Shown here: positions 1 through 63,812 of the stretch, one piece after another
Numbering within the stretch: position 1 is the stretch's first letter
Layout of the letters: each line of letters opens with the position of its first letter
Assembly (NCBI GenBank): GCA_035533415.1
Contig: DATLTU010000014.1
Coordinates: 1-63,812 of the forward strand
Length of the DNA: 63,812 nt
Direction of reading: 5' to 3'
Source: Candidatus Limnocylindrales bacterium
Lineage (GTDB): Bacteria > Acidobacteriota > Terriglobia > Acidiferrales > UBA7541
Notes under the pieces: model-generated
Told to the model about the DNA's origin: nothing
The model's input: only the letters and a program-made list of their open reading frames with translations
Database searches by the model: none
Position numbers and translations under genes: made by a program

Positions 1-147
1 ATCTTTAGGCTTGGCACAATGACAGTAGGACTTACCGCAGCGATGAACGACGGCAGAAATGGAACCGGGGCGCAAATCACCCAAACTTAGGAACTGCTGC
101 AGAATCTTGGTTCGTTGGGCTTCCAGAGAATTCAAGAGATCCGACAT
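1..147 (-). CDS. 5' part of a small Cys-rich protein (resembles DUF6788-type proteins found next to integrases/transposases); runs off the left edge
   Basis: Not in the ORF track because it is truncated. Reverse translation from ATG (plus 'cat' 145-147) gives MSDLLNSLEAQRTKILQQFLSLGDLRPGSISAVVHRCGKSYCHCAKPKD. GGAGG (plus cctcc 154-158) lies 6 nt upstream. The family assignment is from memory of the 'GS(I/L)..RxCGKxxCHCA' pattern. Confidence 0.45.
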   Translation of the reverse strand, partial: MSDLLNSLEAQRTKILQQFLSLGDLRPGSISAVVHRCGKSYCHCAKPKD

Positions 148-157
148 GAGGTGCCTC

Positions 158-189
158 CAATACTGAGTTACTACAGATACTCAGTATTG
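158..189. repeat. Perfect 11-bp inverted repeat (CAATACTGAGT / ACTCAGTATTG) with a 10-nt spacer, immediately upstream of the RBS of the truncated edge gene; candidate operator or element end
   Basis: Read directly: arms at 158-168 and 179-189 are exact reverse complements. Confidence 0.6.
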
Positions 190-563
190 TGACAAAAACC
201 ACGCCCTCACGCAATCTTCCACCTCCAGGTCGCACACCCAGATGAAAACCGCCAAGAAAAACACGGGGCCGTTCGTGATAAAGTACCAGAACTAGCAACG
301 TCACGAATGATAATACAATAATGACCAATGCCAAAACCTGGGCGGAGCAATGGGATCTTGCCTTCGACAGTGGGTCGGGGGGTTATATCTCACCGGGCAA
401 CCGAGGGAGCTGTAGTAAAAACGTAGTATGAATCCTAGGAAGCCATGCTAAATGGCCGATAAAAAGCAAAAAATACAGGAGAAAACGGTTTGCTCGATTT
501 GTCACAACTTGCCATTTTTCAGCGGGTTGCGTAGGCTCCGGCAAGATTTAGTAAATTTGCTTC

Positions 564-607
564 CCCGCTTCGAAGGCAGATGCTCTATCCAGCTGAGCTA
601 CGGGCGC
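564..607 (-). pseudogene. Orphan 5' half of a tRNA-Arg (anticodon UCG); the 3' half is missing
   Basis: The minus strand reads GCGCCCG-TA-GCTC-AGCTGGATA-GAGC-A-TCTGC-CTTCGAA-GCGGG (acceptor, D-arm, anticodon arm with TCG). The following sequence (GAAGCAAATTTACTAAATCTTGCC...) has no T-arm and no CGGGCGC acceptor complement. Confidence 0.6.
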
Positions 608-766
608 GTTGCGAGCCTATTCTACCGCGCACGGGCGTGCCGCTCAATGCGAGGAAACCGTGCTCTTTGGATGGCATCGTCGCTGTCGCGTTAGACATTA
701 TTTTTCACTTGGTGCTGATTGGATTTTCGAGCAGCAGTGCCGAATCGGCAGCCGCTCAGCTTCCGA

Positions 767-1504
767 TCATCCGAACCGAGTCTTCAAAAAAACTTCGGGG
801 TCTTCCACAAGCAGCGGGCTGCGCGAACGGAATGCCTCGGCGTACTGCACCCCGACAAGGCTGCCCACGTAGCGATCCTCGGCATTGTACTTGTCGAGTA
901 GCGTGGCTTGGGCCCCGCTAAATACCGATTCGTAAGCGCGGACCGCCGCCATTTTCACGTCGTATGCGTCGCTGACATCCACCGCGAAGTCGAATCGGTC
1001 CCACGCTGGTTCCATGCGGCAGTGCCCGAAGAAAAGCCGGTCGATCTCGTGCGGCTTGCTGTCCTTCAAATCCTCGCCGGTAAGGACTTCATTCCATTTC
1101 GGAAGGCGGGAATAAAACACGCCATGGATGACGATGTCAGTAACAGCTTTGTGGTCCGGATGGACGCCCGAGCCGGCGGTTGTGTAGACGATTCGTGGCC
1201 GATATTTCCGCAGCAGCCCAGCGACTTGGAGGCGAGCTTCAATTGTGTCGGCGATCAAGCGATCCTGCAGCGTCAATGTTGTGCGCTCAACTCCGAGAAT
1301 CTTGGCGGCCTTCGCCGCCTGCGCGTGGCGCTCTCCGTGTGCGGCATGCCTCGCCGGTTCGCCCTCGCATAGATCGACGAAGAGAACCGAGAGACCCTTC
1401 CGCACAAGCTTGACGGCTGTGCCGCCCATAACGACCTCGAGATCGTCGGGATGCGCGCCAAACGCGATAACGTCGTACTGTCGATCCGATGGACCTTGCG
1501 TCAT
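767..1504 (-). CDS. PIG-L/LmbE family N-acetylglucosaminyl deacetylase (BshB-like)
   Basis: 245-aa ORF. It carries 'AFGAHPDDLEVVMGG' near the N-terminus and 'VHPDH', the zinc-ligand motifs of the LmbE fold. Confidence 0.8.
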   Translation of the reverse strand: MTQGPSDRQYDVIAFGAHPDDLEVVMGGTAVKLVRKGLSVLFVDLCEGEPARHAAHGERHAQAAKAAKILGVERTTLTLQDRLIADTIEARLQVAGLLRKYRPRIVYTTAGSGVHPDHKAVTDIVIHGVFYSRLPKWNEVLTGEDLKDSKPHEIDRLFFGHCRMEPAWDRFDFAVDVSDAYDVKMAAVRAYESVFSGAQATLLDKYNAEDRYVGSLVGVQYAEAFRSRSPLLVEDPEVFLKTRFG

Positions 1505-1541
1505 TCGATACTTGTGCCCTTAACGAGAGCCGCAAACACGC

Positions 1542-1961
1542 CTAACGAGCCGGCGGTGGAGCTACACGATCCAAAGCTCGGCGCAGTTTTTCGTTCACTT
1601 GGCGCGCCAGTTCTTCCAATTCAGGACGATCCGCTACTGCAAGCATTTTCATGGGATTCACTGCCCCGACACAAACCTTGCCGCCGTGTTCATATACTAC
1701 GGCGTTGCACGGCAGCAGTAATCCGAGGTTGATGTCTTTTTGGAGAGCTTCGTACGCGAGGGGCGGATTGCACGCTCCGAGGATGACGTACCCGGGGAAA
1801 TCAATCCCGAGTTTTTCCTTCAGTTTGGCCTGGATATCAATTCGGCAGAGGACGCCGAAGCCCTCATTTTTCAGCGCCTCGTCGACCTGCGCGACCGCTT
1901 CGTCGAAAGGCAAGTTCGTTGTGCGCACGTCACCGTATTCGTTTGCATCGGAAGATTGCAT
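1542..1961 (-). CDS. DUF302 domain protein
   Basis: 139 aa. 'GFGVLCRIDIQAKLKEKLGIDFPGYVILGACNPPLAYEAL' matches the DUF302 core pattern. Confidence 0.7.
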   Translation of the reverse strand: MQSSDANEYGDVRTTNLPFDEAVAQVDEALKNEGFGVLCRIDIQAKLKEKLGIDFPGYVILGACNPPLAYEALQKDINLGLLLPCNAVVYEHGGKVCVGAVNPMKMLAVADRPELEELARQVNEKLRRALDRVAPPPAR

Positions 1962-2581
1962 TGTCCTCTCCTACTTTCGCACAGCCGGTTTACTCAGCTG
2001 GTTTCCCTCCGGCTCACATTCCTGGTTTGTTGTAGGGCTCCGTCGCTCCGCGACGTTGCAGCGTCCGGACATTCAGGTTGGAACGCCCAGCCGCGGCAGC
2101 ACCCACCTCATGAGGACAACATAGGCCAGGACGAAAATACCCAGTTCCACCAAGTTAATCATGCGGCGGTCTCGCCTCCTCCCGGAAATATCGGCACGCC
2201 ATGACTTTCGATGCGAAGTGCGGCAGCCTGTCTGTGATCACGTTCGCCTCCCATATGAGGATATACCACGCCCGCCCTGAGTGCATGATCACACCCCCGA
2301 AATGAGCCAGTGAAAAAACATCCGCCATGTGCCAACATTGTTCCGGCGTCGCGCATGTTACTGTTGCCAGTTCGAGTCTGAATCTAGCCTCCTGTCCGAA
2401 GCCATTTGAATAAATGCAATCGCGACGGTCCTGTTACAGGAAAATTCGTGGTGGTAGCCTGCTTCAAACGCTCTACTGGGAGTCAGTTTTTCGATTCGGA
2501 ACTCAGTTGCAGCTTGCGGCAAACCGCGTATAAGAGCATGCGCTTGGATGGCTTTGTCGACTTATAATCCCTTGGCTTCTG

Positions 2582-4927
2582 GTGAACATGAACGATTCGA
2601 TTAGTACCCAAACGATTCCAGCCGGTCTCACGACAGACGAAGCACGCGAGCGGCTGCTGAAATTCGGTCCCAACCGCGTACCTGAAGAGCACCGCCGTCC
2701 CCTGCTTGCGCTTCTCAGCAAATTCTGGGCGCCCGTGCCCTGGATGCTCGAAGCCACAATCGTGCTGGAACTTCTGCTGCGTAAGTTGGATGAGGCCGTC
2801 ATTATCGGGGCACTGCTGGTCTTCAACTCTATCCTTAGTTTTCTTCAGGAGAGCCAGGCCAATCGCGCCCTGGCTCTTTTGCGCAGCCGGCTCTCGGTTC
2901 AGGCCCGAGCGCTGCGCGACGGCCGCTGGCAGCTCATCCCATCCGAGGAACTGGTTCCTGGAGACGTTGTCTATCTTCGTTTGGGGGACCTCGCGCCTGC
3001 GGACGTTCGCCTCTTTGACGGTGCTGTGCTATCCGACGAATCGGAGCTGACTGGCGAATCATTGCCAGTAGAAAAGGGCACGGGATCGACCGTATACGCA
3101 GGCTCCCGGCTGAAGCGCGGCGAAGGGAGCGGTGAAGTCACGGCCACGGCGGAACACACGTACTTCGGCAAGACGGCCGAGCTTGTGAAAACGGCAAAAA
3201 CAGTGAGCCATCTGCAGGAAATCATCTTTGCCATCGTCAAATACCTCGTTATTTTGGACAGCGTTCTTGTTGGAGCACTGCTGGTGTACGCAGCCATCGC
3301 GCACCTTGCCTGGTCGGAAATCCTTCCATTTGCGTTGATTCTTCTGGTCGCCTCGGTGCCCGTAGCTTTGCCAGCAACTTTCACCGTGGCAACGGCGGTG
3401 GGAGCGCTCGATATGTCGCGTCGAGGCGTGCTTGTGACGCGGCTTTCTGCCGTCGAGGAAGCAGCGGCAATGGATGTGCTGTGCACGGATAAGACCGGAA
3501 CGATCACGCAGAACCGGCTCGCGCTATCGCAACTCTGCCCTCTTGGAGGACGATCCGCTGAGGAACTGCTGCGTTTGGCCGCTCTGGCATCGGACGCAGC
3601 GACACAGGATCCAATCGACATGGCGATCCTCGAAGCGGCACACGCGAAGAACGTATTGGAAGAGGTTCCGCGCCGGACGCAATTCATTCCATTCGATCCG
3701 GCAACCAAGCGATCCGAAGCAGTCTACGTGCGATCGGCTGGCGTTTTGCGCGTTGTCAAGGGAGCACCGGATGCGGTAAGCCGTCTCGTCACGAACGCCA
3801 GCAGCATTGACGGCGAGGTAGAACGCTTAGGCGCGTACGGCGCGCGGGTGCTGGCCGTGGCCGCCGGTACGGATAGCTCACTACAACTGGCGGGATTGAT
3901 TGCCCTGGAAGACCAGCTCCGAGAAGACTCGAAGGCGCTCGTGCAGGACCTTCACAGCCTAGGCGTGCGCGTCATCATGGTGACGGGAGATGGTTTGACG
4001 ACGGCTCGCGCCGTTTCAGAACAAGTGGGTATCGGCAGTCGGGTCGGCTCCGCGGAAGCGCTGCGCAATGGGACCGCCGAAGCGGTGGAGAATTGCGATG
4101 TGTTCGCAGGAGTTTTTCCGGAAGACAAGTTCCGACTGGTGGAAGCGCTCCAGCGCGATGGGCACGTCGTGGGAATGACAGGTGACGGCGTGAACGATGC
4201 CCCGGCACTGAAGCAGGCCGAAGCTGGCATCGCGGTTTCCACGGCAACGGATGTGGCCAAAGCCGCGGCAAGCGTCGTGCTGACCACCAGCGGCCTGGCG
4301 GGCGTGGTTGACGCCATCGAGACCGGCCGGAAAATTTATCAGCGAATGCTGACATACACACTCAACAAGATTATTAAGACGCTCGAAATCGGCGTTTTTC
4401 TGAGTCTCGGGGTGATGCTCACGGGCACGTTCGTCATCACGCCGCTGCTGGTCGTTCTCCTCCTGTTCACCAACGATTTCGTCACCATGTCGATCGCCAC
4501 GGATCGCGTGTCATTTTCTCCGCAGCCTGACCGGTGGAACGTTCGTACTCTGATGATCACCGCGGGCGTGCTAGCCACGGTGATTTTGGTCCTTTCGTTT
4601 GCGGTCTTCTTTGCTGGACGGGACTTTCTTCATCTTCCGCTCGCCCAGCTTCAGACTCTGGTCTTCGTTATGCTCGTCTTCACCGGACAGGGAAATGTGT
4701 ATCTGGTGCGTGAGAGGAATCGCCTATGGCATTCCCGGCCGAGCCGGTGGCTGATGCTAAGTTCCGTTGCGGATGTGATTGTCGTCAGCGTGATGGCAAC
4801 GAAGGGAATCTTGATGATGGCCATCCCCTTCGATCTGATTGCTTATTTGCTTCTGGTCGTGCTCGTTTTCTTGCTTCTCGTTGATGGTCTGAAAGTCCGA
4901 ATCTTCCGGCACTTCGGCGTTCGATAA
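2582..4927 (+). CDS. P-type ATPase, plasma-membrane H+/Mg2+-type (P3A-like, HAD-IC)
   Basis: 781 aa. Motifs: 'LTGESLPV' (TGES), 'CTDKTGTITQNRL' (phosphorylation site), 'KGAPD', 'MVTGDG', 'GDGVNDAPALKQAEAGIAV'. There are 8-10 hydrophobic segments and no heavy-metal CPx motif. Confidence 0.85.
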   Translation: MNMNDSISTQTIPAGLTTDEARERLLKFGPNRVPEEHRRPLLALLSKFWAPVPWMLEATIVLELLLRKLDEAVIIGALLVFNSILSFLQESQANRALALLRSRLSVQARALRDGRWQLIPSEELVPGDVVYLRLGDLAPADVRLFDGAVLSDESELTGESLPVEKGTGSTVYAGSRLKRGEGSGEVTATAEHTYFGKTAELVKTAKTVSHLQEIIFAIVKYLVILDSVLVGALLVYAAIAHLAWSEILPFALILLVASVPVALPATFTVATAVGALDMSRRGVLVTRLSAVEEAAAMDVLCTDKTGTITQNRLALSQLCPLGGRSAEELLRLAALASDAATQDPIDMAILEAAHAKNVLEEVPRRTQFIPFDPATKRSEAVYVRSAGVLRVVKGAPDAVSRLVTNASSIDGEVERLGAYGARVLAVAAGTDSSLQLAGLIALEDQLREDSKALVQDLHSLGVRVIMVTGDGLTTARAVSEQVGIGSRVGSAEALRNGTAEAVENCDVFAGVFPEDKFRLVEALQRDGHVVGMTGDGVNDAPALKQAEAGIAVSTATDVAKAAASVVLTTSGLAGVVDAIETGRKIYQRMLTYTLNKIIKTLEIGVFLSLGVMLTGTFVITPLLVVLLLFTNDFVTMSIATDRVSFSPQPDRWNVRTLMITAGVLATVILVLSFAVFFAGRDFLHLPLAQLQTLVFVMLVFTGQGNVYLVRERNRLWHSRPSRWLMLSSVADVIVVSVMATKGILMMAIPFDLIAYLLLVVLVFLLLVDGLKVRIFRHFGVR

Positions 4928-5046
4928 AAAGAAACAGGGAGATTGGCGGTCAGCGCCGCGGGGAAGGGACGCTCCCGAGGCGAAAATCGGACGCCCGAGT
5001 CTTCGATCTTTGTTCCAGATCTACGGTGACGCTCATCACCCACGAG

Positions 5047-5062
5047 CGTGATTGTAATCACT
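5047..5062. promoter_or_regulatory. CRP/FNR-like palindrome CGTGA-TTGTAA-TCACT (GTGA-N6-TCAC core)
   Basis: Read directly. It is part of the 14-bp perfect palindrome GTGATTGTAATCAC, in the 430-bp gap between the two ATPase genes and about 300 bp upstream of 5358. Confidence 0.4.
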
Positions 5063-5357
5063 CGGCGGCGGACGTCACGGGGAGCATAGTTTCCGCAGGT
5101 TCTAGTCGATAGAACTCATTGCGCGCCTATCTTTATGAGAAAATCGGTGAGGTACAGCCTTGGAAGGGTAGCTCCTCAGCGGTTGGTGGCCGATGAACTG
5201 CACTGATGCAATCTCGGATCTGAACGGAACTATATCGCCGTGCTTCCAATTCTAGTTCTCAACCTCATTGACCTGTCGACGAGGATTGATCGGTGCGTGC
5301 TCTTCTTGGCGAGGGAAGTAGGCAATTGCCGCGCAAGCCTGTCTTGTCGGGAGCCTC

Positions 5358-7268
5358 ATGATGGCGGGCAATAAAATGCAGGGATTGTTCGCCCGAATTG
5401 CCGATTGGACAATGAGCTTCAAAGCGGTCAAGAAATTTTCTATTCTGGTGGCTCCGAACTCGATTGCCATCCTGGCGATGGCAGGCATTCTCCTGCATTT
5501 GGTTCTTCGATACATCGCGCATGTTCCAAGGATTGCCTGGCAGAGCCCCTTATTTGTGGTCCTCGTATTCGGAGGCGTACCGCTCATTGTGCCGCTGACG
5601 CGCAAGGCGCTGGCGGGCGAATTCGGCGCGGACCACCTTGCGGGAATCTCAATCGTCACATCTGTCCTTCTCGCGGAATACCTGGTAGGGACGATCGTGA
5701 TTCTGATGCTTTCCGGCGGAACGGCTCTGGAGCAATTCGCAAGCCGTCGAGCGTCTTCGGTTCTGGATGCGTTGGCGAAGCGCATGCCTCAAACGGCGCA
5801 CCGTAAGATCGGCGCCACCATATCCGACGTGAAGCTTGCAGAAATAGCCATCGGAGACACGCTCGCTGTTTTTCCCCATGAAGTATGCCCAGTCGATGGA
5901 ACAGTCATCGAGGGCCACGGGAAAATGAATGAAGCCTATCTCACCGGTGAACCGTTCGAGATTGCCAAAACCCCCGGTTCGGAAGTTATTTCCGGCGCGA
6001 TTAATGGCGATATGGCTTTGAACATTCGCGCCGAAAAGTTGCCGATCGATTCCCGCTACGCGAGGATCATGCGCGTGATGCAAGAAACGGAACGGCGGCG
6101 TCCGCACTTGCGCCGGCTCGGGGATAAGCTTGGCGCATGGTATACGCCTGTCGCGCTGGCGCTTGCCGCAGTCGCTTGGGCCGCAACGGGCGAATCGCAT
6201 CGGTTTCTGGCCGTTCTGGTTGTTGCGACGCCGTGTCCTCTTCTTATCGGCATTCCCGTCGCTGTGATTGGCGCTATTTCCCTTTCCGCGCGACGCGGCA
6301 TCATCATCAAGAACCCGGCTGTACTGGAACAGATCGGCCGGTGCCAAACGCTGATCTTCGATAAGACAGGAACGCTGACGTACGGAAAACCATCACTGTC
6401 CGAGATTGTTTGCGCACCGGGCTTCGAACGAAACGCGATCTTGCAGTTGGCCGCGAGTCTTGAGCGTTACTCGAAACACCCGCTCTCCAGCGCCATTTTG
6501 GAAGCAGCCGAAAACGCCAATCTCCCCACGCAGCCCGCCTCAGAGATCAGTGAACGCCCCGGCGAAGGACTGCGAGGAATTGTGGGAGATACGAGCGTGC
6601 GGATTACGGGTCGTGGAAAGGTTGCCGGCCTGAATGTTGTTCTGCCGCTCGCCGCGCCGGGGCTGGAATGCCTCGTGTTTCTAAACGACGCGTATGCCGC
6701 TCTGTTTCGATTTCACGATGCTCCGCGAAGCGACAGTCTGCAATTCATCCGGCATCTGAGACCGCATCATGACGTGAGTCGAATCTTGATTGTTTCTGGA
6801 GACCGCGACAGGGAAGTCCGTGATCTCGCAAAACAGGTCGGCATCAAGGAGATTTATGCGGCAAAGAGCCCCGAAGAAAAAGTCGAAATCGTGCGGGCCG
6901 AGACGAGCCAGCGTCCAACATTATTTCTGGGAGATGGCATCAACGACGCCCCGGCAATGCAGGCAGCCACAGTGGGTGTGGCATTCGGAGTAAAAAGTGA
7001 CATCACATCCGAGGCTGCCGATGCGGTGATCCTCGAAACTTCCCTCAGCCGAGTAGACGAACTGATGCATATCAGCCGCCGCATGCGCCGGATTGCGCTT
7101 CAAACCGCCGTCGGTGGCATGGCTCTCAGCATTATCGGGATGTTCGCTGCGGCGTTCGGGTACTTGCCGCCGATCGACGGCGCCATTGCGCAGGAGATTA
7201 TTGACCTTGCGGCGGTGCTGAACGCCGTGCGCGTTGCTTTACCCACCTCGGCCCTGACTGACTTCTGA
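5358..7268 (+). CDS. Heavy-metal P1B-type ATPase with a 'TPCP' transmembrane motif (P1B-5-like); no N-terminal HMA domain
   Basis: 636 aa. Motifs: 'TGEPFE', 'VVATPCPLLIG', 'FDKTGTLTYG', 'VSGD', 'GDGINDAPAM'. The N-terminus goes directly into TM helices with no CxxC metal-binding domain. Confidence 0.8.
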   Translation: MMAGNKMQGLFARIADWTMSFKAVKKFSILVAPNSIAILAMAGILLHLVLRYIAHVPRIAWQSPLFVVLVFGGVPLIVPLTRKALAGEFGADHLAGISIVTSVLLAEYLVGTIVILMLSGGTALEQFASRRASSVLDALAKRMPQTAHRKIGATISDVKLAEIAIGDTLAVFPHEVCPVDGTVIEGHGKMNEAYLTGEPFEIAKTPGSEVISGAINGDMALNIRAEKLPIDSRYARIMRVMQETERRRPHLRRLGDKLGAWYTPVALALAAVAWAATGESHRFLAVLVVATPCPLLIGIPVAVIGAISLSARRGIIIKNPAVLEQIGRCQTLIFDKTGTLTYGKPSLSEIVCAPGFERNAILQLAASLERYSKHPLSSAILEAAENANLPTQPASEISERPGEGLRGIVGDTSVRITGRGKVAGLNVVLPLAAPGLECLVFLNDAYAALFRFHDAPRSDSLQFIRHLRPHHDVSRILIVSGDRDREVRDLAKQVGIKEIYAAKSPEEKVEIVRAETSQRPTLFLGDGINDAPAMQAATVGVAFGVKSDITSEAADAVILETSLSRVDELMHISRRMRRIALQTAVGGMALSIIGMFAAAFGYLPPIDGAIAQEIIDLAAVLNAVRVALPTSALTDF

Positions 7269-7413
7269 GCGCCAGCGCTTTGAGCCGAGCATCCTTCCCC
7301 GAGAATTCGCGCGTGCGAACGCCCAAGGTCCGATTGCGGCCATCGCTTTTCCTGCCTCGATAGCAACCTACAAACGCGATGGTCCAGCGGTCTCGAATTT
7401 TCATCGTCCCTGG

Positions 7414-10400
7414 TTACGAAGATGTTGACAGAGGCATCTTATGTCTCCGCTCGATCATATAGTAGAGCAGCGGAACGGTCAGGAACGAGAGCATCGCGGA
7501 CACAAGTCCGCCCGCCATTAGGGAGATGGCCAGGCCCTGGAAAATCGGATCAAACAGAATGGGGCTCGCGCCCACAACCACGGCCAGCGCGGTCAGCATC
7601 ACGGGCCGGAACCGCACCGCACCCGCATCCACCACCGCTTCTTCCAGCGGTATTCCCTCTGCAAGGCGCAGCTGGATGAAGTCCACCAAAATAATCGAAT
7701 TGCGCACGATGATGCCTGCGCCGGCAATAAAACCGATCATGGAAGTGGCCGTGAAGAACGCGCCGGCCAGAGCGTGCGCGGGCAGAATGCCGATCAGCGT
7801 AAGCGGAATCGGAGCCATGATCACAAGAGGTGTGGTGTAAGACTCAAACCAGCCCACCACGAGGACGTAAATCAGCAACAACACCGCGGCGAACGCCAAT
7901 CCCAAATCGCGGAACACTTCATAGGTGATGTGCCATTCGCCGTCCCAGGTGACCGCCAGTTTGTTGGTTGAAGGAGGAGGTCCCGTGTAGTACTGCGTGA
8001 CTCCGTAGCCTTCCGGAAGTTTCAGCGCCGCAATTTTTTGCTTCAGCTTCAGAATGGCATAGACCGGGCTTTCTTCGCCGCCGGCCACATCCCCGGTCAC
8101 GTAGACCACGGAACGCAGATTCTTCCGGTAAATGTCTTTATCCACGAGCGAATGGTCCACGCGGACAACTGCTCCCAACGGGACCATCTGGCCATTGGGG
8201 GAGTTCAAGTAAACCCCGCGCAGGGCGTCCTCATTCGACCGGCTCGCTCGCGCCAGTTGGATGTGTATCGGCACATCCTCACGACTGTCGGGCAAGTGCA
8301 TCAGGCCCACATTGTCTCCGCCGAGCGCAATCGCTAGGGACTCGGAGGCGTCTGCGGCGGAAATACCCAGCAGTGCTGCTTTATCCTGCTCGACTTTGAA
8401 ATCGAGTTTTTTCTGATTGGCGTTGACGAGCCAGTCGACGTCGACGACGCCCGGAGTTTGCTGAAAGAGCTGGCGGATCTGGCGAGCCAGAGCAATTTGC
8501 TGCGGATATGAGGGGCCGTAGACTTCCGCGACAAGCGTCGCGAGAACGGGCGGGCCGGGAGGAACCTCGGCAATCTTCACGCGCGCGTTCCAGCGCTGCG
8601 CGATTTCGTCAATTGGGCCGCGCATCTCGAGGGCAATCGGGTGGCTTTGTTCGCTCCGCTTCGAAATGGGGAGAAGATTGACCTGAATATCCCCCTGGTA
8701 GGGCGCCCGGCGCAGATAGTAATGCCGCACCAGACCATTGAAATTGTACGGGCTAGAGGTACCGGCGTAAATTTGGTAATTCTCGACCAGCGGCTGCGTG
8801 TGGAGATAGCGGCCAATTTCTTGTTCGACGGCCAGTGTGCGTTCAAGGGGCGTGCCGGCCGGCATGTCCACCACCACTTGAAACTCGCTCTTGTTATCAA
8901 AGGGAAGCATCTTCACCAGCACGAGCTTGAGCGGCACCAGCAGGCACGCTGCCAGCAGCAGAGCGGCGACGCCGCCGAGAAAAATCCAACGGTGCCGCGT
9001 GCTAGCAACTAGCGGCGTGATGATTCGGCGGAAGAGCCGCCGGGTCCATCCCTGACTCTCATCCGCGGGTGCAGCGGCAGCCGCATGGCGTCCCAAGAGG
9101 TGCAGGGCCGCCCACGGCGAAACGATGAAAGCGATTGCCAGGGAAAACAGCATCGCTGCTGAAGCCCCCACCGGAATCGGCCGCATGTAGGGACCCATCA
9201 GGCCGCGGACGAAAGCCATCGGCAGAATCGCGGCGATCACCGCGAACGTCGCCAGAATGGTCGGGTTGCCCACCTCGTCCACGGCCTCGATCGCAACCTC
9301 GCTCAATGGCCGGCCTTGGTTCTCGGGCAGGCGGAAGTGGCGCACCACGTTCTCGACCACCACGATTGCGTCGTCCACCAAGATGCCGATGGAAAAGATC
9401 AGTGCGAACAACGTCACGCGGTTGAGCGTGTAACCGTGGAAGTAAAAGATGAACAGTGTCAGCGCCAGCGTCACGGGCACGGCCACCAGCACCACGCCGG
9501 ATTCGCGCCAGCCCAGCACCAGCGCCACCAGCAGTGTTACCGAGAGCGTTGCAAGAAGCAGGTGCTTGAGCAAGTCATTCGATTTCTGCTCGGCCGTCTT
9601 ACCGTAGTCCCGCGTAACCGTGATTCGCACATTATCCGGAATGACGATCCCGCGCAGCGAATCTACTTTGGCGATGACGTTCTGAGCGACGTCCGTGGCG
9701 TTCGTTCCCGGGCGCTTGGCCACGGCCAGCGTGACGGCGGGAGACTCATCGGAACTGGCATTCTTTGCGGCTGCGCCCAGACCAAAATAGACGTAATTCT
9801 GAGGCTCTTCCGCGCCGTCTTGCACATCTGCCACGTCTCCGAGATAAACGGGCTGTCCGCTGAACACTCCCACTACTAACTGCCGGACATCCTGGATGCT
9901 GCTGACGAAACTTCCAGCCTCAACAACAATCTCCTGGTTTTTCTCGGCAAACGAACCGGCGATTGTCCGCTGATTCGACACTTGAAACGCGCGGGCGATC
10001 GAGCCGGGGCTGAGGTGGTAGGCGGCCAGCCGTTGCGGGTTCAGCACCACACGCAGTTGGCGGCGATCACCGCCGATGATGGTCGTCTCGGAAACGTTGT
10101 TTACCTGCTTGACGGCGAGATTCACTTCTTCGACGATCTGGCGAAGCTGGTAAGCGTTGTCCCCGTGGCTCCAAAAGGTCAACGCAAGAATAGGCACGTG
10201 ATAGATGGACCGCACTTTGATGAGCGGCCGCGACGCGCCGGGTGGGATATGGTCGAAATTCGAATAGAGCTTGTTGTAGGTTCGAACGACGGCGTCGTTT
10301 TCGTTGACTCCCACATCGTACCGGACAGTCACCAGGGCGGAACCCGGCATGCTGGTCGAATAGACATATTTCGCATCCGGAATCTCCGCCAGCAGCTTTT

Positions 10401-10617
10401 CCATGGGAATGGATACGCGCTGTTCGACTTCTTGTGCCGATGCTCCGGGCATTGAGACGAAAATGTCCAGCATCGGAACCACGATCTGGGGATCCTCTTC
10501 GCGGGGTGTTTTCAGAATCGCGAACGCACCGAGCATAAGGGACGCGACGATCAAAAGCGGTGTCAGTCGCGAATTGATGAATGCCTGCGCAATTCTTCCC
10601 GCCAGGCCGCGCTTCAC
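7414..10617 (-). CDS. RND efflux permease, HAE1 (AcrB-like) type
   Basis: 1067 aa with the 12-TM/2 large loop layout. TM4 is '[14 protein letters not shown]' (the AcrB-type D-D pair, not the CzcA 'DFGIIVDGAVV'). The GTG start overlaps the upstream stop (GTGA at 10614-10617). Confidence 0.9.
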
Positions 10618-11792
10618 TGTCCCGCCTCCACTCGTTTGCCGTCCAATTCGTGCCCGGCGGGATCCGTCACGATTCGTTCTCCCACGCCCAGTCCGGAGAG
10701 GACTTCGCGGAGCTGGCCGGCCTGCGCGCCGAGCGTCACCAAGCGCAAATGTGCGATGCCCTTGGCGTCCACGGCGTAAACCTCGCGCAGTTGTCCCCGC
10801 TCGAGGAGCGCACTGTTCGGGACAACAATGGCTTCCCGTTTACCGTTCTGGAACAATGCCCTCCCGAACAATCCCGACCGCAACGCGGGATCTCGCGGCA
10901 AATCAATCTTCACCTGGACCGTATGCGACATCGGATTCGCTCCCGGCTCCAGATCCGCCACTTTTCCTGGAAATGTTTTCCCCGGTAAGGCGTCGAGTTC
11001 GACGGGCACCAGAGTGCCGCGATGCACGTTGGACGCAGCTTCCGCGTCCACGTCGGCCTGCAAACGATATTGCGAGGGATCTTCCACTACCAGCAGAGGA
11101 GCGCCTGGCGCGGCCATGGAACCGGGATCGACATAGCGGTGCAGCACAACGCCGTCGAATGGTGCCAGAATACGCGCGTAGCCGGCCACAGTGTCAGATG
11201 CCCGCAATTCTTGCTGAGCCTGCGCGTAAGCCGCCGAGGCCTGCTGCTGATTCGCGCGAGCCTCGGCGAGCGCTGCTTGCGCTCCACTCTGTTTCGCTTG
11301 GACTTCATCAAATTCCTGGGGGCTGACGGATTTTTGTTTGCGCAAGAACACGAAGCGGCCATAGGTTTTCTGGGCCACTTCCGCCTGCGATTGAGCGGCG
11401 GCAACAGCCTGGGCAGCCGCCTCCTGGGCTGCGCGGGCTTGTTCGAGGCCAGCCCGAGCGGCGTTGCGACGCGCCAAACTTTCCTGATCGTCGAGCTGTA
11501 CGAGCAACTGGCCCCGGCGGACGCGGTCTCCTTCGTGTACAGTCACCTCCAGCACCGTGCCCATTACACGCGCAGCCACTTGGGCGCTGCGAACCGCAAT
11601 CACGGTACCGGGCGCTTCCACGTTGTTTGGGATGCTCTGCTGTTGCAGAGTTTCAACGTGCAGACCACTCACTGTTTCAGGCGGTGAGGGCCGTGCAGGC
11701 GCGGACCCGCCGCAACCCGCCAACGCCGCCACAACTATCCAGAGTAACCCCGCACGAACAACGGCGCTTCCCATCCGCACCGTATCTCTCAT
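10614..11792 (-). CDS. RND periplasmic adaptor (membrane fusion protein, HlyD family) lipoprotein
   Basis: The start is trimmed to MRDTVRM (ATG at 11792), giving an ATGA overlap with the TolC-like stop. It has the lipobox 'ALAGCGGS', an Ala/Gln-rich coiled coil and a beta-barrel C-terminus. The track's 495-aa version overlaps the upstream gene by about 310 nt. Confidence 0.85.
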
Positions 11793-13186
11793 TGCGCTTC
11801 TCCTTCGCGGATGAGTTTCGATCGCGCCGTTAATTCCCCTGCGGCATGCTCCAGCTGCGCGCGCGCCACCTGCCAATCGTGCAAAGCAGCCAGATAGCTG
11901 GTCCGTGCTTCCAGTTGCGCGGTCTGCGCACGCAACAGCTCCGTGATCGTAACCAAACCGGCCTGGTAGCGATTCTGGATGATGCGCAAACTGTCTTGCG
12001 CTTCGCCAACCGCGTCCCGTGCTGCTGCGGCCCGCTGGGCTGCGGCCGCAGTTTCCAGATAGGATTGCCGTACTTGAAGCTCGACGCCGGAACGAAGCCA
12101 ACTGAGTTCATCCTTCGCCTGGCGCTCGCGCGCCACGGTTTCGGCCAGCCTGTAACGGGCAGCGCCGCCAGCGAATAGATTGATGTTTACCTGCGCACCC
12201 GCTGTCCAGTTTGTTCCGGAGGGACCACCCAGCGTTTCGGCGTCGCGTTCGAGATTCGCGAACAAACCTACCTGCGGGCCAAACGCCGCTTTTGCCAGTT
12301 TTCGGTTCGTCGCCGCGGCTTCTCCCCCAAGTTCCGCCGCGCGCAAGAGGGGGCGCTGGGCAAGCCCGGTGCGCTGCCATTCTTCGAGACTTCTCGAACC
12401 TGCAACCGGCTCGCCGAGCGTTGCCGTCGGCTCCGGCATGGCTCCCGGAGGCAGCCCGAGTTCACGGCCAAGAGTGAGTTGCGCCACTTCCAGAGTGTCT
12501 TCCGCGCGAATTTCCCGGTCACTCATTTGTGCGCGGAAGACCTGGGCGCTCAATAAATCGGAGGAGACTACCTGGCCTGCTTGCTGGAGCGAATGGACGC
12601 TTTGCTCGTTCGCTTCGGCCGCATGCAGCGCTTCCTGCGCGGCTTGCAGATCTTCGCGCGCCACGATCACTCCGTAATAGGATTGCGCAACCCGCAGGAT
12701 CAGATCCTGGCGCGCCTGCTCGGTCTGATAATCCGCGGCCGTAGCCAGCTTCCGTGCGCCTTTTTCCTGCAGATACGTCTTGCCGGAATCGAACAGCGTC
12801 ATTTGCGCGTCGAGGCGGGTCTGAAAATTGTCGAGTGGCGCTGGCGTGTTAAGCCCGGCCAGAGCGAAGTTGGCGGCAGTGAAATTCCTCTGAGTCAGCA
12901 AAGTCCCAAACACGTATACGGGGTTGTTGCCGCGCGTAAATCCCTGGCTCGCATCTAGCCGCGGGAACCACGCTGCGCGAGCCTGACCGACGCGCGCCTT
13001 TGCGGCATCCGCCTCGTCCTGCGATGCATGAAGCGCGGGATTGCTCTGCAGCGCCATGGTCACTGCTTGTTCCAGAGTGAGCGATTTCGTCTGGGCGGCC
13101 GCGGATGGCTTTTGACCGCACATCCTGGCGGAAACGGCCAACAGAAAAAACCCAGCAGCAAATCCCCGAAAGGCCATTCTTCTCAT
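11789..13186 (-). CDS. TolC-family outer membrane efflux protein
   Basis: 465 aa with a signal peptide (FFLLAVSARMCGQ) and two OEP-type helical repeats. It is the first gene of the tolC-mfp-rnd operon. Confidence 0.85.
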   Translation of the reverse strand: MRRMAFRGFAAGFFLLAVSARMCGQKPSAAAQTKSLTLEQAVTMALQSNPALHASQDEADAAKARVGQARAAWFPRLDASQGFTRGNNPVYVFGTLLTQRNFTAANFALAGLNTPAPLDNFQTRLDAQMTLFDSGKTYLQEKGARKLATAADYQTEQARQDLILRVAQSYYGVIVAREDLQAAQEALHAAEANEQSVHSLQQAGQVVSSDLLSAQVFRAQMSDREIRAEDTLEVAQLTLGRELGLPPGAMPEPTATLGEPVAGSRSLEEWQRTGLAQRPLLRAAELGGEAAATNRKLAKAAFGPQVGLFANLERDAETLGGPSGTNWTAGAQVNINLFAGGAARYRLAETVARERQAKDELSWLRSGVELQVRQSYLETAAAAQRAAAARDAVGEAQDSLRIIQNRYQAGLVTITELLRAQTAQLEARTSYLAALHDWQVARAQLEHAAGELTARSKLIREGEAQ

Positions 13187-13249
13187 GTGTGTGCTCGCTT
13201 TTCCTCGAAATATTCCCGGCGATAGATATGTGGCGTCGCCTCGGCGTGG

Positions 13250-14107
13250 CTACGATGCTTTCCAGGGCAGGACCAGCACGTTCGAGTCCGCATATCGGAC
13301 GACTCGCTCGGTGGTAGTGCCCAAGGTCGTAAATTCGAAAAATGGCCGGTGCTCGGCACCCAAAACGATCAGATCGACGTCCCGCTCCCGAGCGAGTAAA
13401 ACCACTTGCTCGGCCGCATTTCCCCGGCGGACAACTTCCACCAGATCGCAGTGAGCGCGCATCTCCTCAGGCACCCACTGGCAGAGTCGCTCATGAGTTC
13501 GTTGAAGATCATCGGTCTCCTGTTCCACAGCGTGCATGAGCAAGAGCTTCGCCTTGAAGGCGCTGGCTACGCTGGCCGACAATTCGAGGCCGCGAGAGGC
13601 CAATTTCGTGAAACTGACTGGGCAGAGCACGCTCGAGATTTTCGGCGTCTGCTGATTTGCGCCTGCCTTGACAACCAACGTCGGAATCGCCGTTTCCCTC
13701 ACAACGTTCTCGGCGACGGAGCCCAGCCGCAGCCGCGCCATGCCGCTGCGGCCGTGGCTCCCCATGACAATTAGTTCTGGAGCGTGCTCGGAAGCATGCT
13801 CGAGGATCGCCGCCACGGGATAACCTTCCACCACGGTCGTTGCATACGAAGCCTTCGCGCCAAGCGCTTCGCGAGCTATTCGGCCCAGTTCGTCACGCAG
13901 GGCTGCCAAATGCTCCCGATTCTCTGCGACAAGGGTCTGTATCTGTGCGGCCGTGAAATAGGGCGGCCATTCCTGCCAATCAGCGTGAAGGATTTCCAGT
14001 TTCGCGCCGTAGGTTTCAGCGAACAGTCCAGCCCAGCGGATTACGGCGGGCGTTGCCGGGCTGAGGTCCACTGCACATAGAATACGGCGCGGTGCAAAAA
14101 GTGACAT
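13250..14107 (-). CDS. Tandem universal stress protein (2x UspA domain)
   Basis: 285 aa. Motifs: 'ILCAVDLS', 'MGSHGRSGMARLRLGSVAENV' (G-x2-G-x9-GS ATP motif). The second domain has 'LLMHAV...LGAEHRPFFEFTTLGTTTERV'. Confidence 0.85.
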   Translation of the reverse strand: MSLFAPRRILCAVDLSPATPAVIRWAGLFAETYGAKLEILHADWQEWPPYFTAAQIQTLVAENREHLAALRDELGRIAREALGAKASYATTVVEGYPVAAILEHASEHAPELIVMGSHGRSGMARLRLGSVAENVVRETAIPTLVVKAGANQQTPKISSVLCPVSFTKLASRGLELSASVASAFKAKLLLMHAVEQETDDLQRTHERLCQWVPEEMRAHCDLVEVVRRGNAAEQVVLLARERDVDLIVLGAEHRPFFEFTTLGTTTERVVRYADSNVLVLPWKAS

Positions 14108-14150
14108 TCTGACCCTCCTCTCGGCCCGCCTCAGAACGCATGAGCACGGG

Positions 14151-14166
14151 CGTGACCGGCCTCGAT
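14151..14166. promoter_or_regulatory. Weak CRP/FNR-like site CGTGA-CCGGCC-TCGAT (one core mismatch)
   Basis: Read directly. It lies about 45-60 nt upstream of the USP start at 14107. Confidence 0.2.
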
Positions 14167-14228
14167 ACGATACATATACGCACCAATGATTTCCTGAACT
14201 TGGCCCACTCGCCCCCTAGCGGCGCAAA

Positions 14229-14453
14229 TTATGCCTGTTGTGTTCCGGGCCGTGAATCGTCCGGTTTTCTGCGCATGCCTAATTTCAGGAGAATGTCCTC
14301 CATTAAGCACCACTTCGTAATCCCGGATTGAAACAGGTTGGCCCCGACGAACGCAGTGAGCCAGTACCAATTCCGATCCACCCACGTCCCCAGCGCCAGC
14401 GATGTCAAAATCAGTGTTCCGGCGATAATTCGTATAGCTCGTTCCACGGTCAT
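14229..14453 (-). CDS. DUF2892 (YgaP-like) small membrane protein
   Basis: Start trimmed to MTVERAIRIIAGTLILTSLALG. There are two hydrophobic helices and 'LFQSGITKWC', typical of DUF2892. Confidence 0.6.
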   Translation of the reverse strand: MTVERAIRIIAGTLILTSLALGTWVDRNWYWLTAFVGANLFQSGITKWCLMEDILLKLGMRRKPDDSRPGTQQA

Positions 14454-14500
14454 GGCAGTTGCCCTCCTCTTGCACATCATTCGTTAACCAGCGCCCCTCT

Positions 14501-14812
14501 TCATTGCGCGTGAGCATTTCTGTTACATAATGAATGCGATTGGAGCGGATTCGTTACAGACCACTCCGCCGTGCGGCGTGGCTTACTCACCGCTTGGCTC
14601 GCAACTAGCGTGCGTTTCAAATGTACATCTGTCGTCCCCTGGGCAATTTTCGCGCGTAGAGCTGTATCTACGAGCTCCATTGCCGCATACGTCTTTGCCG
14701 CGAATTCGGCGAACGCCGCCTCGATATTTTGCCGCTGGGAATGCGTCTTCCACGCGGGGACTTGGAGCGCAGGATGCGCTTGTTTCGGTCGTAGGAAAGT
14801 CTCCGATTTCAT
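14501..14812 (-). CDS. Hypothetical protein (103 aa, helical, no recognised family)
   Basis: The ORF is co-directional with and 48 nt upstream of the DUF2892 gene, and a CRP-like site lies about 95 nt upstream. No motif was recognised. Confidence 0.3.
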   Translation of the reverse strand: MKSETFLRPKQAHPALQVPAWKTHSQRQNIEAAFAEFAAKTYAAMELVDTALRAKIAQGTTDVHLKRTLVASQAVSKPRRTAEWSVTNPLQSHSLCNRNAHAQ

Positions 14813-14899
14813 CGGCCATCTCCGTGACTGAACAGCCAGTCAACGAGATCAGTATGCGTGCAGAATGTTTCATGCGTTGTGCGGAGGAACACATTTGTT

Positions 14900-14915
14900 G
14901 GTGACCACGGTCACT
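14900..14915. promoter_or_regulatory. CRP/FNR-like palindrome GGTGA-CCACGG-TCACT
   Basis: Read directly. The core GTGACCACGGTCAC is identical to the site at 32008-32021. Confidence 0.4.
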
Positions 14916-15286
14916 AAAGGCGCCGTAAACTGTTTTCAATCCCAGTGCCGTTATTATTCTCTTGAGTGAACAGGACGCATCGCTCTACGCTGTTCGCCGG
15001 TAGGGACCTCGGCAGCCAAGGCGGTCCTTAACCCGCGTGATTCTCGTCACAGATTTCGCCGGCCAAAGCAGATGTTAATCAGGGTGCGTTTTGCTGCAGA
15101 TGCTAGCCGCCGAAAGAAACATGTAAATGCCCAACTCGGGCGGCACATAAGGCAAGCGACCCGTGCCAGGGTCGCATCTTCGATGGCGCCGACAAGACCG
15201 ATTTCGCCAAACGAACCAAACCATGAACAAATTCGCCAACACGTCCTGGATCAGATGGAACGCCAAGGAGAATTAGCAAAAATAAT

Positions 15287-16375
15287 ATGGCCAAGGCGCA
15301 AAGCACTCCCCGGCTTTCTTTCTTGGACCGATTTCTGACGCTATGGATTTTCGCGGCGATGGTCGGGGGCGTCGCGGCGGGCTACCTGGCGCCGGGAATC
15401 GTCCCCTTTCTGAACCGCTTCAACGTCGGGACCACCTCTATCCCGATTGCGATCGGACTCATCCTGATGATGTATCCGCCGCTCGCCAAGGTGAAGTACG
15501 AAGAACTGGGACGCGTGTTCAGTCACCGTAAGGTGCTGGCCTTATCGCTGATTCAGAATTGGGTCATCGGCCCGGTGCTCATGTTCGCGCTGGCAATTCT
15601 TTTTCTCCGAGACAAGCCGGAGTACATGACGGGACTGATATTGATAGGCCTCGCGCGGTGCATTGCCATGGTGATCGTCTGGAATGACCTGGCCCGGGGC
15701 GATCGTGAGTACGCCGCGGGCCTCGTGGCGCTAAACTCGATTTTTCAAGTTCTGTTTTTCTCCGTCTATGCGTACTTCTTCCTCGCCGTGTTGCCGCGAT
15801 GGTTAGGGATGACGGCAATCCGCGTGAACATCTCGATTCGCGACATCGCAGGGAGCGTTTTCATTTATCTTGGCATTCCGTTCCTCGCAGGTTTTCTAAC
15901 CCGGTTCGTGCTCTTTCGCGTGAAGGGCAAGCAGTGGTATCAGACCCGCTTCATCCCAAAAATCAGCCCGATTACCCTGATCGCACTGCTTTTTACCATC
16001 GTGGTGATGTTCTCGCTCAAGGGACAAATGATCGTTCGCTTGCCGCTCGACGTCATTCGAATCGCCATCCCGCTGACCATTTACTTCGTCGTGATGTTTT
16101 TTGTTTCTTTCTGGATCAGCGCGCGCGTGGGTGCAACCTACGCGGAATCCGCGACGCTTTCTTTTACTGCCGCGTCGAACAACTTTGAACTGGCGATCGC
16201 CGTGGCCATCGCGACCTTCGGAATTAATAGCGGGGCGGCCTTCGCTGCCGTGATTGGACCGCTCGTGGAGGTGCCCGTCCTGATCTCTCTGGTTAACGTC
16301 GCCCTGTGGATCAATAAGCACTACTTCGGCGGCCGATTTGAGACGGTGACCGTTTGTCCTAAGCCCGATGCTTGA
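15287..16375 (+). CDS. acr3: ACR3-family arsenite efflux transporter
   Basis: 362 aa. The N-terminus '[24 protein letters not shown]', '[19 protein letters not shown]' and 10 TM segments are characteristic of ACR3/ArsB (BART superfamily). Confidence 0.85.
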
Positions 16376-16557
16376 TGGGGACGGCACTCTGCCCACCCGA
16401 TTTTGGTGACACCGATGGAGCGATGAGCGAGGTCGCGGTACGAAATGTTTGGATTGTGCATGGAATGGCTCTGCCTCCCAAGATCGTCGCCGTTTCCGGT
16501 GCAACCGCAAATGGCCGGGGCCATTTGCGGTCAAAGACGCTTAGACCCCATGTAATT

Positions 16558-16573
16558 TGTGACCTGCGTCACA
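16558..16573. promoter_or_regulatory. Perfect CRP/FNR-type palindrome TGTGA-CCTGCG-TCACA
   Basis: Read directly. It is centred about 111 nt upstream of the ATG at 16677. Confidence 0.55.
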
Positions 16574-16676
16574 TGGTTTAGTGATCCGTTACCTTGCTGG
16601 CCGTACCTCATTCATTCAAAATGTCTAGCAGTATGACAAACATGATAAATTGTTATCGATAAGGGAGGTTATCATC

Positions 16677-17438
16677 ATGATGCAAAAGCGAAAGATACGA
16701 GGAGGACCAGCCGCCTTAGCTGCGGTGCTGGCCGCCTTTTCTGCGATTGTCTGGTTTGCGCCGCCCGTGGTGCATGCGGCGTCACCCCAAGCAGGATCCG
16801 TAGCGGGATATACGGTGCAGCAGGCTGCGGGCGGTACAATTTCCGGGAAAATTCTCTATAGCGGGAAGCCCGTGCGGCCGAAGAAAGTTACCGTGACGCA
16901 AGATAGAGGAACCTGCGGAAACATGAAGGAAATCTACCCTGTGCAAGTTGAGCAGGGCGGCGTAGCCAATGCAGTCGTCTGGCTTGACGACGCGACGCAC
17001 GGGAAAGCCTTCGCGTTCCCCGCGCCGGTCATTGATCAGAAGGGCTGCATGTTCATGCCGGACATCCTGCTGATGAAGCCCGGTGAGTTGAAGGTCTTGA
17101 ACAGCGACAAGGTCGCGCACAACATCCATGTCTATGCGAAGTCCAACCGCGGCTTCAATCAGGTCATGCCTCCGGGATCTGCTCCGCTGGAAATCCCGCT
17201 GTACCGCCCAGACACCGTGATCGTTCGCTGCGACGTTCATACCTGGATGCAGGGTAACGTCATCGTGGCGAAGAACCCGTACTACGTGCTGAGCGGGAGC
17301 GGCGGCAGCTTCACTCTCACCGACGTGCCTCCCGGCACGTACCATCTGAAGGTGTGGCAGAGCGCTATCGGCACACAGGAAAAGACCGTCACGGTACAAG
17401 CCGGTAAGACAGCAAGTGTAAATTTCACGCTCAAGTAA
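16677..17438 (+). CDS. Secreted cupredoxin (type-1 copper-like) domain nested in a CarboxypepD_reg-like fold, paralog 1
   Basis: RBS AAGGGAGG lies 8 nt upstream, and there is a signal peptide. 'MFMPDILLMKPGELKVLNSDKVAHNIHV' parallels the plastocyanin 'F.P....v..G..v.f.N.....HN' pattern. 'RCDVHTWMQG' is a C-x2-H-x2-M copper loop (amicyanin-like). The C-terminal 'GSFTLTDVPPGTYHLKVW...VTVQAGKTASVNFTL' is CarboxypepD_reg-like. Confidence 0.75.
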   Translation: MMQKRKIRGGPAALAAVLAAFSAIVWFAPPVVHAASPQAGSVAGYTVQQAAGGTISGKILYSGKPVRPKKVTVTQDRGTCGNMKEIYPVQVEQGGVANAVVWLDDATHGKAFAFPAPVIDQKGCMFMPDILLMKPGELKVLNSDKVAHNIHVYAKSNRGFNQVMPPGSAPLEIPLYRPDTVIVRCDVHTWMQGNVIVAKNPYYVLSGSGGSFTLTDVPPGTYHLKVWQSAIGTQEKTVTVQAGKTASVNFTLK

Positions 17439-17490
17439 CCCTTCCGGTGCAAGAACGGAAGAACCAATCGTTCGGATCGAGGCCGTCACA

Positions 17491-18861
17491 ATGAATCGGT
17501 GGAATAAAAAGGTTGACTGGGTCTACCTCGTGCTGTTCACGGGCACGGCTGCGTTTTTTGTGCTGATTTTTCCTGCTCACAAAGCGCAAGCCGTGCCCAG
17601 TTTTGCCCGCCAGACGGGCCTGGCTTGCAGCTCTTGCCACACGAATCCTCCGGAGCTCACGCCGCTCGGCCGGACGTTCAAACTGAATGGCTACTCGATG
17701 ACCGGAATTAAAGTCATCACCTCGCCACCGGAAAAAGAAAAAGCCGGCCTGACCCTTCTCTCGAATCTTCCGCTTGCGGTTTTGTTCGAGGTTTCGAACA
17801 CGGGAACGAATCGTCCGCAGCCGGGCACGCAAAACTGGAATTTTTCTCTTCCTCAGGATGTTTCCCTGTTTCTCGCGGGTGCCTATGCGACCCACTTGGG
17901 TGGCTTCGTGCAGGCCACCTATCATTCGCAAAACGATCATTTCAGCTGGGACAATACCGACATTCGCTACGCCAGGAACCGCTTGGTCAAAGGCAAAACT
18001 CTCGTCTACGGAATTGACTTGAATAACAATCCTACCGTCGAGGACCTGTGGAACGACACGCCCGCCTGGGGTTTCCCGTGGATCGCATCCGCATCCACGA
18101 CGACGCCCGCGGCTGTGCCCATCATCGACGGCCCACTCGGCCAGGATGTCGCTGGCATCGGCGGCTACGCCATGTGGAATGACCACCTCTACGGCGCGGC
18201 TACGATTTATCGCTCGTCCCATTTGGGACAGCCGCTGCCGAATCCCGGCACGAATTTCGATTTCAACATTCAGGGCGCGGCGCCGTACTGGCGCGCCGCC
18301 TGGCAGCAAACCATGGGCAACAGTTATTTGGAGTTCGGAACCTACGGCATGCACATGCGATCCACGCCGGGGGTCGTCATCGGGCCGGAAAATACGTATA
18401 CCGATTTTGCCCTGGATTCGCAATTCGAGCGTGTTCTTCCGAAAATCCACGACAACCTAATCAGTTTGCACGGGACCTACATCCGCGAAAACTCGAATTT
18501 GAATGCAGCCTTCGATTCGAACGGCGCGAGTTTCATTCCGCACCATTTGAATGCGTTTCAGGTGAACGCCGTGTACCATTTCGGGTATCGCTACGCTCCC
18601 GCGTTCGGATATTTCGTCACTACGGGAAACGCCGATCCGCTGTTATACGCGCCCGCGCCGCTGACGGGCAGCGCGAACGGCAGCCCGAATAGCAAGGGTT
18701 ACATCTTGAATTTCACCTACTGGCCGGTGCAGAACGTGCGTCTGGCGATGCAGTACACCGGCTATACGCAGTTCAATGGCGCGGGCACAAACTATGACGG
18801 CTCAGGGCGCAACGCCGGCGATAATAGCTCGCTGTATCTTTATTTGGGTTTGATCTTTTAG
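17491..18861 (+). CDS. Fused monoheme cytochrome c - outer-membrane beta-barrel (Cyc2-like architecture)
   Basis: 456 aa with a signal peptide ending 'AHKAQA'. A single CSSCH lies 13 residues into the mature chain ('VPSFARQTGLACSSCHT'). The remaining ~400 aa are Gly/Tyr/Asn/Thr-rich with alternating hydrophobicity. The C-terminus 'SLYLYLGLIF' has the terminal Phe typical of OMPs. Confidence 0.65.
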   Translation: MNRWNKKVDWVYLVLFTGTAAFFVLIFPAHKAQAVPSFARQTGLACSSCHTNPPELTPLGRTFKLNGYSMTGIKVITSPPEKEKAGLTLLSNLPLAVLFEVSNTGTNRPQPGTQNWNFSLPQDVSLFLAGAYATHLGGFVQATYHSQNDHFSWDNTDIRYARNRLVKGKTLVYGIDLNNNPTVEDLWNDTPAWGFPWIASASTTTPAAVPIIDGPLGQDVAGIGGYAMWNDHLYGAATIYRSSHLGQPLPNPGTNFDFNIQGAAPYWRAAWQQTMGNSYLEFGTYGMHMRSTPGVVIGPENTYTDFALDSQFERVLPKIHDNLISLHGTYIRENSNLNAAFDSNGASFIPHHLNAFQVNAVYHFGYRYAPAFGYFVTTGNADPLLYAPAPLTGSANGSPNSKGYILNFTYWPVQNVRLAMQYTGYTQFNGAGTNYDGSGRNAGDNSSLYLYLGLIF

Positions 18862-18968
18862 ATTCCCGTTTGAATTCATCGGGTGCCGTGATCTTCAAAA
18901 TCCAAACCCACGGCGAGCCCTCGGATCGAACGCTCGGGCCTGGGATTTGAGAAAGGCGGCTTGCGGAA

Positions 18969-19748
18969 ATGATGCCAAAACACGGAGAAATCAAAATGCG
19001 GGCGCGCGCGGTGGCTTTTGATCTGGCAATCTTGGGAGTTGCGGCGGCCCTGTCCGTAGGTACCGCAATGGCAGCTCATCGTCGAGCCTCGGCTGCCGAT
19101 TCACCTGCCACGGGCCAGATCACGGGCAAAATCTACTTCAAGGGAGTCAAGCCGAAGCTGGCGCGGATCAATATGGGCAAGGATCCCGTATGCGTGTCGG
19201 AGCATTCGGGAACCGTGTACGCGCAGGACGGCGCGGTGAACAGCGACGGAACCCTCCCCAACGCGTTCGTCTACATCAAGCAGGGCAGCGTAAATCTGGC
19301 GCGGCCCGCACCGCGCAACTCGGTGGATCTAACGCAAAAAGGTTGCATGTACGAGCCCCACGTTCTCGGCATCATGGTGGGCCAGCCGCTTCAGGTTCTT
19401 ACCCTGGATCCCACGACTCATAACATCCATGTAGTCGCAAAAATCAATCGTGAATGGAATGTCACGCAGCAGCCGGGTTCACCCTCCGCCATTCGCCGGT
19501 TCACGCATCCGGAGGTCATGATTCCGGTGCATTGCAACGAACATCCGTGGATGAAGGCGTACATCGGAGTGGTCGATAATCCCTTCTACGCAGTCACCGG
19601 CGGCGGCGGAAGTTTTGCCCTCAAGGATGTGCCGCCGGGCGACTACACCTTGGCGGTGTGGACCGCAACCTTCGGAACGCAGGAACAGAAGGTCGTCGTG
19701 CGGCCCGGCGAAATAGCAACCGTCAGCTTCACGTTTGTGAGCCGCTAA
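18969..19748 (+). CDS. Secreted cupredoxin / CarboxypepD_reg fusion, paralog 2
   Basis: 259 aa. Motifs: 'QKGCMYEPHVLGIMVGQPLQVLTLDPTTHNIHV', 'HCNEHPWMKAY' (C-x2-H-x2-M), 'GSFALKDVPPGDYTLAVW'. The start could instead be the ATG at 18996. Confidence 0.75.
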   Translation: MMPKHGEIKMRARAVAFDLAILGVAAALSVGTAMAAHRRASAADSPATGQITGKIYFKGVKPKLARINMGKDPVCVSEHSGTVYAQDGAVNSDGTLPNAFVYIKQGSVNLARPAPRNSVDLTQKGCMYEPHVLGIMVGQPLQVLTLDPTTHNIHVVAKINREWNVTQQPGSPSAIRRFTHPEVMIPVHCNEHPWMKAYIGVVDNPFYAVTGGGGSFALKDVPPGDYTLAVWTATFGTQEQKVVVRPGEIATVSFTFVSR

Positions 19749-19874
19749 CACGCATGAGTGCCAGCTTAATCGCGGGCACATCGCTTGCCCCGCCCATCTG
19801 GTCAATGCCGCGAAGGCGCTAGCCCGATGCTTGGCTCCGCCGTTTCCGGGGCAACCAGCGGCGGCGAGTCAAAT

Positions 19875-22430
19875 ATGAGCATTCGTCAGTACACGAATCG
19901 GCCTTCCGAAGCTGCGATTTCTGACGCGCTTGCTGAGTTGGCGTTAGACCTGCGCTGGTCATTCAATCATTCGGCGGATAAGTTCTGGGAGCAACTCGAC
20001 CCTGAACTCTGGGATCTCAGCCATAACCCTTGGATCGTCTTGCAGACCGTGTCGCAGGAAAAGCTTCAAAGTGCTGCCGCTGTCCCGGGTTTCCAAAAAC
20101 TATTGGAAGATCTTCGTCGGGAAAGACGGGCGGCGAAGGAGTCTCCTGCCTGGTTTCAAAAGATGCATCCTGATTCACCTCTCAAAACAGTTGCGTACTT
20201 CTCAATGGAGTTTATGTTGAGTGAGGCGCTGCCGATTTATTCCGGCGGCTTGGGGAACGTCGCTGGCGACCAGCTTAAGACCGCAAGCAATCTGGGCGTT
20301 CCGGTCATCGGTCTGGGTCTGCTCTACCAACAAGGCTACTTTCGGCAGGAAATCGACGCTCAAGGGCAGCAGCAGGCTCTTTATCCGTTCAACGATCCCG
20401 GACAACTGCCGATCACACCGCTGCGTGAACCGAATGGCGAATGGCTGCGTTTCCCGATCTCCTTTCTCGGTTCCCGGCTGTGGATTCGTGTCTGGCAGGT
20501 GCAAATTGGCCGTGCAACGCTATATCTTCTGGACACGAACGATCCCGCAAATACACCCGCGCACCGCGGCATTACCAGCGAACTTTATGGAGGCGGCCCG
20601 GAGTTGCGCCTCAAGCAGGAGCAAGTCCTCGGCATCGGAGGCTGGCGCTTGCTTCGGACCATCGGATTGCAACCTGAGGTCTGCCACCTGAATGAGGGCC
20701 ATGCTGCTTTCGCAGTGCTGGAGCGCGCACGTAGTTTCATGGCCGATAACAAGCAGCCGTTCGATCCAGCCCTCGCGATCACGCGCGCCGGGAACCTCTT
20801 TACCACACACACTCCTGTCGAGGCGGGATTTGATCGTTTTGCTCCTGAACTAATGGAAAAGTACTTTAAGAAGTATGCAGAAGAAGAATTGTTGATTCCG
20901 TTCCCGGACCTGCTTGCGCTCGGGCGGCGGGACCGTAATGATCCGTCGGAGCCGTTTAATATGGCGTATCTGGCGGTTCGTGGTAGCGGCGCCATCAACG
21001 GTGTCAGCCGGCTGCACGGTGAGGTCAGCCGCCGAATCTTTCAGGTGCTGTTTCCGCGATGGCCGGAATTTGAAGTCCCAGTGACGCATGTCACAAACGG
21101 CGTACACACGCCCACGTGGGATTCCGCCGCCGCCGATCGCCTCTGGGAGGCTGCCTGCGGAAAAGAGCGCTGGCGCGGAATTACTGCGGGACTGGAGCAG
21201 AGCCTTCGATGTGTCAGTGATTCCAACTTATGGCAACTGCGCACGAATGCCCGCAAGTCTCTCGTTGGATACGTTCGAAAACGTCACATCCGCCAGTTAG
21301 CAGACCGGGGCGCTTCCCCTGAGGATCTCGCGCTCGCCGCGCAGATACTCGATGCGAATGTCTTGACGCTTGGCTTTGCGCGCCGGTTCGCATCTTACAA
21401 GCGTCCCAATCTGCTTCTCCATGATTCGCAACGCCTCATTCAGATTTTAACGAATCGAGAACGTCCCGTCCAACTTGTTCTGGCTGGGAAGGCGCATCCG
21501 CAAGACGCGAACGGCCAAGACCTGATTCGCGAGTGGATCAATTTCGTCCGTCGCCAGGACGTGCGCCCGCGCGCGGTCTTCCTGAGTGACTATGATGTAT
21601 TGATGGCGGAACATCTCGTTCAAGGCATCGACCTCTGGATTAACACCCCGCGACGCCCTTGGGAAGCAAGTGGTACCAGCGGCATGAAAGTGCTCGTCAA
21701 CGGCGGGCTGAATCTTTCGGAGCTCGATGGCTGGTGGGCGGAAGCATATTCTCCCGACGTGGGTTGGGCCATTGGCGACGGACAGGAGCATGGTGATGAT
21801 CCGTCCTGGGATGCGGCCGAAGCGGATGCCCTCTATCAACTGCTCGAACAAGAGATCATTCCCGAATTTTATAATCGCAACGAAATGGGAATTCCATCCG
21901 GTTGGGTTGCGCGAATGCGGGAAAGCATGGCTCGGTTGACTCCTGCCTTCTCTTCAAATCGCGTCGTACGTCAATATACGGAAGAGCATTACTTGCCAGC
22001 CGCAAAAATTTATTGCGACCGGGCCGCAAACGGCGGCCGGCTCGGCGCCAGTCTGTTCGATTGGCACGCGGAACTCGCAAAGCACTGGCCAAGTTTACGT
22101 TTCGGTTCTGCTATTGCGGAGCAGCGCGGAGGGCGGCATACCTTTCACGTGCAGGTTTATTTTGATGAACTCGATCCAGAGGCTGTCCAAGTTGAACTCT
22201 ATGCGGAAGGCGAGAGCCACGGGCCGCCGGTTCGGGTGCCAATGAGTAAGGACGGGCGCCTCACCGGCTCCGCAAAGGGCTTCGTTTACACTGTGCAAAT
22301 TCCGGCGACTCGCCCCGTGGCGGACTACACTCCGCGAGCGATTCCCCGCCAAACTGGAGCGTCCGTGCCATTGGAGGCGTCGTTCATTCTCTGGCACGAT
22401 TCACCATCGTGGCGAGAATTCCCACGATAG
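19875..22430 (+). CDS. glgP: Alpha-glucan (glycogen/maltodextrin) phosphorylase, GT35
   Basis: Start trimmed to [10 protein letters not shown]. '[15 protein letters not shown]' is the PLP-lysine motif. The ~850-aa length and '[14 protein letters not shown]' are typical of the alpha-glucan phosphorylase subfamily. Confidence 0.9.
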
Positions 22431-22482
22431 CCGCCCATGTGAGAGCGAGCCGGTGCGATTTTTGAAAAAGGGGGAAATTACA

Positions 22483-24876
22483 ATGCCTTCTCATGATGCA
22501 GGGCAGGTTCACGCGTCCGTCGGCCCGATCCCCGAGGAAGAGCTCCGCAAAATGGACGCCTACTGGCGCGCCGCGAATTATCTTTCCGTCGGACAGATTT
22601 ATCTCCTCGATAACCCCCTGCTCCACGAGCGGCTGAAGATTGAGCACATTAAGCCGCGCCTGCTGGGTCACTGGGGCACGACGCCGGGACTGAACTTCAT
22701 TTATGTGCATTTCAATCGCCTCATCAAAAAACTTGATCTGAACGTCATTTACATCACTGGCCCGGGACACGGCGGTCCTGGTCTCGTCGCGAATGCGTAC
22801 CTCGAAGGCACCTACAGTGAGTTCTATCCGAACATTCCGCAGACTGCGGATGGCATGAAGCATCTATTCAAACAGTTTTCGTTCCCCGGAGGCATTCCGA
22901 GCCACGTCGCACCCGAAACGCCGGGTTCAATTCACGAAGGCGGCGAACTGGGCTATTCCATCGCGCATGCTTACGGCGCCGCATTCGATAATCCCGACCT
23001 GCTGGTTTGCTGCGTGGTCGGCGACGGTGAAGCGGAGACCGGGCCGCTGGCCGCCAGCTGGCACTCCAATAAATTCTTGAACCCGGCTCGCGACGGAGCT
23101 GTTCTTCCCGTTCTCCATTTGAATGGTTACAAAATCGCGAATCCAACCGTGCTCGGGCGCATGAACGATGATGAGTTGTCTCATCTCTTCCGGGGATACG
23201 GTTACAACCCCTACTTCGTCGAAGGGCATGTGCCTGAAGCCATGCATCAACTCATGGCGCGCACGCTCGATACCATTGTCGATGAAATCGGGGCCATTCA
23301 GCGCGGCGCCCGCGATGGGCGTGCGGCCGGCCTCCCTGTCTGGCCCATGATCATTTTGCGAACGCCAAAGGGGTGGACCGGACCGAAAATAGTCGACGGA
23401 AAACCCGTGGAAAACACTTGGCGCGCCCATCAGGTTCCCGTTACGGATCTCGCGTCGCGGCCGGACCATTTGAAAATCTTGGAAGATTGGATGAAGAGCT
23501 ACCGGGCAGAAGAGCTCTTTGACCGGCGGGGCAAATTAGTTCAGGAGCTGGCCGAGCTCGCCCCGAAGGGCGACCGCCGCATGGGGGCAAATCCGCATGC
23601 GAATGGCGGGTTGCTGCTCAAGGACCTCGTGATGCCCGACTTTCGCGAATATGCAGTGACCGTGCCGAAGCCCGGCGGCCAAGTTGCGGAAGCCACACGA
23701 ATTCTCGGCACCTTCCTCCGCGACCTCATGAAACTGAACTCGGATGAGAAGAATTTCCGGGTTTTTGGACCGGACGAAACGGCCTCAAACCGGCTCGAGG
23801 CTCTCTACGAGGCCACTTCCAAAGTCTTTATGGAGCGGATTCTGCCCACCGACGAGAACCTCTCTCTTGAGGGCCGCGTGATGGAAGTGCTCAGCGAGCA
23901 CATGTGCCAGGGATGGCTCGAAGGCTATCTGTTGACCGGCCGTCACGGTTTCTTCTCCTGCTACGAAGCCTTCATTCACATCGTGGACTCGATGTTCAAC
24001 CAGCACGCAAAATGGCTGAAGGTCACGCGCCGGATACCCTGGCGTCGCCCGATTGCCTCGCTAAACTATCTGCTGACCTCGCATGTTTGGCGCCAGGATC
24101 ACAATGGTTTTAGCCACCAGGACCCCGGCTTCATCGACCACGTCATGAACAAGAAAGCGGATGTCGTGCGCGTCTATCTGCCTCCTGATGCGAACACACT
24201 GCTCTCCGTGGCGGATCACTGCCTTCGTAGCCGTAACTACGTCAACGTTATTGTTGCTGGGAAGCAGCCGGCTCTGCAATGGCTCGACATGGAATCTGCG
24301 ATCGAACATTGCACGAACGGACTCGGGATTTGGGAGTGGGCCAGCACGGATGACGGAAGTGAGCCGGATGTCGTGATGGCCTGCGCTGGGGATATTCCCA
24401 CACTGGAAACCTTAGCAGCCGTGGATCTCTTGCGGACCCATTTCCCAGATATCAAGATCCGTCTCGTAAACGTAGTGGATCTGATGACCTTGCAACCTCA
24501 GAGCGAACATCCTCACGGGATTTCCGATCCAGAGTTCGATTCCATGTTCACAGCCGATAAGCCCATCATCTTCGCTTACCATGGCTATCCGTGGCTGATT
24601 CATCGCCTGACGTATCGACGGACGAATCACGATAATCTGCACGTGCGCGGCTATAAGGAAGAAGGCACGACGACAACTCCATTTGACATGGCTGTATTAA
24701 ATGATCTGGACCGCTTCCATCTGGCCGGAGATGTCGTCGACCGCGTGCCGCGTCTGCGGGAAGTCGGGGCGCATTTCAAACAGTTTCTGCGCAACAAGCT
24801 GGTCGAGCATCGGCAATACATTGTCCGATACGGCGACGACATGCCGGAGATCCGCGACTGGAAATGGCCCTACTGA
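22483..24876 (+). CDS. xfp: Phosphoketolase (xylulose-5-P/fructose-6-P)
   Basis: '[17 protein letters not shown]', '[13 protein letters not shown]' and '[10 protein letters not shown]' are phosphoketolase signatures. About 797 aa. Confidence 0.95.
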
Positions 24877-24879
24877 ACG

Positions 24880-26085
24880 ATGAAAATACTCATTCTCAAT
24901 TCCGGTTCCAGCAGCCAGAAGAGCAGTTTATACGACATCGAGGGCCCTCTTCCGGCGCGTCCGCCAAGTCCGGTATGGGAAGCCAGGATCGAATGGGATG
25001 GTCGCACGGCGGAGATTCAGGTGAAGGCCCAAAAAGGCGCCACGTTTCATAGCCGCGTAAAAATTGATTCCCGGCACCAGGCGCTAGAGCAGATGTTTCG
25101 CTCGCTCTGGGAAAGCGACGTTCGCGCGGTCGAGAAGCCCTCGGAAATCCACGTCGTAGGTCATCGGATTGTTCACGGCGGTCGCCGATTCGAAGAGCCG
25201 GTCATCATTACCGCCGAAGTGAAACGCGCCATAGCAAGCGCTTCTGCATTTGCGCCTCTTCACAATCGAGTTGAACTCGAAGGTATCGCGATCATCGAAG
25301 AACTTCTGGGGACGGTTCCTCAGGTCGCGGTCTTCGATACCGCCTTTCATCATAGTCTTCCCTTCGCGGCGGCTGTGTATCCCGGACCCTATGAATGGTT
25401 GGCGCAGGGGATTCGGCGGTACGGCTTTCATGGCATCAACCATCAATACTGTGCCGAGCGCGCGGCGCAACTGCTAGGAAAGCCCCTTACTTCTCTCAGG
25501 CTTGTTTCGTGTCATCTTGGAAATGGTTGTTCGCTTGCAGCCATTGACGGTGGCCGCAGTGTCGACACGACTATGGGGTTCACTCCTCTGGATGGATTGA
25601 TGATGGGCACGCGCTCGGGATCGGTCGATCCGAGCATTCTGACTTACCTGATGCGAGAAAAACGAATCGACGCAGGCCGAGTCGATGAGATTCTCAATAA
25701 CGAGTCCGGCCTCCTCGGCATTTCGGGAGTTTCGAGCGACATGCGCAAGATCTTGGAGGCCATGAACTCGGGGAATGACAGGGCAGAACTGGCCTTTGCT
25801 ATCTTCGTCCATCGTCTCCGGTCCGGCATCGGGTCCATGGTTGCCGCACTCGGCGGTCTGGATGCTCTGATTTTCACGGCGGGAATTGGCGAGAATGCAG
25901 CCGCTGTTCGAGAAGCCGCCTGCGCGCGCTTCAGCCATCTTGGCCTAACGCTGGATGCGGTCAAAAACAGTCAGTCGCCGGTTGATCAAGACATCGCCGA
26001 GCGCGATTCATCCGTGCGCGTGCTGGTCATCCATGCCGAGGAGGATTGGGCTATCGCTCGGGAATGTTGGACGATGACTCAGTAA
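24880..26085 (+). CDS. ackA: Acetate kinase
   Basis: 401 aa. Motifs: 'ILILNSGSSSQK', 'GHRIVHGG', 'RYGFHGINHQY', 'FTAGIGEN'. It begins 4 nt after the xfp stop. Confidence 0.95.
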   Translation: MKILILNSGSSSQKSSLYDIEGPLPARPPSPVWEARIEWDGRTAEIQVKAQKGATFHSRVKIDSRHQALEQMFRSLWESDVRAVEKPSEIHVVGHRIVHGGRRFEEPVIITAEVKRAIASASAFAPLHNRVELEGIAIIEELLGTVPQVAVFDTAFHHSLPFAAAVYPGPYEWLAQGIRRYGFHGINHQYCAERAAQLLGKPLTSLRLVSCHLGNGCSLAAIDGGRSVDTTMGFTPLDGLMMGTRSGSVDPSILTYLMREKRIDAGRVDEILNNESGLLGISGVSSDMRKILEAMNSGNDRAELAFAIFVHRLRSGIGSMVAALGGLDALIFTAGIGENAAAVREAACARFSHLGLTLDAVKNSQSPVDQDIAERDSSVRVLVIHAEEDWAIARECWTMTQ

Positions 26086-26271
26086 GGTTGTCCCTTGGGT
26101 GAGCGGCGAAAAATTCCATTGTTCTTCATCTACCGAAATCGAATCACCGCTCCAGCAAAAGCGTCGAAAATCTCGCTCTTGCGATAAATATTCTGAGCGC
26201 GGATTCCGCCCATAAAATCGCCGTTATGCGTACCGCCTACGCGATACAATCGACTGGCTAGAGGAGGCGAG

Positions 26272-27159
26272 ATGCGCGCGGAAGTCGAGCAGGCGATTCA
26301 AGCGCTCCAGGACAACCAGCCGGGCGCCACCGAGCAAGCTCTCGCTCTCCTGCAGCAGACTGTATTTTCTTTCAGCATGAAAGTCTGTGGCCAGCGCGAG
26401 GATGCGGAAGACACCGCGCAAGAGACATTGCTAAGAGCCATCTCGCAGCTAGCGAGTTTTAGCAGCTCGAAAGCACTGGCCGTCTGGCTCTACAAGGTGG
26501 CGAAGACTCAGTGCCTGATGAGCCGCCGCAAAAGCAAATTCGCTCCTCCGCAGCATCTCTCGCTCGAACTCTTGATGCCAAATCCCCAGGAATTGGAACG
26601 CCTGACGGCCCCCAGTTTTGCAATCCCCGATAAGACCTTGCTGCGTAAGGAACAGACGGAGCAACTGCACAAGGCTATCTTGAAACTTCCGCCCGACTTC
26701 CGGCTCATTCTTGTTTTGCACGATATGGAGGAGCTCTCGACCAAGGAGGTCGCCAGCGTCACAGGATTGCGTGAAGGTACCGTGCGCGTGCGCCTGCACC
26801 GCGCACGAGTGTTTCTACGGAACGTTCTGGCCGGAGCAGGACACTCGACCCACCGAACCACGAAATCGCGTTCCCACCAGCGCAGTCATTGCAAGCAGTT
26901 GTTTCGCGAGCTCTCGGATTATCTCGACGGCGCCCTCGATCCCTCGCGATGCGACGCGCTGGAGCGGCACCTCCCCGATTGCCAGCCCTGCAAGATATTC
27001 CTCAGCAGCCTTGAGCACACGGTCAAGGAATTGCGACGCCGGCAACTCCCTGGACTCAAGGACCGGCCATCTCGCAAGATGCGAACGGCCCTCTTTGCGG
27101 AGTACCGGCGCGCGATTCAAGCATCAGCCCACGCCCCACGGCCTGGAACACCTCGCTAG
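26272..27159 (+). CDS. ECF sigma-70 factor with a C-terminal fused ZAS (zinc anti-sigma) domain
   Basis: RBS GAGGAGG. Region 2 is 'AEDTAQETLLRAI' and region 4 is 'LSTKEVASVTGLREGTVRVRLHRARVFL'. The C-terminal extension 'CKQLFRELSDYLDGALDPSRCDALERHLPDCQPC' is C-x25-H-x3-C-x2-C. No TM segment follows. Confidence 0.8.
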   Translation: MRAEVEQAIQALQDNQPGATEQALALLQQTVFSFSMKVCGQREDAEDTAQETLLRAISQLASFSSSKALAVWLYKVAKTQCLMSRRKSKFAPPQHLSLELLMPNPQELERLTAPSFAIPDKTLLRKEQTEQLHKAILKLPPDFRLILVLHDMEELSTKEVASVTGLREGTVRVRLHRARVFLRNVLAGAGHSTHRTTKSRSHQRSHCKQLFRELSDYLDGALDPSRCDALERHLPDCQPCKIFLSSLEHTVKELRRRQLPGLKDRPSRKMRTALFAEYRRAIQASAHAPRPGTPR

Positions 27160-27406
27160 CCCGAGATTCCGGCTCGATTCTCTCGTCCGCACCTGCAAAC
27201 TCAGCCGCATCGATTGCGGGGAATCGCTGGGAACAGGAAGATACCTACGTCCCCCGGGGAATGCGAACCGTCGCACGGGCCATGGCAGGGTGCCTGCTCC
27301 CACGCGTCGCTGGGGCTTTTCGCGCACCTTAGATATCTCCACGCGTCCGAAGAGACATAAACGTCGCAGTATCAATTAAATAGAAGTTAGCCTTTTGGAA
27401 CGGCAG

Positions 27407-28300
27407 ATGCTTTATCTATTATGTTCGGGAGCAAACAACATGCCAACCGAAACAGTTGAAGCACCTCCCAGCAAAATCGTAGACCACAAACCCGCAGTTG
27501 CCGACACCACAACCCTGCTGCTTCGCCAGCCCGTAACAACGACCGTGCCCGCAAGGCCAGTCTTAGCAACGTCGCTGCTAGAAATGAATCGTATGGGGCG
27601 TCCGCGGCGCGGTGTGGATTACATAGTTTCTCTGATTTTCCATTCGGCCTTGCTCGCACTATTGCTCGTGGTCCCGCTCTACTTTGCGCAGGGACTCCAC
27701 ATGAATCAGTTTGCGACCACGTTCCTTGTTGCACCACCACCCCCACCACCACCTCCTCCGCCTGCCACAGCTGCGCAAGTCGCGGCACAACGGCCTCGGA
27801 CGTCAATCACCAAAGGCGCGATCATCAGCCCAACCGTGATTCCCAAGCAGATCTTGATGGTCAAAGAGGTGCCGTTGCCGGCCGACGTGAGCGCCGGGGT
27901 TGTCGGCGGAGTTCCCGGAGGAGTCCCCGGCGGACAAATTGGCGGAGTCCTCGGCGGAATTCTTGGTGGGCTTCCCAGAGCTGTTCGTCCGCCTGCTCCC
28001 AAGCCGTTGCGGCCAATCCGCATCGGCGGAGATGTAAAACCACCCCGCCTTATCTACGGCCCCAGTCCCGTCTATCCGGCCATTGCCAAGGTCGCGCACA
28101 TCCAGGGCGACGTAATCATCGATGCCATTATTGACACGCGCGGAAACGTTGTTCAGATGCACTTCCTATCCGGGCCACCTCTACTGATGAATGCGGCGAT
28201 GGATGCGGTGAGCCGCTGGAAATATCAGCCGACTCTGCTCAACGGTGAGCCCGTCGCCGTGGAATTTCAGGTGACAGTTCAATTTCAGCTGTCGCAGTAG
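27407..28300 (+). CDS. tonB: TonB-family energy transducer
   Basis: It has a single TM ('IVSLIFHSALLALLLVVPLYF'), a P11 tract, a Gly-rich linker and a C-terminal 'YPAIAKVAHIQGDVIIDAIIDTRGNV...KYQP' TonB_C fold. The start is uncertain (TTG 27395, ATG 27407 or ATG 27440). Confidence 0.85.
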   Translation: MLYLLCSGANNMPTETVEAPPSKIVDHKPAVADTTTLLLRQPVTTTVPARPVLATSLLEMNRMGRPRRGVDYIVSLIFHSALLALLLVVPLYFAQGLHMNQFATTFLVAPPPPPPPPPPATAAQVAAQRPRTSITKGAIISPTVIPKQILMVKEVPLPADVSAGVVGGVPGGVPGGQIGGVLGGILGGLPRAVRPPAPKPLRPIRIGGDVKPPRLIYGPSPVYPAIAKVAHIQGDVIIDAIIDTRGNVVQMHFLSGPPLLMNAAMDAVSRWKYQPTLLNGEPVAVEFQVTVQFQLSQ

Positions 28301-28605
28301 CGCCTCGCTCCTCGAACGCTCGAACCACTGGCAACGGCCCGATGGAAAGCCCTGAAATGCCTCTCAAACTAATCCTAGCGGCTATTCTCCCGCGCCGACA
28401 CCACCAGGGAAACTCGTCCGCCGCACCGGGGCGCGAATGTTGGCGCACGCCACTGCGGCATCTCGCGCACGTGCGACATGGCATCAGCCTCGGTCGCTGT
28501 ATAAATGCTCTCATATCAGACGCCTAGGAACGCCCGACTTGGCACGCAGGGTGCTTTCAGTGCTTCTAGCACATTGGCGCACAGCCAATGCTTTGAGAGG
28601 AGCCC

Positions 28606-29538
28606 ATGAGTACAGCGACCAACGCAGCAGCAGTCAAGGTCACGCCGGCCAGTCGCATAGATGCCGACCATCAAGTTTCGCTCTCCAACATTCTTGTCGC
28701 CACGGACTTCTCTCCCTCATCGGAAACAGCCCTCGGTTACGCGCTCGCGATTGCGCGGCGTTACGAATCGCACGTCTATGTCGCGCACGTCATCCTCCCT
28801 AGCGCCTATCAGTTCGGTGCTCCCGAAGCGATTGAGCCAACATACGATTTGGTGCGCCGGCACGCCGAAGAAGAGATGGCCACGCTGCTCGTCTCAGGCC
28901 GGCTGCGGAGCGTCGTCCATGAAGTTTTGCTGGAAGAGGGCCTGCTCTGGCCCACGCTCGCCAGTATGATTCAGGACCACTCGATTCAGCTCGTGGTCAT
29001 CGGCACCCATGGCCGCACTGGGGCTAGGAAGTTGCTCCTTGGCTCAGCCGCGGAAGAAATTTTCCGCCTGGCCGATGTCCCGGTGATGACCGTTGGCCCG
29101 CAAGTGAAAACCGAGCCGCCGCAAGAAGTCAAACTCAAACGCATCCTCTACGCGACCGACTTCACCGCGAAAGGCGAACGCGCCGCCGCCTATGCTCTCT
29201 CCCTCGCGCAGGAACACCAAGCGGAGTTGACGCTCCTGCACGTCATCGAAAACGGGGACGGCGTATCGTCCAAGAACATCTCGGCGCTGCGCGCGGTGTT
29301 CCTGAAGCGTCTCGATGCGATTGTGCCCCCGGAAGCAAGGTCGTGGTGCGATCCCGCGTGCGTCGTGACCGTGGGGAATTCTGCCGATGAGATTCTTGCC
29401 GTGGCCCGCGCACGCGCGTCGGACTTGATCGTTCTCGGCGTGCGCCATGCTACGGGGTTCGCGGGTCACATTCTCGCGAGCCGCGCCTACAAGGTTGTTT
29501 GCCAGTCGGAGTGCCCCGTGCTCACGGTCCGTGGCTAG
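28606..29538 (+). CDS. Tandem universal stress protein (2x UspA domain)
   Basis: 310 aa. Motifs: 'ILVATDFS', 'IGTHGRTGARKLLLGSAAEEI', second domain 'ILYATDFT...LGVRHATGFAGHILASRAYKV'. Confidence 0.85.
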   Translation: MSTATNAAAVKVTPASRIDADHQVSLSNILVATDFSPSSETALGYALAIARRYESHVYVAHVILPSAYQFGAPEAIEPTYDLVRRHAEEEMATLLVSGRLRSVVHEVLLEEGLLWPTLASMIQDHSIQLVVIGTHGRTGARKLLLGSAAEEIFRLADVPVMTVGPQVKTEPPQEVKLKRILYATDFTAKGERAAAYALSLAQEHQAELTLLHVIENGDGVSSKNISALRAVFLKRLDAIVPPEARSWCDPACVVTVGNSADEILAVARARASDLIVLGVRHATGFAGHILASRAYKVVCQSECPVLTVRG

Positions 29539-29634
29539 CGAAGCCAGCGGCGAAGGTTCGTTCCTGGGGCGCGGCAGGCAATACGCAACACGATTCTTCG
29601 GAGACGCTTTCTCTGTTGTTCGGGAGGAAAGCAA

Positions 29635-30150
29635 GTGAAAGAACAACACATAGTCCGCCAATCCGTCATGGGTCCCACGCCCGTGAAGCTGCTGAAATTT
29701 GAAGAACTCTCCGCCCAAATCGGGGAAATCCGCTGCGCGACAGAACGCCATGCCGTTGCATCCAGTGACCGCGCACGCCGATGGAATCTCGAGGATTGGA
29801 TTCAGGCCGAATTCAAATTCCTGCATCCCGCGCCTTGTGAAGTGACAGCATCGAACGGCGCGATCACCGTTCGCGCCGAGGTTTCCGACTTCAGCGCGGA
29901 AGACCTCAAGGTTAGTGTCGAGCCTTCGCGCGTGGCCATCGTCGGAAAGAAACAACCTGCGAAGGAGCGCGGAGACGAAGCAAAACGCTCAGCCGAATTC
30001 CGCCCCCGCCGCCTGCTCCGCGTTCTTGTCCTCCCGGCGGAAGTAGATCCGGCGAAAGCACAGGCAGTGGTCAAGAACGGCATTCTTGAGGTCATCATGC
30101 CAAAGGTTGCCGCGACCCCGAAAGTGGAGCGTAAATCCAGGGCTGCATAA
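29635..30150 (+). CDS. DUF2934-like N-terminus fused to an Hsp20/alpha-crystallin domain
   Basis: GTG start with RBS GGGAGGAAAG. 'ARRWNLEDWIQAE' matches the DUF2934 'DWL.AE' motif. 'ITVRAEVSDFSAEDLKVSVEPSRVAIVGKK...VVKNGILEVIMPK' is an ACD. Confidence 0.65.
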   Translation: MKEQHIVRQSVMGPTPVKLLKFEELSAQIGEIRCATERHAVASSDRARRWNLEDWIQAEFKFLHPAPCEVTASNGAITVRAEVSDFSAEDLKVSVEPSRVAIVGKKQPAKERGDEAKRSAEFRPRRLLRVLVLPAEVDPAKAQAVVKNGILEVIMPKVAATPKVERKSRAA

Positions 30151-30325
30151 GACTGCCGCATGAAACACCGAGCGAAAGCCCCGCAGCCACACGGGCAAAC
30201 TACCGAACTCTGAATAAGTTTCGGGTGCTATTGATCAAGCAAGCAAGAAGGACAGAGAGACAGTCGGCAGAATCAAGTTGGGTATTTCCGCGCGATCTGC
30301 CGGCATTCCTTCGCGGAGGGTGCCT

Positions 30326-31117
30326 ATGAAATCAAAAAAAGTAATCCCTATCACCAGACGCTGGTGGCCGAGGATGCTCGTGTTTGGATTTGGCATGTTC
30401 CTGGTTGCTGGTTTTCTCTTTTTCGGCGCTCATGCAGCCAGAGAGCAATCGGCGCGGGTATCTGCCGCCACCGGTTCCATCGTCGGAACAGTAAAGCTCC
30501 TCGGCCTACCTCCAGCGCCTCAAGTGATCAACATGAGCTTCGACCCCGTTTGCGCGTCGGCCCATAAGAAGCCCGTGTATACGCAGGAAGTGAAACTGGG
30601 GCCGAATGACGCGCTCGAAAATGTCGTTGTGTTCTTGAGTTCAGGACTTCGCAATACTGCATTCGTGCCGCCCTCGCGTCCTGCCGTGCTCGACCAAAGG
30701 GGATGCATGTTCGAACCGCACGTCTTGGCGGTCATGGTCGGCCAAAAACTGGAAATTCTCAATAGCGACAAAACGCCTCACGGCATCCACGTCCTGGCGC
30801 GCAATAACGAGCAATGGAATCAATTTCAACCCGTTGGCGGCCCGCCCATCGTGACAGCTTTTTCCCACCCCGAGGTGGCCGTTCCCGTGATCTGTTCGTG
30901 GCACCCGCTTCACTTTTGGATGAAAGCCTACGTCGCTGTTCTTAGCGACCCGCATTTTCAGGTCACGGGGCGCGACGGCAGTTTTGCCTTGGAGGGCTTG
31001 CGACGGGGGACGTACACGATCGAGGCGTGGCAGGAGAAGTACGGCATCCTAAAGAGGCAAGTTACGGTTCGCCCGGGACAAACTACCACCCTGGATTTTG
31101 TCTTTAAGGCCGACTAG
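30326..31117 (+). CDS. Cupredoxin / CarboxypepD_reg fusion, paralog 3 (variant copper loop)
   Basis: RBS GGAGGG. The N-terminus 'ITRRWWPRMLVFGFGMFLVAGFLFF' is a possible Tat-like signal or anchor. Motifs: 'QRGCMFEPHVLAVMVGQKLEILNSDKTPHGIHV', 'ICSWHPLHFWMKAY' (the loop is extended by PLH), 'GSFALEGLRRGTYTIEAW'. Confidence 0.75.
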   Translation: MKSKKVIPITRRWWPRMLVFGFGMFLVAGFLFFGAHAAREQSARVSAATGSIVGTVKLLGLPPAPQVINMSFDPVCASAHKKPVYTQEVKLGPNDALENVVVFLSSGLRNTAFVPPSRPAVLDQRGCMFEPHVLAVMVGQKLEILNSDKTPHGIHVLARNNEQWNQFQPVGGPPIVTAFSHPEVAVPVICSWHPLHFWMKAYVAVLSDPHFQVTGRDGSFALEGLRRGTYTIEAWQEKYGILKRQVTVRPGQTTTLDFVFKAD

Positions 31118-31267
31118 CTCCTTTGATTCGCCATTACAATGCCCTGCGTGAAATGGCGCGGCTTCCTGTCGCAACGGCTTGAGAGCGAAACGGCAAGCGA
31201 AACTCCCATCCTTCACCCGAACGGAATTGGCGTCCCTGCCGACGCCTTTTCAGAATATGATAGACAT

Positions 31268-31627
31268 TTGAAGAGAGCATCTATCTTTCTGGTGAGTCTT
31301 GTGCTGGCGGCCTTGCTGTCCGCTTGCGGCCGGGATCTCTCCAAGGAATCCGACGCTGAATTGGGTCTAAGTGCCCAGCAAAGCAACGGCCGGCGCATTT
31401 TTCAGCTCTATTGTGCTTCCTGCCACAACGCATATTCTTCCAGTGGTTCGAATGGGCCGGCCATGAAGGGAGTGTTCAAAAGTAAATATCTGCCGAGCGG
31501 CCTGCCCGCCAACGATCGGTTTGTGAAGCAGGCGATCGTGAATGGCCGCGGGATGATGCCCGCGTTTGGCGAGTCCCTCGGCCCGCAACAGGTTGATGAT
31601 CTGATCGCCTATCTGCACAGCCTGTAG
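31268..31627 (+). CDS. Monoheme class-I cytochrome c lipoprotein
   Basis: The TTG at 31268 gives (M)KRASIFLVSLVLAALLSACG (lipobox). It has 'CASCHN' and a distal Met in 'GRGMMPAF'. The track's longer N-terminus has no signal-like logic. Confidence 0.7.
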   Translation: MKRASIFLVSLVLAALLSACGRDLSKESDAELGLSAQQSNGRRIFQLYCASCHNAYSSSGSNGPAMKGVFKSKYLPSGLPANDRFVKQAIVNGRGMMPAFGESLGPQQVDDLIAYLHSL

Positions 31628-31865
31628 AACCGCCGGAAACTTCTCGCCGAAGAGAGAGAATGTCCGCATCGTGATGGAACCGGTTCGTACCAAGGCTTCG
31701 GTCCTGGAGCTACTCCGGCGCGTAGGGATTCATTCGACGGCTCGCCGAGCCTCTGAAAATTTTTTTCGCCGATGAAATGCCCTCATGAATTTCCACAATT
31801 TCTCAGAAATTCCCAATGCATCGCCTTGCAGTTGCGAAATATCCGCCTCGGCCCTTCCGTACTGG

Positions 31866-31881
31866 TGTGATAAGAGTCACG
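31866..31881. promoter_or_regulatory. CRP/FNR-like site TGTGA-TAAGAG-TCACG
   Basis: Read directly, in the 512-bp gap upstream of the decaheme gene. Confidence 0.4.
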
Positions 31882-32006
31882 CCCCTTCGTGACTGCAGTC
31901 ATTGCGGCCGCTGCGCCGATCGTGGAAATTTGTACTGCTTGGCCGAGGAGGGTGGCATTTGGAGGACATTCCGCAGGCGGCGAATTCTGTAAAGGGAATG
32001 CAGAAG

Positions 32007-32022
32007 AGTGACCACGGTCACA
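32007..32022. promoter_or_regulatory. CRP/FNR-like site AGTGA-CCACGG-TCACA
   Basis: Read directly. It is centred about 124 nt upstream of the ATG at 32139. Confidence 0.5.
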
Positions 32023-32138
32023 GTCAAAACATCAGATTTATGTATAAATTTTCGGTCGAAGGAAGTTTGATGTCGCCGACGTCGGGCCCTGATTGATGTT
32101 GAGTCCTTGAAGGCGCTGGAAGTTGCCTAGGAGGATAG

Positions 32139-33095
32139 ATGGCACGCGCTAAGACATTGGTGATTGCCGCTCTCGCCGTTTTTGCCTTCCTGCTCGTACA
32201 TCAAGCGTCCACGCGGGCGCAGGAAAAGCAACCTCCGGAGACCCGCGCATCGGTGGCGAATTCTTCTTCTCCACCAGCCTCGGCTTCGTCCCGGTATGCC
32301 GGTTCGGATGCCTGCAAGGTTTGCCACGCGGACGAATACGCGAGCTGGGAAAAATCGCCTCACTGGAACACCACGCTGAATACGCGGGGCGGCCCATCCA
32401 AGCAGGGCTGCGAAGCGTGTCATGGCGCGGCGGCCAGCCACGTCGCGGATCCCAGCGACACCTCCAAGCTTTTCCTTTTCGAGAAGGCTTCGGCCAAGCA
32501 AATCAACGCACGCTGCTTGGCGTGCCATGCGTCAGGCACGGAGCACATGCACGCGATCAATTCCTTGCATGCTCGGAATGGCGTGTCCTGCACATCGTGT
32601 CACTCGCCGCACCACGCCAAGGAAGCGCGGTTCCTGCTCGTTCAGCGCCAGCCAGAGCTTTGCTATTCCTGCCACTTGCAACAGAGGGCGCAGTTCGCGA
32701 TGCCGTTTCATCACCGCGTGAATGAGGGACTTATACAGTGCACCGATTGCCACAATCCGCACGGCACCGAGCGGCCTCACCAATTGCGCTCGTCGGCCGC
32801 TCAGGATGCGGTCTGTTTTACGTGCCACGCGGACAAACAGGGGCCGTTCGTCTTTGAGCATGAAGTTGTGAAAGTGGAAGGCTGCGAGGCATGTCACGAT
32901 CCGCACGGATCTCCCAACCCGCACCTGCTGAAAGTGAGCAACGTCAACCTCCTCTGCCTGCAGTGCCACACGACGTCGTTCGCGAACGCGCCCGGCGCGC
33001 CTTCTTTCCACAACCAGTCCACTCAATTTCAGGCGTGTACGCTTTGCCATACGCAAATTCACGGCTCGAACTTTGACAAGGATTTTTTCAAATAG
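32139..33095 (+). CDS. Periplasmic decaheme c-type cytochrome, MtrA/DmsE/MtoA/PioA family
   Basis: 318 aa, RBS TAGGAGG, signal peptide. There are exactly ten CxxCH motifs: CKVCH, CEACH, CLACH, CTSCH, CYSCH, CTDCH, CFTCH, CEACH, CLQCH, CTLCH. The C-terminal 'CTLCHTQIHGSNFD' is as in the DmsE family. Confidence 0.85.
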   Translation: MARAKTLVIAALAVFAFLLVHQASTRAQEKQPPETRASVANSSSPPASASSRYAGSDACKVCHADEYASWEKSPHWNTTLNTRGGPSKQGCEACHGAAASHVADPSDTSKLFLFEKASAKQINARCLACHASGTEHMHAINSLHARNGVSCTSCHSPHHAKEARFLLVQRQPELCYSCHLQQRAQFAMPFHHRVNEGLIQCTDCHNPHGTERPHQLRSSAAQDAVCFTCHADKQGPFVFEHEVVKVEGCEACHDPHGSPNPHLLKVSNVNLLCLQCHTTSFANAPGAPSFHNQSTQFQACTLCHTQIHGSNFDKDFFK

Positions 33096-35552
33096 GTGCT
33101 CGACATGAGAATTTCTTGCACTTTCTTGTTGCTGATCGCGTTGGCTCTGATCTCGGCGCCTCTGCTGGCGCAGCAGGACAATTCGGGAGAGACGAAGGGG
33201 GTCCAGTCCGGCGAGTACAATGTTCAACAAACCATCGAGTTCGGCTATCGCGACAGCATGGTCAACGGAAATATCGACAATTACGATACGTTCGAGAATC
33301 TCGGCTCGGGCATGCGCTTGTTTAATTACACCCTGGATATGCGCTCGCGCGACCACAAAGGTTTTCTCTTTGACAACCTAACCCTCAGCAACTTCGGGTA
33401 CGGCGGCGATCCGAACGATGTCACGCGCTTGCATATTTCGAAGAACAAATGGTACGAATTCAACGCCATGTTCCGGCGCGATAAGGATTTCTGGGATTAT
33501 AATCTGCTGGCGAACCCGTTGAATCCGGCGAGCTCGGTTCCGGCCCTTGCGATTGTCAATTCACCGCACGCGATGGATCTCGTCCGCAGAATGCAGGATT
33601 ACAGCCTGACGTTGTTCCCTGAATCACGCTTGCGCTTCCGCCTGGGATATTCGCACAACGTCAATGAAGGTCCGGGATTCACCACGCTCGACGGAGGAAC
33701 AGAACCGCTTCTGGCAGAGACCTATCACTATACGACGAATGCCTACCGCGCGGGTGTGGACTACAGATTCTTTCCCAAGACCACGCTATCCTTCGACGAA
33801 TTACTCACCTATTTCAAGCAGGACAACTCGGTGACCGACCAGAATTTCCCCTTTGTGCTGTCTAACGGTACTCCCGCGGACCTCGGCATCGTGTTCAATA
33901 CCGCAGGTGGCACGCCCTGTGCCGCGCCGATTGCCAATTCGCTCACCACGCCGCCCACCGCAAACGCGGCTTGCAACGGCTACCTTGCGTACAACCGCGT
34001 AGGCCGTCCGCGGGGATCGTTCCCAACCGAGCGGCTCGGTTTTGAGTCGAGCTATTTCAAGAATCTCGAAATGTCCGGCTCGCTGGGCTATAGCAGTGAT
34101 AAGAATTCGACTCTCGATTTCAGCGAAGTCGTGAACGCCTGGACCAGCCGGACCGTCAGCCGGGGAAGCACGCTTGGCGGGCCAGCTGACGCCAAGCGCG
34201 TGTCCGTCACTGCGGACTGGGAGGGTGATTATCGCGTCACTAGCAAGCTTCACATTGTCGATGAATTTCGATACGACAACTGGCGCATTCCCAGCACGTG
34301 GGCCACGGCCGGCACAAACCTGTTTGGGACGCCCCCGCCAGCACCCGGGGATGCCGGATTGTTGCTTCCCATTGCGCAGGTGAATCCGGCGACTTTCGCC
34401 ACGGTTTGCCCCGCGGCTCCGTACAATGGGCCGAACTGTCCGCAGCACTCTTCGGGTTCCGGCGCCGACATAGTGAATCAACTGGTTTCGCAGTTCCTGG
34501 GGCAGAATCTCAAGACGAATACGCTTGAGTTCGAGTACGAAGTCACGCGCCGCATCGACGCGCGCATCGGGTACCTGTACACGGCCCGCACGATTGCCGA
34601 TTTCAGCGCCACCTTTAATACCGGGGTGATCTATTTTCCAGGAGGATCTACTGGAGACGCGGCCAATGATTATCTGGCGGCGCGCGGCGATTGCGCCTTA
34701 GTTTCCGGCGCGCTTCCCTCCGTTTGCACCCTCAACTCAGACGGCTCGATCACGGAAGTCGGCCCCGTGGCGGGCAACGATACATCCCGAAACATCACCA
34801 ATATCCACGAAAATGCCCTCCTCTTGGGCATTTCCGCGCGCCCGGCCGATAAACTGAGGTTGAGCGCCGATTTTATGTTCGGCTACAACGACAATTCATT
34901 CACGCGCATCAGCCCGCGCCAACTGCAAAGTTATAGAATCCACGCGACGTACACTCCAACGCAATGGGCGAGCATTGGCGGCGCGATCGACATCCACGAG
35001 AACCGCGACAATGTGTTTACGGTCGATAATCTCGAACATGACCGGACGTTCAGCCTGGTGACCACGCTGGCTCCCAATCCCCGCTTCTGGGCGGATTTTG
35101 GCTACGATTACACAAACATCTCCACCCAGGCGGAAATTTGCTTTGCTGATCCCGGTTCGACTGTGTTCACCGCGCCGTGCCCCGTTGCCGGCGCCACGGG
35201 TCCGCTCGGCGCGCTTTCGTTTTACAAGAACACGGATCACTTTGTATACGGCGACATGATGTGGAAGCCGGTTAAGCGCGTTACGGCCGCGGTCGGATAC
35301 GCCGGAAGCATCGTGCGCGGCAGCACTCTTTTCATAAATCCGCGGCAGCCCACGGGGCCGCTCGATTTCAATTACCTCAAGCCCAACGTCAGCCTGGCAT
35401 TGGAGATTTACAAGAACACGATATACAAGACGGCATGGGGCTACTACGGGTACAATGATCGCGGCATCGCCAATCCCGTAGGGTTGGCGGCCCTTCCGTT
35501 GCAGGATTTTAACGGAAGCAATGTCACGTTTTCGCTACAGTATTCGTTTTGA
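33096..35552 (+). CDS. Large outer-membrane beta-barrel, MtrB/PioB/MtoB-like partner of the decaheme cytochrome
   Basis: It starts at the nucleotide after the decaheme stop (GTG 33096 or ATG 33105). It is 818 aa (PioB-sized) with signal peptide 'LLLIALALISAPLLAQQ', a Tyr/Gly/Asn/Thr/Asp-rich amphipathic pattern and a C-terminal 'VTFSLQYSF'. Family membership is inferred from context and composition. Confidence 0.65.
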   Translation: MLDMRISCTFLLLIALALISAPLLAQQDNSGETKGVQSGEYNVQQTIEFGYRDSMVNGNIDNYDTFENLGSGMRLFNYTLDMRSRDHKGFLFDNLTLSNFGYGGDPNDVTRLHISKNKWYEFNAMFRRDKDFWDYNLLANPLNPASSVPALAIVNSPHAMDLVRRMQDYSLTLFPESRLRFRLGYSHNVNEGPGFTTLDGGTEPLLAETYHYTTNAYRAGVDYRFFPKTTLSFDELLTYFKQDNSVTDQNFPFVLSNGTPADLGIVFNTAGGTPCAAPIANSLTTPPTANAACNGYLAYNRVGRPRGSFPTERLGFESSYFKNLEMSGSLGYSSDKNSTLDFSEVVNAWTSRTVSRGSTLGGPADAKRVSVTADWEGDYRVTSKLHIVDEFRYDNWRIPSTWATAGTNLFGTPPPAPGDAGLLLPIAQVNPATFATVCPAAPYNGPNCPQHSSGSGADIVNQLVSQFLGQNLKTNTLEFEYEVTRRIDARIGYLYTARTIADFSATFNTGVIYFPGGSTGDAANDYLAARGDCALVSGALPSVCTLNSDGSITEVGPVAGNDTSRNITNIHENALLLGISARPADKLRLSADFMFGYNDNSFTRISPRQLQSYRIHATYTPTQWASIGGAIDIHENRDNVFTVDNLEHDRTFSLVTTLAPNPRFWADFGYDYTNISTQAEICFADPGSTVFTAPCPVAGATGPLGALSFYKNTDHFVYGDMMWKPVKRVTAAVGYAGSIVRGSTLFINPRQPTGPLDFNYLKPNVSLALEIYKNTIYKTAWGYYGYNDRGIANPVGLAALPLQDFNGSNVTFSLQYSF

Positions 35553-35620
35553 AGCGAGGCCGAAATTCGATGGCGCGGTGTGGGATCATTCATAATCGGA
35601 AGCTCAGCAGAGAAAGGCGG

Positions 35621-35968
35621 ATGCAGATGAACTGTCAAATGGCTAAAATTATCCAGAAGGTACTTTTCGCGTGCGCGCTCGTTTTTTTCCTGAACGTATC
35701 CGCGCGAGCCGATGACTCGGCGAGTCTTTATAAAACAAAATGCGCCGTGTGTCATGCCGCCGACGGCAGCGGCAACTGCCTAATGGGGAAGAAATTGGGC
35801 GCGAAGGACCTGCGCTCCGACGAGGTGCAGAAGAAAACTGACGCGGAGTTGACCGCCGTCATAACCGACGGCATGGGCAAGACCATGCCGGCATACAAAG
35901 GTAAGCTGACGGACGCTCAGATCAAGGAGCTCGTCTCCTACATCCGCGAGATTGCCAAAAAGAAGTAA
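35621..35968 (+). CDS. Periplasmic monoheme class-I cytochrome c (MtoD-like position)
   Basis: Signal 'KVLFACALVFFLNVSARA', 'CAVCHAADGSG' and distal Met 'GKTMPAY'. The start is trimmed to ATG 35621. Confidence 0.75.
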   Translation: MQMNCQMAKIIQKVLFACALVFFLNVSARADDSASLYKTKCAVCHAADGSGNCLMGKKLGAKDLRSDEVQKKTDAELTAVITDGMGKTMPAYKGKLTDAQIKELVSYIREIAKKK

Positions 35969-36036
35969 ATCTCCAACGATTCCTTCGCGCCAGATCATTG
36001 CCGCATTCATTCCTGGCGGCGGCATGAGGAGGGTTC

Positions 36037-36654
36037 GTGACCGGATTAACGGGCGTACTGATCGCTCAGATTGTTGTTGCGATCGCATTGGCTTCCATTT
36101 TTTTCATTCGCCCATCCGTCACGGTGAGCCCCACCGGCAAGGTTCTGGCTTTCCTCGGGCTGTGCGTTCTTCCTGCTCTTTCTCTCATCGGCGGAATGAA
36201 CACTCACATCCAGCGCTCGGAGCAAACTCGCTTCTGCATCTCCTGCCACGCCATGGCTCCCTATGGGCGAAGTCTGTATGTCGACGATCCCAGTTACATT
36301 CCCGCCGCGCATTTTCAGAATCACCGAGTCCCGGCGAACAGTGCTTGTTACACCTGCCATGCCGATTACTCGATTTACGGACCCCTGAAGGATAAGCTGC
36401 AAGGTCTCAAACGAATCTACATGCAGTATGTGACGACTCCGCCCAATCCAATTCGGATCCCCGGCGGCTATAACAACAACCAATGCCTGCATTGCCACGA
36501 AGGCGCGCGTGATTTTGAAGAGAATCCCATCCACTCGGCGATCATGAGCACGCTGACATCGAATCAGATGTCCTGCATATCGAGCGGCTGCCACGACACC
36601 ATCCACAACGTCGCGGCGCTGAATCACGTGAAATTCTGGAGTCCTGGCCAATGA
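36037..36654 (+). CDS. Membrane-anchored NapC/NirT/CymA-like multiheme quinol dehydrogenase (3 CxxCH + 1 Cx4CH)
   Basis: GTG start with RBS GAGGAGG. There are two N-terminal hydrophobic segments. Heme motifs: CISCH, CYTCH, CLHCH and 'CISSGCH'. Confidence 0.7.
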   Translation: MTGLTGVLIAQIVVAIALASIFFIRPSVTVSPTGKVLAFLGLCVLPALSLIGGMNTHIQRSEQTRFCISCHAMAPYGRSLYVDDPSYIPAAHFQNHRVPANSACYTCHADYSIYGPLKDKLQGLKRIYMQYVTTPPNPIRIPGGYNNNQCLHCHEGARDFEENPIHSAIMSTLTSNQMSCISSGCHDTIHNVAALNHVKFWSPGQ

Positions 36655-36887
36655 CTTTCCGAAATCTTGGAATCAGGTGGTTTCTTCGAATCTCGAGTGC
36701 TCTGATCATTCTGGGCCTGCTCGTGGAAATCGTGAGTCTTTTGTGGTTCCATCCGCTGTCCTTTGTTCTCTTTGCCTTCGTTGGCGCTACCTTAATCGGC
36801 TCGGGGATTCTGGTCTATCTGGTTTCGCTGGTCCTTGTCGCGACGTCCCCAACCGGCAATGGCGGTCGAATCGGCCCTGTACGCTGA
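36651..36887 (+). CDS. Small 2-TM membrane protein, translationally coupled to the CymA-like gene
   Basis: ATGA overlap at 36651-36654. 78 aa with two clear hydrophobic helices. Confidence 0.5.
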   Translation: MTFRNLGIRWFLRISSALIILGLLVEIVSLLWFHPLSFVLFAFVGATLIGSGILVYLVSLVLVATSPTGNGGRIGPVR

Positions 36888-37071
36888 ATGGTAAGAGGTC
36901 ATCGCGCTCGAACACCATGGGAAAGCTTGGCGAGTTCATTGCTGCCCTCCCAAACCCAGCGCCAGCTGCGCCGGATCGGCTCGCGATAAGGGTGGCCGCT
37001 TTACGCCGGGTTTTCGCGCGGTGATGTGGTGAAGTCAGGCCAGGCGGTCTAATCATTCTTAGGAGGTTTCT

Positions 37072-37392
37072 ATGGGCGCTCCCTTGATCGGTATGCCTTT
37101 TCATGCTTTCGTCGTTCTGCTGATCGTCAGCGCGATTGCCGCTGCGATAGTCCATTGGGGTCTCCGTTATCGGCTGTTTCACGGAATGGATGGGTACTTC
37201 GGCCAGTGGATGGTCGCGTGGGTCGGCGCGTGGCTCGGGCCTGCGGTGCTGGGTCATTGGTTTGCGTCCGCCATGGTGGCTCACATCTACATCATTCCCG
37301 CGTTCATTGGCGCTCTTGCCGGCGCGTTTGGCGGAACATTAAACGCTAAGGTGCTGGCGGGCGTGACCTCGCAAAGGGGAATGTCTTTGTAA
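37072..37392 (+). CDS. Small membrane protein, possibly GlsB/YeaQ/YmgE (transglycosylase-associated) family
   Basis: RBS TAGGAGG. 106 aa with Gly/Ala/Trp-rich helices ('VAWVGAWLGPAVLG', 'FIGALAGAFGG'). Confidence 0.4.
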   Translation: MGAPLIGMPFHAFVVLLIVSAIAAAIVHWGLRYRLFHGMDGYFGQWMVAWVGAWLGPAVLGHWFASAMVAHIYIIPAFIGALAGAFGGTLNAKVLAGVTSQRGMSL

Positions 37393-37582
37393 GCATGAGC
37401 CACCTGGTTTTTGGACGTTCACGCTGTGAGCAATTGGCCACGCTCCAGGAGCCGGCCTCGGTGCTCGAACACTCCGCAGTGAAGAAGTGGGCGCTGGATC
37501 GAGCGGGCTACGTGTGGCGATTCTGATTGGCCGGGGCTGACTGGCGCAGTCTGCGCTGACGTTTCGACAAAGGAGGAGTCGC

Positions 37583-38269
37583 ATGATCACTGGCCGGAAC
37601 GCCGAGGCGCAGGTGGTGGAACCGCGGCCCACGGCAGCGCGGCTCGGAACGCATCGGGCAGCGTGGTATCGGCCGGTGAGTTGGCTGTTCGCGCGCCAAG
37701 CGGTACCTGAAGCGGTCGCGACGCGGATCCGCTTCGATGCCAGCCCGGAAGCGGTTTGGACTCGCATCATGTTCTACGAGGAAGTTCCCGGGAATCCGCC
37801 GTTCCTTCTTCGGACGGTGCTGCCCCGCCCCATCCGAACGGAAGGTGACAAGACTCGCATCGGAGCAACGGTGCGCTGCGTATACAAGAGCGGGGATTTA
37901 GTAAAGCGCATCACGGCAGTCGATCCGCCGCATTTCCTGCAATTCGAGGTCGTTGAGCAACGCCTGGGGGTCGAGGCTTGCGTCCTCACGCTTGGGGGTT
38001 CGTACCAAATCCGTAGCTGTGCCAATACAACCGACGTGCTGCTCATCACGAACTATAACGCCTACTTGCGTCCCCGTTTCCTCTGGCGTCCTTTCGAGGC
38101 GTTCCTCGTAAGCCAGCTCCACCGGCACATCCTCCGCGGCGTCAGCGCCGCAATGTCCCCTGGAAATCCAGCCACGCGTCCGGCTGTCGCGGAATCCCTT
38201 AAACCGCGGTGCGCCCCTCCGGGAGGCTTTACATGCACGGTTACGACGCAGTCGTCTTCCCGCCGTTAA
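37583..38269 (+). CDS. SRPBCC (START/polyketide-cyclase-like) superfamily protein
   Basis: RBS AAAGGAGGAG. 'FDASPEAVWTRIMFYEEVPG...VRCVYKSGDLVKRITAVDPPHFLQFEV' has the typical SRPBCC layout. Confidence 0.45.
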   Translation: MITGRNAEAQVVEPRPTAARLGTHRAAWYRPVSWLFARQAVPEAVATRIRFDASPEAVWTRIMFYEEVPGNPPFLLRTVLPRPIRTEGDKTRIGATVRCVYKSGDLVKRITAVDPPHFLQFEVVEQRLGVEACVLTLGGSYQIRSCANTTDVLLITNYNAYLRPRFLWRPFEAFLVSQLHRHILRGVSAAMSPGNPATRPAVAESLKPRCAPPGGFTCTVTTQSSSRR

Positions 38270-38631
38270 TCATCATACGCGCCAGTGTCGCGGCTGTTTG
38301 GCTATATGAGGGGCTATGGTGCAAGATCCTTGGCCGCGTGCAATCGCAAGTGGCCGTGGTAACGGCCGTCCCGCGGCTCGGCCTGCGGTTCGGATGGCCT
38401 TTCCTCAAGGCTCTCGGCATCATGGAAGTCGCCCTCGCCGTGTGGGTGATGGCTGGAATTGCTCCGGGCATTTGCGCGATTGTGCAGACAGCCTTGCTCG
38501 TCGCGCTGAATGCCAATGGACTCCTGTGGGCCCGGCGCATCATCCATGAGCCCGCCGGTATGGTCGTGAAGAACATCGCCTTCCTCGTGCTGGTCTGGGT
38601 GTGCGGCGCGATTCCGGGTGGCCGTCTGTGA
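38233..38631 (+). CDS. DoxX-like family membrane protein
   Basis: ATG 38233 has GGGAGG 6 nt upstream. There are four hydrophobic helices ('[18 protein letters not shown]', '[14 protein letters not shown]'). It overlaps the upstream gene by 37 nt. Confidence 0.45.
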
Positions 38632-39515
38632 TGTCGGAAACAGTCTGGCACGAGGGGCGCTTTGGTTCGTCAAACGGCCCGCACCGCCTGCTCTTTGGGT
38701 GCATGTACGAAGATGCGGAGATTGAGCACGCGGCCTTCCACGGCAAAACCCGCGTGTTTTGCATCGCGTCTGCTGGCGCCACGGCGCTGCGCCTCGCCGA
38801 TGAGCACGAAGTGGTCGCTTGTGACATCAATCCAGCCCAGCTTGCCTACGCCGAGCGCCGCGCCGCCGGCGCCCCGCTCGAGACGGGTGATGCGGAGCGG
38901 GCGATGAATTTCGCGCGGGCTTTCATGCCGCTTATCGGCTGGCGGGCAGAAGTTGTACGCATCTTCCTTGCCCTCTCTGACGTCTCCGAACAGATGGTTT
39001 TCTGGACGAAGCATCTCAACACACTCCGCTTCCGCATGGGCTTCGACGCTCTGATGTCTCCTATGATCCTGCGCGCGGCGTATGCGCCGCGGTTCCTTTC
39101 CTTCCTGCCGCCAAAATTCGGAATGGTGCTCCGCAAGCGCCTGGAACGCGGCTTTGCCACGCATCCAAACGCCGCGAACCCTTACGCGCGGGCGCTCCTT
39201 CTGGGTGAAACAAACCGCGAGCCTCAGCCGAAAATACCTCGCATTCGCTTTGTCCTTGCCGACGCGGCTTCCTACTTGGAGTCGTGTGCTGCCGGCTCCT
39301 TCGATGCGTTCTCTCTCTCCAACATACTTGACGGCGCCGCACCCTCGTATCGCAATCGACTCTCGTGGGCCGTCCGTCGCGCCGCAACGGATGATGCTGT
39401 CGTCGTGCTGCGAAGTTTTGGAGAGCCACCGGCCGAACTGGCCACGAACTGTGCCGGATCGGAGCGCGCCATGCTTTGGGGAACCGTCGATGTGCGTAGC
39501 GCGCAGTCGTTCTGA
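38631..39515 (+). CDS. DUF3419 / BtaA-like SAM-dependent protein (short form)
   Basis: TGATG overlap with the DoxX stop. '[11 protein letters not shown]...[15 protein letters not shown]...[16 protein letters not shown]' mirrors the BtaA N-terminal 'WEDp..D...ItSaGCNaL...avDlNpaQ' pattern. Confidence 0.55.
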
Positions 39516-39583
39516 GGGGGAAAAATTGCCCTGATTCTCCCACGGATTAGCATCTTGAACGTTCCTGTGGTTTCCGTCAGCCG

Positions 39584-40102
39584 TTAGGCCGCGCTTTTTG
39601 CGCCACGAACCTTCCGCATCGGTTGAGCTTTGGGCAAATCAATTTCCACGAAGCGCCCCTTGAATTTGGCTGTAACCCGCGCTGGTAGAATCTCGACAGG
39701 GAAGTCGAGAAAGCGAAAGATCATACCCTTGCGCGAACCTGAACCACCGCTTTCCGGCGACTGGAATGGCTTACCGACACGGGGTGTTCCGCAAATCGTG
39801 AGGCGCCGCGGCTCCACGCAGATTTCGATCTCTCCTTTTTCAAAGGACGCGACATCGGTGCTCAACCAGATCCTGTCGTCCAACACGAGATGCCCGCAGT
39901 TGAGTGGCCCTACGATTTCCGACTCGGCGCGCCGCCAGTCTTCCGCATCATGCCCGGCCCCGCAACCACGGCTTTCGCAAATCTGGAATGCTCGCACCGC
40001 GACGGCATCGCGAATCCTTTTGCTTTGCTCCGCCGGACTGACCGGCGCAATCTTCAGGTTTCGCCCGTTCCACGATCGCTCCGTTGAAGTTTCTTGTCGC
40101 AT
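39584..40102 (-). CDS. DUF2934-like N-terminus fused to an Hsp20/ACD-like domain (paralog of 29635..30150)
   Basis: 172 aa. Motifs: 'RAFQICESRGCGAGHDAEDWRRAESE' (DUF2934 pattern), then 'IWLSTDVASFEKGEIEICVEPRRLTICG...KFKGRFVEIDLPK'. Confidence 0.6.
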   Translation of the reverse strand: MRQETSTERSWNGRNLKIAPVSPAEQSKRIRDAVAVRAFQICESRGCGAGHDAEDWRRAESEIVGPLNCGHLVLDDRIWLSTDVASFEKGEIEICVEPRRLTICGTPRVGKPFQSPESGGSGSRKGMIFRFLDFPVEILPARVTAKFKGRFVEIDLPKAQPMRKVRGAKSAA

Positions 40103-40166
40103 GTGGTGCCTCCCACGGAATCAGAAGCCTTGCAATAAACTATATCGCTGATTCGTTCCTTTCCGA

Positions 40167-40182
40167 TGTGACGCCCATCACA
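40167..40182. promoter_or_regulatory. Perfect CRP/FNR-type palindrome TGTGA-CGCCCA-TCACA (arms extend to GATGTGA/TCACATC)
   Basis: Read directly. It is centred about 72 nt upstream of the minus-strand start at 40102. Confidence 0.55.
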
Positions 40183-40607
40183 TCCCTTTGAGGCTGCCTT
40201 GTAAAAACGACCTGCAATGTCTGTTAACTATTAATATACGTATAGCTTAGGCATGATACACAAACCACTGATCCTCGGTGCCTCGGCGAAAAAAGTCCAG
40301 GTAGAGCCACGGTGGAGTCCGCGCTCCGCGTAGCCCGCCTCCCACGCCGTTTCCCGGCATCTCACTCACAAATCCCTAATCAACAATATGGAAAATTAAA
40401 ATCTCTGCCAAATCACACAAAATAAAGTGTCCAACGTTCTTCTAATCGCCAATTTTTTGCTGTTTTTTTGTTTCTCACCGTTATGGTTTCCCCACCCGTA
40501 GCCCCGTCCATTCGCCCTTGACACACGCCCCTGCCAGAACTATAAGCAGCTCGGAGGTTTGCCACGCACGGAAGGGGATTTCCGGGCGCAAATCGAAAAG
40601 AGGAATC

Positions 40608-41579
40608 ATGGATGACGCAACCGAAGTTGTTGGAATCGGCAGTTGCACGGTGGATTTCTTCGCCATTGTGCCGCGGCTGCTTGGTCCGGAGGAAAAAATC
40701 AACGCCGACCGCCTCGAAATTCACGCGGGCGGCGTCACGGCCAATAACCTGACGCAGGTCGCGCGGCTCGGCGCAAAATCCGGATGGCTTGGCTTGATCG
40801 GCGACGACGGCAACGGCCAAATCATTCAGCAGGCCTTCGCGGAAGATGGCATGGATTTGTCGGGGATCGAAGTCGTCAAAGGCGAGCTTTCGTCGATGAC
40901 CTGGATTCCCGTCGACGCCCACGGCGAACGCTGTATCTACATGTTCCCGAACGTAACCGGGAAAATTTCCGTGCATCAGGTGATGACGCGTTTTGCTCCG
41001 CATATCAAGAAAGCGAAGCATTTCCACACCGAAGCCTCGCAGCTTCCGCTGACGCCGCTGCGCGAGGCGATGCAAGTGGCGCATGAGGCAAATGTCCGTG
41101 TAGTTTTTGATTTGGATGTCGCACCGACTTTTTTCTGCCAGGCTAACTTGGGCACGCAAGAAGAATTGACCCTGGCGCTGAAATTGGTGGACGTCTTGAA
41201 GCCTTGTAAAGCGGCCGCGCTCGAATTTACCGGCGAAGACGATCACGAGCGCGCGGCGCGCAAGCTCCTCGAGATGGGACCCAAACTCGTGGCGATCACC
41301 ATGGGAGCGGACGGCTGCATGATCGCCAGCCGGGACAAAGTTGTCCACGTGCCGGGGTTCAGCGTCAAGGTTGTGGACACCACCGGCGCCGGCGATGCGT
41401 TCATGGGCGGACTGTCCTACGGGCTGCTGCGCGGGTGGGACCTCGAGCGCGTGGGGGCATTCGCCAATGCGTGCGCTGCGCTGTGCTGCACGAAAGTAGG
41501 GGCGCGCGCCATGTCCAAGCGCGACGACGTGATCGCCCTTCTCCGCGCGCAGCGTCCTGCCGCCGCTGCCGGACTCTGA
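40608..41579 (+). CDS. PfkB-family carbohydrate kinase
   Basis: Start trimmed to MDDATEVVGIGSCTVDFF. It carries the 'DTTGAGDAFMGG' PfkB signature 2. Confidence 0.85.
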   Translation: MDDATEVVGIGSCTVDFFAIVPRLLGPEEKINADRLEIHAGGVTANNLTQVARLGAKSGWLGLIGDDGNGQIIQQAFAEDGMDLSGIEVVKGELSSMTWIPVDAHGERCIYMFPNVTGKISVHQVMTRFAPHIKKAKHFHTEASQLPLTPLREAMQVAHEANVRVVFDLDVAPTFFCQANLGTQEELTLALKLVDVLKPCKAAALEFTGEDDHERAARKLLEMGPKLVAITMGADGCMIASRDKVVHVPGFSVKVVDTTGAGDAFMGGLSYGLLRGWDLERVGAFANACAALCCTKVGARAMSKRDDVIALLRAQRPAAAAGL

Positions 41580-41649
41580 TATCCCGTGTGACGTTCTTCG
41601 GCCCGCATGGCTGGGATTCAAAAACGATTCGAGAAAGGCAACGCGCGCG

Positions 41650-42633
41650 ATGTTTACGCCTCATAGTTTTCCGGCCGCGCTTTTCATGATGTTCACCAGC
41701 GCGATCTGCTGGGGCTCGTGGGCCAACACGTACAAAGGCGTGAAGAATTACCGCTTCGAACTCTTCTACTGGGACTATGCCATTGGCATTTTCCTGCTCT
41801 CGCTGATTCTCGCGTTCACCATGGGCAGCCTGCATGGCGGCCCGTCGAGCTTTCTGGTGAATTTGGAAACGGCCAGCCGCGGCAATATCATTTACGCGCT
41901 CATTGGCGGCGCGATCTTCAACCTCGCCAACCTGCTGCTCGTCGCGGGAATTGATATGGCCGGACTGGCCGTCGCGTTTCCCGTGTCCATTGGAATTGCG
42001 CTCGTCGTTGGCGTGGTGCTCAGTTACGTGTTGCAGCCGAGGGGAAACGCGGAATTGCTGGCGCTCGGTGTGGTCTTCGCGGTCGTCGCGGTAATTCTCG
42101 ATGGCAAATCGTATGCGGCGCTCGGCAGCGGCGGGCGAGTTGTTTCGCGCAAGAGCATCGTCGTGTGCGTCGTCTCCGGGATTTTGATGGGGCTGTGGGC
42201 GCCGTTTATGGCGCACGCGCTGACGGCGGGTGCCCCGCTGGGGCCGTACACGGCATCGGTATTTTTGACGCTGGGCGCGCTGCTTTCCTGCTTCGTTTTC
42301 AATGTGTATCTGATGCGCAGGCCGCTCGTTGGCGAGCCGGTGAAGATCGGCGGATTTTTTCGAGCGCCCGTGAGCGCGCATCTTCTCGGGCTTGCAGGAG
42401 GGTGCATCTGGGGGGTCGGGATGGTTTTCAATTTGGTAGCCGCGAATTTCACCGGCGTCGCGATTTCTTACGCCATCGGCCAATCCGCCCCGATGGTCGC
42501 GGCGCTTTGGGGAGTGTTAGCGTGGCACGAATTTCGCGGCGCAGGCAGCAAAGCGAAAACGTATCTGTCGCTGATGTTCCTGTTTTACATCTTTGCAATC
42601 GTAAGCATTGCCCTGGCCAATACGGCAGGCTGA
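41650..42633 (+). CDS. 10-TM sugar carrier of the DMT superfamily (GRP/RhaT-like)
   Basis: 327 aa. 'FTSAICWGSWANTYK' and the duplicated 5-TM layout support the call, as does its position downstream of a sugar kinase. Confidence 0.5.
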   Translation: MFTPHSFPAALFMMFTSAICWGSWANTYKGVKNYRFELFYWDYAIGIFLLSLILAFTMGSLHGGPSSFLVNLETASRGNIIYALIGGAIFNLANLLLVAGIDMAGLAVAFPVSIGIALVVGVVLSYVLQPRGNAELLALGVVFAVVAVILDGKSYAALGSGGRVVSRKSIVVCVVSGILMGLWAPFMAHALTAGAPLGPYTASVFLTLGALLSCFVFNVYLMRRPLVGEPVKIGGFFRAPVSAHLLGLAGGCIWGVGMVFNLVAANFTGVAISYAIGQSAPMVAALWGVLAWHEFRGAGSKAKTYLSLMFLFYIFAIVSIALANTAG

Positions 42634-42753
42634 GAAATCGCCGAGGCTGCGCGTATCCGATGGCAAATGCAGGTCTTAGCGGACAACTCCTTGATTCCTG
42701 ACCGCGACAATGGTACTTTCAATCTTCCCTGAAGTATCGTATCTCTCTGCAAA

Positions 42754-45162
42754 ATGGATTCCCTGAGAACATTTCAACCTGAACCGGACCGCCGCGATGA
42801 CGGCGGGTTGGCGCAGCGCGCCGCGCGCCCGAAGGTGCGCCAGGATGTCACGTACTGGCGCGTCGAAGGGAGTCTGCTGAACCTCACCGCCGTGCGTCCC
42901 GTCGCGTTTTTCGCGTGGAACGCGCAAAGCTTCCTCGAACGCTGGACGCGCCGCGGCGCGATGTTCACGCTGGCGCTGGCACGGCCAGCGCTCTACCTGA
43001 GCAACCGCGCTTTCGCAACGCGCGTGCTGCACACCGTATTGCGCGGAGTGAGCTGCGACCGCCTGGACCTGCTGGGCGAGGAATATTTTCAGTATCTGCT
43101 AAAGCCCGCGCTCAAGCCGCGCGGCGTGGACGAATTGCAGAAAGCGCAGGCGCGAGGCGAGCACATTGCCCTGGTGAGCCAGGGACTCGACCACGTGATG
43201 CGCCCGCTGGCGCAGCATTTGGGCGTCGAATTCCTAATTTCCAATCGGCTGGAATTTCGCGACGGTCTGGCCACGGGCCGATTGCTCGATCCCGTGATTC
43301 GCCCGCGCGGCCCGCTGGCGCGGCTCATCGGCGGCAATCCGGACGGTAGCGTTCCGCGCGAACGGCTGGCGAAAAATCTGGGCGTCGCGGCGCATCCGGA
43401 AATTCTGCGCGACGCAATTCTCCCGGCCGCGCGGCCTTCGCCGCAGAATTATCTCCGCGTGGTGCATTTCCGCGCAGATGGCCGGCCGGGCGCAAAAATC
43501 GCCAGGCTTTCTGTTCGAGACTCCCTGCGCGGGAAGCAGATTCTGCTTGTGGGCGCGACGGGATTCATCGGCAAAGTCTGGCTGGCGAATCTGCTTTCCG
43601 ATGTGCCTGCGATCGGCAAAGTCTATGTTGTAGTGCGGAGCAGGCGCTCGATCAGCGCGGCGGAGCGTTTTCGCAAAGCCGTCGAATCACCCGTCTTCGA
43701 TCCACTGGCGCAGCGACACGGCTCTCAATTCGGCAAATTTCTCGCCGAGCGAATCGAAGTCCTCGATGGCGATTTGAGCAAACCGGGGCTCGGGTTGGAC
43801 GAAGCAACCCAGGCGCGACTCGCCCGAACGGTGGATCTGGTGATCAACAGCTCCGGCTTGACAGATTTCAACCCCGACCTGCGAGACGCGCTTGCCGCCA
43901 ACGTGGATTCCGCCGCTTATTTGCTCGATTTCATCCGGCAGTCGGATCATGCTGCGCTTTTACATCTCTCTACCTGCTACGTGGCCGGCGCGCGCGATGG
44001 GCGCATGACGGAAACGCTTACGCCGGATTACACGCCGGCTGGTATTTCCGATTTTGACGCGCAAAAAGAATGGGAGTCGCTGCGAACTTTAATTCGCGAT
44101 ACCGAAGCGCAAGCGGAAAGCGCCAAAGTGACGGACGAATTTCGCCGCGTCGCAATCGCAAAGCCTACCGCGGCGAAAACTTTAACTGGCACCGCGCTCG
44201 ACAATCAGATCCGCAAAAACCGCACGCGGTGGCTCCGGCAGGCGCTCACGGATGCGGGTACGCGCCGGGCGCGCGAGCTTGGCTGGCCGAACACGTACAC
44301 GCTAACGAAAAGCATCGCGGAGTCGCTGATCGTGAAGCATGGCGCCGGATTGCCGATCGCGATCGTGCGACCGTCGATCGTCGAATCGTCGCTCGAGAAA
44401 CCGTTTCGCGGCTGGAACGAAGGCATCAACACATCCGCTTCGCTTTCGTACTTGCTGGGAACATATTTTCGCCAGCTTCCCACGAACGAGCGCAAATGCC
44501 TGGACATCATTCCCGTGGACGTGGTGACACGAGGCATGACGCTGATCGCCGCGGCGCTCATCGAACGCAAACACGAATCGCTCTACCAGCTCGCCACATC
44601 GGTGACGAATCCGTGCAACATGCGGCGTTCGATCGAACTGACCAGCCTGGCGCACCGCAAGTTCTACCGCACGCAAAATGGCTTCGGGCACTGGCTGCGC
44701 TCGAGATTCGATGCGATTCCCGTTTCCAAGGCGCGTTACGACACGCTCTCGGCGCCGGCGCAGAAGGCCGTGGTGCAGGCGATCAATCGCGGCGTTTCCA
44801 GCGTGGGCTTCAATCGCTCGCTATTTGCCCGGCGCGAGCGGGAGCTCGAGCGCGTCATCAAACTCGTCCATCTTTTCGAACCGTTCATTTTGCATCACGA
44901 GCATACATTCGAAGCCATGAACATTGAACGGCTCATGGAAGCGCTTCCGCCCGAGGAGAAATCGGATTTCGGCTTTGATTGCCGGTCCATCGATTGGTGG
45001 GATTACTGGATCAATGTCCACATCCCGGCGCTGCGGAAGTGGTGCTATCCTCTCATCGAAGGCCGCCCGGTGGTGACGCGGAATCGCGAAGAAACGCCGC
45101 ACGCGGACGAGCCTGCCGTGGATGCCGCGGCCGGAAGAACGGCTACCGCGGCAACACCCTGA
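42754..45162 (+). CDS. Fusion protein: degenerate HAD-IB-like domain + fatty acyl-CoA/ACP reductase (NAD_binding_4 + sterile C-terminal domain)
   Basis: 802 aa. The N-terminal '[39 protein letters not shown]' is HAD-IB-like. The reductase part has '[19 protein letters not shown]...VYVVVRS', '[10 protein letters not shown]' and 'YTLTKSIAE' (YxxxK). Confidence 0.75.
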
Positions 45163-45174
45163 GACCGCGAACCC

Positions 45175-46323
45175 GTGGCCATTTTCGTTACCGGAGCAAC
45201 CGGCTATATCGGCGCGCACGTCGCCGCAAACCTGCTCGATGGGAGCGGCGAGCCGCTGAATTTGCTGGTGCGCGCAAAGAATGAGCAAGAGGCGCGCGAG
45301 CGGCTATGGCGCGCGCTGCAACTGCACATGGATTTCCCCCGTTTCCAGTCTTTCCTCGCATCGCACATTCAGATTTTCCGCGGCGACTTGACGGGCGCGA
45401 AATTCGGACTGGCCGAGGACGAGTACAGAAGCCTCGCGCGCACCACGGACTCTGTGATTCATTGCGCCGCGTCGCTCAATCGAAAGTCCGAAAAAGTCTG
45501 CATGAACGTGAACCTGCGCGGCACGTTGCAGGTGATCGAGCTGGCGATGCGCGCGCGCGACGATCATGGTTTGCGGCGATTCAGCCATGTCAGCACGGTC
45601 GCCGTCGCCGGGCATCGGCAAAACGAAATTGTTCAGGAGGATTCGGCGATTGAATGGGAACGCTCCGACTACGATCCATACGCGCGCACGAAGAAATTCA
45701 GCGAGCACATGGTCCACGAGCTTCTTCCCGACGTGTCGCGGACGATTTTCCGGCCCAGCATCGTGCTGGGCGATAGCCGCCGGCCGGAGACGAATCAGTT
45801 CGAGATGGTGAAGGCATTCGCGTTTTTGGCTGGACTGCCGGCACTGCCTTTTCGTCCCGCGGACCGCGTGGACATAGTGCCCGCCGACTATGTGGCCAGC
45901 GCGATTGCGACATTGCACCTGAAAGAGAATCCCGCGCATGAAATTTATCATTTATCTTCCGGAGGCGATTCCGAAACGTATTTGCAATTGACGCGTCCGC
46001 TAGCGGAAGCGCAGGGCAAGAGCGCGCCTGTTTTTCTGCCGTCGCTCGAGCGCTCCACGCAGGGGATGGTAAATGTTTTCTCGGGACGTTTCGGGAACGC
46101 GGGAAAACTGGCCACCCTGCTCAAAGTGTTTCTTCCTTATTTGACATGGAACACGGTATTCGACAATTCGCGCATCGTCGCGGAAATGGGACGCAAGCCA
46201 GCGCCATTCTCGCAGTATTGCTTTCCACTGCTGAAGTTCAGCCGTGACAATCACTTCGCCTATCCGTACGCAGACTGGCCGCGCGAAACCGCGCCGCCCG
46301 CTCCGCAGGAAATTCCGCGATGA
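45175..46323 (+). CDS. Stand-alone thioester-reductase-type SDR (terminal R domain)
   Basis: GTG start. Motifs: '[14 protein letters not shown]', 'VIHCAASLN', 'HVSTVAVAG', 'YARTKKFSE' (YxxxK), as in NRPS/PKS R domains. Confidence 0.7.
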
Positions 46324-47735
46324 TGGATCTATTTCTCGAAGCGTGGGTGGCGGGTTCCATCGAGCTTGCGAAACTTTCCTGGATGCTTGGCCGCGGCAAG
46401 AGCTGGCGGCCGGGAGAGAAACTGGGGTTGCTGTTCGCGTGCTATTGCGGCGCGCGCAACACCGGCTCGGATTTGCGCGTCGAGGAAATTGTGCGCCAGG
46501 TGCGGCGCGTGCTGGGCGATGAAAATATCGACCTCGCCGTGATGACGCAGAATTTCGATCTGACTCGCGGCTATTTCGCTGGAGCGCGCCAAGTGCGGCT
46601 GCCCGACGTGTTTCCTCCGTTTCTGAATCGTGAAGTGCCGCGGTATCACGGCGTAGTAGCGTGCGAAGGATCGATGTTCAAGAGCAAATTCGCGAATGCG
46701 CTCGCAACGATGATGATCGGATCGCTTGGATTGGCCTCGGCGCAGAACCGGCTTTCGATCGGGTATGGCGCGGAAGCGGGTTACATGGACCCGATCGTCG
46801 AAAAAATGTGCCGGCGCTACTGCAAGGATTCGGTCGTCATCACGCGAAGCGAAGAATCGCAAGCGCTGCTGGGCAAGCTGGGTATTTCGACGGAACTGGG
46901 CACGGACACGGCGTGGACGTTTGAGCCGCGCGGTCCGGAATACGGCGAAAAAGTATTGCGCGACGCGGGATGGGACGGCCGAACGCCTGTGCTGGTGGCG
47001 TGCCCGATCAATCCGTTCTGGTGGCCGGTGAAGGCGTCGATTGCAAAAGCCACCGTGCGAACGCTGACCGGCGCATACAAAGAAAGCCATTACCGCTCGA
47101 TTTATTTTCACAAGTCCGGGCGCCAAGTCGAGGCAGCGTATTCGCGATATATTTCCGCGTTTGCCGGGGCAATTGGCCGGTTTCGCAAGGAGCATCCCGT
47201 ATTTCTGGTCTGCGTGGGCATGGAGATGCTCGATCGAAATGCGTGCGAGCGGTTCGCGGCGCAACTCGGCGGCCGCGTGCCGGTGTTTTGCTCCGACGAA
47301 TATGACATGTACCAGATCGTGAGTATTTTGCGCGTGTGCCATTTGATGGCGTCGTCGCGCTATCACGCGATCGTCACGTCAATGCCCGCTGGCGTGCCGT
47401 CGCTGGGCGTCACAATGGACGAGCGCATCCGCAATTTGATGCGCCAGCGCGGACATAATCATTTGCTGCTGACTGTCGACGATCCGGAATTGGAAGCGAA
47501 GCTCTTCGATGCACTGGAGATGCTTTGCCGCGAGAAAGAAACCGTGCGCGAAGGAATCGGTCGCACGGTGGCGCAGAATCTACGGCTGATGTCGCGGATG
47601 GGCATGTACTTCGAGAAGTTTGTGGCGCAGCGCTATCCGGAGTTTCCGCTGCGGAGTGGCTGGCTCACCTGGGAGGAGTATTTGCCGCCGCTGAGACCGA
47701 ATCTCCAAAAGCTGATCGAGACCTACGGCGCATGA
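46320..47735 (+). CDS. Polysaccharide pyruvyl transferase family protein
   Basis: 471 aa, with a 4-nt overlap with the upstream stop. '[15 protein letters not shown]', '[13 protein letters not shown]' and '[20 protein letters not shown]' resemble the CsaB/WcaK-type PS_pyruv_trans fold. Confidence 0.55.
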
Positions 47736-49387
47736 ACTTCCTCGAGCGGATTTTCGTGCGCCTTGAGAAAGCGGGCGACGCGGCGGTACTGCAAGAAATC
47801 CGAGTGCCAGAAATCACCGGCGTCACGGCGAGCGAATTACTGGCGCTGATCGCGAAAGCGCGCGGGTTCGTTGCGGCGGCGGAGCTCAAGAAGGGAGCGC
47901 GGTGCGCGCTGCTCGCTCCGAACAGCATTCGCTGGGCCGCGCTCGATCTAGCGCTGATGGCTGAGGGCGTCATCGTTGTGCCGTTATACGCGCGCCAGGC
48001 CGCCGCGGAACTTGCCGTGATGGTGCGCGACAGCGGCGCGGCGCGAGTCTGCTGCGAAAGCGGGGAGCTGCGGGATGCGCTGCTTCATGCGCTCTCCGAA
48101 GCACCCGCGACTTCGCTCTTCGATGACGTGTTCGCCGCGCCGGCCGTGCCGGCTTCGCCGCCAAAAACGCTGCTCGATTCCGATCCCGTGACGATCATTT
48201 ACACTTCGGGAACTTCCGGCGAGCCGAAAGGCGTTGTGCTGACCGCCGCCAACATCAATCACATGCTCTTGTGTACCACGGCGCGCCTCGACGAATTAAT
48301 GGGGACGCGAAACACGCCGGAACAGGTATTCCACTGGACGCCGTTCAATTTTGCCGCATCGTGGATTTCGCTCTTGAGCTCTCTTTCACGAAATAGCGTG
48401 CTTTCGCTCTCGACGGACCTGACGAAACTTGCCGATGAAATGCGTACAGCGGCGCCGAATTATTTCTTGAATGTGCCGGCGCTGCTCGAACGCGTCCGAA
48501 CGAAGATCGAAGAGCAAATTCGCGGCCGCGGCGGATGGATCGCGGCGATGTTCCAGCGGGCGAGATCCGCTCACCTGCGGCGCGGAACCAACGAAGCAAA
48601 TCTCAGCGACGACATCTGGTTGGCGTTCGCGAATGCGCTGATCTTTCCGGCGATGCGCAAGGGAATCGGGCCGCGGTTGAATGCGCTGATTTGCGGGTCA
48701 GCACCGCTTTCCGTTGAGACACAGAAATTTTTCATGATGCTGGGCATTCCCGTTCTGCAAGCCTACGGCTTGACTGAAACGACGGCAATTTGCACGATGG
48801 ACGATCCGGCGTTCGTTGAGCCGGGTTACGTCGGTCCGGCAATCCCGGGAATCGAAATGAAGATTGGCGAAAACGAGGAAATCCTTGTGCGCGGGCCGAA
48901 TATCTTTTCGGGTTACTGGAACCGGCCGCAAGAAACAGCGGCGGCGCTTCGCGATGGCTGGTTTCATACCGGCGACCGTGGCGAAGTGAACGCGCGCGGC
49001 CACTGGAAAATCACGGGCCGAATTAAGAATTTGATTATTCTGAACTCCGGGCACAATATCGCGCCTGAGCCCATGGAAGATGAGCTGGCCAGCCTGCTGC
49101 CGCAAGCGCAGCAAGTGGCGCTGGTGGGCAACACGCGCAGCTATTTGGCGGCGATCGTGACCACCACGGCAAATTCCGGCCTAAGTGAGGCAGATGTTTC
49201 AGCGGCCATCGACAAAATGAATTCACATTTGCCGCATTACAAGCAAATTCGCGTCTTCCATCTTGAACGCCAGCCCTTCACAATCGAGAACGGATTGCTG
49301 ACGGCGATGGGCAAATTGAAGCGCGAAGCAATCACTGCGCACATGAAGAGCCAGATCGAAGAGCTCTATCGGAAACGGAACGCATGA
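47732..49387 (+). CDS. AMP-dependent long-chain acyl-CoA synthetase/ligase
   Basis: ATGA overlap at 47732-47735. Motifs: 'IIYTSGTSGEPKGVVLT', 'YGLTETT', 'GWFHTGDRG', 'GKLKR'. Confidence 0.85.
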   Translation: MNFLERIFVRLEKAGDAAVLQEIRVPEITGVTASELLALIAKARGFVAAAELKKGARCALLAPNSIRWAALDLALMAEGVIVVPLYARQAAAELAVMVRDSGAARVCCESGELRDALLHALSEAPATSLFDDVFAAPAVPASPPKTLLDSDPVTIIYTSGTSGEPKGVVLTAANINHMLLCTTARLDELMGTRNTPEQVFHWTPFNFAASWISLLSSLSRNSVLSLSTDLTKLADEMRTAAPNYFLNVPALLERVRTKIEEQIRGRGGWIAAMFQRARSAHLRRGTNEANLSDDIWLAFANALIFPAMRKGIGPRLNALICGSAPLSVETQKFFMMLGIPVLQAYGLTETTAICTMDDPAFVEPGYVGPAIPGIEMKIGENEEILVRGPNIFSGYWNRPQETAAALRDGWFHTGDRGEVNARGHWKITGRIKNLIILNSGHNIAPEPMEDELASLLPQAQQVALVGNTRSYLAAIVTTTANSGLSEADVSAAIDKMNSHLPHYKQIRVFHLERQPFTIENGLLTAMGKLKREAITAHMKSQIEELYRKRNA

Positions 49388-50187
49388 AGAGTGTCAAGGG
49401 CCAAACACTTTCCTGGGAATGCACGAACGCGGTGATTGAGCTGAAGCTGCATCGCGAGCCGTGCAACGAAATTGGGCTGGCGACGCTCGAGGAGCTCGAG
49501 AGCTTTGCGAGAGCTTTCGAATCCGAAGGCAAAGCCGCGGCCGCGTTGATTATTTACAGCAGCCTGCCCGCCGGATTCAGCGCGGGCGCTGATCTTCGCG
49601 AACTCCATCGCCGTTCGCAGCCGCTGCCCGCCGACGAAAGAATCGCCGGCGTCCGCGATTTTTTGCAGCGCATTCACGGGGTGCTCAATACAATTGACGC
49701 CGCGCCAGTGACGACGGTTGCGGCAGTGCATGGCGTCACGTTTGGCGGGGGCTTCGAGCTGGCGCTGGCGTGCGATTTGATCATCGCCGACAAAATGGCG
49801 CGCTTCTGCTTCCCGGAGCTGCGCCTCGGATTGATTCCCGGATTCGGCGGAATTCCGCGGCTGAAGCGCGACCTCGGCAATGGAGTGGTGCGCGACCTGT
49901 TGCTGACTGGCCGGAGCTTCGGCGCGGCGAAGGCGCAAACGATTGGACTTGTCAGCCAGGTGACTGCTGAAGGCGAGGCGTTGCGCGCGGCTCGGGCGAC
50001 CGCCGCGCAAATTCACAAATTCGACCGCGACACGGCGGTTGCCGCGAAACGTTTCATCAAGCCGGTTCCGTATGAAGACCTCCGACGTGAAATTGAGCTT
50101 TTCTGCGAGCTTTTCAACCGTCCCGCCGTGGAAGAGAGCTTGCGGAAATTCGTGGAAAGCAAGGATACAATGCCGTACTTGCCGTGA
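49384..50187 (+). CDS. Enoyl-CoA hydratase/isomerase (crotonase) family
   Basis: ATGA overlap. Motifs: 'FSAGADLRE', 'VHGVTFGGGFELALACDLIIA', 'PELRLGLIPGFGG'. Confidence 0.85.
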   Translation: MKSVKGQTLSWECTNAVIELKLHREPCNEIGLATLEELESFARAFESEGKAAAALIIYSSLPAGFSAGADLRELHRRSQPLPADERIAGVRDFLQRIHGVLNTIDAAPVTTVAAVHGVTFGGGFELALACDLIIADKMARFCFPELRLGLIPGFGGIPRLKRDLGNGVVRDLLLTGRSFGAAKAQTIGLVSQVTAEGEALRAARATAAQIHKFDRDTAVAAKRFIKPVPYEDLRREIELFCELFNRPAVEESLRKFVESKDTMPYLP

Positions 50188-50353
50188 TCGTTGGTTTCGG
50201 ATTCCCAACTTAGCGGCGGCGCGCGCAAATCGACGCGCTCACGCGCTGGGACGGCTGGCTTCATCAATGCCTGAAGTAAAAAGAAGCCGCGCGATATAAT
50301 GCGGAGGAGCGGCGCCCATTGCGCCGCACTGCATTGCGTTACAAAAGGGGCCT

Positions 50354-50596
50354 ATGCCATCGCTTGACGAAGTCACGGAGGAAGTTCTGCGGCTGGCGGC
50401 GAGCCATTCGAAGGTTCCGCGCGCGCAGCTTTCTCCCGACGATGATTTTTTTAAAATGCTGGGCATCGACAGCTTGCAGGCGCTCGATTTGCTGACACGA
50501 ATCGAGAATCATTTCAAGATTGAGCTGCCGGACTATGAACTCCAGGGCGTGAGCGATTTCCGCACGCTGGCCGCGCGCATCCAAGCGCGTTTGTGA
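50354..50596 (+). CDS. Acyl carrier protein
   Basis: 80 aa. '[16 protein letters not shown]' is the phosphopantetheine Ser motif. Confidence 0.8.
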
Positions 50597-52305
50597 TGCT
50601 GGATCTCCGCAAATATCCCTCGCTGGGCGCAGCCTTGCGCGCCGCGCTCGACCGCTGGCCCGATGACGTGTGCCTGATTGAGGCGGACCGCGAACGCGAG
50701 AATTGCCGCCTTACCTACCGGCAGTTCAAGGAGGCGGCGCTGCCGCTGGCGCGCGCACTGCAAGATTCGGGCTTCACCGCCGGGTCTCGCGCCGCGATCA
50801 TCATGACGAATCAGTGGAAGTGGTTGATTTCCGCCTACGCAATTCTTTATTGCGGCGGCGTGCTTGTGCCGCTCGATTACAAGCTGACCGCGCCTGAGCA
50901 TTTGCAGCTCCTCGCGCATTCCAAGGCCGATATTCTCATTGCCGAATATCATTTGTGGCGGCCCATCACACAAAGTGAAGGTTTTGCGAAGTCAGGGTTG
51001 AAAACAGCCATTGTCACCGAAGTGCCCGCCAACGCGGAGTTGCACGGCGCGAAGCGCTGGGAAGAGTTCCGCAAGACCGGCGATCCGGTATTTGTCGAGC
51101 GCGCACGAAACGACTGGGCGTCCATCGTTTATTCCTCGGGTACCGGCGGACGGCCCAAAGGTTGCGTGATGACGCACGGGAATTATCTGGAGCAGTGCGG
51201 TGCGCTCACATCGCTTTTCCCCTTCTGGCCCGGCGTGCGTTACCTGAGCATTCTTCCGACAAATCACGCGATCGATTTCATGATCGGCTTCATTGGGCCA
51301 TTTGTTTGCGGCGCCACCGTTGTGCATTTGCGGACGCTGCGTCCCGAATTCATCCGCGACGCGTTCACGCGCTACCACATCACGTATGTAACGCTTGTGC
51401 CCATGATTTTGAAAAGCCTCGAACGAGCCATGCGCCTGCGATTCGACGCACTGCCGGCGCCGCGCCGCCGCATGCTTGGCCGGCTCATCGCTTTGAATCG
51501 TGCATGCACCCGCCGCAGGCCGCATCTTCGGCTGAGTCGGTTGCTATTGGCGAATGTCCATCAAGCGTTCGGCGGACAATTAAGAGCTATTTTTGTTGGC
51601 GGCGCGTTTACCGAGCCCGCGACGCTCCAGTTTTTTTACGACCTCGGCATTCCAGTGGGGAACGGCTACGGACTGACGGAAGCCGGCACGGTGATCACGC
51701 TAAATGATTTCAAGCCGTTTCGCTCGGACACGGTCGGGAAGCCGCTGCCGGGGACGGAAGTGCGCATTATGAATCCTGATGCGGAAGGCGTGGGAGAAGT
51801 GGCCGCACGCAGCAAGACCATAATGTCGCACTACCTCGACGATTCGGAGATGACCGCCGCGACGATTGTGGATGGCTGGCTGATGACCGGTGATCTGGGC
51901 CGGATCGACGCGATGGGACATCTGCAGCTTTTCGGTCGCAGAAAAAACATGATCGTCACCGCGGGCGGAAAAAATATTTATCCCGAAGATATCGAGCGTG
52001 CGTTCGAGGGAATTTCCGTGAAGGAATTCTGCATCTTCGCGGCAAATTACGTCTGGCCGCAGCGCACGATGACTGGCGAGCAACTGGTTCTGGTGATGCG
52101 TTTCGACGACGCCGCGCAATTCGCCGATGTGCTGCGCTCACAAGTCGCCGAGCGGAATCGCCTCTTGCCGGATTTCAAGCGCGTCAGCGGTATGTTGGTT
52201 TGGAGGCGCGATTTTCCGCGCACGGCTTCGCTGAAAATCAAGCGCGACGTTTTGGCGGAAGAGATTCGTGGCTCCATGGATCGTTCCGCGATGGTTTCCG
52301 TGTAA
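50593..52305 (+). CDS. AMP-dependent acyl ligase (candidate acyl-ACP loading enzyme / FAAL-like)
   Basis: Its start overlaps the ACP stop (GTGATG). Motifs: '[18 protein letters not shown]', 'YGLTEAG', 'GWLMTGDLG', 'LKIKR'. Confidence 0.8.
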
Positions 52306-52315
52306 GGGAGTTTGC

Positions 52316-53236
52316 GTGAAGACCGGTTTTCTCGCGATTGTGAATCCTGCGGCGGGCGGCGGGCGCTGCGAAAAGCTCGCACCCGCGGCGCTCGATCGCG
52401 TACGGTCCGCGGGCGTTGCAATCGATGTTGCGGAGACTCACGCCGCAGGCCATGCGGTGGAGCTGGTGCGCGAGGCGCAAAAGCTGGGCTATCGAAATTT
52501 TCTCGCCGTTGGCGGCGACGGCACATCGTACGAAATCGTGAACGGCATTTTCCCTTTGCCCAGCGACGGCGCGGGCGACCGCCGCACGCTTGCCTTTTTA
52601 CCTTTGGGAACCGGGAATTCCTTTCTGCGCGATTTTCGCGATCATCGCCAGGCGGAGGATGTCGGCACTGTGGCAAACGCTATCGTGAACGGCAAGCGCA
52701 GCCCGTGCGATGTCATTCGCCTGAAACATGCCGAGGGCGAACTGCATTACATCAATTTACTGACGCTGGGTTTTGCCGCGGATGTAGCGGACATCACGAA
52801 TCGCCACTTCAAGCGCTGGGGCGAGCTCGGCTACATTCTAGGCGTACTGACGTGCCTCGCGCGCCTGGACCGCCGCGCGTTTCCATTGCGCGCTGATGGC
52901 GCCGCGGAATTCGACCGGCGTCGCTGCTTGTTTCTTGCCTTCAACAACAGCAAATTCACGGGCGGCAAAATGATGATCGCTCCCAACGCCGATTCGAGCG
53001 ACGGTTTGATTGAATATGTTCGCTGGGGGCCGATTGGACGCATCGGATTGCTTTGCAATCTTCACACGCTTTTTGACGGAACGCACATCGAGCATCCGCT
53101 TGCTTCGCGGGCGGCGGTACGCGAAATTGAATTTTCACTTGATGCGCCAGTGACGGTGATGATCGACGGCGAAAGTCTGCACCTGCAATGCGAGCATCTG
53201 GACGTGCTTCCGGGCGCACTGGACATTCTGGCATGA
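52316..53236 (+). CDS. Diacylglycerol-kinase-like lipid kinase (DAGK_cat / YegS family)
   Basis: GTG 52316 has AAGGGAG 6 nt upstream. Motifs: 'FLAIVNPAAGGGR', 'LAVGGDGTSYEIVNG'. Confidence 0.8.
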   Translation: MKTGFLAIVNPAAGGGRCEKLAPAALDRVRSAGVAIDVAETHAAGHAVELVREAQKLGYRNFLAVGGDGTSYEIVNGIFPLPSDGAGDRRTLAFLPLGTGNSFLRDFRDHRQAEDVGTVANAIVNGKRSPCDVIRLKHAEGELHYINLLTLGFAADVADITNRHFKRWGELGYILGVLTCLARLDRRAFPLRADGAAEFDRRRCLFLAFNNSKFTGGKMMIAPNADSSDGLIEYVRWGPIGRIGLLCNLHTLFDGTHIEHPLASRAAVREIEFSLDAPVTVMIDGESLHLQCEHLDVLPGALDILA

Positions 53237-53991
53237 AATCCGTTTACCTGAAAGTGCGCGCTGCCTTACTGTGGGCCGTGAGCGGCCTGCATTTTTTCGT
53301 GCTGTGCTCGCTGCTCGTCGCGCTGGGAATGGTGATCGATCCGCGGAAGAACGACCGCCCGCAGCGCATTTTCTTTCGCAACATTCTGCGGCTTGCCGGA
53401 GTGAAATTCGAAGTGCGCCGCTCGCCGGGTTTTGATCCCGCGCGCACCAGCCTGTTTGTGTGCAACCACGTAAACCTTTTTGACCCGTTCGTCATCTACT
53501 CCGCGATTCCGCAATTCGTGCGCGGCTTTGAGCTGGCGTCGCATTTCAAAATTCCTGCCTACGGATGGATGATGGGGCGCTTTGGAAACGTGCCTGTGCC
53601 CGGCGAAGACGATCGCAGCCGCGCCAGCCTGGAGGAAATGGTGCGCCGGGCGAAGCAGTCGTTCGATTCAGGAACGAGTCTGATCGCGTTCGCGGAAGGC
53701 TCGCGGACGCGCGACGGGCGCATGAAACCTTTTCAGAAAGGGGTCTTCCGGCTGGCGATCAAGTTCGGCGTGCCGATCGTGCCGATGAGCATCGTCGGCT
53801 CTTATGATTTTCATCGCACGGGCGACTGGATGCTCTATCCCGGGAAAATTACCGTCTATTTACACGACACGATTGAGACGATGGGGATGCCGAAGGAACA
53901 GGTGGAAGAGTTGAGGGATCGCGTCCACGCCATTGTTTCGGCGCCACTCGACGAGCACGTCGCGCGTCCGGCCGGAACAAAAAACGGCTAG
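53233..53991 (+). CDS. plsC: 1-acyl-sn-glycerol-3-phosphate acyltransferase family (PlsC/AGPAT)
   Basis: ATGA overlap. Motifs: 'CNHVNLFD' (HxxxxD), 'FAEGSRT', 'VPIVPMS'. Confidence 0.85.
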   Translation: MKSVYLKVRAALLWAVSGLHFFVLCSLLVALGMVIDPRKNDRPQRIFFRNILRLAGVKFEVRRSPGFDPARTSLFVCNHVNLFDPFVIYSAIPQFVRGFELASHFKIPAYGWMMGRFGNVPVPGEDDRSRASLEEMVRRAKQSFDSGTSLIAFAEGSRTRDGRMKPFQKGVFRLAIKFGVPIVPMSIVGSYDFHRTGDWMLYPGKITVYLHDTIETMGMPKEQVEELRDRVHAIVSAPLDEHVARPAGTKNG

Positions 53992-54629
53992 AACGATTCG
54001 CGGCTGCCGGGGATCAATCGCCCGGCGCGAATTTCCTGCCAAGTGTAAACCACGCGATGGATTACCGTCAGCGTCGACAGCGTGGCAATCACCCACAGCA
54101 CGGGTGCCATGCGCCGAAACGCGCCGCCCAGAATCAGCAAGACCAGCCGCTCGGGCCGTTCCAAAAAACCGACTTTGCACAAAGGGATCAGCGACTCGGC
54201 GCGCGCGCGCGCGTAGCTGACCATAAACGAACTGGCCATGGCGACCGCCGCAAGCCCCATGTAAAAAGGCCGGCCGATCAGCGTGTAATAAACAACCAGC
54301 CCCATATACAGGCCAAGATCGGAATAGCGGTCAAGCGTGGAATCGAGGAACGCGCCAAACGCGGTCACGCGGCCTGCGCGCCGCGCCACCTGGCCATCGG
54401 CCATATCGAGAAAACCGGCCAGGAAAAGCACCGCAGCCGCGCCGCGAAATTCGCCATACGCAAATAGCACCGCAGCCCAGACGTTCACCACCATGCCAAT
54501 CACGGTCAGCACGTTGGGCGTGATGCGTGTTGCGGCCAGGGCGCTGACGACATGGCGAAGCAGCCAGCCACCCCCGGAGCCAATCCAATGCGTGGCCGGC
54601 TTCCAAATAGGTTCTTTAGCGTTTGCCAT
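53988..54629 (-). CDS. CDP-alcohol phosphatidyltransferase family protein
   Basis: 'FLDMADGQVARRAGRVTAFGAFLDSTLDRYSD' is D-x2-DG-x2-AR-x8-G-x3-D-x3-D. It is convergent with plsC, with a 4-nt overlap. Start trimmed to MANAKEP. Confidence 0.85.
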   Translation of the reverse strand: MANAKEPIWKPATHWIGSGGGWLLRHVVSALAATRITPNVLTVIGMVVNVWAAVLFAYGEFRGAAAVLFLAGFLDMADGQVARRAGRVTAFGAFLDSTLDRYSDLGLYMGLVVYYTLIGRPFYMGLAAVAMASSFMVSYARARAESLIPLCKVGFLERPERLVLLILGGAFRRMAPVLWVIATLSTLTVIHRVVYTWQEIRAGRLIPGSRESF

Positions 54630-54759
54630 CTGGTTCGAAATGATACGACAGGCGCGGCGCTGCCTCAAGGAGTGGAGGAAAATTGTCCGAAGAAAAAGAG
54701 CCGCGCAACGAAGAAGAGATTTGCGCGGCCCTTGGCTGCCGAATCAAATGCTGCGTGAA

Positions 54760-57700
54760 CTATTTTGAAGCACTTTCGCCAGCGTCTCCGCTTGGTGAAG
54801 ATACGGAGATCGCCGGAACATCCTCGCTGCGAACCTTTTTATTGAAATCGGCGAGGTCTTTGTCTTTGAGCTGCCGATACGTTGCCAGTTGCGTGTCGAG
54901 CTGCTTGCTTAACAGATCAAATACGACACGTGACGACTGCGTTGGCGCCGTGTCTGCGCTTTCCACCGTTCCATCGAGAGCCATCAACTGATCCGCGATC
55001 ATGATCGGGAAATTGAGCGGGTCCTCGCCGCTCTTCGACTTGACCTGAATCAGCGCGTCCTCGACGGCCGTAAATTTCTTGTCAAGATCCTTCGCCTCAT
55101 CGGCCGTGGCCTTCGATTTCGGATTTCCGGCAAGCCGCTTTTCGAGCGCGGTGAGTTGTCCATGAATCTCGCGAATCTGATTCACCGTGTCATGGGCCTG
55201 CGTGATGCGGTCGCGAATTTGCAGGCTGAAATCAAGCTGCTTCTGTAAATCCGCAGCGGAGACTTGAATGCGCGGATCTTCGTCGAGTTTCAACGGCTCC
55301 GTGTAGCTTGTTCCCGCCACGGTCAACTTCACCTGATAGTTTCCCGGGACAGCGAGCGGGCCAACGGGCCTTCCTCCCCAAGAAACAGCTCCCGGCACGA
55401 TGCTGGGCGGCGCATACCGCAAATCCCATGCGAACCGGTTCAGTCCCGCCTTCGCGGGCAGCTTTGCCGGTTCGCCGCCGAAGAATGAAAACCCGCCCGG
55501 CCGTGCAGCGGCCTTCTTCTTGCTGGAATATTTCCGGATTACTTTCCCCTTGGCATCCAAAATCTCGAGGGTGATGGGATCTTTCGGCGCAGTGCTCAGC
55601 GAATAATCGATCACGGCTCCCGAAGGCGGATTTTCACCGGCCGCGAAGCCGGGAGGAATCCGGAAATGTCCGCCGCCGAAACGATATGCTGTTTCGGGCT
55701 TGAACAAATACGCGGCGGCGCTGGTATCGGTTGAATTCATCTGACGCAGCGGCGTGATGTCGTCGAGGCTCCAGAACGCGCGGCCATGCGTGGCGACGAT
55801 CAAATCGTTTCCGTGAATGGTCATGTCGTGAACGGGCACGGTCGGCAAATTCAACTGGAGCGATTGCCATTGCGCGCCGTCGTCGAATGAAACATAAATT
55901 CCGGTTTCCGTGCCGGCGAAGAGCAAGCCTTTGCGCTTAATATCCTCGCGAATCACATGGGTGAAGACGTTATCCGGAAGCCCGTTGGTGATTTTCGTCC
56001 ACGTCTTGCCATAGTCGTTTGTCTTGTAAAGATAAGGATGGTAATCATCCCAGCGGCTGCGATCGGCCGCGAGATATGCCGTGCCCGCAGCGTGCGGTGA
56101 AGGCTCGATGGTGTCGATGCGGCTCCAGCCGGGCAGATTCTTTGGAGTCACGTCGGACCACGACTTCCCGCCGTTGCGTGTCAGGTGAACCAGCCCATCG
56201 TCGCTTCCGACCCAGATCAATCCGCGCGCGAGCGGAGATTCCGCGACGGCGAAAATCGTGTCGTAATATTCGACGCTGGTGTTGTCCTGCGTGATCGGGC
56301 CGCCCGAGGAAACTTGTTTGCTTTTGTCGTTGCGCGTCAGGTCCGGACTGATGACCGTCCAATTCTGGCCCTGGTCGGTACTTTTGAAGAGCACCTGCGC
56401 GCCATGATAAATCGTGTTCGAATCGAATGGCGACATCATGATCGGAGCGGTCCACTGGAAGCGGTATTTCAGGGTCGCCGGGGCCCATCCCATGGGATTA
56501 AGCGGCCACGCGCTGATGTCCTGCTCCTGGCCGTCGGCCTTGTCGTAACGCGTGATCAGGCCATCGTACGAACCGGCGTAAACGATATTTGGATTTTTGG
56601 GATTGGGCACCACGAAGCCGCTTTCGCCGCCGCCCACGTCATACCAATCCTTGTCGATGATGGCGCCAGAGTCGCTGCGGCTGGCAATGGCGACGGTGGA
56701 ATTGTCCTGTTGTGCGCCATAGATGTAGTAATTGAATCGGTCATCCGTCGCGACATGATAAAACTCGGCAGTCGGCTGATTATTCTCCGTACTCCAGGTT
56801 CGTCCGTTATCTTCCGAAATCGTCGCGCCGCCGTCATCGGCTTCGATCATACGAGACGTATCCGTGGGATCGATCCACAGGTCGTGACGATCGCCATGCG
56901 GCGCGGGGATGGTTTGGAATGTCTTGCCGCCATCGGTCGAGCGGTACATTCCCGTATTCAAAATATAGAGCGTGTCGGTGTTCTTGGGATCCGTGTAAAT
57001 GTTCGTGAAGTACCAGGCGCGCTGGCGGAAGCGATGATCGCCCGTGACGAAATGCCACGAGGCGCCCGCATCGTCTGAGCGGTAGAGCCCGCCCTTTTTG
57101 GCTTCGATCAACGCGTACACGCGCTCCTGGTCCGCGCCCACGGCGATTCCGATGCGTCCAAGCACTCCGTCCGGCAGCCCGTGGCCTTTGAGTTGTTTCC
57201 ACGTCGTGCCGCCGTCCACGGATTTATAAATGCCGCTGCCGGGTCCGCCGCTCGTGAAACCCCACGGCGTGCGCAGCTCCTGATACATGGCGGCGTAGAG
57301 CACATGCGAATTTTGCACTGCGAATGTCAGGTCGACCGCGCCTGTCTTGTCGTCCTTGTAAAGAACTTTCTGCCACGTCTTACCGGCATCCGTCGAACGG
57401 AACACGCCACGCTCGGCATTGGGTCCGCAAGCGTGGCCGATCGCCGCCACGAAAATAATATTGGGATCGTGCGGGTCGATCAGAATTTTGGCGATGTGGC
57501 GCGTATCATCCAGGCCGATATGCGTCCACGTCGCTCCGCCATCGACGGACTTGTACATGCCGTCGCCGTAGGAGATATCGCCTCGGAGCGCTTCTTCGCC
57601 GGTGCCGACGTAAATTACGTTCGGGTCTTGCGGGTCCACGGCAATCGCGCCGATGGAGGAAACCGCCTGGTGCTGGAAGAGCGGCTTCCACGTCAAGCCG

Positions 57701-57942
57701 GCGTCAGTTGTCTTCCACACTCCGCCAGCTACGGCTCCGAAGTAAAAGACACTGGGATTGCCGGCAACGCCCGCGACCGCTTCCGCGCGGCCCCCGCGGA
57801 ACGGACCCACCAGCCGCCACTTCATTCCCGCCAGCGAATCCTTGCCAAGCGTTTGCGCCGCGGCCGGCACGTCCGCCGCGAGTGCGCAAATCAGAAGAGC
57901 CGCCAATGAAATGAACAGACGAACACGAGACGCTACACGCAT
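54760..57942 (-). CDS. Secreted BNR/Asp-box repeat, sortilin/VPS10-like double beta-propeller protein
   Basis: Start trimmed to MRVASRV (AGGAGG 8 nt upstream), with a signal peptide. There are at least 11 Asp-boxes (TTDAGLTW, SVDGGATW, STDAGKTW, SVDGGTTW, SDDAGASW, STDGGKTF, SEDNGRTW, STDQGQNW, TRNGGKSW, TNDYGKTW, SFDDGAQW) and a helical C-terminal ~250 aa. Confidence 0.75.
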   Translation of the reverse strand: MRVASRVRLFISLAALLICALAADVPAAAQTLGKDSLAGMKWRLVGPFRGGRAEAVAGVAGNPSVFYFGAVAGGVWKTTDAGLTWKPLFQHQAVSSIGAIAVDPQDPNVIYVGTGEEALRGDISYGDGMYKSVDGGATWTHIGLDDTRHIAKILIDPHDPNIIFVAAIGHACGPNAERGVFRSTDAGKTWQKVLYKDDKTGAVDLTFAVQNSHVLYAAMYQELRTPWGFTSGGPGSGIYKSVDGGTTWKQLKGHGLPDGVLGRIGIAVGADQERVYALIEAKKGGLYRSDDAGASWHFVTGDHRFRQRAWYFTNIYTDPKNTDTLYILNTGMYRSTDGGKTFQTIPAPHGDRHDLWIDPTDTSRMIEADDGGATISEDNGRTWSTENNQPTAEFYHVATDDRFNYYIYGAQQDNSTVAIASRSDSGAIIDKDWYDVGGGESGFVVPNPKNPNIVYAGSYDGLITRYDKADGQEQDISAWPLNPMGWAPATLKYRFQWTAPIMMSPFDSNTIYHGAQVLFKSTDQGQNWTVISPDLTRNDKSKQVSSGGPITQDNTSVEYYDTIFAVAESPLARGLIWVGSDDGLVHLTRNGGKSWSDVTPKNLPGWSRIDTIEPSPHAAGTAYLAADRSRWDDYHPYLYKTNDYGKTWTKITNGLPDNVFTHVIREDIKRKGLLFAGTETGIYVSFDDGAQWQSLQLNLPTVPVHDMTIHGNDLIVATHGRAFWSLDDITPLRQMNSTDTSAAAYLFKPETAYRFGGGHFRIPPGFAAGENPPSGAVIDYSLSTAPKDPITLEILDAKGKVIRKYSSKKKAAARPGGFSFFGGEPAKLPAKAGLNRFAWDLRYAPPSIVPGAVSWGGRPVGPLAVPGNYQVKLTVAGTSYTEPLKLDEDPRIQVSAADLQKQLDFSLQIRDRITQAHDTVNQIREIHGQLTALEKRLAGNPKSKATADEAKDLDKKFTAVEDALIQVKSKSGEDPLNFPIMIADQLMALDGTVESADTAPTQSSRVVFDLLSKQLDTQLATYRQLKDKDLADFNKKVRSEDVPAISVSSPSGDAGESASK

Positions 57943-58035
57943 TTGATTCCTCCTGTGCGAAAGAAGCGGAGCCGCACGAAAAAGCTCCGGCGAAAAAATA
58001 AATTCATGGCTGGCTCGCACGTAAGCGCGACAATC

Positions 58036-61000
58036 TCATTTCTCGGGCCAGTTGGGAATTGTTCCCGGCGTCCACGGCGCGCCGGCGTCTTGCATCGCCT
58101 TTTGCAGCTTCACGAGATCAACCTGAACCAGATTGCGCAGTTTTGCGAGCACCGGGGCAAATTCCTGCGACGCGATCTGGTAATCCTGGCGGTCGGTGCC
58201 GCTTGGAGGCGATGTGGACATGCGCTCGCTATCCATGATGGTCCCCACGCGTTCCTCGATGGACTCCGGAACCGCTTCGCCCCGCGCGCGCATGACGTTG
58301 TCGCCGCGCAGCGTGCGAAGAATGCCGTTATTCATCTGCCGCAGACTGTCGGCTTGCGCGATCAGTTTGGGATACGCGGCGGGAGCTTGTTCGAGTGCGC
58401 GCGTGATTACGTCGAGGCGGGAGTTAACGCTATTCGCCGTCTCGAGCGCCCCATAGAGCGCGCTGTAGAGATGCGCGACCTGCTGCTGGAACTCCGCAAG
58501 CGACGCTTGATCCCCGGGCTTCATGGCTCCCGCGCCCAGCGCGTATACGTCAAACGATTGCGGCCCGGCAAGCTGCGTCACCACGCCATCCACCTGCTTC
58601 GATAATGTCACCGTGTACGTGCCGGGCATCACGAGCGGCCCGCGATATGCGCCCGGCGAAAAAATCCTTTGCTCTGGAGTGGGCGGCTTTGAAGGAACAG
58701 CCGTCGCCGGATAGCGCAAATCCCACGTGGCGCGATGAAAGCCAGGCGCATTGGTCGCCGGGATCTGGCGCACGGGGTTGCCGGACGAGTCGGAAACGGT
58801 GAAGAACAAAGAAGGCGGCGGTTCTTCAGCCTCGGCGCGAAATTCGGCAGCCGTCGGATAGGGCCAGGTCTTCCCTTCTTTTGCCGCGTTTTTTTCGGCC
58901 TTCTCGCGCTGCTCTTTTTTGGTCAGCAGCTTGCTTTTGCGATAGTACGTGAGCGTCGCGCCATACGGCGGATTCGGAGCGGTAAAAAATGCGGAGCCTT
59001 GAAAGCCCTTTCCACGGAGTCCCACGCGTTCGGATTGGATATACATCGGCGCCTTGCGCACGGGAAACAGAATGCTCTTCTGCTCGAGCTCGTCCGGTTT
59101 CAAATTGCGGAGCGCGCTCATGTCGTCGAGGATGTAAAAGCCGCGGCCAAACGTCGCGACCACCAAGTCGTTTTCACGTTTCTGAATTTCCAAGTCGTGG
59201 ACGGAAATCACAGGGAAGTTGCCGGTGAGCTGAATCCACCTCTCGCCGCCATTCACGCTGAAATAGAGGCCGAACTCCGTGCCGGCAAACAGAAGATTCC
59301 CGTCCACGGGATCTTCCGCGAAAGCCAGCACCGCGCCATTCTTGGGAAGATTCGAGGAAATCGATGTCCACGTATCACCGTTGTTCGTGCTCTTTAGCAG
59401 ATACGGATGAAAATCGCCGTTCTTGTGATTGTCGAACGCGACATACACCGTGTTCACGTTGTGGCTCGAAGCAACCACGCGCGTGACAAATGCGCGGTCG
59501 GGCACACCGGGAAACGTTCCATGTTTCTGCCATGTCTTGCCTCCATCCGGCGTGAACTGAATCAGGCCGTCGTTGGTTCCCACGAAGATTGCGCCTTCCT
59601 TCAGCGGCGATTCCGAGATCGTGACGATTTCGCCGTAGGCCGACGTGGACGCATTTTTCTCCACTGCATCCGGACCCCACACTTTGCCCATTATAGGCAG
59701 GGTGTTGCGATCGATTTGGCGGCTCAAATCCGGGCTGATCGCCGTCCAGTTGTCACCGCGATCGTCGCTACGAAACAAAATGTTGCTGCCGAAATAAAGC
59801 CGGGTGTGCGAGAAAGGGCTGATGATGAGCGGTGAATCCCACCACCAGCGCAGCGGCGGCGCGCCCGCGGCCTCTTGCGGCTGGATTCCTTTTTGCTGGC
59901 CTGTGGCGCGGTCATAACGCACCAAGCCGCCATATTGCGATTCGGCGTAAACCGTATTGGGATCTTGCGGGTCGGCTTGCGAATGAAACCCGTCGCCGCC
60001 CGACGTCACGAACCAATCTCCGTTGGTGATTCCGGCGGCGCTTGTGGTGCGCGAAGGTCCGCCGACGGAGAAATTATCCTGCGTGCCGCCGTAGACGAAG
60101 TAAAACGGCTTCGCGTTGTCCACGGAGACATCGTAAAACTGCGCGAGCGGCAAATTCGCCTTCCATGTCCAATTTTTCGCGCGGTCGTAGCTCTCGTAGA
60201 GGCCGCCGTCGCAACCCACGAGCATGTAATTCGGATCGTTCGGATCGATCCACATCACGTGATTATCGACGTGCTTCCATTTTTCGCCGAGCGGATGGAC
60301 GGTCTTCGCGCCGTCGTCGGAGACCATCAAAATCACGTTCATGATGTACAGCCGGTCCACATTCTTCGGGTCCGCCGTGAGCTGCCCGTAGTACATGCCC
60401 TGCGCGCTGAACGGCGTCCGGCGCTGCCACGTCGCTCCTCGATCGGTCGAACGGAAAATGCCGCCCTTGTGATCCGCGGCTTCGATCTCCGCGTAGACCA
60501 CATTGTGATCCGCGGGAGAAATCGCGAATCCGATGCGGCCCATGTCAACCTTAGGCAGGCCTCGCGTTAGTTTTGTCCAGGTCTTGCCCGCGTCGGTCGA
60601 CTTGTAGATCGCGCTTTCCGGTCCGCCGTCGATCATTGCGTATGCTTTTCGCTCGCGCTGCCACGTAGCTGCATAGAGAACATCGGGATCGGTCGGATCC
60701 ATCGCGACGTCTCCCACTCCGGTGTACTTACCGGCGGAAAGAATCTTCGCCCACGTTTTCCCGCCGTCCGTGGTTTTGTAAAGTCCGCGGTCACCGCCGC
60801 CGTTCCACAGCGGCCCCGCGGCCGCGACATAAACCGTGTTCGTATCCTTCGGGTCGATGACAATCCGGCCGATGTGCTGCGAATCCTTGAGCCCCATGTT
60901 TTTCCAACTCGCTCCGCCGTCATCCGAACGGTAAATTCCATCGCCATAGGCAACACTGCGCTGGCTGTTGGCTTCTCCCGTGCCGGCCCACACAACGGAG

Positions 61001-61380
61001 GGATTTCGCGGATCGATCGCCAGCGCCCCAATTGAATATGCGCCTTCGTGATCGAACACTGGCTTCCATGTCCCGCCATCGTTCTTCGTTTCCCACACAC
61101 CGCCGGACGCCGCGCCGACGTAATAGTGCGCGCGGTTCGTCGGATCCACGGCGAGCGCCACGATGCGCCCGGAAATCATCGCGGGTCCAATGGAACGCAG
61201 CGCGAGTCCGGAGAACGTGGCCGCGGCCATCCGATCCGTCGGCTTCCGTTCTTCGTGTTTCGCGGATTGCCGCGCCGGTTCTTTCTGCGCCTTCTTTTTT
61301 GATTTTTGAGATGGAGACGCGCCCAACGGGCAACAGAGACACAGGAAAACTGAAAAAACGAAAACTCGCCGTGCGTTCAC
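58036..61380 (-). CDS. Secreted BNR/Asp-box repeat, sortilin/VPS10-like protein (tandem paralog)
   Basis: GTG start, 1114 aa, signal peptide. Its architecture and many blocks are shared with 54760..57942 ('GGVW.T.D.G.TWKP.F...SIGA.A.DP..P...W.GTGE'). Confidence 0.75.
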   Translation of the reverse strand: MNARRVFVFSVFLCLCCPLGASPSQKSKKKAQKEPARQSAKHEERKPTDRMAAATFSGLALRSIGPAMISGRIVALAVDPTNRAHYYVGAASGGVWETKNDGGTWKPVFDHEGAYSIGALAIDPRNPSVVWAGTGEANSQRSVAYGDGIYRSDDGGASWKNMGLKDSQHIGRIVIDPKDTNTVYVAAAGPLWNGGGDRGLYKTTDGGKTWAKILSAGKYTGVGDVAMDPTDPDVLYAATWQRERKAYAMIDGGPESAIYKSTDAGKTWTKLTRGLPKVDMGRIGFAISPADHNVVYAEIEAADHKGGIFRSTDRGATWQRRTPFSAQGMYYGQLTADPKNVDRLYIMNVILMVSDDGAKTVHPLGEKWKHVDNHVMWIDPNDPNYMLVGCDGGLYESYDRAKNWTWKANLPLAQFYDVSVDNAKPFYFVYGGTQDNFSVGGPSRTTSAAGITNGDWFVTSGGDGFHSQADPQDPNTVYAESQYGGLVRYDRATGQQKGIQPQEAAGAPPLRWWWDSPLIISPFSHTRLYFGSNILFRSDDRGDNWTAISPDLSRQIDRNTLPIMGKVWGPDAVEKNASTSAYGEIVTISESPLKEGAIFVGTNDGLIQFTPDGGKTWQKHGTFPGVPDRAFVTRVVASSHNVNTVYVAFDNHKNGDFHPYLLKSTNNGDTWTSISSNLPKNGAVLAFAEDPVDGNLLFAGTEFGLYFSVNGGERWIQLTGNFPVISVHDLEIQKRENDLVVATFGRGFYILDDMSALRNLKPDELEQKSILFPVRKAPMYIQSERVGLRGKGFQGSAFFTAPNPPYGATLTYYRKSKLLTKKEQREKAEKNAAKEGKTWPYPTAAEFRAEAEEPPPSLFFTVSDSSGNPVRQIPATNAPGFHRATWDLRYPATAVPSKPPTPEQRIFSPGAYRGPLVMPGTYTVTLSKQVDGVVTQLAGPQSFDVYALGAGAMKPGDQASLAEFQQQVAHLYSALYGALETANSVNSRLDVITRALEQAPAAYPKLIAQADSLRQMNNGILRTLRGDNVMRARGEAVPESIEERVGTIMDSERMSTSPPSGTDRQDYQIASQEFAPVLAKLRNLVQVDLVKLQKAMQDAGAPWTPGTIPNWPEK

Positions 61381-61902
61381 AATGTCACCTCTTGCTCAAA
61401 TGATTGTAGAAGACGCGTATGTATACTCCATTCGCGCCGAAAAATGAATACCGCAGTGATTTTGGTTCGCATCAACCGGTGTACACAAACACCCGCATCG
61501 GGCGCAGCAGGCCCTAGTATTTAAGGACGCAATGCAACAGACGATCCGCGGCCCTTTCGCGTTACAACGAACGAATCCACCCATGGAAATGCGTGCAGCG
61601 CCTAACGAATACCCAAGCGCCGGAGGCTGCGCTCACCACATACCACCGCTCGGGCGCGCGCGTGCCAAAACGGCGTACTGACTTTCCTCAGCCAATATGG
61701 GGACTTATCCCTATATCTTTTCGCCGTTCGCTGGGCGACGATGGGACGATAAATGGGCTGGCAGGAAATGGGCTGCCAGGCCACGGAAAGCTCACCCGTT
61801 CGAATTGACGTTCCGGCGAGATAGTTCATCGCCGCACGCCCTCGAAGTTTCCAAGCCGTACTCGTCACCAGCCGCCGAGAACTTAACTTATAGGAGAGAT
61901 CG

Positions 61903-62328
61903 ATGAGCGTTACCCGAGATTACGTTTCCACAAAAATCAAGAGGGCGGCTCTCGCAATTTCAACGCTGGGCTTGCTTGTGCTGTTTACCGGCGTTGCGAT
62001 TCCTCAAATTGCGCATGGGCAGGACGATCAGAACCGCCAAGGCCAGGAACGAGACCGCAAAGGCATGGAAAAGTGCCAGCAACGCACGCAAAAAGCCGAA
62101 GGCAGGCTCACGGAAGAAATGCGCGAGCATGGCAACCACAGCCGCCAGGCGAATCACGCGTGGATGGAACTTCGCGCGCAGCGCGAGCGCTGCTACACCG
62201 CGTACCACCAGTGGTGGAATGGGCGCGATCAGCAATGGCGTCAGGACAATGGCTGGGATCGCGACCCTCGCGGCGACGACCGTGACAATCGTGACGGAGG
62301 CCATAACCACGGCGGTCATTTGCAGTAA
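61903..62328 (+). CDS. Secreted low-complexity Gln/Arg/Asp/His-rich protein, hypothetical
   Basis: [11 protein letters not shown]. It has a signal/anchor 'LAISTLGLLVLFTGVAIPQIAHG' and a charged tail ending 'RDGGHNHGGHLQ'. Confidence 0.45.
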   Translation: MSVTRDYVSTKIKRAALAISTLGLLVLFTGVAIPQIAHGQDDQNRQGQERDRKGMEKCQQRTQKAEGRLTEEMREHGNHSRQANHAWMELRAQRERCYTAYHQWWNGRDQQWRQDNGWDRDPRGDDRDNRDGGHNHGGHLQ

Positions 62329-62354
62329 AACTCAACCTCTATCGCTCTCCCGCG

Positions 62355-62383
62355 CCTGAGTTTCGCCTAATTCGAAACTCAGG
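62355..62383 (+). terminator. Hairpin (11-bp perfect stem, 7-nt loop) 27 nt downstream of the 61903..62328 stop; no U-tract
   Basis: CCTGAGTTTCG-cctaatt-CGAAACTCAGG, read directly. Confidence 0.45.
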
Positions 62384-62455
62384 CCGGCCTGAGCATCTGC
62401 AGCTGGCCTCTATCCGCGCAATCATTAACGGAAACAATTCCATTGGAAGGATTTT

Positions 62456-62478
62456 TGGTACCCGGGGTGGGAGTCGAA
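62456..62478 (-). pseudogene. tRNA 3'-end fragment (T-loop, T-stem 3' strand, acceptor 3' strand, CCA); possible att-site remnant
   Basis: The minus strand reads TTCGACT-CCCAC-CCCGGGT-A-CCA. The expected 5' T-stem (GTGGG) is AGGGG, and no D-arm, anticodon arm or matching 5' acceptor lies upstream. Confidence 0.4.
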
Positions 62479-62799
62479 CCCCTCGGGAGGATTGATGCTG
62501 CGTAACTTACTGATCCTACGAAACGACAAAATGGAGAAAACCTGCAAAAACCCCGAACTGAGGTACACGGTGGGTACACGGATCAAATCGGAAAAATGTG
62601 TTCGCCCTCTGAAGTGAAAACTTGCCGTCTTTCGACATCCCGAGAGCTGATATACGAGCGCAGAGGGTCTCAGCTTTCGGCACGGTACTTGTGGGGGCGT
62701 CCCGCTTGGTCCTCATGAAAAGAAGCGCTGGGTCCGCGCGATTTGCACGGACAGTTCATAATTACGATTCGCAGGTCAAGTTCTTACGGGAGATGCATA

Positions 62800-63567
62800 T
62801 CACTTGCTGGGCGGGATTTCATCGCCCCAGCGGAGTGAGTCCCAGACGGGTTGCTCGTTATACGCGATGGTTTTTATCCAGAGCGTTCGGGTTCGCCGGA
62901 ATCCGGTTGGCGTTAGAGGTTCGTCCGTGAATGTGACTACCCATATCTTGCGGTCAGAAGCGAGCGCGATCTTATCCAACGCCTCTTGTACCGTTACATT
63001 CTGCAGCCGAAGGCTAATGTTTTGCTCTCCTACGTCGGCTCCTTGGCTGTAGCCTGTCCCTCCGGCTACGCCTGGTTTGGGAAGAGGAGAGGGCGAAACA
63101 TTCAGTTTGACAAGGTCGCGAAGCTGGTGAGTTGCCGTCTCCGGCATCTGGTTGCGAACGACAAAATTCGGGAGGTTCAAGTTCACGAAATCCTGCCGGT
63201 TCGATTTTGTCCATTCAGGAAAGACGTGAAGCACGCCATCCGTCACATCAAATTCATAGCCAGGATGGGCACCGATCAGTTGTTGGATTACCTGCTGGAC
63301 ATCGACGTTCGCCCAAGACGCAGACACTTTTCGCTTGGTGTCGCTGTTTTCTGACCATTGGACTCCGATGGGAACATGAAATTTCGTTGCCACCTTTGTG
63401 AGGGCATCGAGAAAATTGTCTGCGTTCAACGTGTAGTTCTTCACCCGCATGTGGAGATTCGCCTGAGGGCCGACAGGATTTCGCACAGCCGTCGGTCGCG
63501 GCGTGGGCGACAGAAGTTGTACCAGGACCAGGAAAAAAACAAAACTTGTCGGCATAGGTGTCCTCAC
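62800..63567 (-). CDS. Secreted hypothetical protein with two STN-like (secretin/TonB N-terminal-like) segments
   Basis: 255 aa with a signal peptide. 'LNADNFLDALTKVATKFHVPIGVQW' and 'LQNVTVQEALDKIALASDRKIWVV' resemble STN modules. Confidence 0.45.
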   Translation of the reverse strand: MRTPMPTSFVFFLVLVQLLSPTPRPTAVRNPVGPQANLHMRVKNYTLNADNFLDALTKVATKFHVPIGVQWSENSDTKRKVSASWANVDVQQVIQQLIGAHPGYEFDVTDGVLHVFPEWTKSNRQDFVNLNLPNFVVRNQMPETATHQLRDLVKLNVSPSPLPKPGVAGGTGYSQGADVGEQNISLRLQNVTVQEALDKIALASDRKIWVVTFTDEPLTPTGFRRTRTLWIKTIAYNEQPVWDSLRWGDEIPPSK

Positions 63568-63689
63568 TGGCCGTTGGCTAGGAGAAAGCGGAGGCGCTCA
63601 CTCGGCAAAAGTGATGCTATAGCCGTTATTCGCCGAGCAGTGCCATTCGCGGTACATCCAGACGCCGCGACCCTTGCAGGAGATGCTTA

Positions 63690-63812
63690 TCACTTGCTGG
63701 GCGGGATTGCGTCTCCCCAACGAAGGGAGTCCCAGACCGGCTGCTCGTTGGCCGCGATGATTTTTATCCACAACGAAGGAAGGAAATCAAAACACGGGCG
63801 GCGGTGTCGTTT
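63690..63812 (-). CDS. 3' end of a tandem paralog of 62800..63567 (runs off the right edge)
   Basis: The reverse translation ends ...WIKIIAANEQPVWDSLRWGDAIPPSK*, compared with ...WIKTIAYNEQPVWDSLRWGDEIPPSK* in the neighbour. Nucleotide similarity continues about 10 nt past the stop. Confidence 0.6.
   Translation of the reverse strand, partial: KRHRRPCFDFLPSLWIKIIAANEQPVWDSLRWGDAIPPSK

Follow-up and report, generated by a model that had tools for sequence, protein, structure and literature searches.

A soil acidobacterium was found to carry a five-gene operon that appears to specify a ten-haem "wire" inside an outer-membrane barrel. The operon lies at positions 32139-36887 on the forward strand of the window (the whole stretch of DNA analyzed, 63,812 nucleotides), and it very probably encodes a two-component conduit of the MtrAB/MtoAB/PioAB type that carries electrons across the outer membrane. 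Its barrel is a distant relative of the barrels in the iron-respiration conduits of Shewanella and Sideroxydans, and it has been overlooked by standard gene models. An earlier note on this DNA had described genes for decahaem, OMP-like, monohaem, NapC-like, and small two-helix proteins at this locus, and all five same-strand ORFs were present in that order. The features of the operon and its upstream region were as follows.

30278..31117, + strand: membrane-anchored cupredoxin fused to a CarboxypepD_reg-like domain (PF13620), with type-1 copper ligands H-C-H-M
31139..31627, + strand: second monohaem class-I cytochrome c (PF13442/PF00034), with a lipoprotein-like LLSAC signal
31867..31880, no strand assigned: CRP/FNR-type palindrome GTGATAAGAGTCAC (GTGA-N6-TCAC), within the 511 nt of intergenic DNA that precede the decahaem gene
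32008..32021, no strand assigned: second CRP/FNR-type palindrome GTGACCACGGTCAC, about 118 nt ahead of the decahaem start
32139..33095, + strand: periplasmic decahaem c-type cytochrome of the MtrA/MtoA/PioA/DmsE family, 318 aa (ten CxxCH, TIGR03508)
33096..35552, + strand: outer-membrane beta-barrel of about 26 strands, 815-818 aa, a divergent MtrB/PioB-superfamily protein and putative sheath for the decahaem (AlphaFold2, Foldseek, hhalign)
35549..35968, + strand: monohaem class-I cytochrome c of the periplasm, about 115 aa from the likely start at ATG 35621 (PF13442 at 53 bits, PF00034)
36037..36654, + strand: inner-membrane NapC/NirT-family multihaem cytochrome, 205 aa (PF03264 at 47.8 bits, cut-off 24.1)
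36651..36887, + strand: 78-aa two-helix membrane protein, translationally coupled through a 4-nt overlap with the NapC-like stop

The decahaem cytochrome and its barrel

Judged by its sequence, the first protein is a bona fide member of the DmsE/MtrA/MtoA family. Exactly ten CxxCH motifs, as the earlier note had counted, were located at residues 59-300 behind an N-terminal signal-like segment, and the gene is preceded by a GGAGGA ribosome-binding site. In the TIGR03508 search that the note had proposed, the protein scored 263.8 bits, above the cut-off of 192.2. It also aligned at full length with MtrA (6r2q_A, E=1.5e-36, residues 9-312), and Photobacterium MtrA was in register with it at all ten haem motifs and at the conserved His residues. 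The TIGR03508 model takes its name from DmsE, and DmsEF are built like MtrAB, which would also fit a module that serves one particular terminal reductase, extracellular or periplasmic (for example a DMSO or iodate reductase), instead of minerals. However, no molybdopterin oxidoreductase (dmsAB-like) gene was found within or beside the operon, either in this window or at the related loci that were inspected, and such a module is highly improbable.

One possible start of the barrel ORF is GTG 33096, which immediately follows the decahaem TAG stop (33093-33095); the other is ATG 33105, the public gene call (815 aa), which has AGGTG 6 nt upstream and is the probable start. Because of these two options, the gap between the genes measures 0-9 nt; the zero intergenic nucleotides reported earlier apply to the GTG, and the gap is 9 nt with the ATG. 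The protein ends in ...LQYSF, with a final Phe.

The earlier note had assigned this protein to the MtrB/PioB barrels and had made its reading depend on both a match to the corresponding models and the prediction of a large barrel. The models remained unmatched: TIGR03509 (MtrB/PioB) gave no match, while Photobacterium MtrB, the positive control, scored 551 bits, and PF11854 stayed below threshold (E=0.25, 10.3 bits, cut-off 23). Additionally, neither the barrel sequence nor profiles of its family reached MtrB in the PDB, and no Pfam family above cut-off and no plug domain were found on the barrel. The prediction of a large barrel, in contrast, held. An AlphaFold2 model of moderate confidence (pLDDT 69.5, loops below 50) contained 26 long strands, with a short turn at each even-to-odd junction, and its top PDB match in Foldseek was MtrB (6r2q_B, E=4.6e-16, TM 0.66/0.54), which led by six orders of magnitude, while 22-strand TonB-dependent receptors reached TM values of 0.3-0.4. 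Homology to MtrB became visible only at the profile-profile level, where the barrel family and 40 canonical MtrB-type barrels were aligned by hhalign with a score of 201.5 (99.5%, E=7e-23, 603 collinear columns), compared with scores of 67 or less for reversed or block-shuffled controls. Hence, a protein that fails the MtrB/PioB models and still combines an MtrB-like fold with profile homology represents a separate subfamily. At 50% identity, this subfamily falls into about 1,370 clusters; it is annotated as "hypothetical" in the source records, and nearly all of its named members are from Acidobacteriota. The window's barrel has long extracellular loops with four conserved Cys pairs and contains no haem motif.

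The genes for the barrel and the decahaem were neighbors in every locus examined, and their adjacency and tight coupling were invariant among 31 loci. In a neighbor-joining tree of the decahaem proteins, the partners of non-canonical barrels formed their own clade in 84 of 100 bootstraps; the subset paired with the window-type barrel was recovered alone in only 44 of 100. The decahaem tree mirrored the barrel families, and from these sequences the barrel appears to have co-diverged with its decahaem. These observations also bear on whether the 815-aa protein could be a large porin or transporter of unrelated origin, encoded by chance beside a periplasmic decahaem carrier, with no conduit at all. 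The failed TIGR03509, PF11854, and PDB sequence searches are in line with such a protein, as is the appearance of TonB-dependent receptors in the fold search. Nevertheless, the wide lead of MtrB among the fold matches, the length of the profile alignment relative to its controls, the invariant adjacency, the mirrored tree, and the lack of a plug domain or any Pfam family above cut-off all speak against it. An unrelated porin is thus largely refuted and very unlikely.

Periplasmic and inner-membrane components

The longest ORF of the downstream monohaem cytochrome starts at TTG 35549 (139 aa; 132 aa as called on a twin contig), while a start at ATG 35621 provides a normal signal peptide. The protein contains one CxxCH, and its gene is kept after the barrel in 10 of the 31 related loci. 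Its best PDB matches were c-552, c6, and CcoP domains; no MtoD entry occurred among the PDB matches listed, and no similarity to MtoD was detectable. The class-I monohaem identity given in the earlier note was therefore retained, but its role as the MtoD component was not: the protein is best regarded as a functional analogue of the c6/c552 type, not demonstrably MtoD.

The NapC-like protein is preceded by an AGGAGG ribosome-binding site and has two N-terminal hydrophobic segments. Its haem motifs, three CxxCH and one SC[IV]SSGCH (CX4CH), were invariant in its homologues. There are more than 1,200 of these, and the ones that bear a source name are labeled NapC/NirT family, NapC, or tetrahaem cytochrome c subunit. 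It showed a weak match to NrfH (2j7a). Membership in the NapC/NirT family was supported by PF03264, whereas the CymA likeness suggested earlier does not extend to orthology: the protein scored 32 bits on the equivalog-level NapC/NirT model (cut-off 311), carries three CxxCH plus CX4CH and two membrane segments, and has a dedicated small partner. In three of three independent homologue look-ups, the NapC-like gene and this partner were found only in this operon type. The partner, correctly described before as a coupled 2-TM protein, had no match in family-model searches. A gene of 64-73 aa occurs at the identical 4-nt overlap in five related loci (L002, L004, and L086-L088), and R13, E26, and H34-P35 are invariant in L002 and L004. 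The two proteins are presumed to be the quinone-pool module.

Two further carriers are encoded immediately upstream. The second monohaem cytochrome had a weak lipoprotein signal-sequence match and was placed by BLAST in one family with the downstream monohaem cytochrome. In the cupredoxin, H168, C206, H209, and M215 were invariant across the three paralogues in the window, the top PDB matches of its model were plastocyanin, pseudoazurin, and amicyanin, and its homologues directly follow the barrel in L024 and L064. Both proteins are possible accessory electron carriers.

For the physical complex and the electron route, we propose that the decahaem would be threaded through the barrel of about 26 strands, and therefore its haem chain would span the outer membrane. 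The soluble monohaem cytochrome c would shuttle electrons in the periplasm between the decahaem and the NapC/NirT-type cytochrome, which together with its 78-aa membrane partner would communicate with the quinone pool. A CxxCH motif scan found no MtrC/OmcA-type surface cytochrome in the operon or the 64-kb window, so direct contact with the extracellular substrate would fall to the decahaem's outermost haem, as likewise proposed for MtoAB and PioAB.

Operator sites and the direction of electron flow

Nine exact GTGA-N6-TCAC sites were found in the window, compared with 0.69 expected, and none of 100 shuffles reached nine. The box was present upstream of the decahaem in 12 of 31 loci of the window's type and in 2 of 48 canonical loci, and in related loci a gene for a Crp/FNR-family regulator immediately precedes the operon. 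Operon expression is therefore probably under the control of such a regulator, which would act on the two upstream boxes. A box of this type precedes both the conduit operon and a nearby cupredoxin-Cyc2-cupredoxin operon 13 kb away. The cyc2 suspected in the earlier note was borne out by an ORF at 17491-18861 (456 aa), with AVPSFARQT before a single CSSCH and PEL after it, in agreement with the published Cyc2-specific motif AXPXFAR[Q/K][T/Y]; two more cupredoxins flank it.

We concur with the earlier note that the direction of flow cannot be read from sequence, and published work has cautioned that MtoA and PioA form no function-specific clades. We lean slightly towards Fe(II) oxidation, and the chance that this variant takes electrons in, by oxidizing Fe(II) or minerals at low O2, is put at about even. 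The best explanation taken whole, a conduit with inward flow, is held with equally divided confidence. Inward flow is favored because the 64-kb window contains no multihaem ORF outside the operon, the operon has a class-I monohaem cytochrome c as in mto and is immediately preceded by genes for a cupredoxin and another cytochrome c, and the motif-positive Cyc2 with its cupredoxins bears the same operator box.

NapC/NirT enzymes normally oxidize quinol, which argues against inward flow. To our knowledge, no cultured Fe(II) oxidizer exists among Acidobacteriia. Against inward flow also count reports of cultured Acidobacteriia as Fe(III) reducers and the 11-15-haem cytochromes encoded after the barrel in some related loci. 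Additionally, the operator, the Crp/FNR regulators, and neighbors in the window that are typical of low-oxygen or stress responses (universal stress proteins, Hsp20, phosphoketolase, acetate kinase, and glycogen phosphorylase) would fit an anaerobic electron sink. Most of these points support an outward conduit, in which the NapC-like/2-TM module would oxidize menaquinol and pass electrons through the monohaem c and the decahaem to Fe(III), Mn(IV), or humics, providing a sink for electrons when cells in acid soil grow under hypoxia or by fermentation. This reading, including the sink role, is a possibility of roughly one in three, and it also draws on Ca. Acidoferrales, named for homologues of Fe(III)-reduction genes, and on Acidobacterium capsulatum, cited as an Fe(III) reducer. 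However, an MtrC/OmcA-like surface reductase is missing from the operon and the window, the Cyc2 Fe(II)-oxidase homologue has the same operator, and the adjoining carriers are cupredoxins and c-552/c6/CcoP-like monohaem cytochromes, which are unusual in outward pathways; monohaem cytochromes of these types are His/Met-ligated and of high potential. The remaining probability falls to bidirectional flow or another substrate.

Comparison with known systems

Within the same phylum, the Group 5 Acidobacteriia (Bryobacterales) also combine a decahaem with a barrel. They were described with canonical MtrCAB including MtrC, with a tetrahaem encoded downstream, and with no quinone oxidoreductase in the vicinity (Baker et al., 2022). 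In our clustering, most Bryobacteraceae/Solibacter loci fell into the canonical barrel family and not into that of the window. In the GSU2203/GSU2204 family (NF041028/NF041027), the window's decahaem scored 225 bits on NF041028, under the cut-off of 325, and its barrel gave a local match of 17.8 bits to NF041027. The L054 and L061 barrels, which appear to be of the GSU2204 family, contain an embedded CxxCH that the window's barrel lacks, and scored 145 in hhalign to canonical MtrB versus 72 to the window's family. The neighboring operon resembles the rus operon of Acidithiobacillus ferrooxidans (Cyc2 - Cyc1 - rusticyanin) in its Cyc2 homologue, blue-copper proteins, and nearby class-I cytochromes c. 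This resemblance is in architecture only, as the window's cupredoxins have a membrane anchor and a fused CarboxypepD_reg-like domain, and no cytochrome oxidase genes are linked.

Shewanella MtrCAB (PDB 6R2Q) provided the full-length match to the decahaem and the best match to the barrel model. In contrast to it, the window has no MtrC/OmcA, and its barrel shares about 10% identity with MtrB, is about 165 residues longer, and has no HMM-level match. PioAB, which serves phototrophic Fe(II) oxidation in Rhodopseudomonas palustris TIE-1, is likewise a decahaem and barrel without a surface cytochrome. The window lacks the long N-terminal extension of PioA and the HiPIP PioC, and has a cytochrome c and a cupredoxin instead; PioB is set apart through the canonical MtrB/PioB model, to which it is assumed to belong and which the window's barrel fails.

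The MtoA-MtoB-MtoD-CymA(ES-1) system, which serves Fe(II) oxidation in Sideroxydans lithotrophicus ES-1, likewise pairs a DmsE-family decahaem with a large barrel, includes in its operon a periplasmic monohaem cytochrome c together with an inner-membrane cytochrome of the NapC/NirT type, and lacks MtrC; the window also has Cyc2 in the same genome region. The window's operon differs in gene order (A-B-c-NapC) and host (Acidobacteriota, not Betaproteobacteria), in the barrel subfamily that fails TIGR03509/PF11854, in the decahaem clade, in the c6/c552-type monohaem cytochrome, and in the haem motifs, paired hydrophobic segments, and coupled partner of the NapC-like protein. With its decahaem, barrel, monohaem cytochrome c, and NapC/NirT cytochrome, the operon therefore has the four-part logic of mto, and to this extent the complete MtoA-MtoB-MtoD-CymA-type conduit of the earlier note stands, but without membership in the mto/mtr orthologous groups: the locus works like the Mto cluster and belongs to a separate acidobacterial lineage.

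Operon layout and the decahaem cytochrome

Five co-directional ORFs were found on the plus strand across 32139-36887. The five-gene layout described in the earlier note was borne out, with the ORFs, the haem counts, and the Phe-ended barrel all recovered from the sequence.

Genes of the operon
32139-33095, plus strand: ORF 1, decahaem cytochrome of 318 aa with exactly ten CxxCH motifs, a signal-like hydrophobic N-terminus, and a GGAGGA ribosome-binding site
33096-35552, plus strand: ORF 2, barrel protein with a possible GTG start at 33096, directly past the TAG stop of ORF 1, and a C-terminal Phe
35549-35968, plus strand: ORF 3, monohaem class-I cytochrome c, 139 aa in its longest form from TTG 35549
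36037-36654, plus strand: ORF 4, NapC-like protein of 205 aa from GTG 36037, preceded by AGGAGG, with three CxxCH motifs and an invariant SC[IV]SSGCH
36651-36887, plus strand: ORF 5, small protein of 78 aa with two hydrophobic helices and a 4-nt overlap with ORF 4

The claimed absence of any gap between the decahaem and barrel genes holds if GTG 33096 is used. Depending on the start, the gap is 0-9 nt, and the public gene call of 815 aa matches ATG 33105, which has a well-spaced AGGTG. The 139-aa form of ORF 3 is probably too long, as ATG 35621 yields a normal signal peptide. A metagenome contig on record carries an identical barrel protein and the same gene arrangement. A sigma-70 promoter scan returned no sites, all terminator-like matches were inside genes and hence uninformative, an Rfam search of the window gave no match, and only pairs at chance level turned up in a repeat search of 29.5-37.5 kb.

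The decahaem protein scored 263.8 bits against the DmsE family model TIGR03508 (cut-off 192.2), covering model positions 1-257 of 258. Its residues 9-312 matched MtrA of the Shewanella baltica Mtr complex over the full length (6r2q_A, E=1.5e-36). It shares 32% identity with Photobacterium MtrA, where the ten CxxCH motifs are in register and their Cys and His residues, along with other conserved His, are invariant. On these comparisons the protein is a member of the MtrA/MtoA/PioA/DmsE family, in agreement with its earlier description as MtoA-type. A large barrel gene adjoins the decahaem gene in the window and in all related loci.

Relation of the barrel to MtrB and PioB

The 818-aa protein had been expected to match the curated MtrB/PioB models, and this expectation failed. 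No match to TIGR03509 was found even at E<=10, and PF11854 gave 10.3 bits (E=0.25), under its cut-off of 23. Among relatives of the barrel, sub-threshold PF11854 matches occurred in only three of 50 close and four of 53 diverse members, and none of them passed TIGR03509 or PF11854. PDB searches with the single barrel sequence and with family profiles likewise did not retrieve MtrB. The mtrC-mtrA-mtrB locus of Photobacterium sp. DA100, the sole MtrA-like match in the plasmid collection, served as a positive control, and its MtrB scored 551 bits on TIGR03509. The curated models thus do not reach the barrel subfamily of the window.

The large barrel of 26-28 strands that had also been predicted fared better. 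An AlphaFold2 model built from 50 homologues was of moderate confidence (mean pLDDT 69.5; strands mostly 80-94, loops below 50) and contained 26 long strands, with a periplasmic turn of 2-5 residues at each even-to-odd junction. A Foldseek search of the PDB placed MtrB first (6r2q_B, E=4.6e-16, TM 0.66/0.54), followed by 22-strand TonB-dependent receptors (E~1e-9). Identity as such a receptor was rejected on the TM-scores of 0.3-0.4, the absence of a plug domain, and the absence of any Pfam match above cut-off.

Profile comparisons gave a signal between the barrel and MtrB only when alignment was compared against alignment. The barrel-family profile against one Photobacterium MtrB sequence reached an hhalign probability of 1%, whereas 30 window-type against 40 canonical barrels reached 99.5% (E=7e-23, score 201.5, 603 collinear columns). 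Because beta-barrels may yield spurious profile matches, the canonical alignment was also reversed or block-shuffled. These controls scored at most 67 over 25-211 columns, far lower than 201.5, and therefore the signal is not generic barrel periodicity. Taken together, the barrel is part of the MtrB/PioB superfamily, in a distinct subfamily that shares ancestry with the canonical members at the superfamily and not the family level.

Four cysteine pairs of the barrel (C272/C290, C435/C445, C530/C541, and C679/C692) are invariant among close relatives. Across the diverse family, C679 and C692 remain invariant and C272 and C290 nearly so. All four pairs are located in long, low-confidence loops on the extracellular side of the model, where they probably form disulfide-stapled surface loops.

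Related loci were collected by scanning one genome per species with the decahaem alignment. A total of 80 loci were kept, and the large ORF downstream of each decahaem was taken. BLASTP grouping separated the barrels into the same three groups at all thresholds from E<=1e-6 to 1e-20. The first included 48 canonical barrels, among them those of Photobacterium/Vibrio MtrB, Ectothiorhodospira, many Betaproteobacteria, Geobacter, Gemmatimonas, and some Bryobacteraceae and Solibacter. The second included 31 window-type barrels, connected with the canonical group by three weak cross-links at E 1e-3 to 1e-4 only. The third included two barrels with an embedded CxxCH from Aminicenantes and Deltaproteobacteria MAGs (L054:6944-9121, KCSSCHVV; L061:5440-7299, KCSACHVV). 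This pair is nearer to canonical MtrB (hhalign score 145) than to the family of the window (72), and it probably represents the GSU2204 family.

The window-type loci were found in Terriglobia, Acidobacteriaceae, Ca. Acidoferrum, Ca. Solibacter, Bryobacterales, Blastocatellaceae, and Pyrinomonadaceae, as well as in the isolate Acidobacterium sp. S8 (locus L060). An exhaustive phmmer search with the barrel returned 1,367 representatives at 50% identity with E<=1e-3, including 288 at E<=1e-30. Those with a named source came from Terriglobales, Ca. Acidoferrales/Acidiferrales, and "Acidobacteria bacterium", and all were labelled "hypothetical protein". One homologue (P0103) carries the precomputed Pfam tag PF27998.1, a very recent family that may already cover part of the barrel family. 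Window-type barrels also occurred in MAGs labelled 'uncultured Clostridia' and 'uncultured Eubacteriales' (loci L076 and L078), where an outer-membrane barrel is unexpected. These labels could reflect mis-binning, which is suspected, a diderm Firmicute, or horizontal transfer.

In a decahaem phylogeny, built as a neighbour-joining distance tree and not by maximum likelihood, the decahaems with non-canonical barrels formed one clade in 84 of 100 bootstraps. The decahaems of window-type barrels alone were recovered in 44 of 100, and therefore the claim extends only to the clade that they form together with the decahaems of haem-bearing barrels. This clade suggests that cytochrome and sheath diverged together. 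From adjacency and this apparent co-divergence, we infer that the barrel is a putative outer-membrane sheath around the decahaem. The decahaem-barrel operon very likely encodes a porin-cytochrome conduit. A DmsEF-type module was also considered and was rejected, as no linked reductase genes were seen in the window or among the related loci that were inspected.

Accessory modules, Cyc2, and the common operator

The monohaem protein, encoded between the barrel and NapC-like genes, has one CxxCH and matches PF13442/PF00034, as expected for the class-I cytochrome c proposed in the earlier note. In the PDB it is best matched by Kuenenia c-552, c6, and CcoP domains. The 42 matches listed by PDB sequence searches at E<=0.01 and the best 60 of 128 at E<=10 were all of c-552, c6, CcoP, or bc1 type and, by entry name, none was MtoD. 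The protein may at most be a functional analogue of MtoD.

The NapC-like protein passed PF03264, the NapC/NirT N-terminal domain, with 47.8 bits (cut-off 24.1), and to this extent its description as CymA-like stood. It fell short of the finer models TIGR02161 napC_nirT (32.3/310.6), NrfH (30.5/134.2), and TorC (38.9/478), with a weak NrfH match in the PDB search, and the four-CxxCH, single-helix architecture was also not found. Instead, three CxxCH motifs are accompanied by an invariant CX4CH (SCISSGCH), and the N-terminus of the protein has two hydrophobic segments. The small two-helix membrane protein coupled to it by the 4-nt overlap was confirmed, with R13, E26, and H34-P35 invariant. More than 1,200 homologues of the NapC-like protein were found, and their source names, where given, read NapC/NirT family, NapC, or tetrahaem cytochrome c subunit. 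Three homologues on long contigs were picked blind to context, and all three showed the decahaem-barrel-(cytochrome c)-NapC-like-small arrangement with the same 4-nt overlap, as did two of the related loci (L002 and L004). This operon context thus points to the NapC-like and small proteins as a presumed quinone-pool module dedicated to the conduit.

Across the 31 window-type loci, the conserved core consisted of the decahaem and the barrel. The monohaem cytochrome followed the barrel in ten of these loci. The 205-aa NapC-like protein was confined to the nearest relatives and replaced elsewhere by other modules. Several loci additionally encode an 11-15-haem cytochrome of 430-730 aa after the barrel, which could be a surface partner. 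The operon offers a natural example of inner-membrane module swapping among acidobacterial lineages.

Modules of other window-type loci
L060, L063, L077, L082: pentahaem NapC-like protein of 476-513 aa
L003:10860-12878, L085, L078: Rieske and cytochrome b/c fusion pair
L075, L079, L080, L081, L083: added 11-15-haem cytochrome

The genes 3' of the operon (37072-39515) encode a 106-aa membrane ORF, an SRPBCC/Polyketide_cyc2 protein, a DoxX-family membrane protein, and a DUF3419 methyltransferase-like protein, and they are syntenic with L087:8678-11261. In this related locus, a divergent pair of [NiFe]-hydrogenase small and large subunits (L087:1-2266) is located beside the Crp/FNR regulator gene ahead of the conduit operon.

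The presence of cyc2 in the window, which the earlier note had suspected, was supported by an operon-like trio about 13 kb upstream of the conduit operon.

Genes of the Cyc2 trio
16650-17438, plus strand: cupredoxin-CarboxypepD_reg protein, first of the trio
17491-18861, plus strand: Cyc2 homologue of 456 aa, middle of the trio
18969-19748, plus strand: cupredoxin-CarboxypepD_reg protein, third of the trio

Cyc2 proteins carry AXPXFAR[Q/K][T/Y] before a single CxxCH and PXL after it, in at least 365 aa (Keffer et al., 2021). The homologue agrees with this description in every motif and in length, with AVPSFARQT-GLA-CSSCH-TNP-PEL as its single haem region. Its last residue is Phe, and neither Pfam nor NCBIfam gave a match. 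The two flanking proteins are paralogues of the protein encoded at 30278-31117, and all three share invariant His, Cys, His, and Met residues, a membrane anchor, and a C-terminal CarboxypepD_reg-like beta-sandwich. None of the Pfam cupredoxin models detects this family. The top PDB matches of a low-confidence structural model (pLDDT 57.5; ~70-80 in the domain) were only plastocyanin, pseudoazurin, and amicyanin. Cupredoxin homologues directly follow the barrel in one Acidobacteriaceae and one Gemmatimonas MAG (L064:9160-10065, L024:7354-7935). This position suggests that the cupredoxins are functionally linked to porin-cytochrome pairs.

Two GTGA-N6-TCAC palindromes of CRP/FNR type lie in the 511 nt upstream of the decahaem gene. 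The window contains nine exact sites where 0.69 were expected, and none of 100 shuffles reached nine.

GTGA-N6-TCAC sites of the window
5026-5039, 5048-5061, 14901-14914, 15037-15050, 16559-16572
21081-21094, 31867-31880, 32008-32021, 40168-40181

Eight of the nine sites are intergenic. One is located about 90 nt upstream of 16650, ahead of the cupredoxin-Cyc2 operon, and further boxes precede the genes of a heavy-metal P-type ATPase, an SBF-family transporter, and a DUF2934 protein. Among the related loci, a box near the decahaem start was present in 12 of 31 window-type loci versus two of 48 canonical loci, and a Crp/FNR-family regulator gene is directly upstream in many window-type loci. 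The boxed genes of the window look like one putative regulon.

The neighbourhood (2582-4927, 13250-14107, 19785-26085, and 28606-30150) holds a stress/low-oxygen gene set comprising a plasma-membrane-type H+-efflux P-type ATPase, two tandem-domain universal stress proteins, Hsp20, a glycogen-phosphorylase-like gene, phosphoketolase (Xfp), and acetate kinase. This set has the look of an island for acid stress and low oxygen.

Direction of electron flow and comparison with known systems

The conduit has about an even chance of serving the uptake of electrons through Fe(II) or mineral oxidation. Uptake is favoured because no surface multihaem cytochrome is encoded, because the operon includes a class-I cytochrome c as mto does, because a second cytochrome c and a cupredoxin are immediately upstream, and because the Cyc2/cupredoxin operon has its operator in common with the conduit operon. 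The opposite direction, in which electrons would be exported to Fe(III) or humic substances, is a real possibility, though short of even. NapC/NirT enzymes are normally quinol oxidisers, regulation is of the CRP/FNR type, related loci include large multihaem partners, and genes for universal stress proteins, Hsp20, phosphoketolase, and acetate kinase are close by. Additionally, the Acidobacteriia are treated in the literature as Fe(III) reducers. Published phylogenies warn that MtoA and PioA are not function-specific clades.

A broader form of the uptake reading would have Terriglobia and Ca. Acidoferrales as facultative Fe(II)/mineral oxidisers, with Cyc2 and a divergent MtoAB-like conduit as parallel Fe(II) oxidases of the outer membrane, both feeding anchored cupredoxins and c6/c-552-like (His/Met) monohaem cytochromes under one CRP/FNR-type low-oxygen regulon. 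This is rather unlikely as a whole. If true, the oxidiser capacity would have gone systematically unseen or been taken for 'Fe(III) reduction' alone, because neither TIGR03509 nor PF11854, nor any survey built on them, picks up the barrel.

Terriglobia and Ca. Acidoferrales count among the commonest bacteria in soil, and many acid soils are dominated by Acidobacteriota, whose role in iron cycling has been inferred mostly from HMM matches. In this lineage the decahaem carries the annotation "DmsE family" and its partner barrel only that of "hypothetical protein". Therefore, pipelines that require an adjoining MtrB/PioB match will not call the conduit. The chief implication is that surveys based on HMMs count too little of the extracellular electron-transfer capacity of abundant soil Acidobacteriota or assign it wrongly, and a model for the barrel family (~1,370 clusters at 50% identity) would shift such estimates for soil. 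The tie of conduit, Cyc2, and cupredoxins by a common operator is testable in the cultured carrier Acidobacterium sp. S8.

Earlier studies have noted parts of such systems in the phylum. Candidate mtrA/mtrB homologues were listed in Acidobacteria (Eichorst et al., 2018), Ca. Acidoferrum was named from TIGR03507-9 domain matches (Epihov et al., 2021), and a 2023 network study noted PioA/PioB homologues. Canonical MtrCAB was described in Acidobacteriia of Bryobacterales type, with no quinone oxidoreductase close by (Baker et al., 2022), and Shi and colleagues did not find CymA homologues in Acidobacteria. The literature searched held no description of the barrel subfamily, the dedicated NapC-like/small-protein module, or the operator common with Cyc2.

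With no multihaem ORF outside the operon in the 64-kb window, the variant seen here matches the two-component plan of MtoAB/PioAB and not that of MtrCAB. Unlike CymA-type NapC/NirT quinol dehydrogenases, its NapC-like protein is without the four canonical CxxCH motifs and single N-terminal helix, and it has a dedicated, conserved 2-TM partner. The pairing of Cyc2 with blue-copper proteins in the window recalls the rus operon of Acidithiobacillus.

Follow-up and report, generated by a model that had tools for sequence, protein, structure and literature searches.

In Myxococcus xanthus, a single protein, ElbD, combines reductase, acyl-CoA synthetase, acyl carrier protein (ACP) and AGPAT domains (Lorenzen et al. 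2014, as cited in PMC9131029). According to PMC9131029, ElbB is a HAD protein, ElbA and ElbE belong to the NAD-dependent epimerase family and ElbC is unknown; 1-alkyl structures are given there for the lipids of this bacterium. We analysed a window of 63,812 nucleotides from the Acidobacteriota (contig DATLTU010000014.1), in which the original prediction had seen a dissociated ElbD-type pathway. All four ElbD activities were indeed present as separate genes (reductase, adenylating ligase, ACP and AGPAT-type acyltransferase), and the domain types match, with counterparts of ElbB and of ElbE/ElbA also represented. However, the single ElbD polypeptide is absent, and G3, G4 and G5, which were conserved wherever the cassette was found, have no role in that scheme. 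A canonical elb cluster was ruled out, since the multidomain ElbD is missing. Our literature search found no paper describing this cassette.

The ten ORFs of Table 1 were confirmed at the stated coordinates, and domains were assigned by Pfam and NCBIfam profile searches, the matches of which agree with the domains named previously. Nine co-directional lipid genes, G1 to G9, form a tightly packed cassette (42754-53991, plus strand). ATGA overlaps were read from the sequence at 46320, 47732, 49384 and 53233, and at the G6/G7 junction (GTGATG, 50593/50596) the start of G7 overlaps the ACP stop. Five of the six start/stop overlaps claimed originally are thus in the sequence; the sixth junction, G1/G2, is a gap, and it measures 12 nt (45163-45174) rather than 13 nt. 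The start of G8 is ambiguous, with GTG at 52268 giving a 38-nt overlap and GTG at 52316 a 10-nt gap. The 4-nt overlap between plsC and a convergent CDP-alcohol transferase gene was recovered as CTAG at 53988-53991. The only loose junction of the cassette is the G5/G6 spacer, in which no Rfam match and no convincing promoter or terminator were found.

Table 1. Features of the lipid cassette and its convergent neighbour, with positions in the window.
Feature	Position	Strand	Evidence
G1: degenerate HAD-like domain fused to alcohol-forming fatty acyl reductase	42754..45162	+	Pfam
G2: stand-alone thioester reductase (SDR-type R domain)	45175..46323	+	Pfam, NCBIfam
G3: divergent PEP-dependent pyruvyl-transferase superfamily member, GT-B-like fold (predicted)	46320..47735	+	Pfam, NCBIfam, AF2, hhalign
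G4: ANL-family acyl-CoA ligase, FadD11-like, AMP-binding + AMP-binding_C_3	47732..49387	+	Pfam, NCBIfam
G5: crotonase-fold enoyl-CoA hydratase (ECH), both catalytic glutamates	49384..50187	+	Pfam, alignment
166-nt spacer between the two modules	50188..50353		sequence
G6: acyl carrier protein, PP-binding	50354..50596	+	Pfam
G7: second ANL-family ligase, AMP-binding; likely acyl-ACP synthetase	50596..52305	+	Pfam; adjacency
G8: soluble lipid kinase, DAGK/YegS/sphingosine-kinase family, DAGK_cat + YegS_C	52268 or 52316..53236	+	Pfam
G9: membrane-anchored PlsC/AGPAT-family acyltransferase	53233..53991	+	Pfam
G10: convergent CDP-alcohol phosphatidyltransferase, PIP-synthase-like	53988..54629 (ATG) or ..54668 (TTG)	-	Pfam, NCBIfam

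G1 matched HAD (1.1e-14), NAD_binding_4 (2.7e-54) and Sterile (2.8e-12), with the HAD-like domain at approximately residues 30-230 and the Sterile domain at the C terminus. Its best solved relative is the fatty acyl-CoA reductase 7eoz (1.4e-44), and the GATGFIG and YTLTK motifs are present. HAD motif I reads WRVEGSL, with an invariant Arg in place of the nucleophile Asp, which was missing in all orthologs examined; copies from other phyla encode the HAD part in a gene of its own (224-248 aa). G2 matched NAD_binding_4 (1e-45) and TIGR01746 (1.1e-38) and carries the motifs GATGYIG and YARTK. Its best solved relative (1.7e-23) is MxaA, which performs a four-electron thioester reduction to the alcohol.

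The match of G3 to PF04230 (PS_pyruv_trans) was weak (6e-6, 26.8 bits, just over the cut-off of 25.3), and the CsaB profile matched at 1.9e-13. Its AF2 model (pLDDT 79.5) gave GT-B enzymes as Foldseek matches, and hhalign aligned G3 to E. coli WcaK with a probability of 96.6% (E 5.7e-10). This alignment takes in EGSxF, Arg176 and GTDTAW and pairs SSRYHA with GTRLHS of WcaK, placing the superfamily hallmark residues of G3 at Arg176, GTDTAW and R347-x-H349. The Arg and His equivalents bind PEP in CsaB and Pvg1p (PMC10435577). G3 identity is 64-90% across acidobacterial classes, and fusions were observed in relatives: with a G4-like ligase as a single 967-aa protein (P0181), with a FAR C terminus (P0128) and with a TR C terminus (P0230). 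We know of no pyruvyl transferase that uses a lipid alcohol acceptor or halts at an enolpyruvyl ether. Those characterised to date all form ketals on diols (PMC10435577, PMC6801904).

G4 retains the P-loop TSGTSGEPKG and the C-terminal Lys and has ATGA overlaps on both sides, with G3 and with G5; the G4/G5 gap in relatives has a median of -4 nt. G5 matched ECH_1 (1.4e-40), and GGGFELA and FPELRLG were conserved in its alignment to M. tuberculosis EchA8. Both hydratase glutamates were found in every copy examined, including those from Myxococcota, Bdellovibrionota and others. G6 matched PP-binding (2.8e-13), with a DSL serine motif at residue 39, and G7 matched AMP-binding (1.7e-68), with an 11-residue motif present. 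G7 is likely an acyl-ACP synthetase, its putative ACP-loading role being suggested by adjacency to G6. G8 matched DAGK_cat (1.1e-24) and YegS_C (1.2e-24), contains GGDG and has YegS, SphK1 and DgkB as solved relatives. G9 matched PF01553 (3.7e-19) and also the acyltransferase part of Aas (3.8e-14); its HX4D motif is HVNLFD, and the N terminus contains a hydrophobic segment. G9 adjoins G8 in 38 of 50 loci, as well as in L085, L086 and the P0384 contig. G10 matched PF01066 (2.2e-16) with the full D(x)2DG(x)2AR...G(x)3D(x)3D motif, and its best NCBIfam matches were archaetidylinositol-phosphate synthase (2.4e-45; 154.7 bits, below the cut-off of 180) and PIP synthase (1.3e-36). It is a lineage-specific accessory gene: 33 of 50 acidobacterial loci carry it, and none of the five non-acidobacterial copies does. 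Genes for an acyl-CoA dehydrogenase or desaturase, which could supply an enoyl substrate, are missing from the cassette, as are those for a dehydrogenase or thiolase and any glycosyltransferase, flippase or sugar-nucleotide genes.

Synteny was examined on 57 genome loci with enough flank, from Terriglobia and Blastocatellia, and Elb was compared by domain types. G1 to G8 had the same order and strand in 53 of the 57 loci. In these classes, relatives showed 50-85% identity, and the cassette is widespread in Terriglobia; hundreds of soil Acidobacteria share the gene order. The same order was observed outside Acidobacteriota, in one MAG each of Myxococcota and Bdellovibrionota, a MAG labelled Pseudomonadota, a contig with a G3 protein that NCBI names Nannocystaceae and one further metagenome contig. 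This arrangement is far beyond chance, and the colinearity within and beyond the phylum indicates that all cassette genes work together. Between G5 and G6, relatives have a median gap of 57 nt; the gap is longer than 300 nt in 19 of 63 loci and houses an S9 peptidase gene in L002 and L004 and a FabH gene in Blastocatellia. Spacing thus splits the cassette into G1-G5 (FAR, TR, transferase, ligase and hydratase) and G6-G9 (ACP, ligase, kinase and PlsC). At one locus (L088), the ECH and second-ligase genes stand too close together for an ACP gene, and none was called there. In two non-acidobacterial copies, PlsC is followed by a TetR gene.

A fatty-alcohol-derived polar lipid is the most reasonable general reading of the product. 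From the genes, catalytic motifs, gene order, cross-phylum conservation and gene fusions observed, we infer, tentatively and with less than even confidence, a two-module cassette that would start from a fatty alcohol, make its own three-carbon backbone and build an ether-linked glycerophospholipid precursor. In module I, the FAR of G1 would reduce a fatty acyl thioester to the fatty alcohol, onto which G3 would move the enolpyruvyl group of PEP, making the ether bond at this step and yielding a 2-alkoxyacrylate. G4 would convert its carboxylate to the CoA thioester, formally a 2-enoyl-CoA, which the crotonase G5 would hydrate to 2-O-alkyl-glyceroyl-CoA, and the MxaA-like G2 would reduce this thioester to the alcohol, giving an alkylglycerol. 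In module II, the kinase G8 would phosphorylate the free primary alcohol of the alkylglycerol, and the PlsC protein G9 would acylate the remaining hydroxyl with acyl-ACP from G7 and G6, as an Aas-like unit. In this lineage, the PIP-synthase-like G10 may then attach the head group once the housekeeping CdsA has provided CDP activation. This PEP-based route is suggested by the ATGA coupling of G3, G4 and G5 and by the fusions of G3 to ligase, FAR and TR parts, and a PEP-derived acrylate would provide G5 with an enoyl substrate. The dedicated lipid kinase also implies that the backbone is made unphosphorylated. Against it, the route predicts an sn-2 (2-O-alkyl) ether, whereas acidobacterial and myxobacterial monoethers are reportedly 1-O-alkyl, and it leaves the conserved pseudo-HAD domain without a role. 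The roles of the two ligases, and the thioester assigned to each reductase, could be swapped without contradicting the data. The cassette may represent a novel route to ether-type membrane lipids in aerobic bacteria.

The main rival, which we consider only slightly less probable, is a dissociated and expanded Elb-type pathway. Here, G7 and G6 would load the ACP, G1 and/or G2 would reduce the chain to the aldehyde or alcohol, an existing glycerol- or DHAP-derived backbone would be joined as in ElbD and G8 to G10 would finish a 1-O-alkyl phospholipid, leaving accessory tasks such as tailoring or special acyl chain supply to G3-G5. It predicts the kind of ether actually reported, and the four ElbD domain types are accompanied by an ElbB-like HAD-family domain and an ElbE-like NAD-dependent reductase (by comparison with PMC9131029). 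Moreover, a preprint places split-elbD clusters of sponge Acidobacteriota and Poribacteria near DAG kinase, acyltransferase and CDP-alcohol transferase genes (10.64898/2026.06.23.733905). However, no gene accounts for the ether-forming step, and an accessory role is hard to reconcile with G3-G5 being as strictly conserved as the Elb-like genes, coupled, and fused elsewhere. By spacing, moreover, the ACP and G7 belong to the group of the kinase and PlsC rather than to that of the reductases, and the L088 locus lacks an ACP gene at this position. Finally, only some SD4 Acidobacteria were reported to carry elb (PMC13159169, PMC11868695), whereas the cassette is also widespread in Terriglobia.

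That the product is no ether lipid at all appears unlikely. In one version, reduction of a 3-hydroxyacyl-CoA from G4 and G5 would give an alkane-1,3-diol, and its phosphorylation and acylation would yield a glycerol-free diol phospholipid; such a long-chain diol could be formed and processed by the hydratase, two thioester reductases, kinase and acyltransferase of the cassette, but the source of the enoyl-CoA is not in the cassette, and G3 and the FAR would be idle. In the other, G3 would place a pyruvate ketal or carboxyethyl modification on the head group of a lipid or glycolipid, in line with the ketal chemistry of all characterised pyruvyl transferases (PMC10435577, PMC6801904). A ketal, not being an enoyl system, would offer no substrate to the ligase-hydratase pair coupled and fused to G3, and the lack of glycosyltransferase, flippase and sugar-nucleotide genes also speaks against a non-ether product. 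Very unlikely, in our view, is lipid salvage or remodelling, in which exogenous fatty acids, fatty alcohols or lysolipids would be taken up, re-activated by the two ligases and ACP, reduced or hydrated and returned to phospholipid via the kinase and PlsC, under TetR control. The TetR gene in two copies fits this idea, as do ACSL-type ligases, ECH and a DAG/MAG-type kinase, which are typical of lipid turnover, and the resemblance of G9 to the acyltransferase of Aas, which re-acylates lysophospholipids. Yet neither the two NAD(P)H thioester reductases nor the PEP-type transferase belongs among degradative or salvage enzymes, dehydrogenase and thiolase are missing, and the very high conservation of G3 together with the fixed gene order argues for a dedicated biosynthetic product.

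Compared by domain types only (PMC9131029), the cassette shares with M. xanthus elb a FAR-like reductase, an adenylating ligase, an ACP, a PlsC-type acyltransferase, a HAD-family domain and an extra NAD-dependent reductase. In contrast to elb, its activities are separate genes, the HAD part is fused to the reductase, and four more conserved genes code for a pyruvyl-transferase-family protein, the second ligase, a crotonase and the lipid kinase. Reports on sponge-symbiont clusters from Acidobacteriota SD6 and Poribacteria (PMC9426513, preprint 10.64898/2026.06.23.733905) indicate that dissociation of the Elb activities is possible; in Elb-like variants of the preprint, the split in elbD falls between the reductase and A domains. 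As in the cassette, kinase, acyltransferase and CDP-alcohol transferase genes are associated, and ether lipids are only predicted; unlike in the cassette, the ElbD homologue still has A-ACP-AT on one protein. The text and supplement examined mention no pyruvyl-transferase or crotonase genes. We also compared the eukaryotic peroxisomal pathway (FAR1/2, GNPAT, AGPS and acyl/alkyl-DHAP reductase) and the M. xanthus AGPS route (MXAN_1676). In peroxisomes, a FAR with a Sterile C-terminal domain similarly supplies the ether-chain alcohol, followed by acyltransferase and reductase steps. The cassette differs from both AGPS routes in having no FAD-dependent AGPS homologue, and its kinase suggests an unphosphorylated backbone at ether formation. 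The proposed enolpyruvyl transfer from PEP to a hydroxyl, with subsequent processing of the product, recalls MurA and MurB, although MurA has a fold other than that of G3. G3 belongs to the same superfamily as CsaB, WcaK and Pvg1p and keeps the Arg and R-x-H motifs; its acceptor would be a lipid alcohol instead of the sugar that these enzymes and MurA use, and the product would go on to hydration and reduction, not to a cyclic ketal or a lactyl ether. The Caulobacter ceramide cluster contains an ACP, an acyl-ACP synthetase, a reductase and a DAGK-type ceramide kinase, and may be a similar case of a DAGK-family kinase acting on a non-glycerophosphate lipid alcohol; the cassette is not a sphingolipid pathway, since it has no serine palmitoyltransferase. 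Module II resembles E. coli Aas, in which ligase, ACP and acyltransferase likewise form one acylation unit, with the difference that the ligase and acyltransferase of the cassette are separate proteins.

All ten ORFs of the lipid gene cluster named in the original prediction are present in the window, and the domain families found in G1 to G10 bear out the domains assigned to them. Five start/stop overlap junctions were likewise read directly from the sequence, as ATGA at 46320, 47732, 49384 and 53233 and as GTGATG at 50593/50596; the gap between G1 and G2 is 12 nt, not 13 nt as had been stated. The convergent overlap of G9 and G10 is, as claimed, 4 nt (CTAG). The start of G8 is ambiguous (52268 or 52316). 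Scans for promoters, terminators and Rfam families across the cluster returned nothing informative.

Genes, domains and loci considered here. Positions without prefix are in the window; L numbers are related genome loci (L001 is identical to the window contig).
Feature	Position	Strand	Content
G1		+	HAD, NAD_binding_4 and Sterile domains
G2		+	thioester reductase (TR)
G3		+	PS_pyruv_trans/CsaB, weak but significant match
G4		+	AMP-binding and AMP-binding_C_3, FadD11-like
G5		+	crotonase (ECH)
G6		+	ACP
G7		+	AMP-binding
G8		+	DAGK_cat and YegS_C
G9		+	PlsC-type acyltransferase
G10		convergent	CDP-alcohol phosphatidyltransferase
Pseudo-HAD in G1	42835-43440		
Pseudo-HAD, related loci	L082:6450-7130; L086:6463-7137; L088:3728-4408		
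G5/G6 spacer	50188-50353		166 nt
G5/G6 insertion, closest relatives	L002:8451-10559		prolyl oligopeptidase (S9), 702 aa
G5/G6 insertion, Blastocatellia	L019:16703-17704		FabH (KAS III)
TetR-family regulator	L085:8656-9282		
Solitary G3 paralogue loci	L083:10001-14652; L084:1489-5880		
d1-like protein	L007, L012, L041, L068, L072		
Kinase/permease pair	40518-42633		PfkB-family; ureide-permease/sugar-transporter-like
Three-gene locus	37583-39515		Polyketide_cyc2/START-like; DoxX-family membrane; DUF3419 and methyltransferase
Tandem repeat proteins	54760-61380	-	1086 and 1114 aa, Sortilin/Vps10 and BNR repeats
Multihaem cytochrome locus	32139-36654		318-aa protein, 818-aa protein (33096-35552), NapC/NirT-type cytochrome
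Sugar catabolism locus	19785-26085		glucan phosphorylase (with DUF3417), phosphoketolase (XFP), acetate kinase
P-type ATPases	2582-4927; 5358-7268		
RND efflux	7414-10617; 10614-12101; 11789-13186	-	AcrB-like; HlyD-like; OEP
456-aa ORF	17491-18861		no Pfam match at E <= 1e-5

G3 was taken as the marker gene for genome comparison, since it is the most distinctive gene of the cluster. More than 7,800 homologues were found below 1e-5 in a 90%-clustered protein collection, the best 120 of them being 68-100% identical, and GTDB species-representative genomes held at least 594 G3 loci. Judging by how its nearest G3 homologues are labelled, the organism belongs to "Candidatus Acidiferrales/Acidoferrales" (Acidobacteriota, Terriglobia). 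The best 80 of these at least 594 loci are all MAGs, nearly all labelled Acidobacteriota, and include Acidiferrales, Terriglobales (with Acidobacteriaceae) and Blastocatellia. A search for cultured carriers seeded with an Acidobacteriaceae orthologue yielded MAGs and metagenomes only, and tblastn against plasmids gave no plasmid copy. When all window proteins were compared by tblastn with the 80 best G3 loci, G1-G8 were present, colinear and co-oriented in 53 of the 57 loci whose flanks were long enough; the other four are Blastocatellia loci stretched by insertions. G9 directly follows G8 in 38 of 50 loci, and G10 is present in 33 of 50. Around these genes the flanks vary (FG-GAP/TPR proteins, CoA-transferases, an esterase, VKOR). 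The arrangement is conserved and no local accident; because gene order is kept across loci while the flanking genes vary, the conserved unit, called the cassette below, is G1-G8 (or G1-G9), and G10 is a lineage-specific addition.

Several neighbouring genes in the window were also recorded. The PfkB-family sugar kinase and the membrane protein encoded directly upstream of G1, as well as the BNR/Sortilin proteins downstream, were considered as cluster members and rejected, being conserved in close relatives only; the kinase/permease pair is kept upstream of G1 only in the closest Acidiferrales relatives (L002-L009) and probably lies outside the cassette. Several Acidiferrales loci encode a d1-like protein downstream of G10. 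The three small genes lying about 3 kb upstream of the cluster include one with DUF3419, the family of BtaA-type betaine-lipid synthases, and may form another lipid-related locus; they were seen on no other contig but L001, which is identical. The multihaem locus, with paired CXXCH motifs and an MtrC/MtrF-like domain in its 318-aa protein and no Pfam match for its 818-aa protein, may serve extracellular electron transfer, which would be of interest in an "Acidiferrales" genome. The glucan phosphorylase, phosphoketolase and acetate kinase genes lie in a row and form a phosphoketolase route from storage glucan to acetate. The P-type ATPases and the RND efflux genes are ordinary.

Copies of the cassette were also found outside Acidobacteriota. 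In a search of 50%-identity representatives, 844 G3-family clusters lay below 1e-3, and a profile of distant G3 members reached proteins labelled Myxococcota, Nannocystaceae, Bdellovibrionota and Schlesneria. The gene order across phyla is HAD, FAR, TR, G3, ligase with C_3, ECH, ACP, ligase and DAGK; PlsC often comes after these, and TetR does so in two copies. HAD is a separate gene of 224-248 aa in all four cross-phylum copies with a visible upstream end, which argues that the acidobacterial G1 is a fusion of HAD and FAR. The Bdellovibrionota contig L085 begins at the TR gene, and in L088 no ACP gene was called between ECH and the second ligase, where there is no room for one. The TetR-family regulator directly follows PlsC in two non-acidobacterial copies (L085 and the contig of the G3-family protein P0384), which suggests regulated and not constitutive expression of the cassette in these two lineages. 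Solitary G3 paralogues were seen in Schlesneria paludicola, beside PEP carboxylase, and in a Pyrinomonadaceae MAG, where the neighbours are a luciferase-like oxidoreductase and a TPP-dependent enzyme. Since these lie outside the cassette, the family has more than one context, and both solitary ones are close to C3 or keto-acid enzymes.

The spacing of the genes is uneven. According to the intergenic distances in related loci, which are extrapolated, the junctions G1/G2, G4/G5 (median -4), G7/G8 and G8/G9 (median -4) are tight, and G5/G6 is the only loose one, with a median of 57 nt and more than 300 nt in 19 of 63 loci. In the closest relatives a peptidase gene lies in this junction, and in Blastocatellia a gene for FabH. 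Moreover, in the G3-family protein P0181 (967 aa), G3 is fused to a G4-like ligase, both parts being of full length. Two further fusions, of a FAR C-terminus to G3 (P0128) and of a TR C-terminus to G3 (P0230), may be gene-call artefacts. Spacing and gene fusions thus split the cassette into two parts: module I comprises pseudo-HAD/FAR, TR, G3, ligase and hydratase, and module II comprises ACP, ligase, kinase and PlsC. G9 carries HX4D and an N-terminal membrane segment. Since it also matches the acyltransferase part of Aas, module II resembles a kinase combined with an Aas-like unit for acylation.

The AF2 model of G3 (pLDDT 79.5, pTM 0.78) has a predicted two-domain, GT-B-like fold, as in the pyruvyl-transferase superfamily (PF04230; CsaB, WcaK, Pvg1p), and its top Foldseek PDB matches were all GT-B enzymes (probability 1.00, TM-scores ~0.5-0.6). 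Sequence searches of the PDB with G3 profiles gave no meaningful match and did not reach Pvg1p. Alignment by hhalign of a profile of distant G3 relatives with E. coli K-12 WcaK had a probability of 96.6% (E 5.7e-10) and paired the R of TR..ES with RESVS, GTDTAW with GVDTAW and SSRYHA with GTRLHS. G3 thus has the PEP-site residues of the superfamily, an Arg in the N-terminal half and R-x-H in the C-terminal half, and these and GTDTAW vary little or not at all among distant members of the family. For CsaB and Pvg1p, binding of PEP by the equivalent Arg and His has been either shown or modelled (PMC10435577). No glycosyltransferase, flippase or polymerase gene was found in any cassette-bearing locus examined, the neighbours being lipid genes. 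The polysaccharide or cell-wall-polymer gene context that goes with a saccharide acceptor is thus missing around G3, and polysaccharide pyruvylation was rejected on this ground.

G1 matches PF07993 (2.7e-54) and PF03015 (2.8e-12), its nearest solved relative is the fatty acyl-CoA reductase 7eoz (1.4e-44), and it has the features expected of an alcohol-forming FAR, i.e., a Rossmann GxxGxxG (GATGFIG at 267), YxxxK (YTLTK at 515) and the C-terminal Sterile domain. The nearest solved relative of G2 is MxaA (1.7e-23), a terminal reductase that converts a thioester to a primary alcohol. The N-terminal domain of G1 has no DxDxT motif, and the nucleophile Asp of HAD-IB phosphatases is missing. Where HAD phosphatases have D-x-D-G, all orthologues share an invariant R-x-E-G (in Acidobacteriota WRVEGSL; in stand-alone proteins from other phyla FRAEG or VRVEG), a motif I placed by pattern and position, HMMER having aligned the cap and motif II-IV region only. 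Motif IV is degenerate, but SerB-type HAD-IB proteins can still be aligned with the cap and the motif II region. The domain thus reads as a pseudo-phosphatase that is conserved but has no obvious role. Both ANL ligases, G4 and G7, are intact, each with a P-loop and a C-terminal lysine; G6 has the DSL serine and G8 has GGDG. Compared with M. tuberculosis EchA8, G5 retains the two catalytic glutamates (GGGFELA, FPELRLG) together with the oxyanion-hole motif FSAGADL, as expected of an enoyl-CoA hydratase, and these motifs are identical in four copies from other phyla. G10 has a complete CDP-alcohol motif; its best NCBIfam families are archaetidylinositol-phosphate and PIP synthases, both under the curated cut-offs (154.7 vs 180 and 126.1 vs 170). 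No inositol-1-phosphate synthase domain was found in the 40 larger window ORFs, a set that leaves out several ORFs of 180-340 aa.

The cassette has a strictly conserved and, to judge from its residues, catalytically intact hydratase but no dehydrogenase to make an enoyl thioester. This hydratase, G5, is translationally coupled to the ligase G4, which is itself coupled, and elsewhere fused, to the PEP-type transferase G3. Since the cassette needs its own lipid kinase, the backbone hydroxyl would carry no phosphate when made. Tentatively, we propose the simplest scheme in which each enzyme acts once; it draws on PEP. The FAR activity of G1 would give a fatty alcohol, onto which G3 would move the enolpyruvyl group of PEP, forming the ether bond of a 2-alkoxyacrylate. 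G4 would turn this product into a CoA thioester, hydration by G5 would yield 2-O-alkylglyceroyl-CoA, and reduction by G2 would yield the alkylglycerol. G8 would phosphorylate the alkylglycerol, G9 would acylate it with acyl-ACP supplied by G7 and G6, and G10 would add an inositol-phosphate-type head group after CDP activation. The scheme has weak points. It requires a lipid-alcohol acceptor, and none is known for the pyruvyl-transferase family; it predicts an sn-2 ether, whereas the monoethers known from these phyla are 1-O-alkyl; it has no role for the pseudo-HAD domain; and the assignments of the two ligases, and of the two reductases, could be exchanged.

The 1-O-alkyl ethers reported fit the main rival, that of the original prediction, in which the cluster is an ElbD-type ether-lipid pathway dissociated into separate genes. 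This reading is possible if somewhat doubtful, and it leaves G3-G5 and the ether-forming step unaccounted for. A diol-based or pyruvylated lipid appears unlikely as the product, and a role in salvage or remodelling more unlikely still. A sphingolipid or ceramide pathway was rejected, as there is no serine palmitoyltransferase. As for the PEP scheme, its furthest-reaching form would make the cassette a new oxygen-independent ether-lipid route, with an ether made from PEP and a backbone made by CoA activation, hydration and four-electron reduction without glycerol-3-phosphate or DHAP. That this is the missing ether chemistry of aerobic Acidobacteria, possibly of brGDGT-type sn-2 ethers, we consider rather doubtful, and we would be just as hesitant to call the chemistry of the cassette categorically new.

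As palaeoclimate proxies, branched GDGTs and other ether lipids of bacteria are in wide use, and the pathway making ether bonds in aerobic Acidobacteria is still open (PMC13159169, PMC10087280, PMC13274423). As a candidate for it, the cassette is concrete, has a wide distribution and is open to experiment. The PEP model, if true, would provide a new way to make an ether bond and a new origin of the glycerolipid backbone. Under either this or the Elb-like model, G3 is a highly conserved and specific marker for screening genomes and metagenomes.

In M. xanthus, the elb genes encode ElbA and ElbE of the NAD-dependent epimerase family, the HAD protein ElbB, the multidomain ElbD, and ElbC, a protein without an assigned function (PMC9131029). 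G3 was considered as a candidate ElbC; the homology searches brought up close relatives of their queries only, with no Myxococcus protein among those of G3. ElbD (UniProt Q1DC43) unites reductase, acyl-CoA synthetase, ACP and AGPAT on one protein, whereas in the cassette, as originally predicted, these are separate genes. There are four or five of them (G1, G4/G7, G6 and G9), and no ORF combining the ElbD domains was found in 42.7-54.7 kb. The HAD domain fused to G1 (PF12710, without the nucleophile Asp) and the reductase G2 (PF01370/PF07993) were compared with ElbB and ElbE by domain family only. The proposed resemblance to Elb holds for the domain types common to both, compared at family level, and fails in the defining feature of the architecture, a single ElbD. 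The cassette also has four extra conserved genes. The ten cluster proteins include no AGPS-type FAD-linked alkyl-DHAP synthase and no PlsA/Ger-type reductase. Genes for elb have been reported only in some SD4 Acidobacteria, and Ger/PlsA so far only in anaerobes or facultative anaerobes (PMC13159169, PMC10087280, PMC13274423); S. usitatus is without ElbD according to the literature, whereas the cassette is common in Terriglobia. No literature description of its gene combination was found. The nearest published one is that of elb-like clusters of sponge symbionts, with a split elbD and a neighbouring kinase, acyltransferase and CDP-alcohol transferase; no pyruvyl-transferase or crotonase gene is named for them in the text and supplement consulted. 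We therefore class the cassette, compared by domain type only, as a variant of the Elb-type fatty-alcohol/ether-lipid clusters. Should the Elb-like model be true, it would mean that the ElbD system can be dissociated completely and is far commoner than thought.
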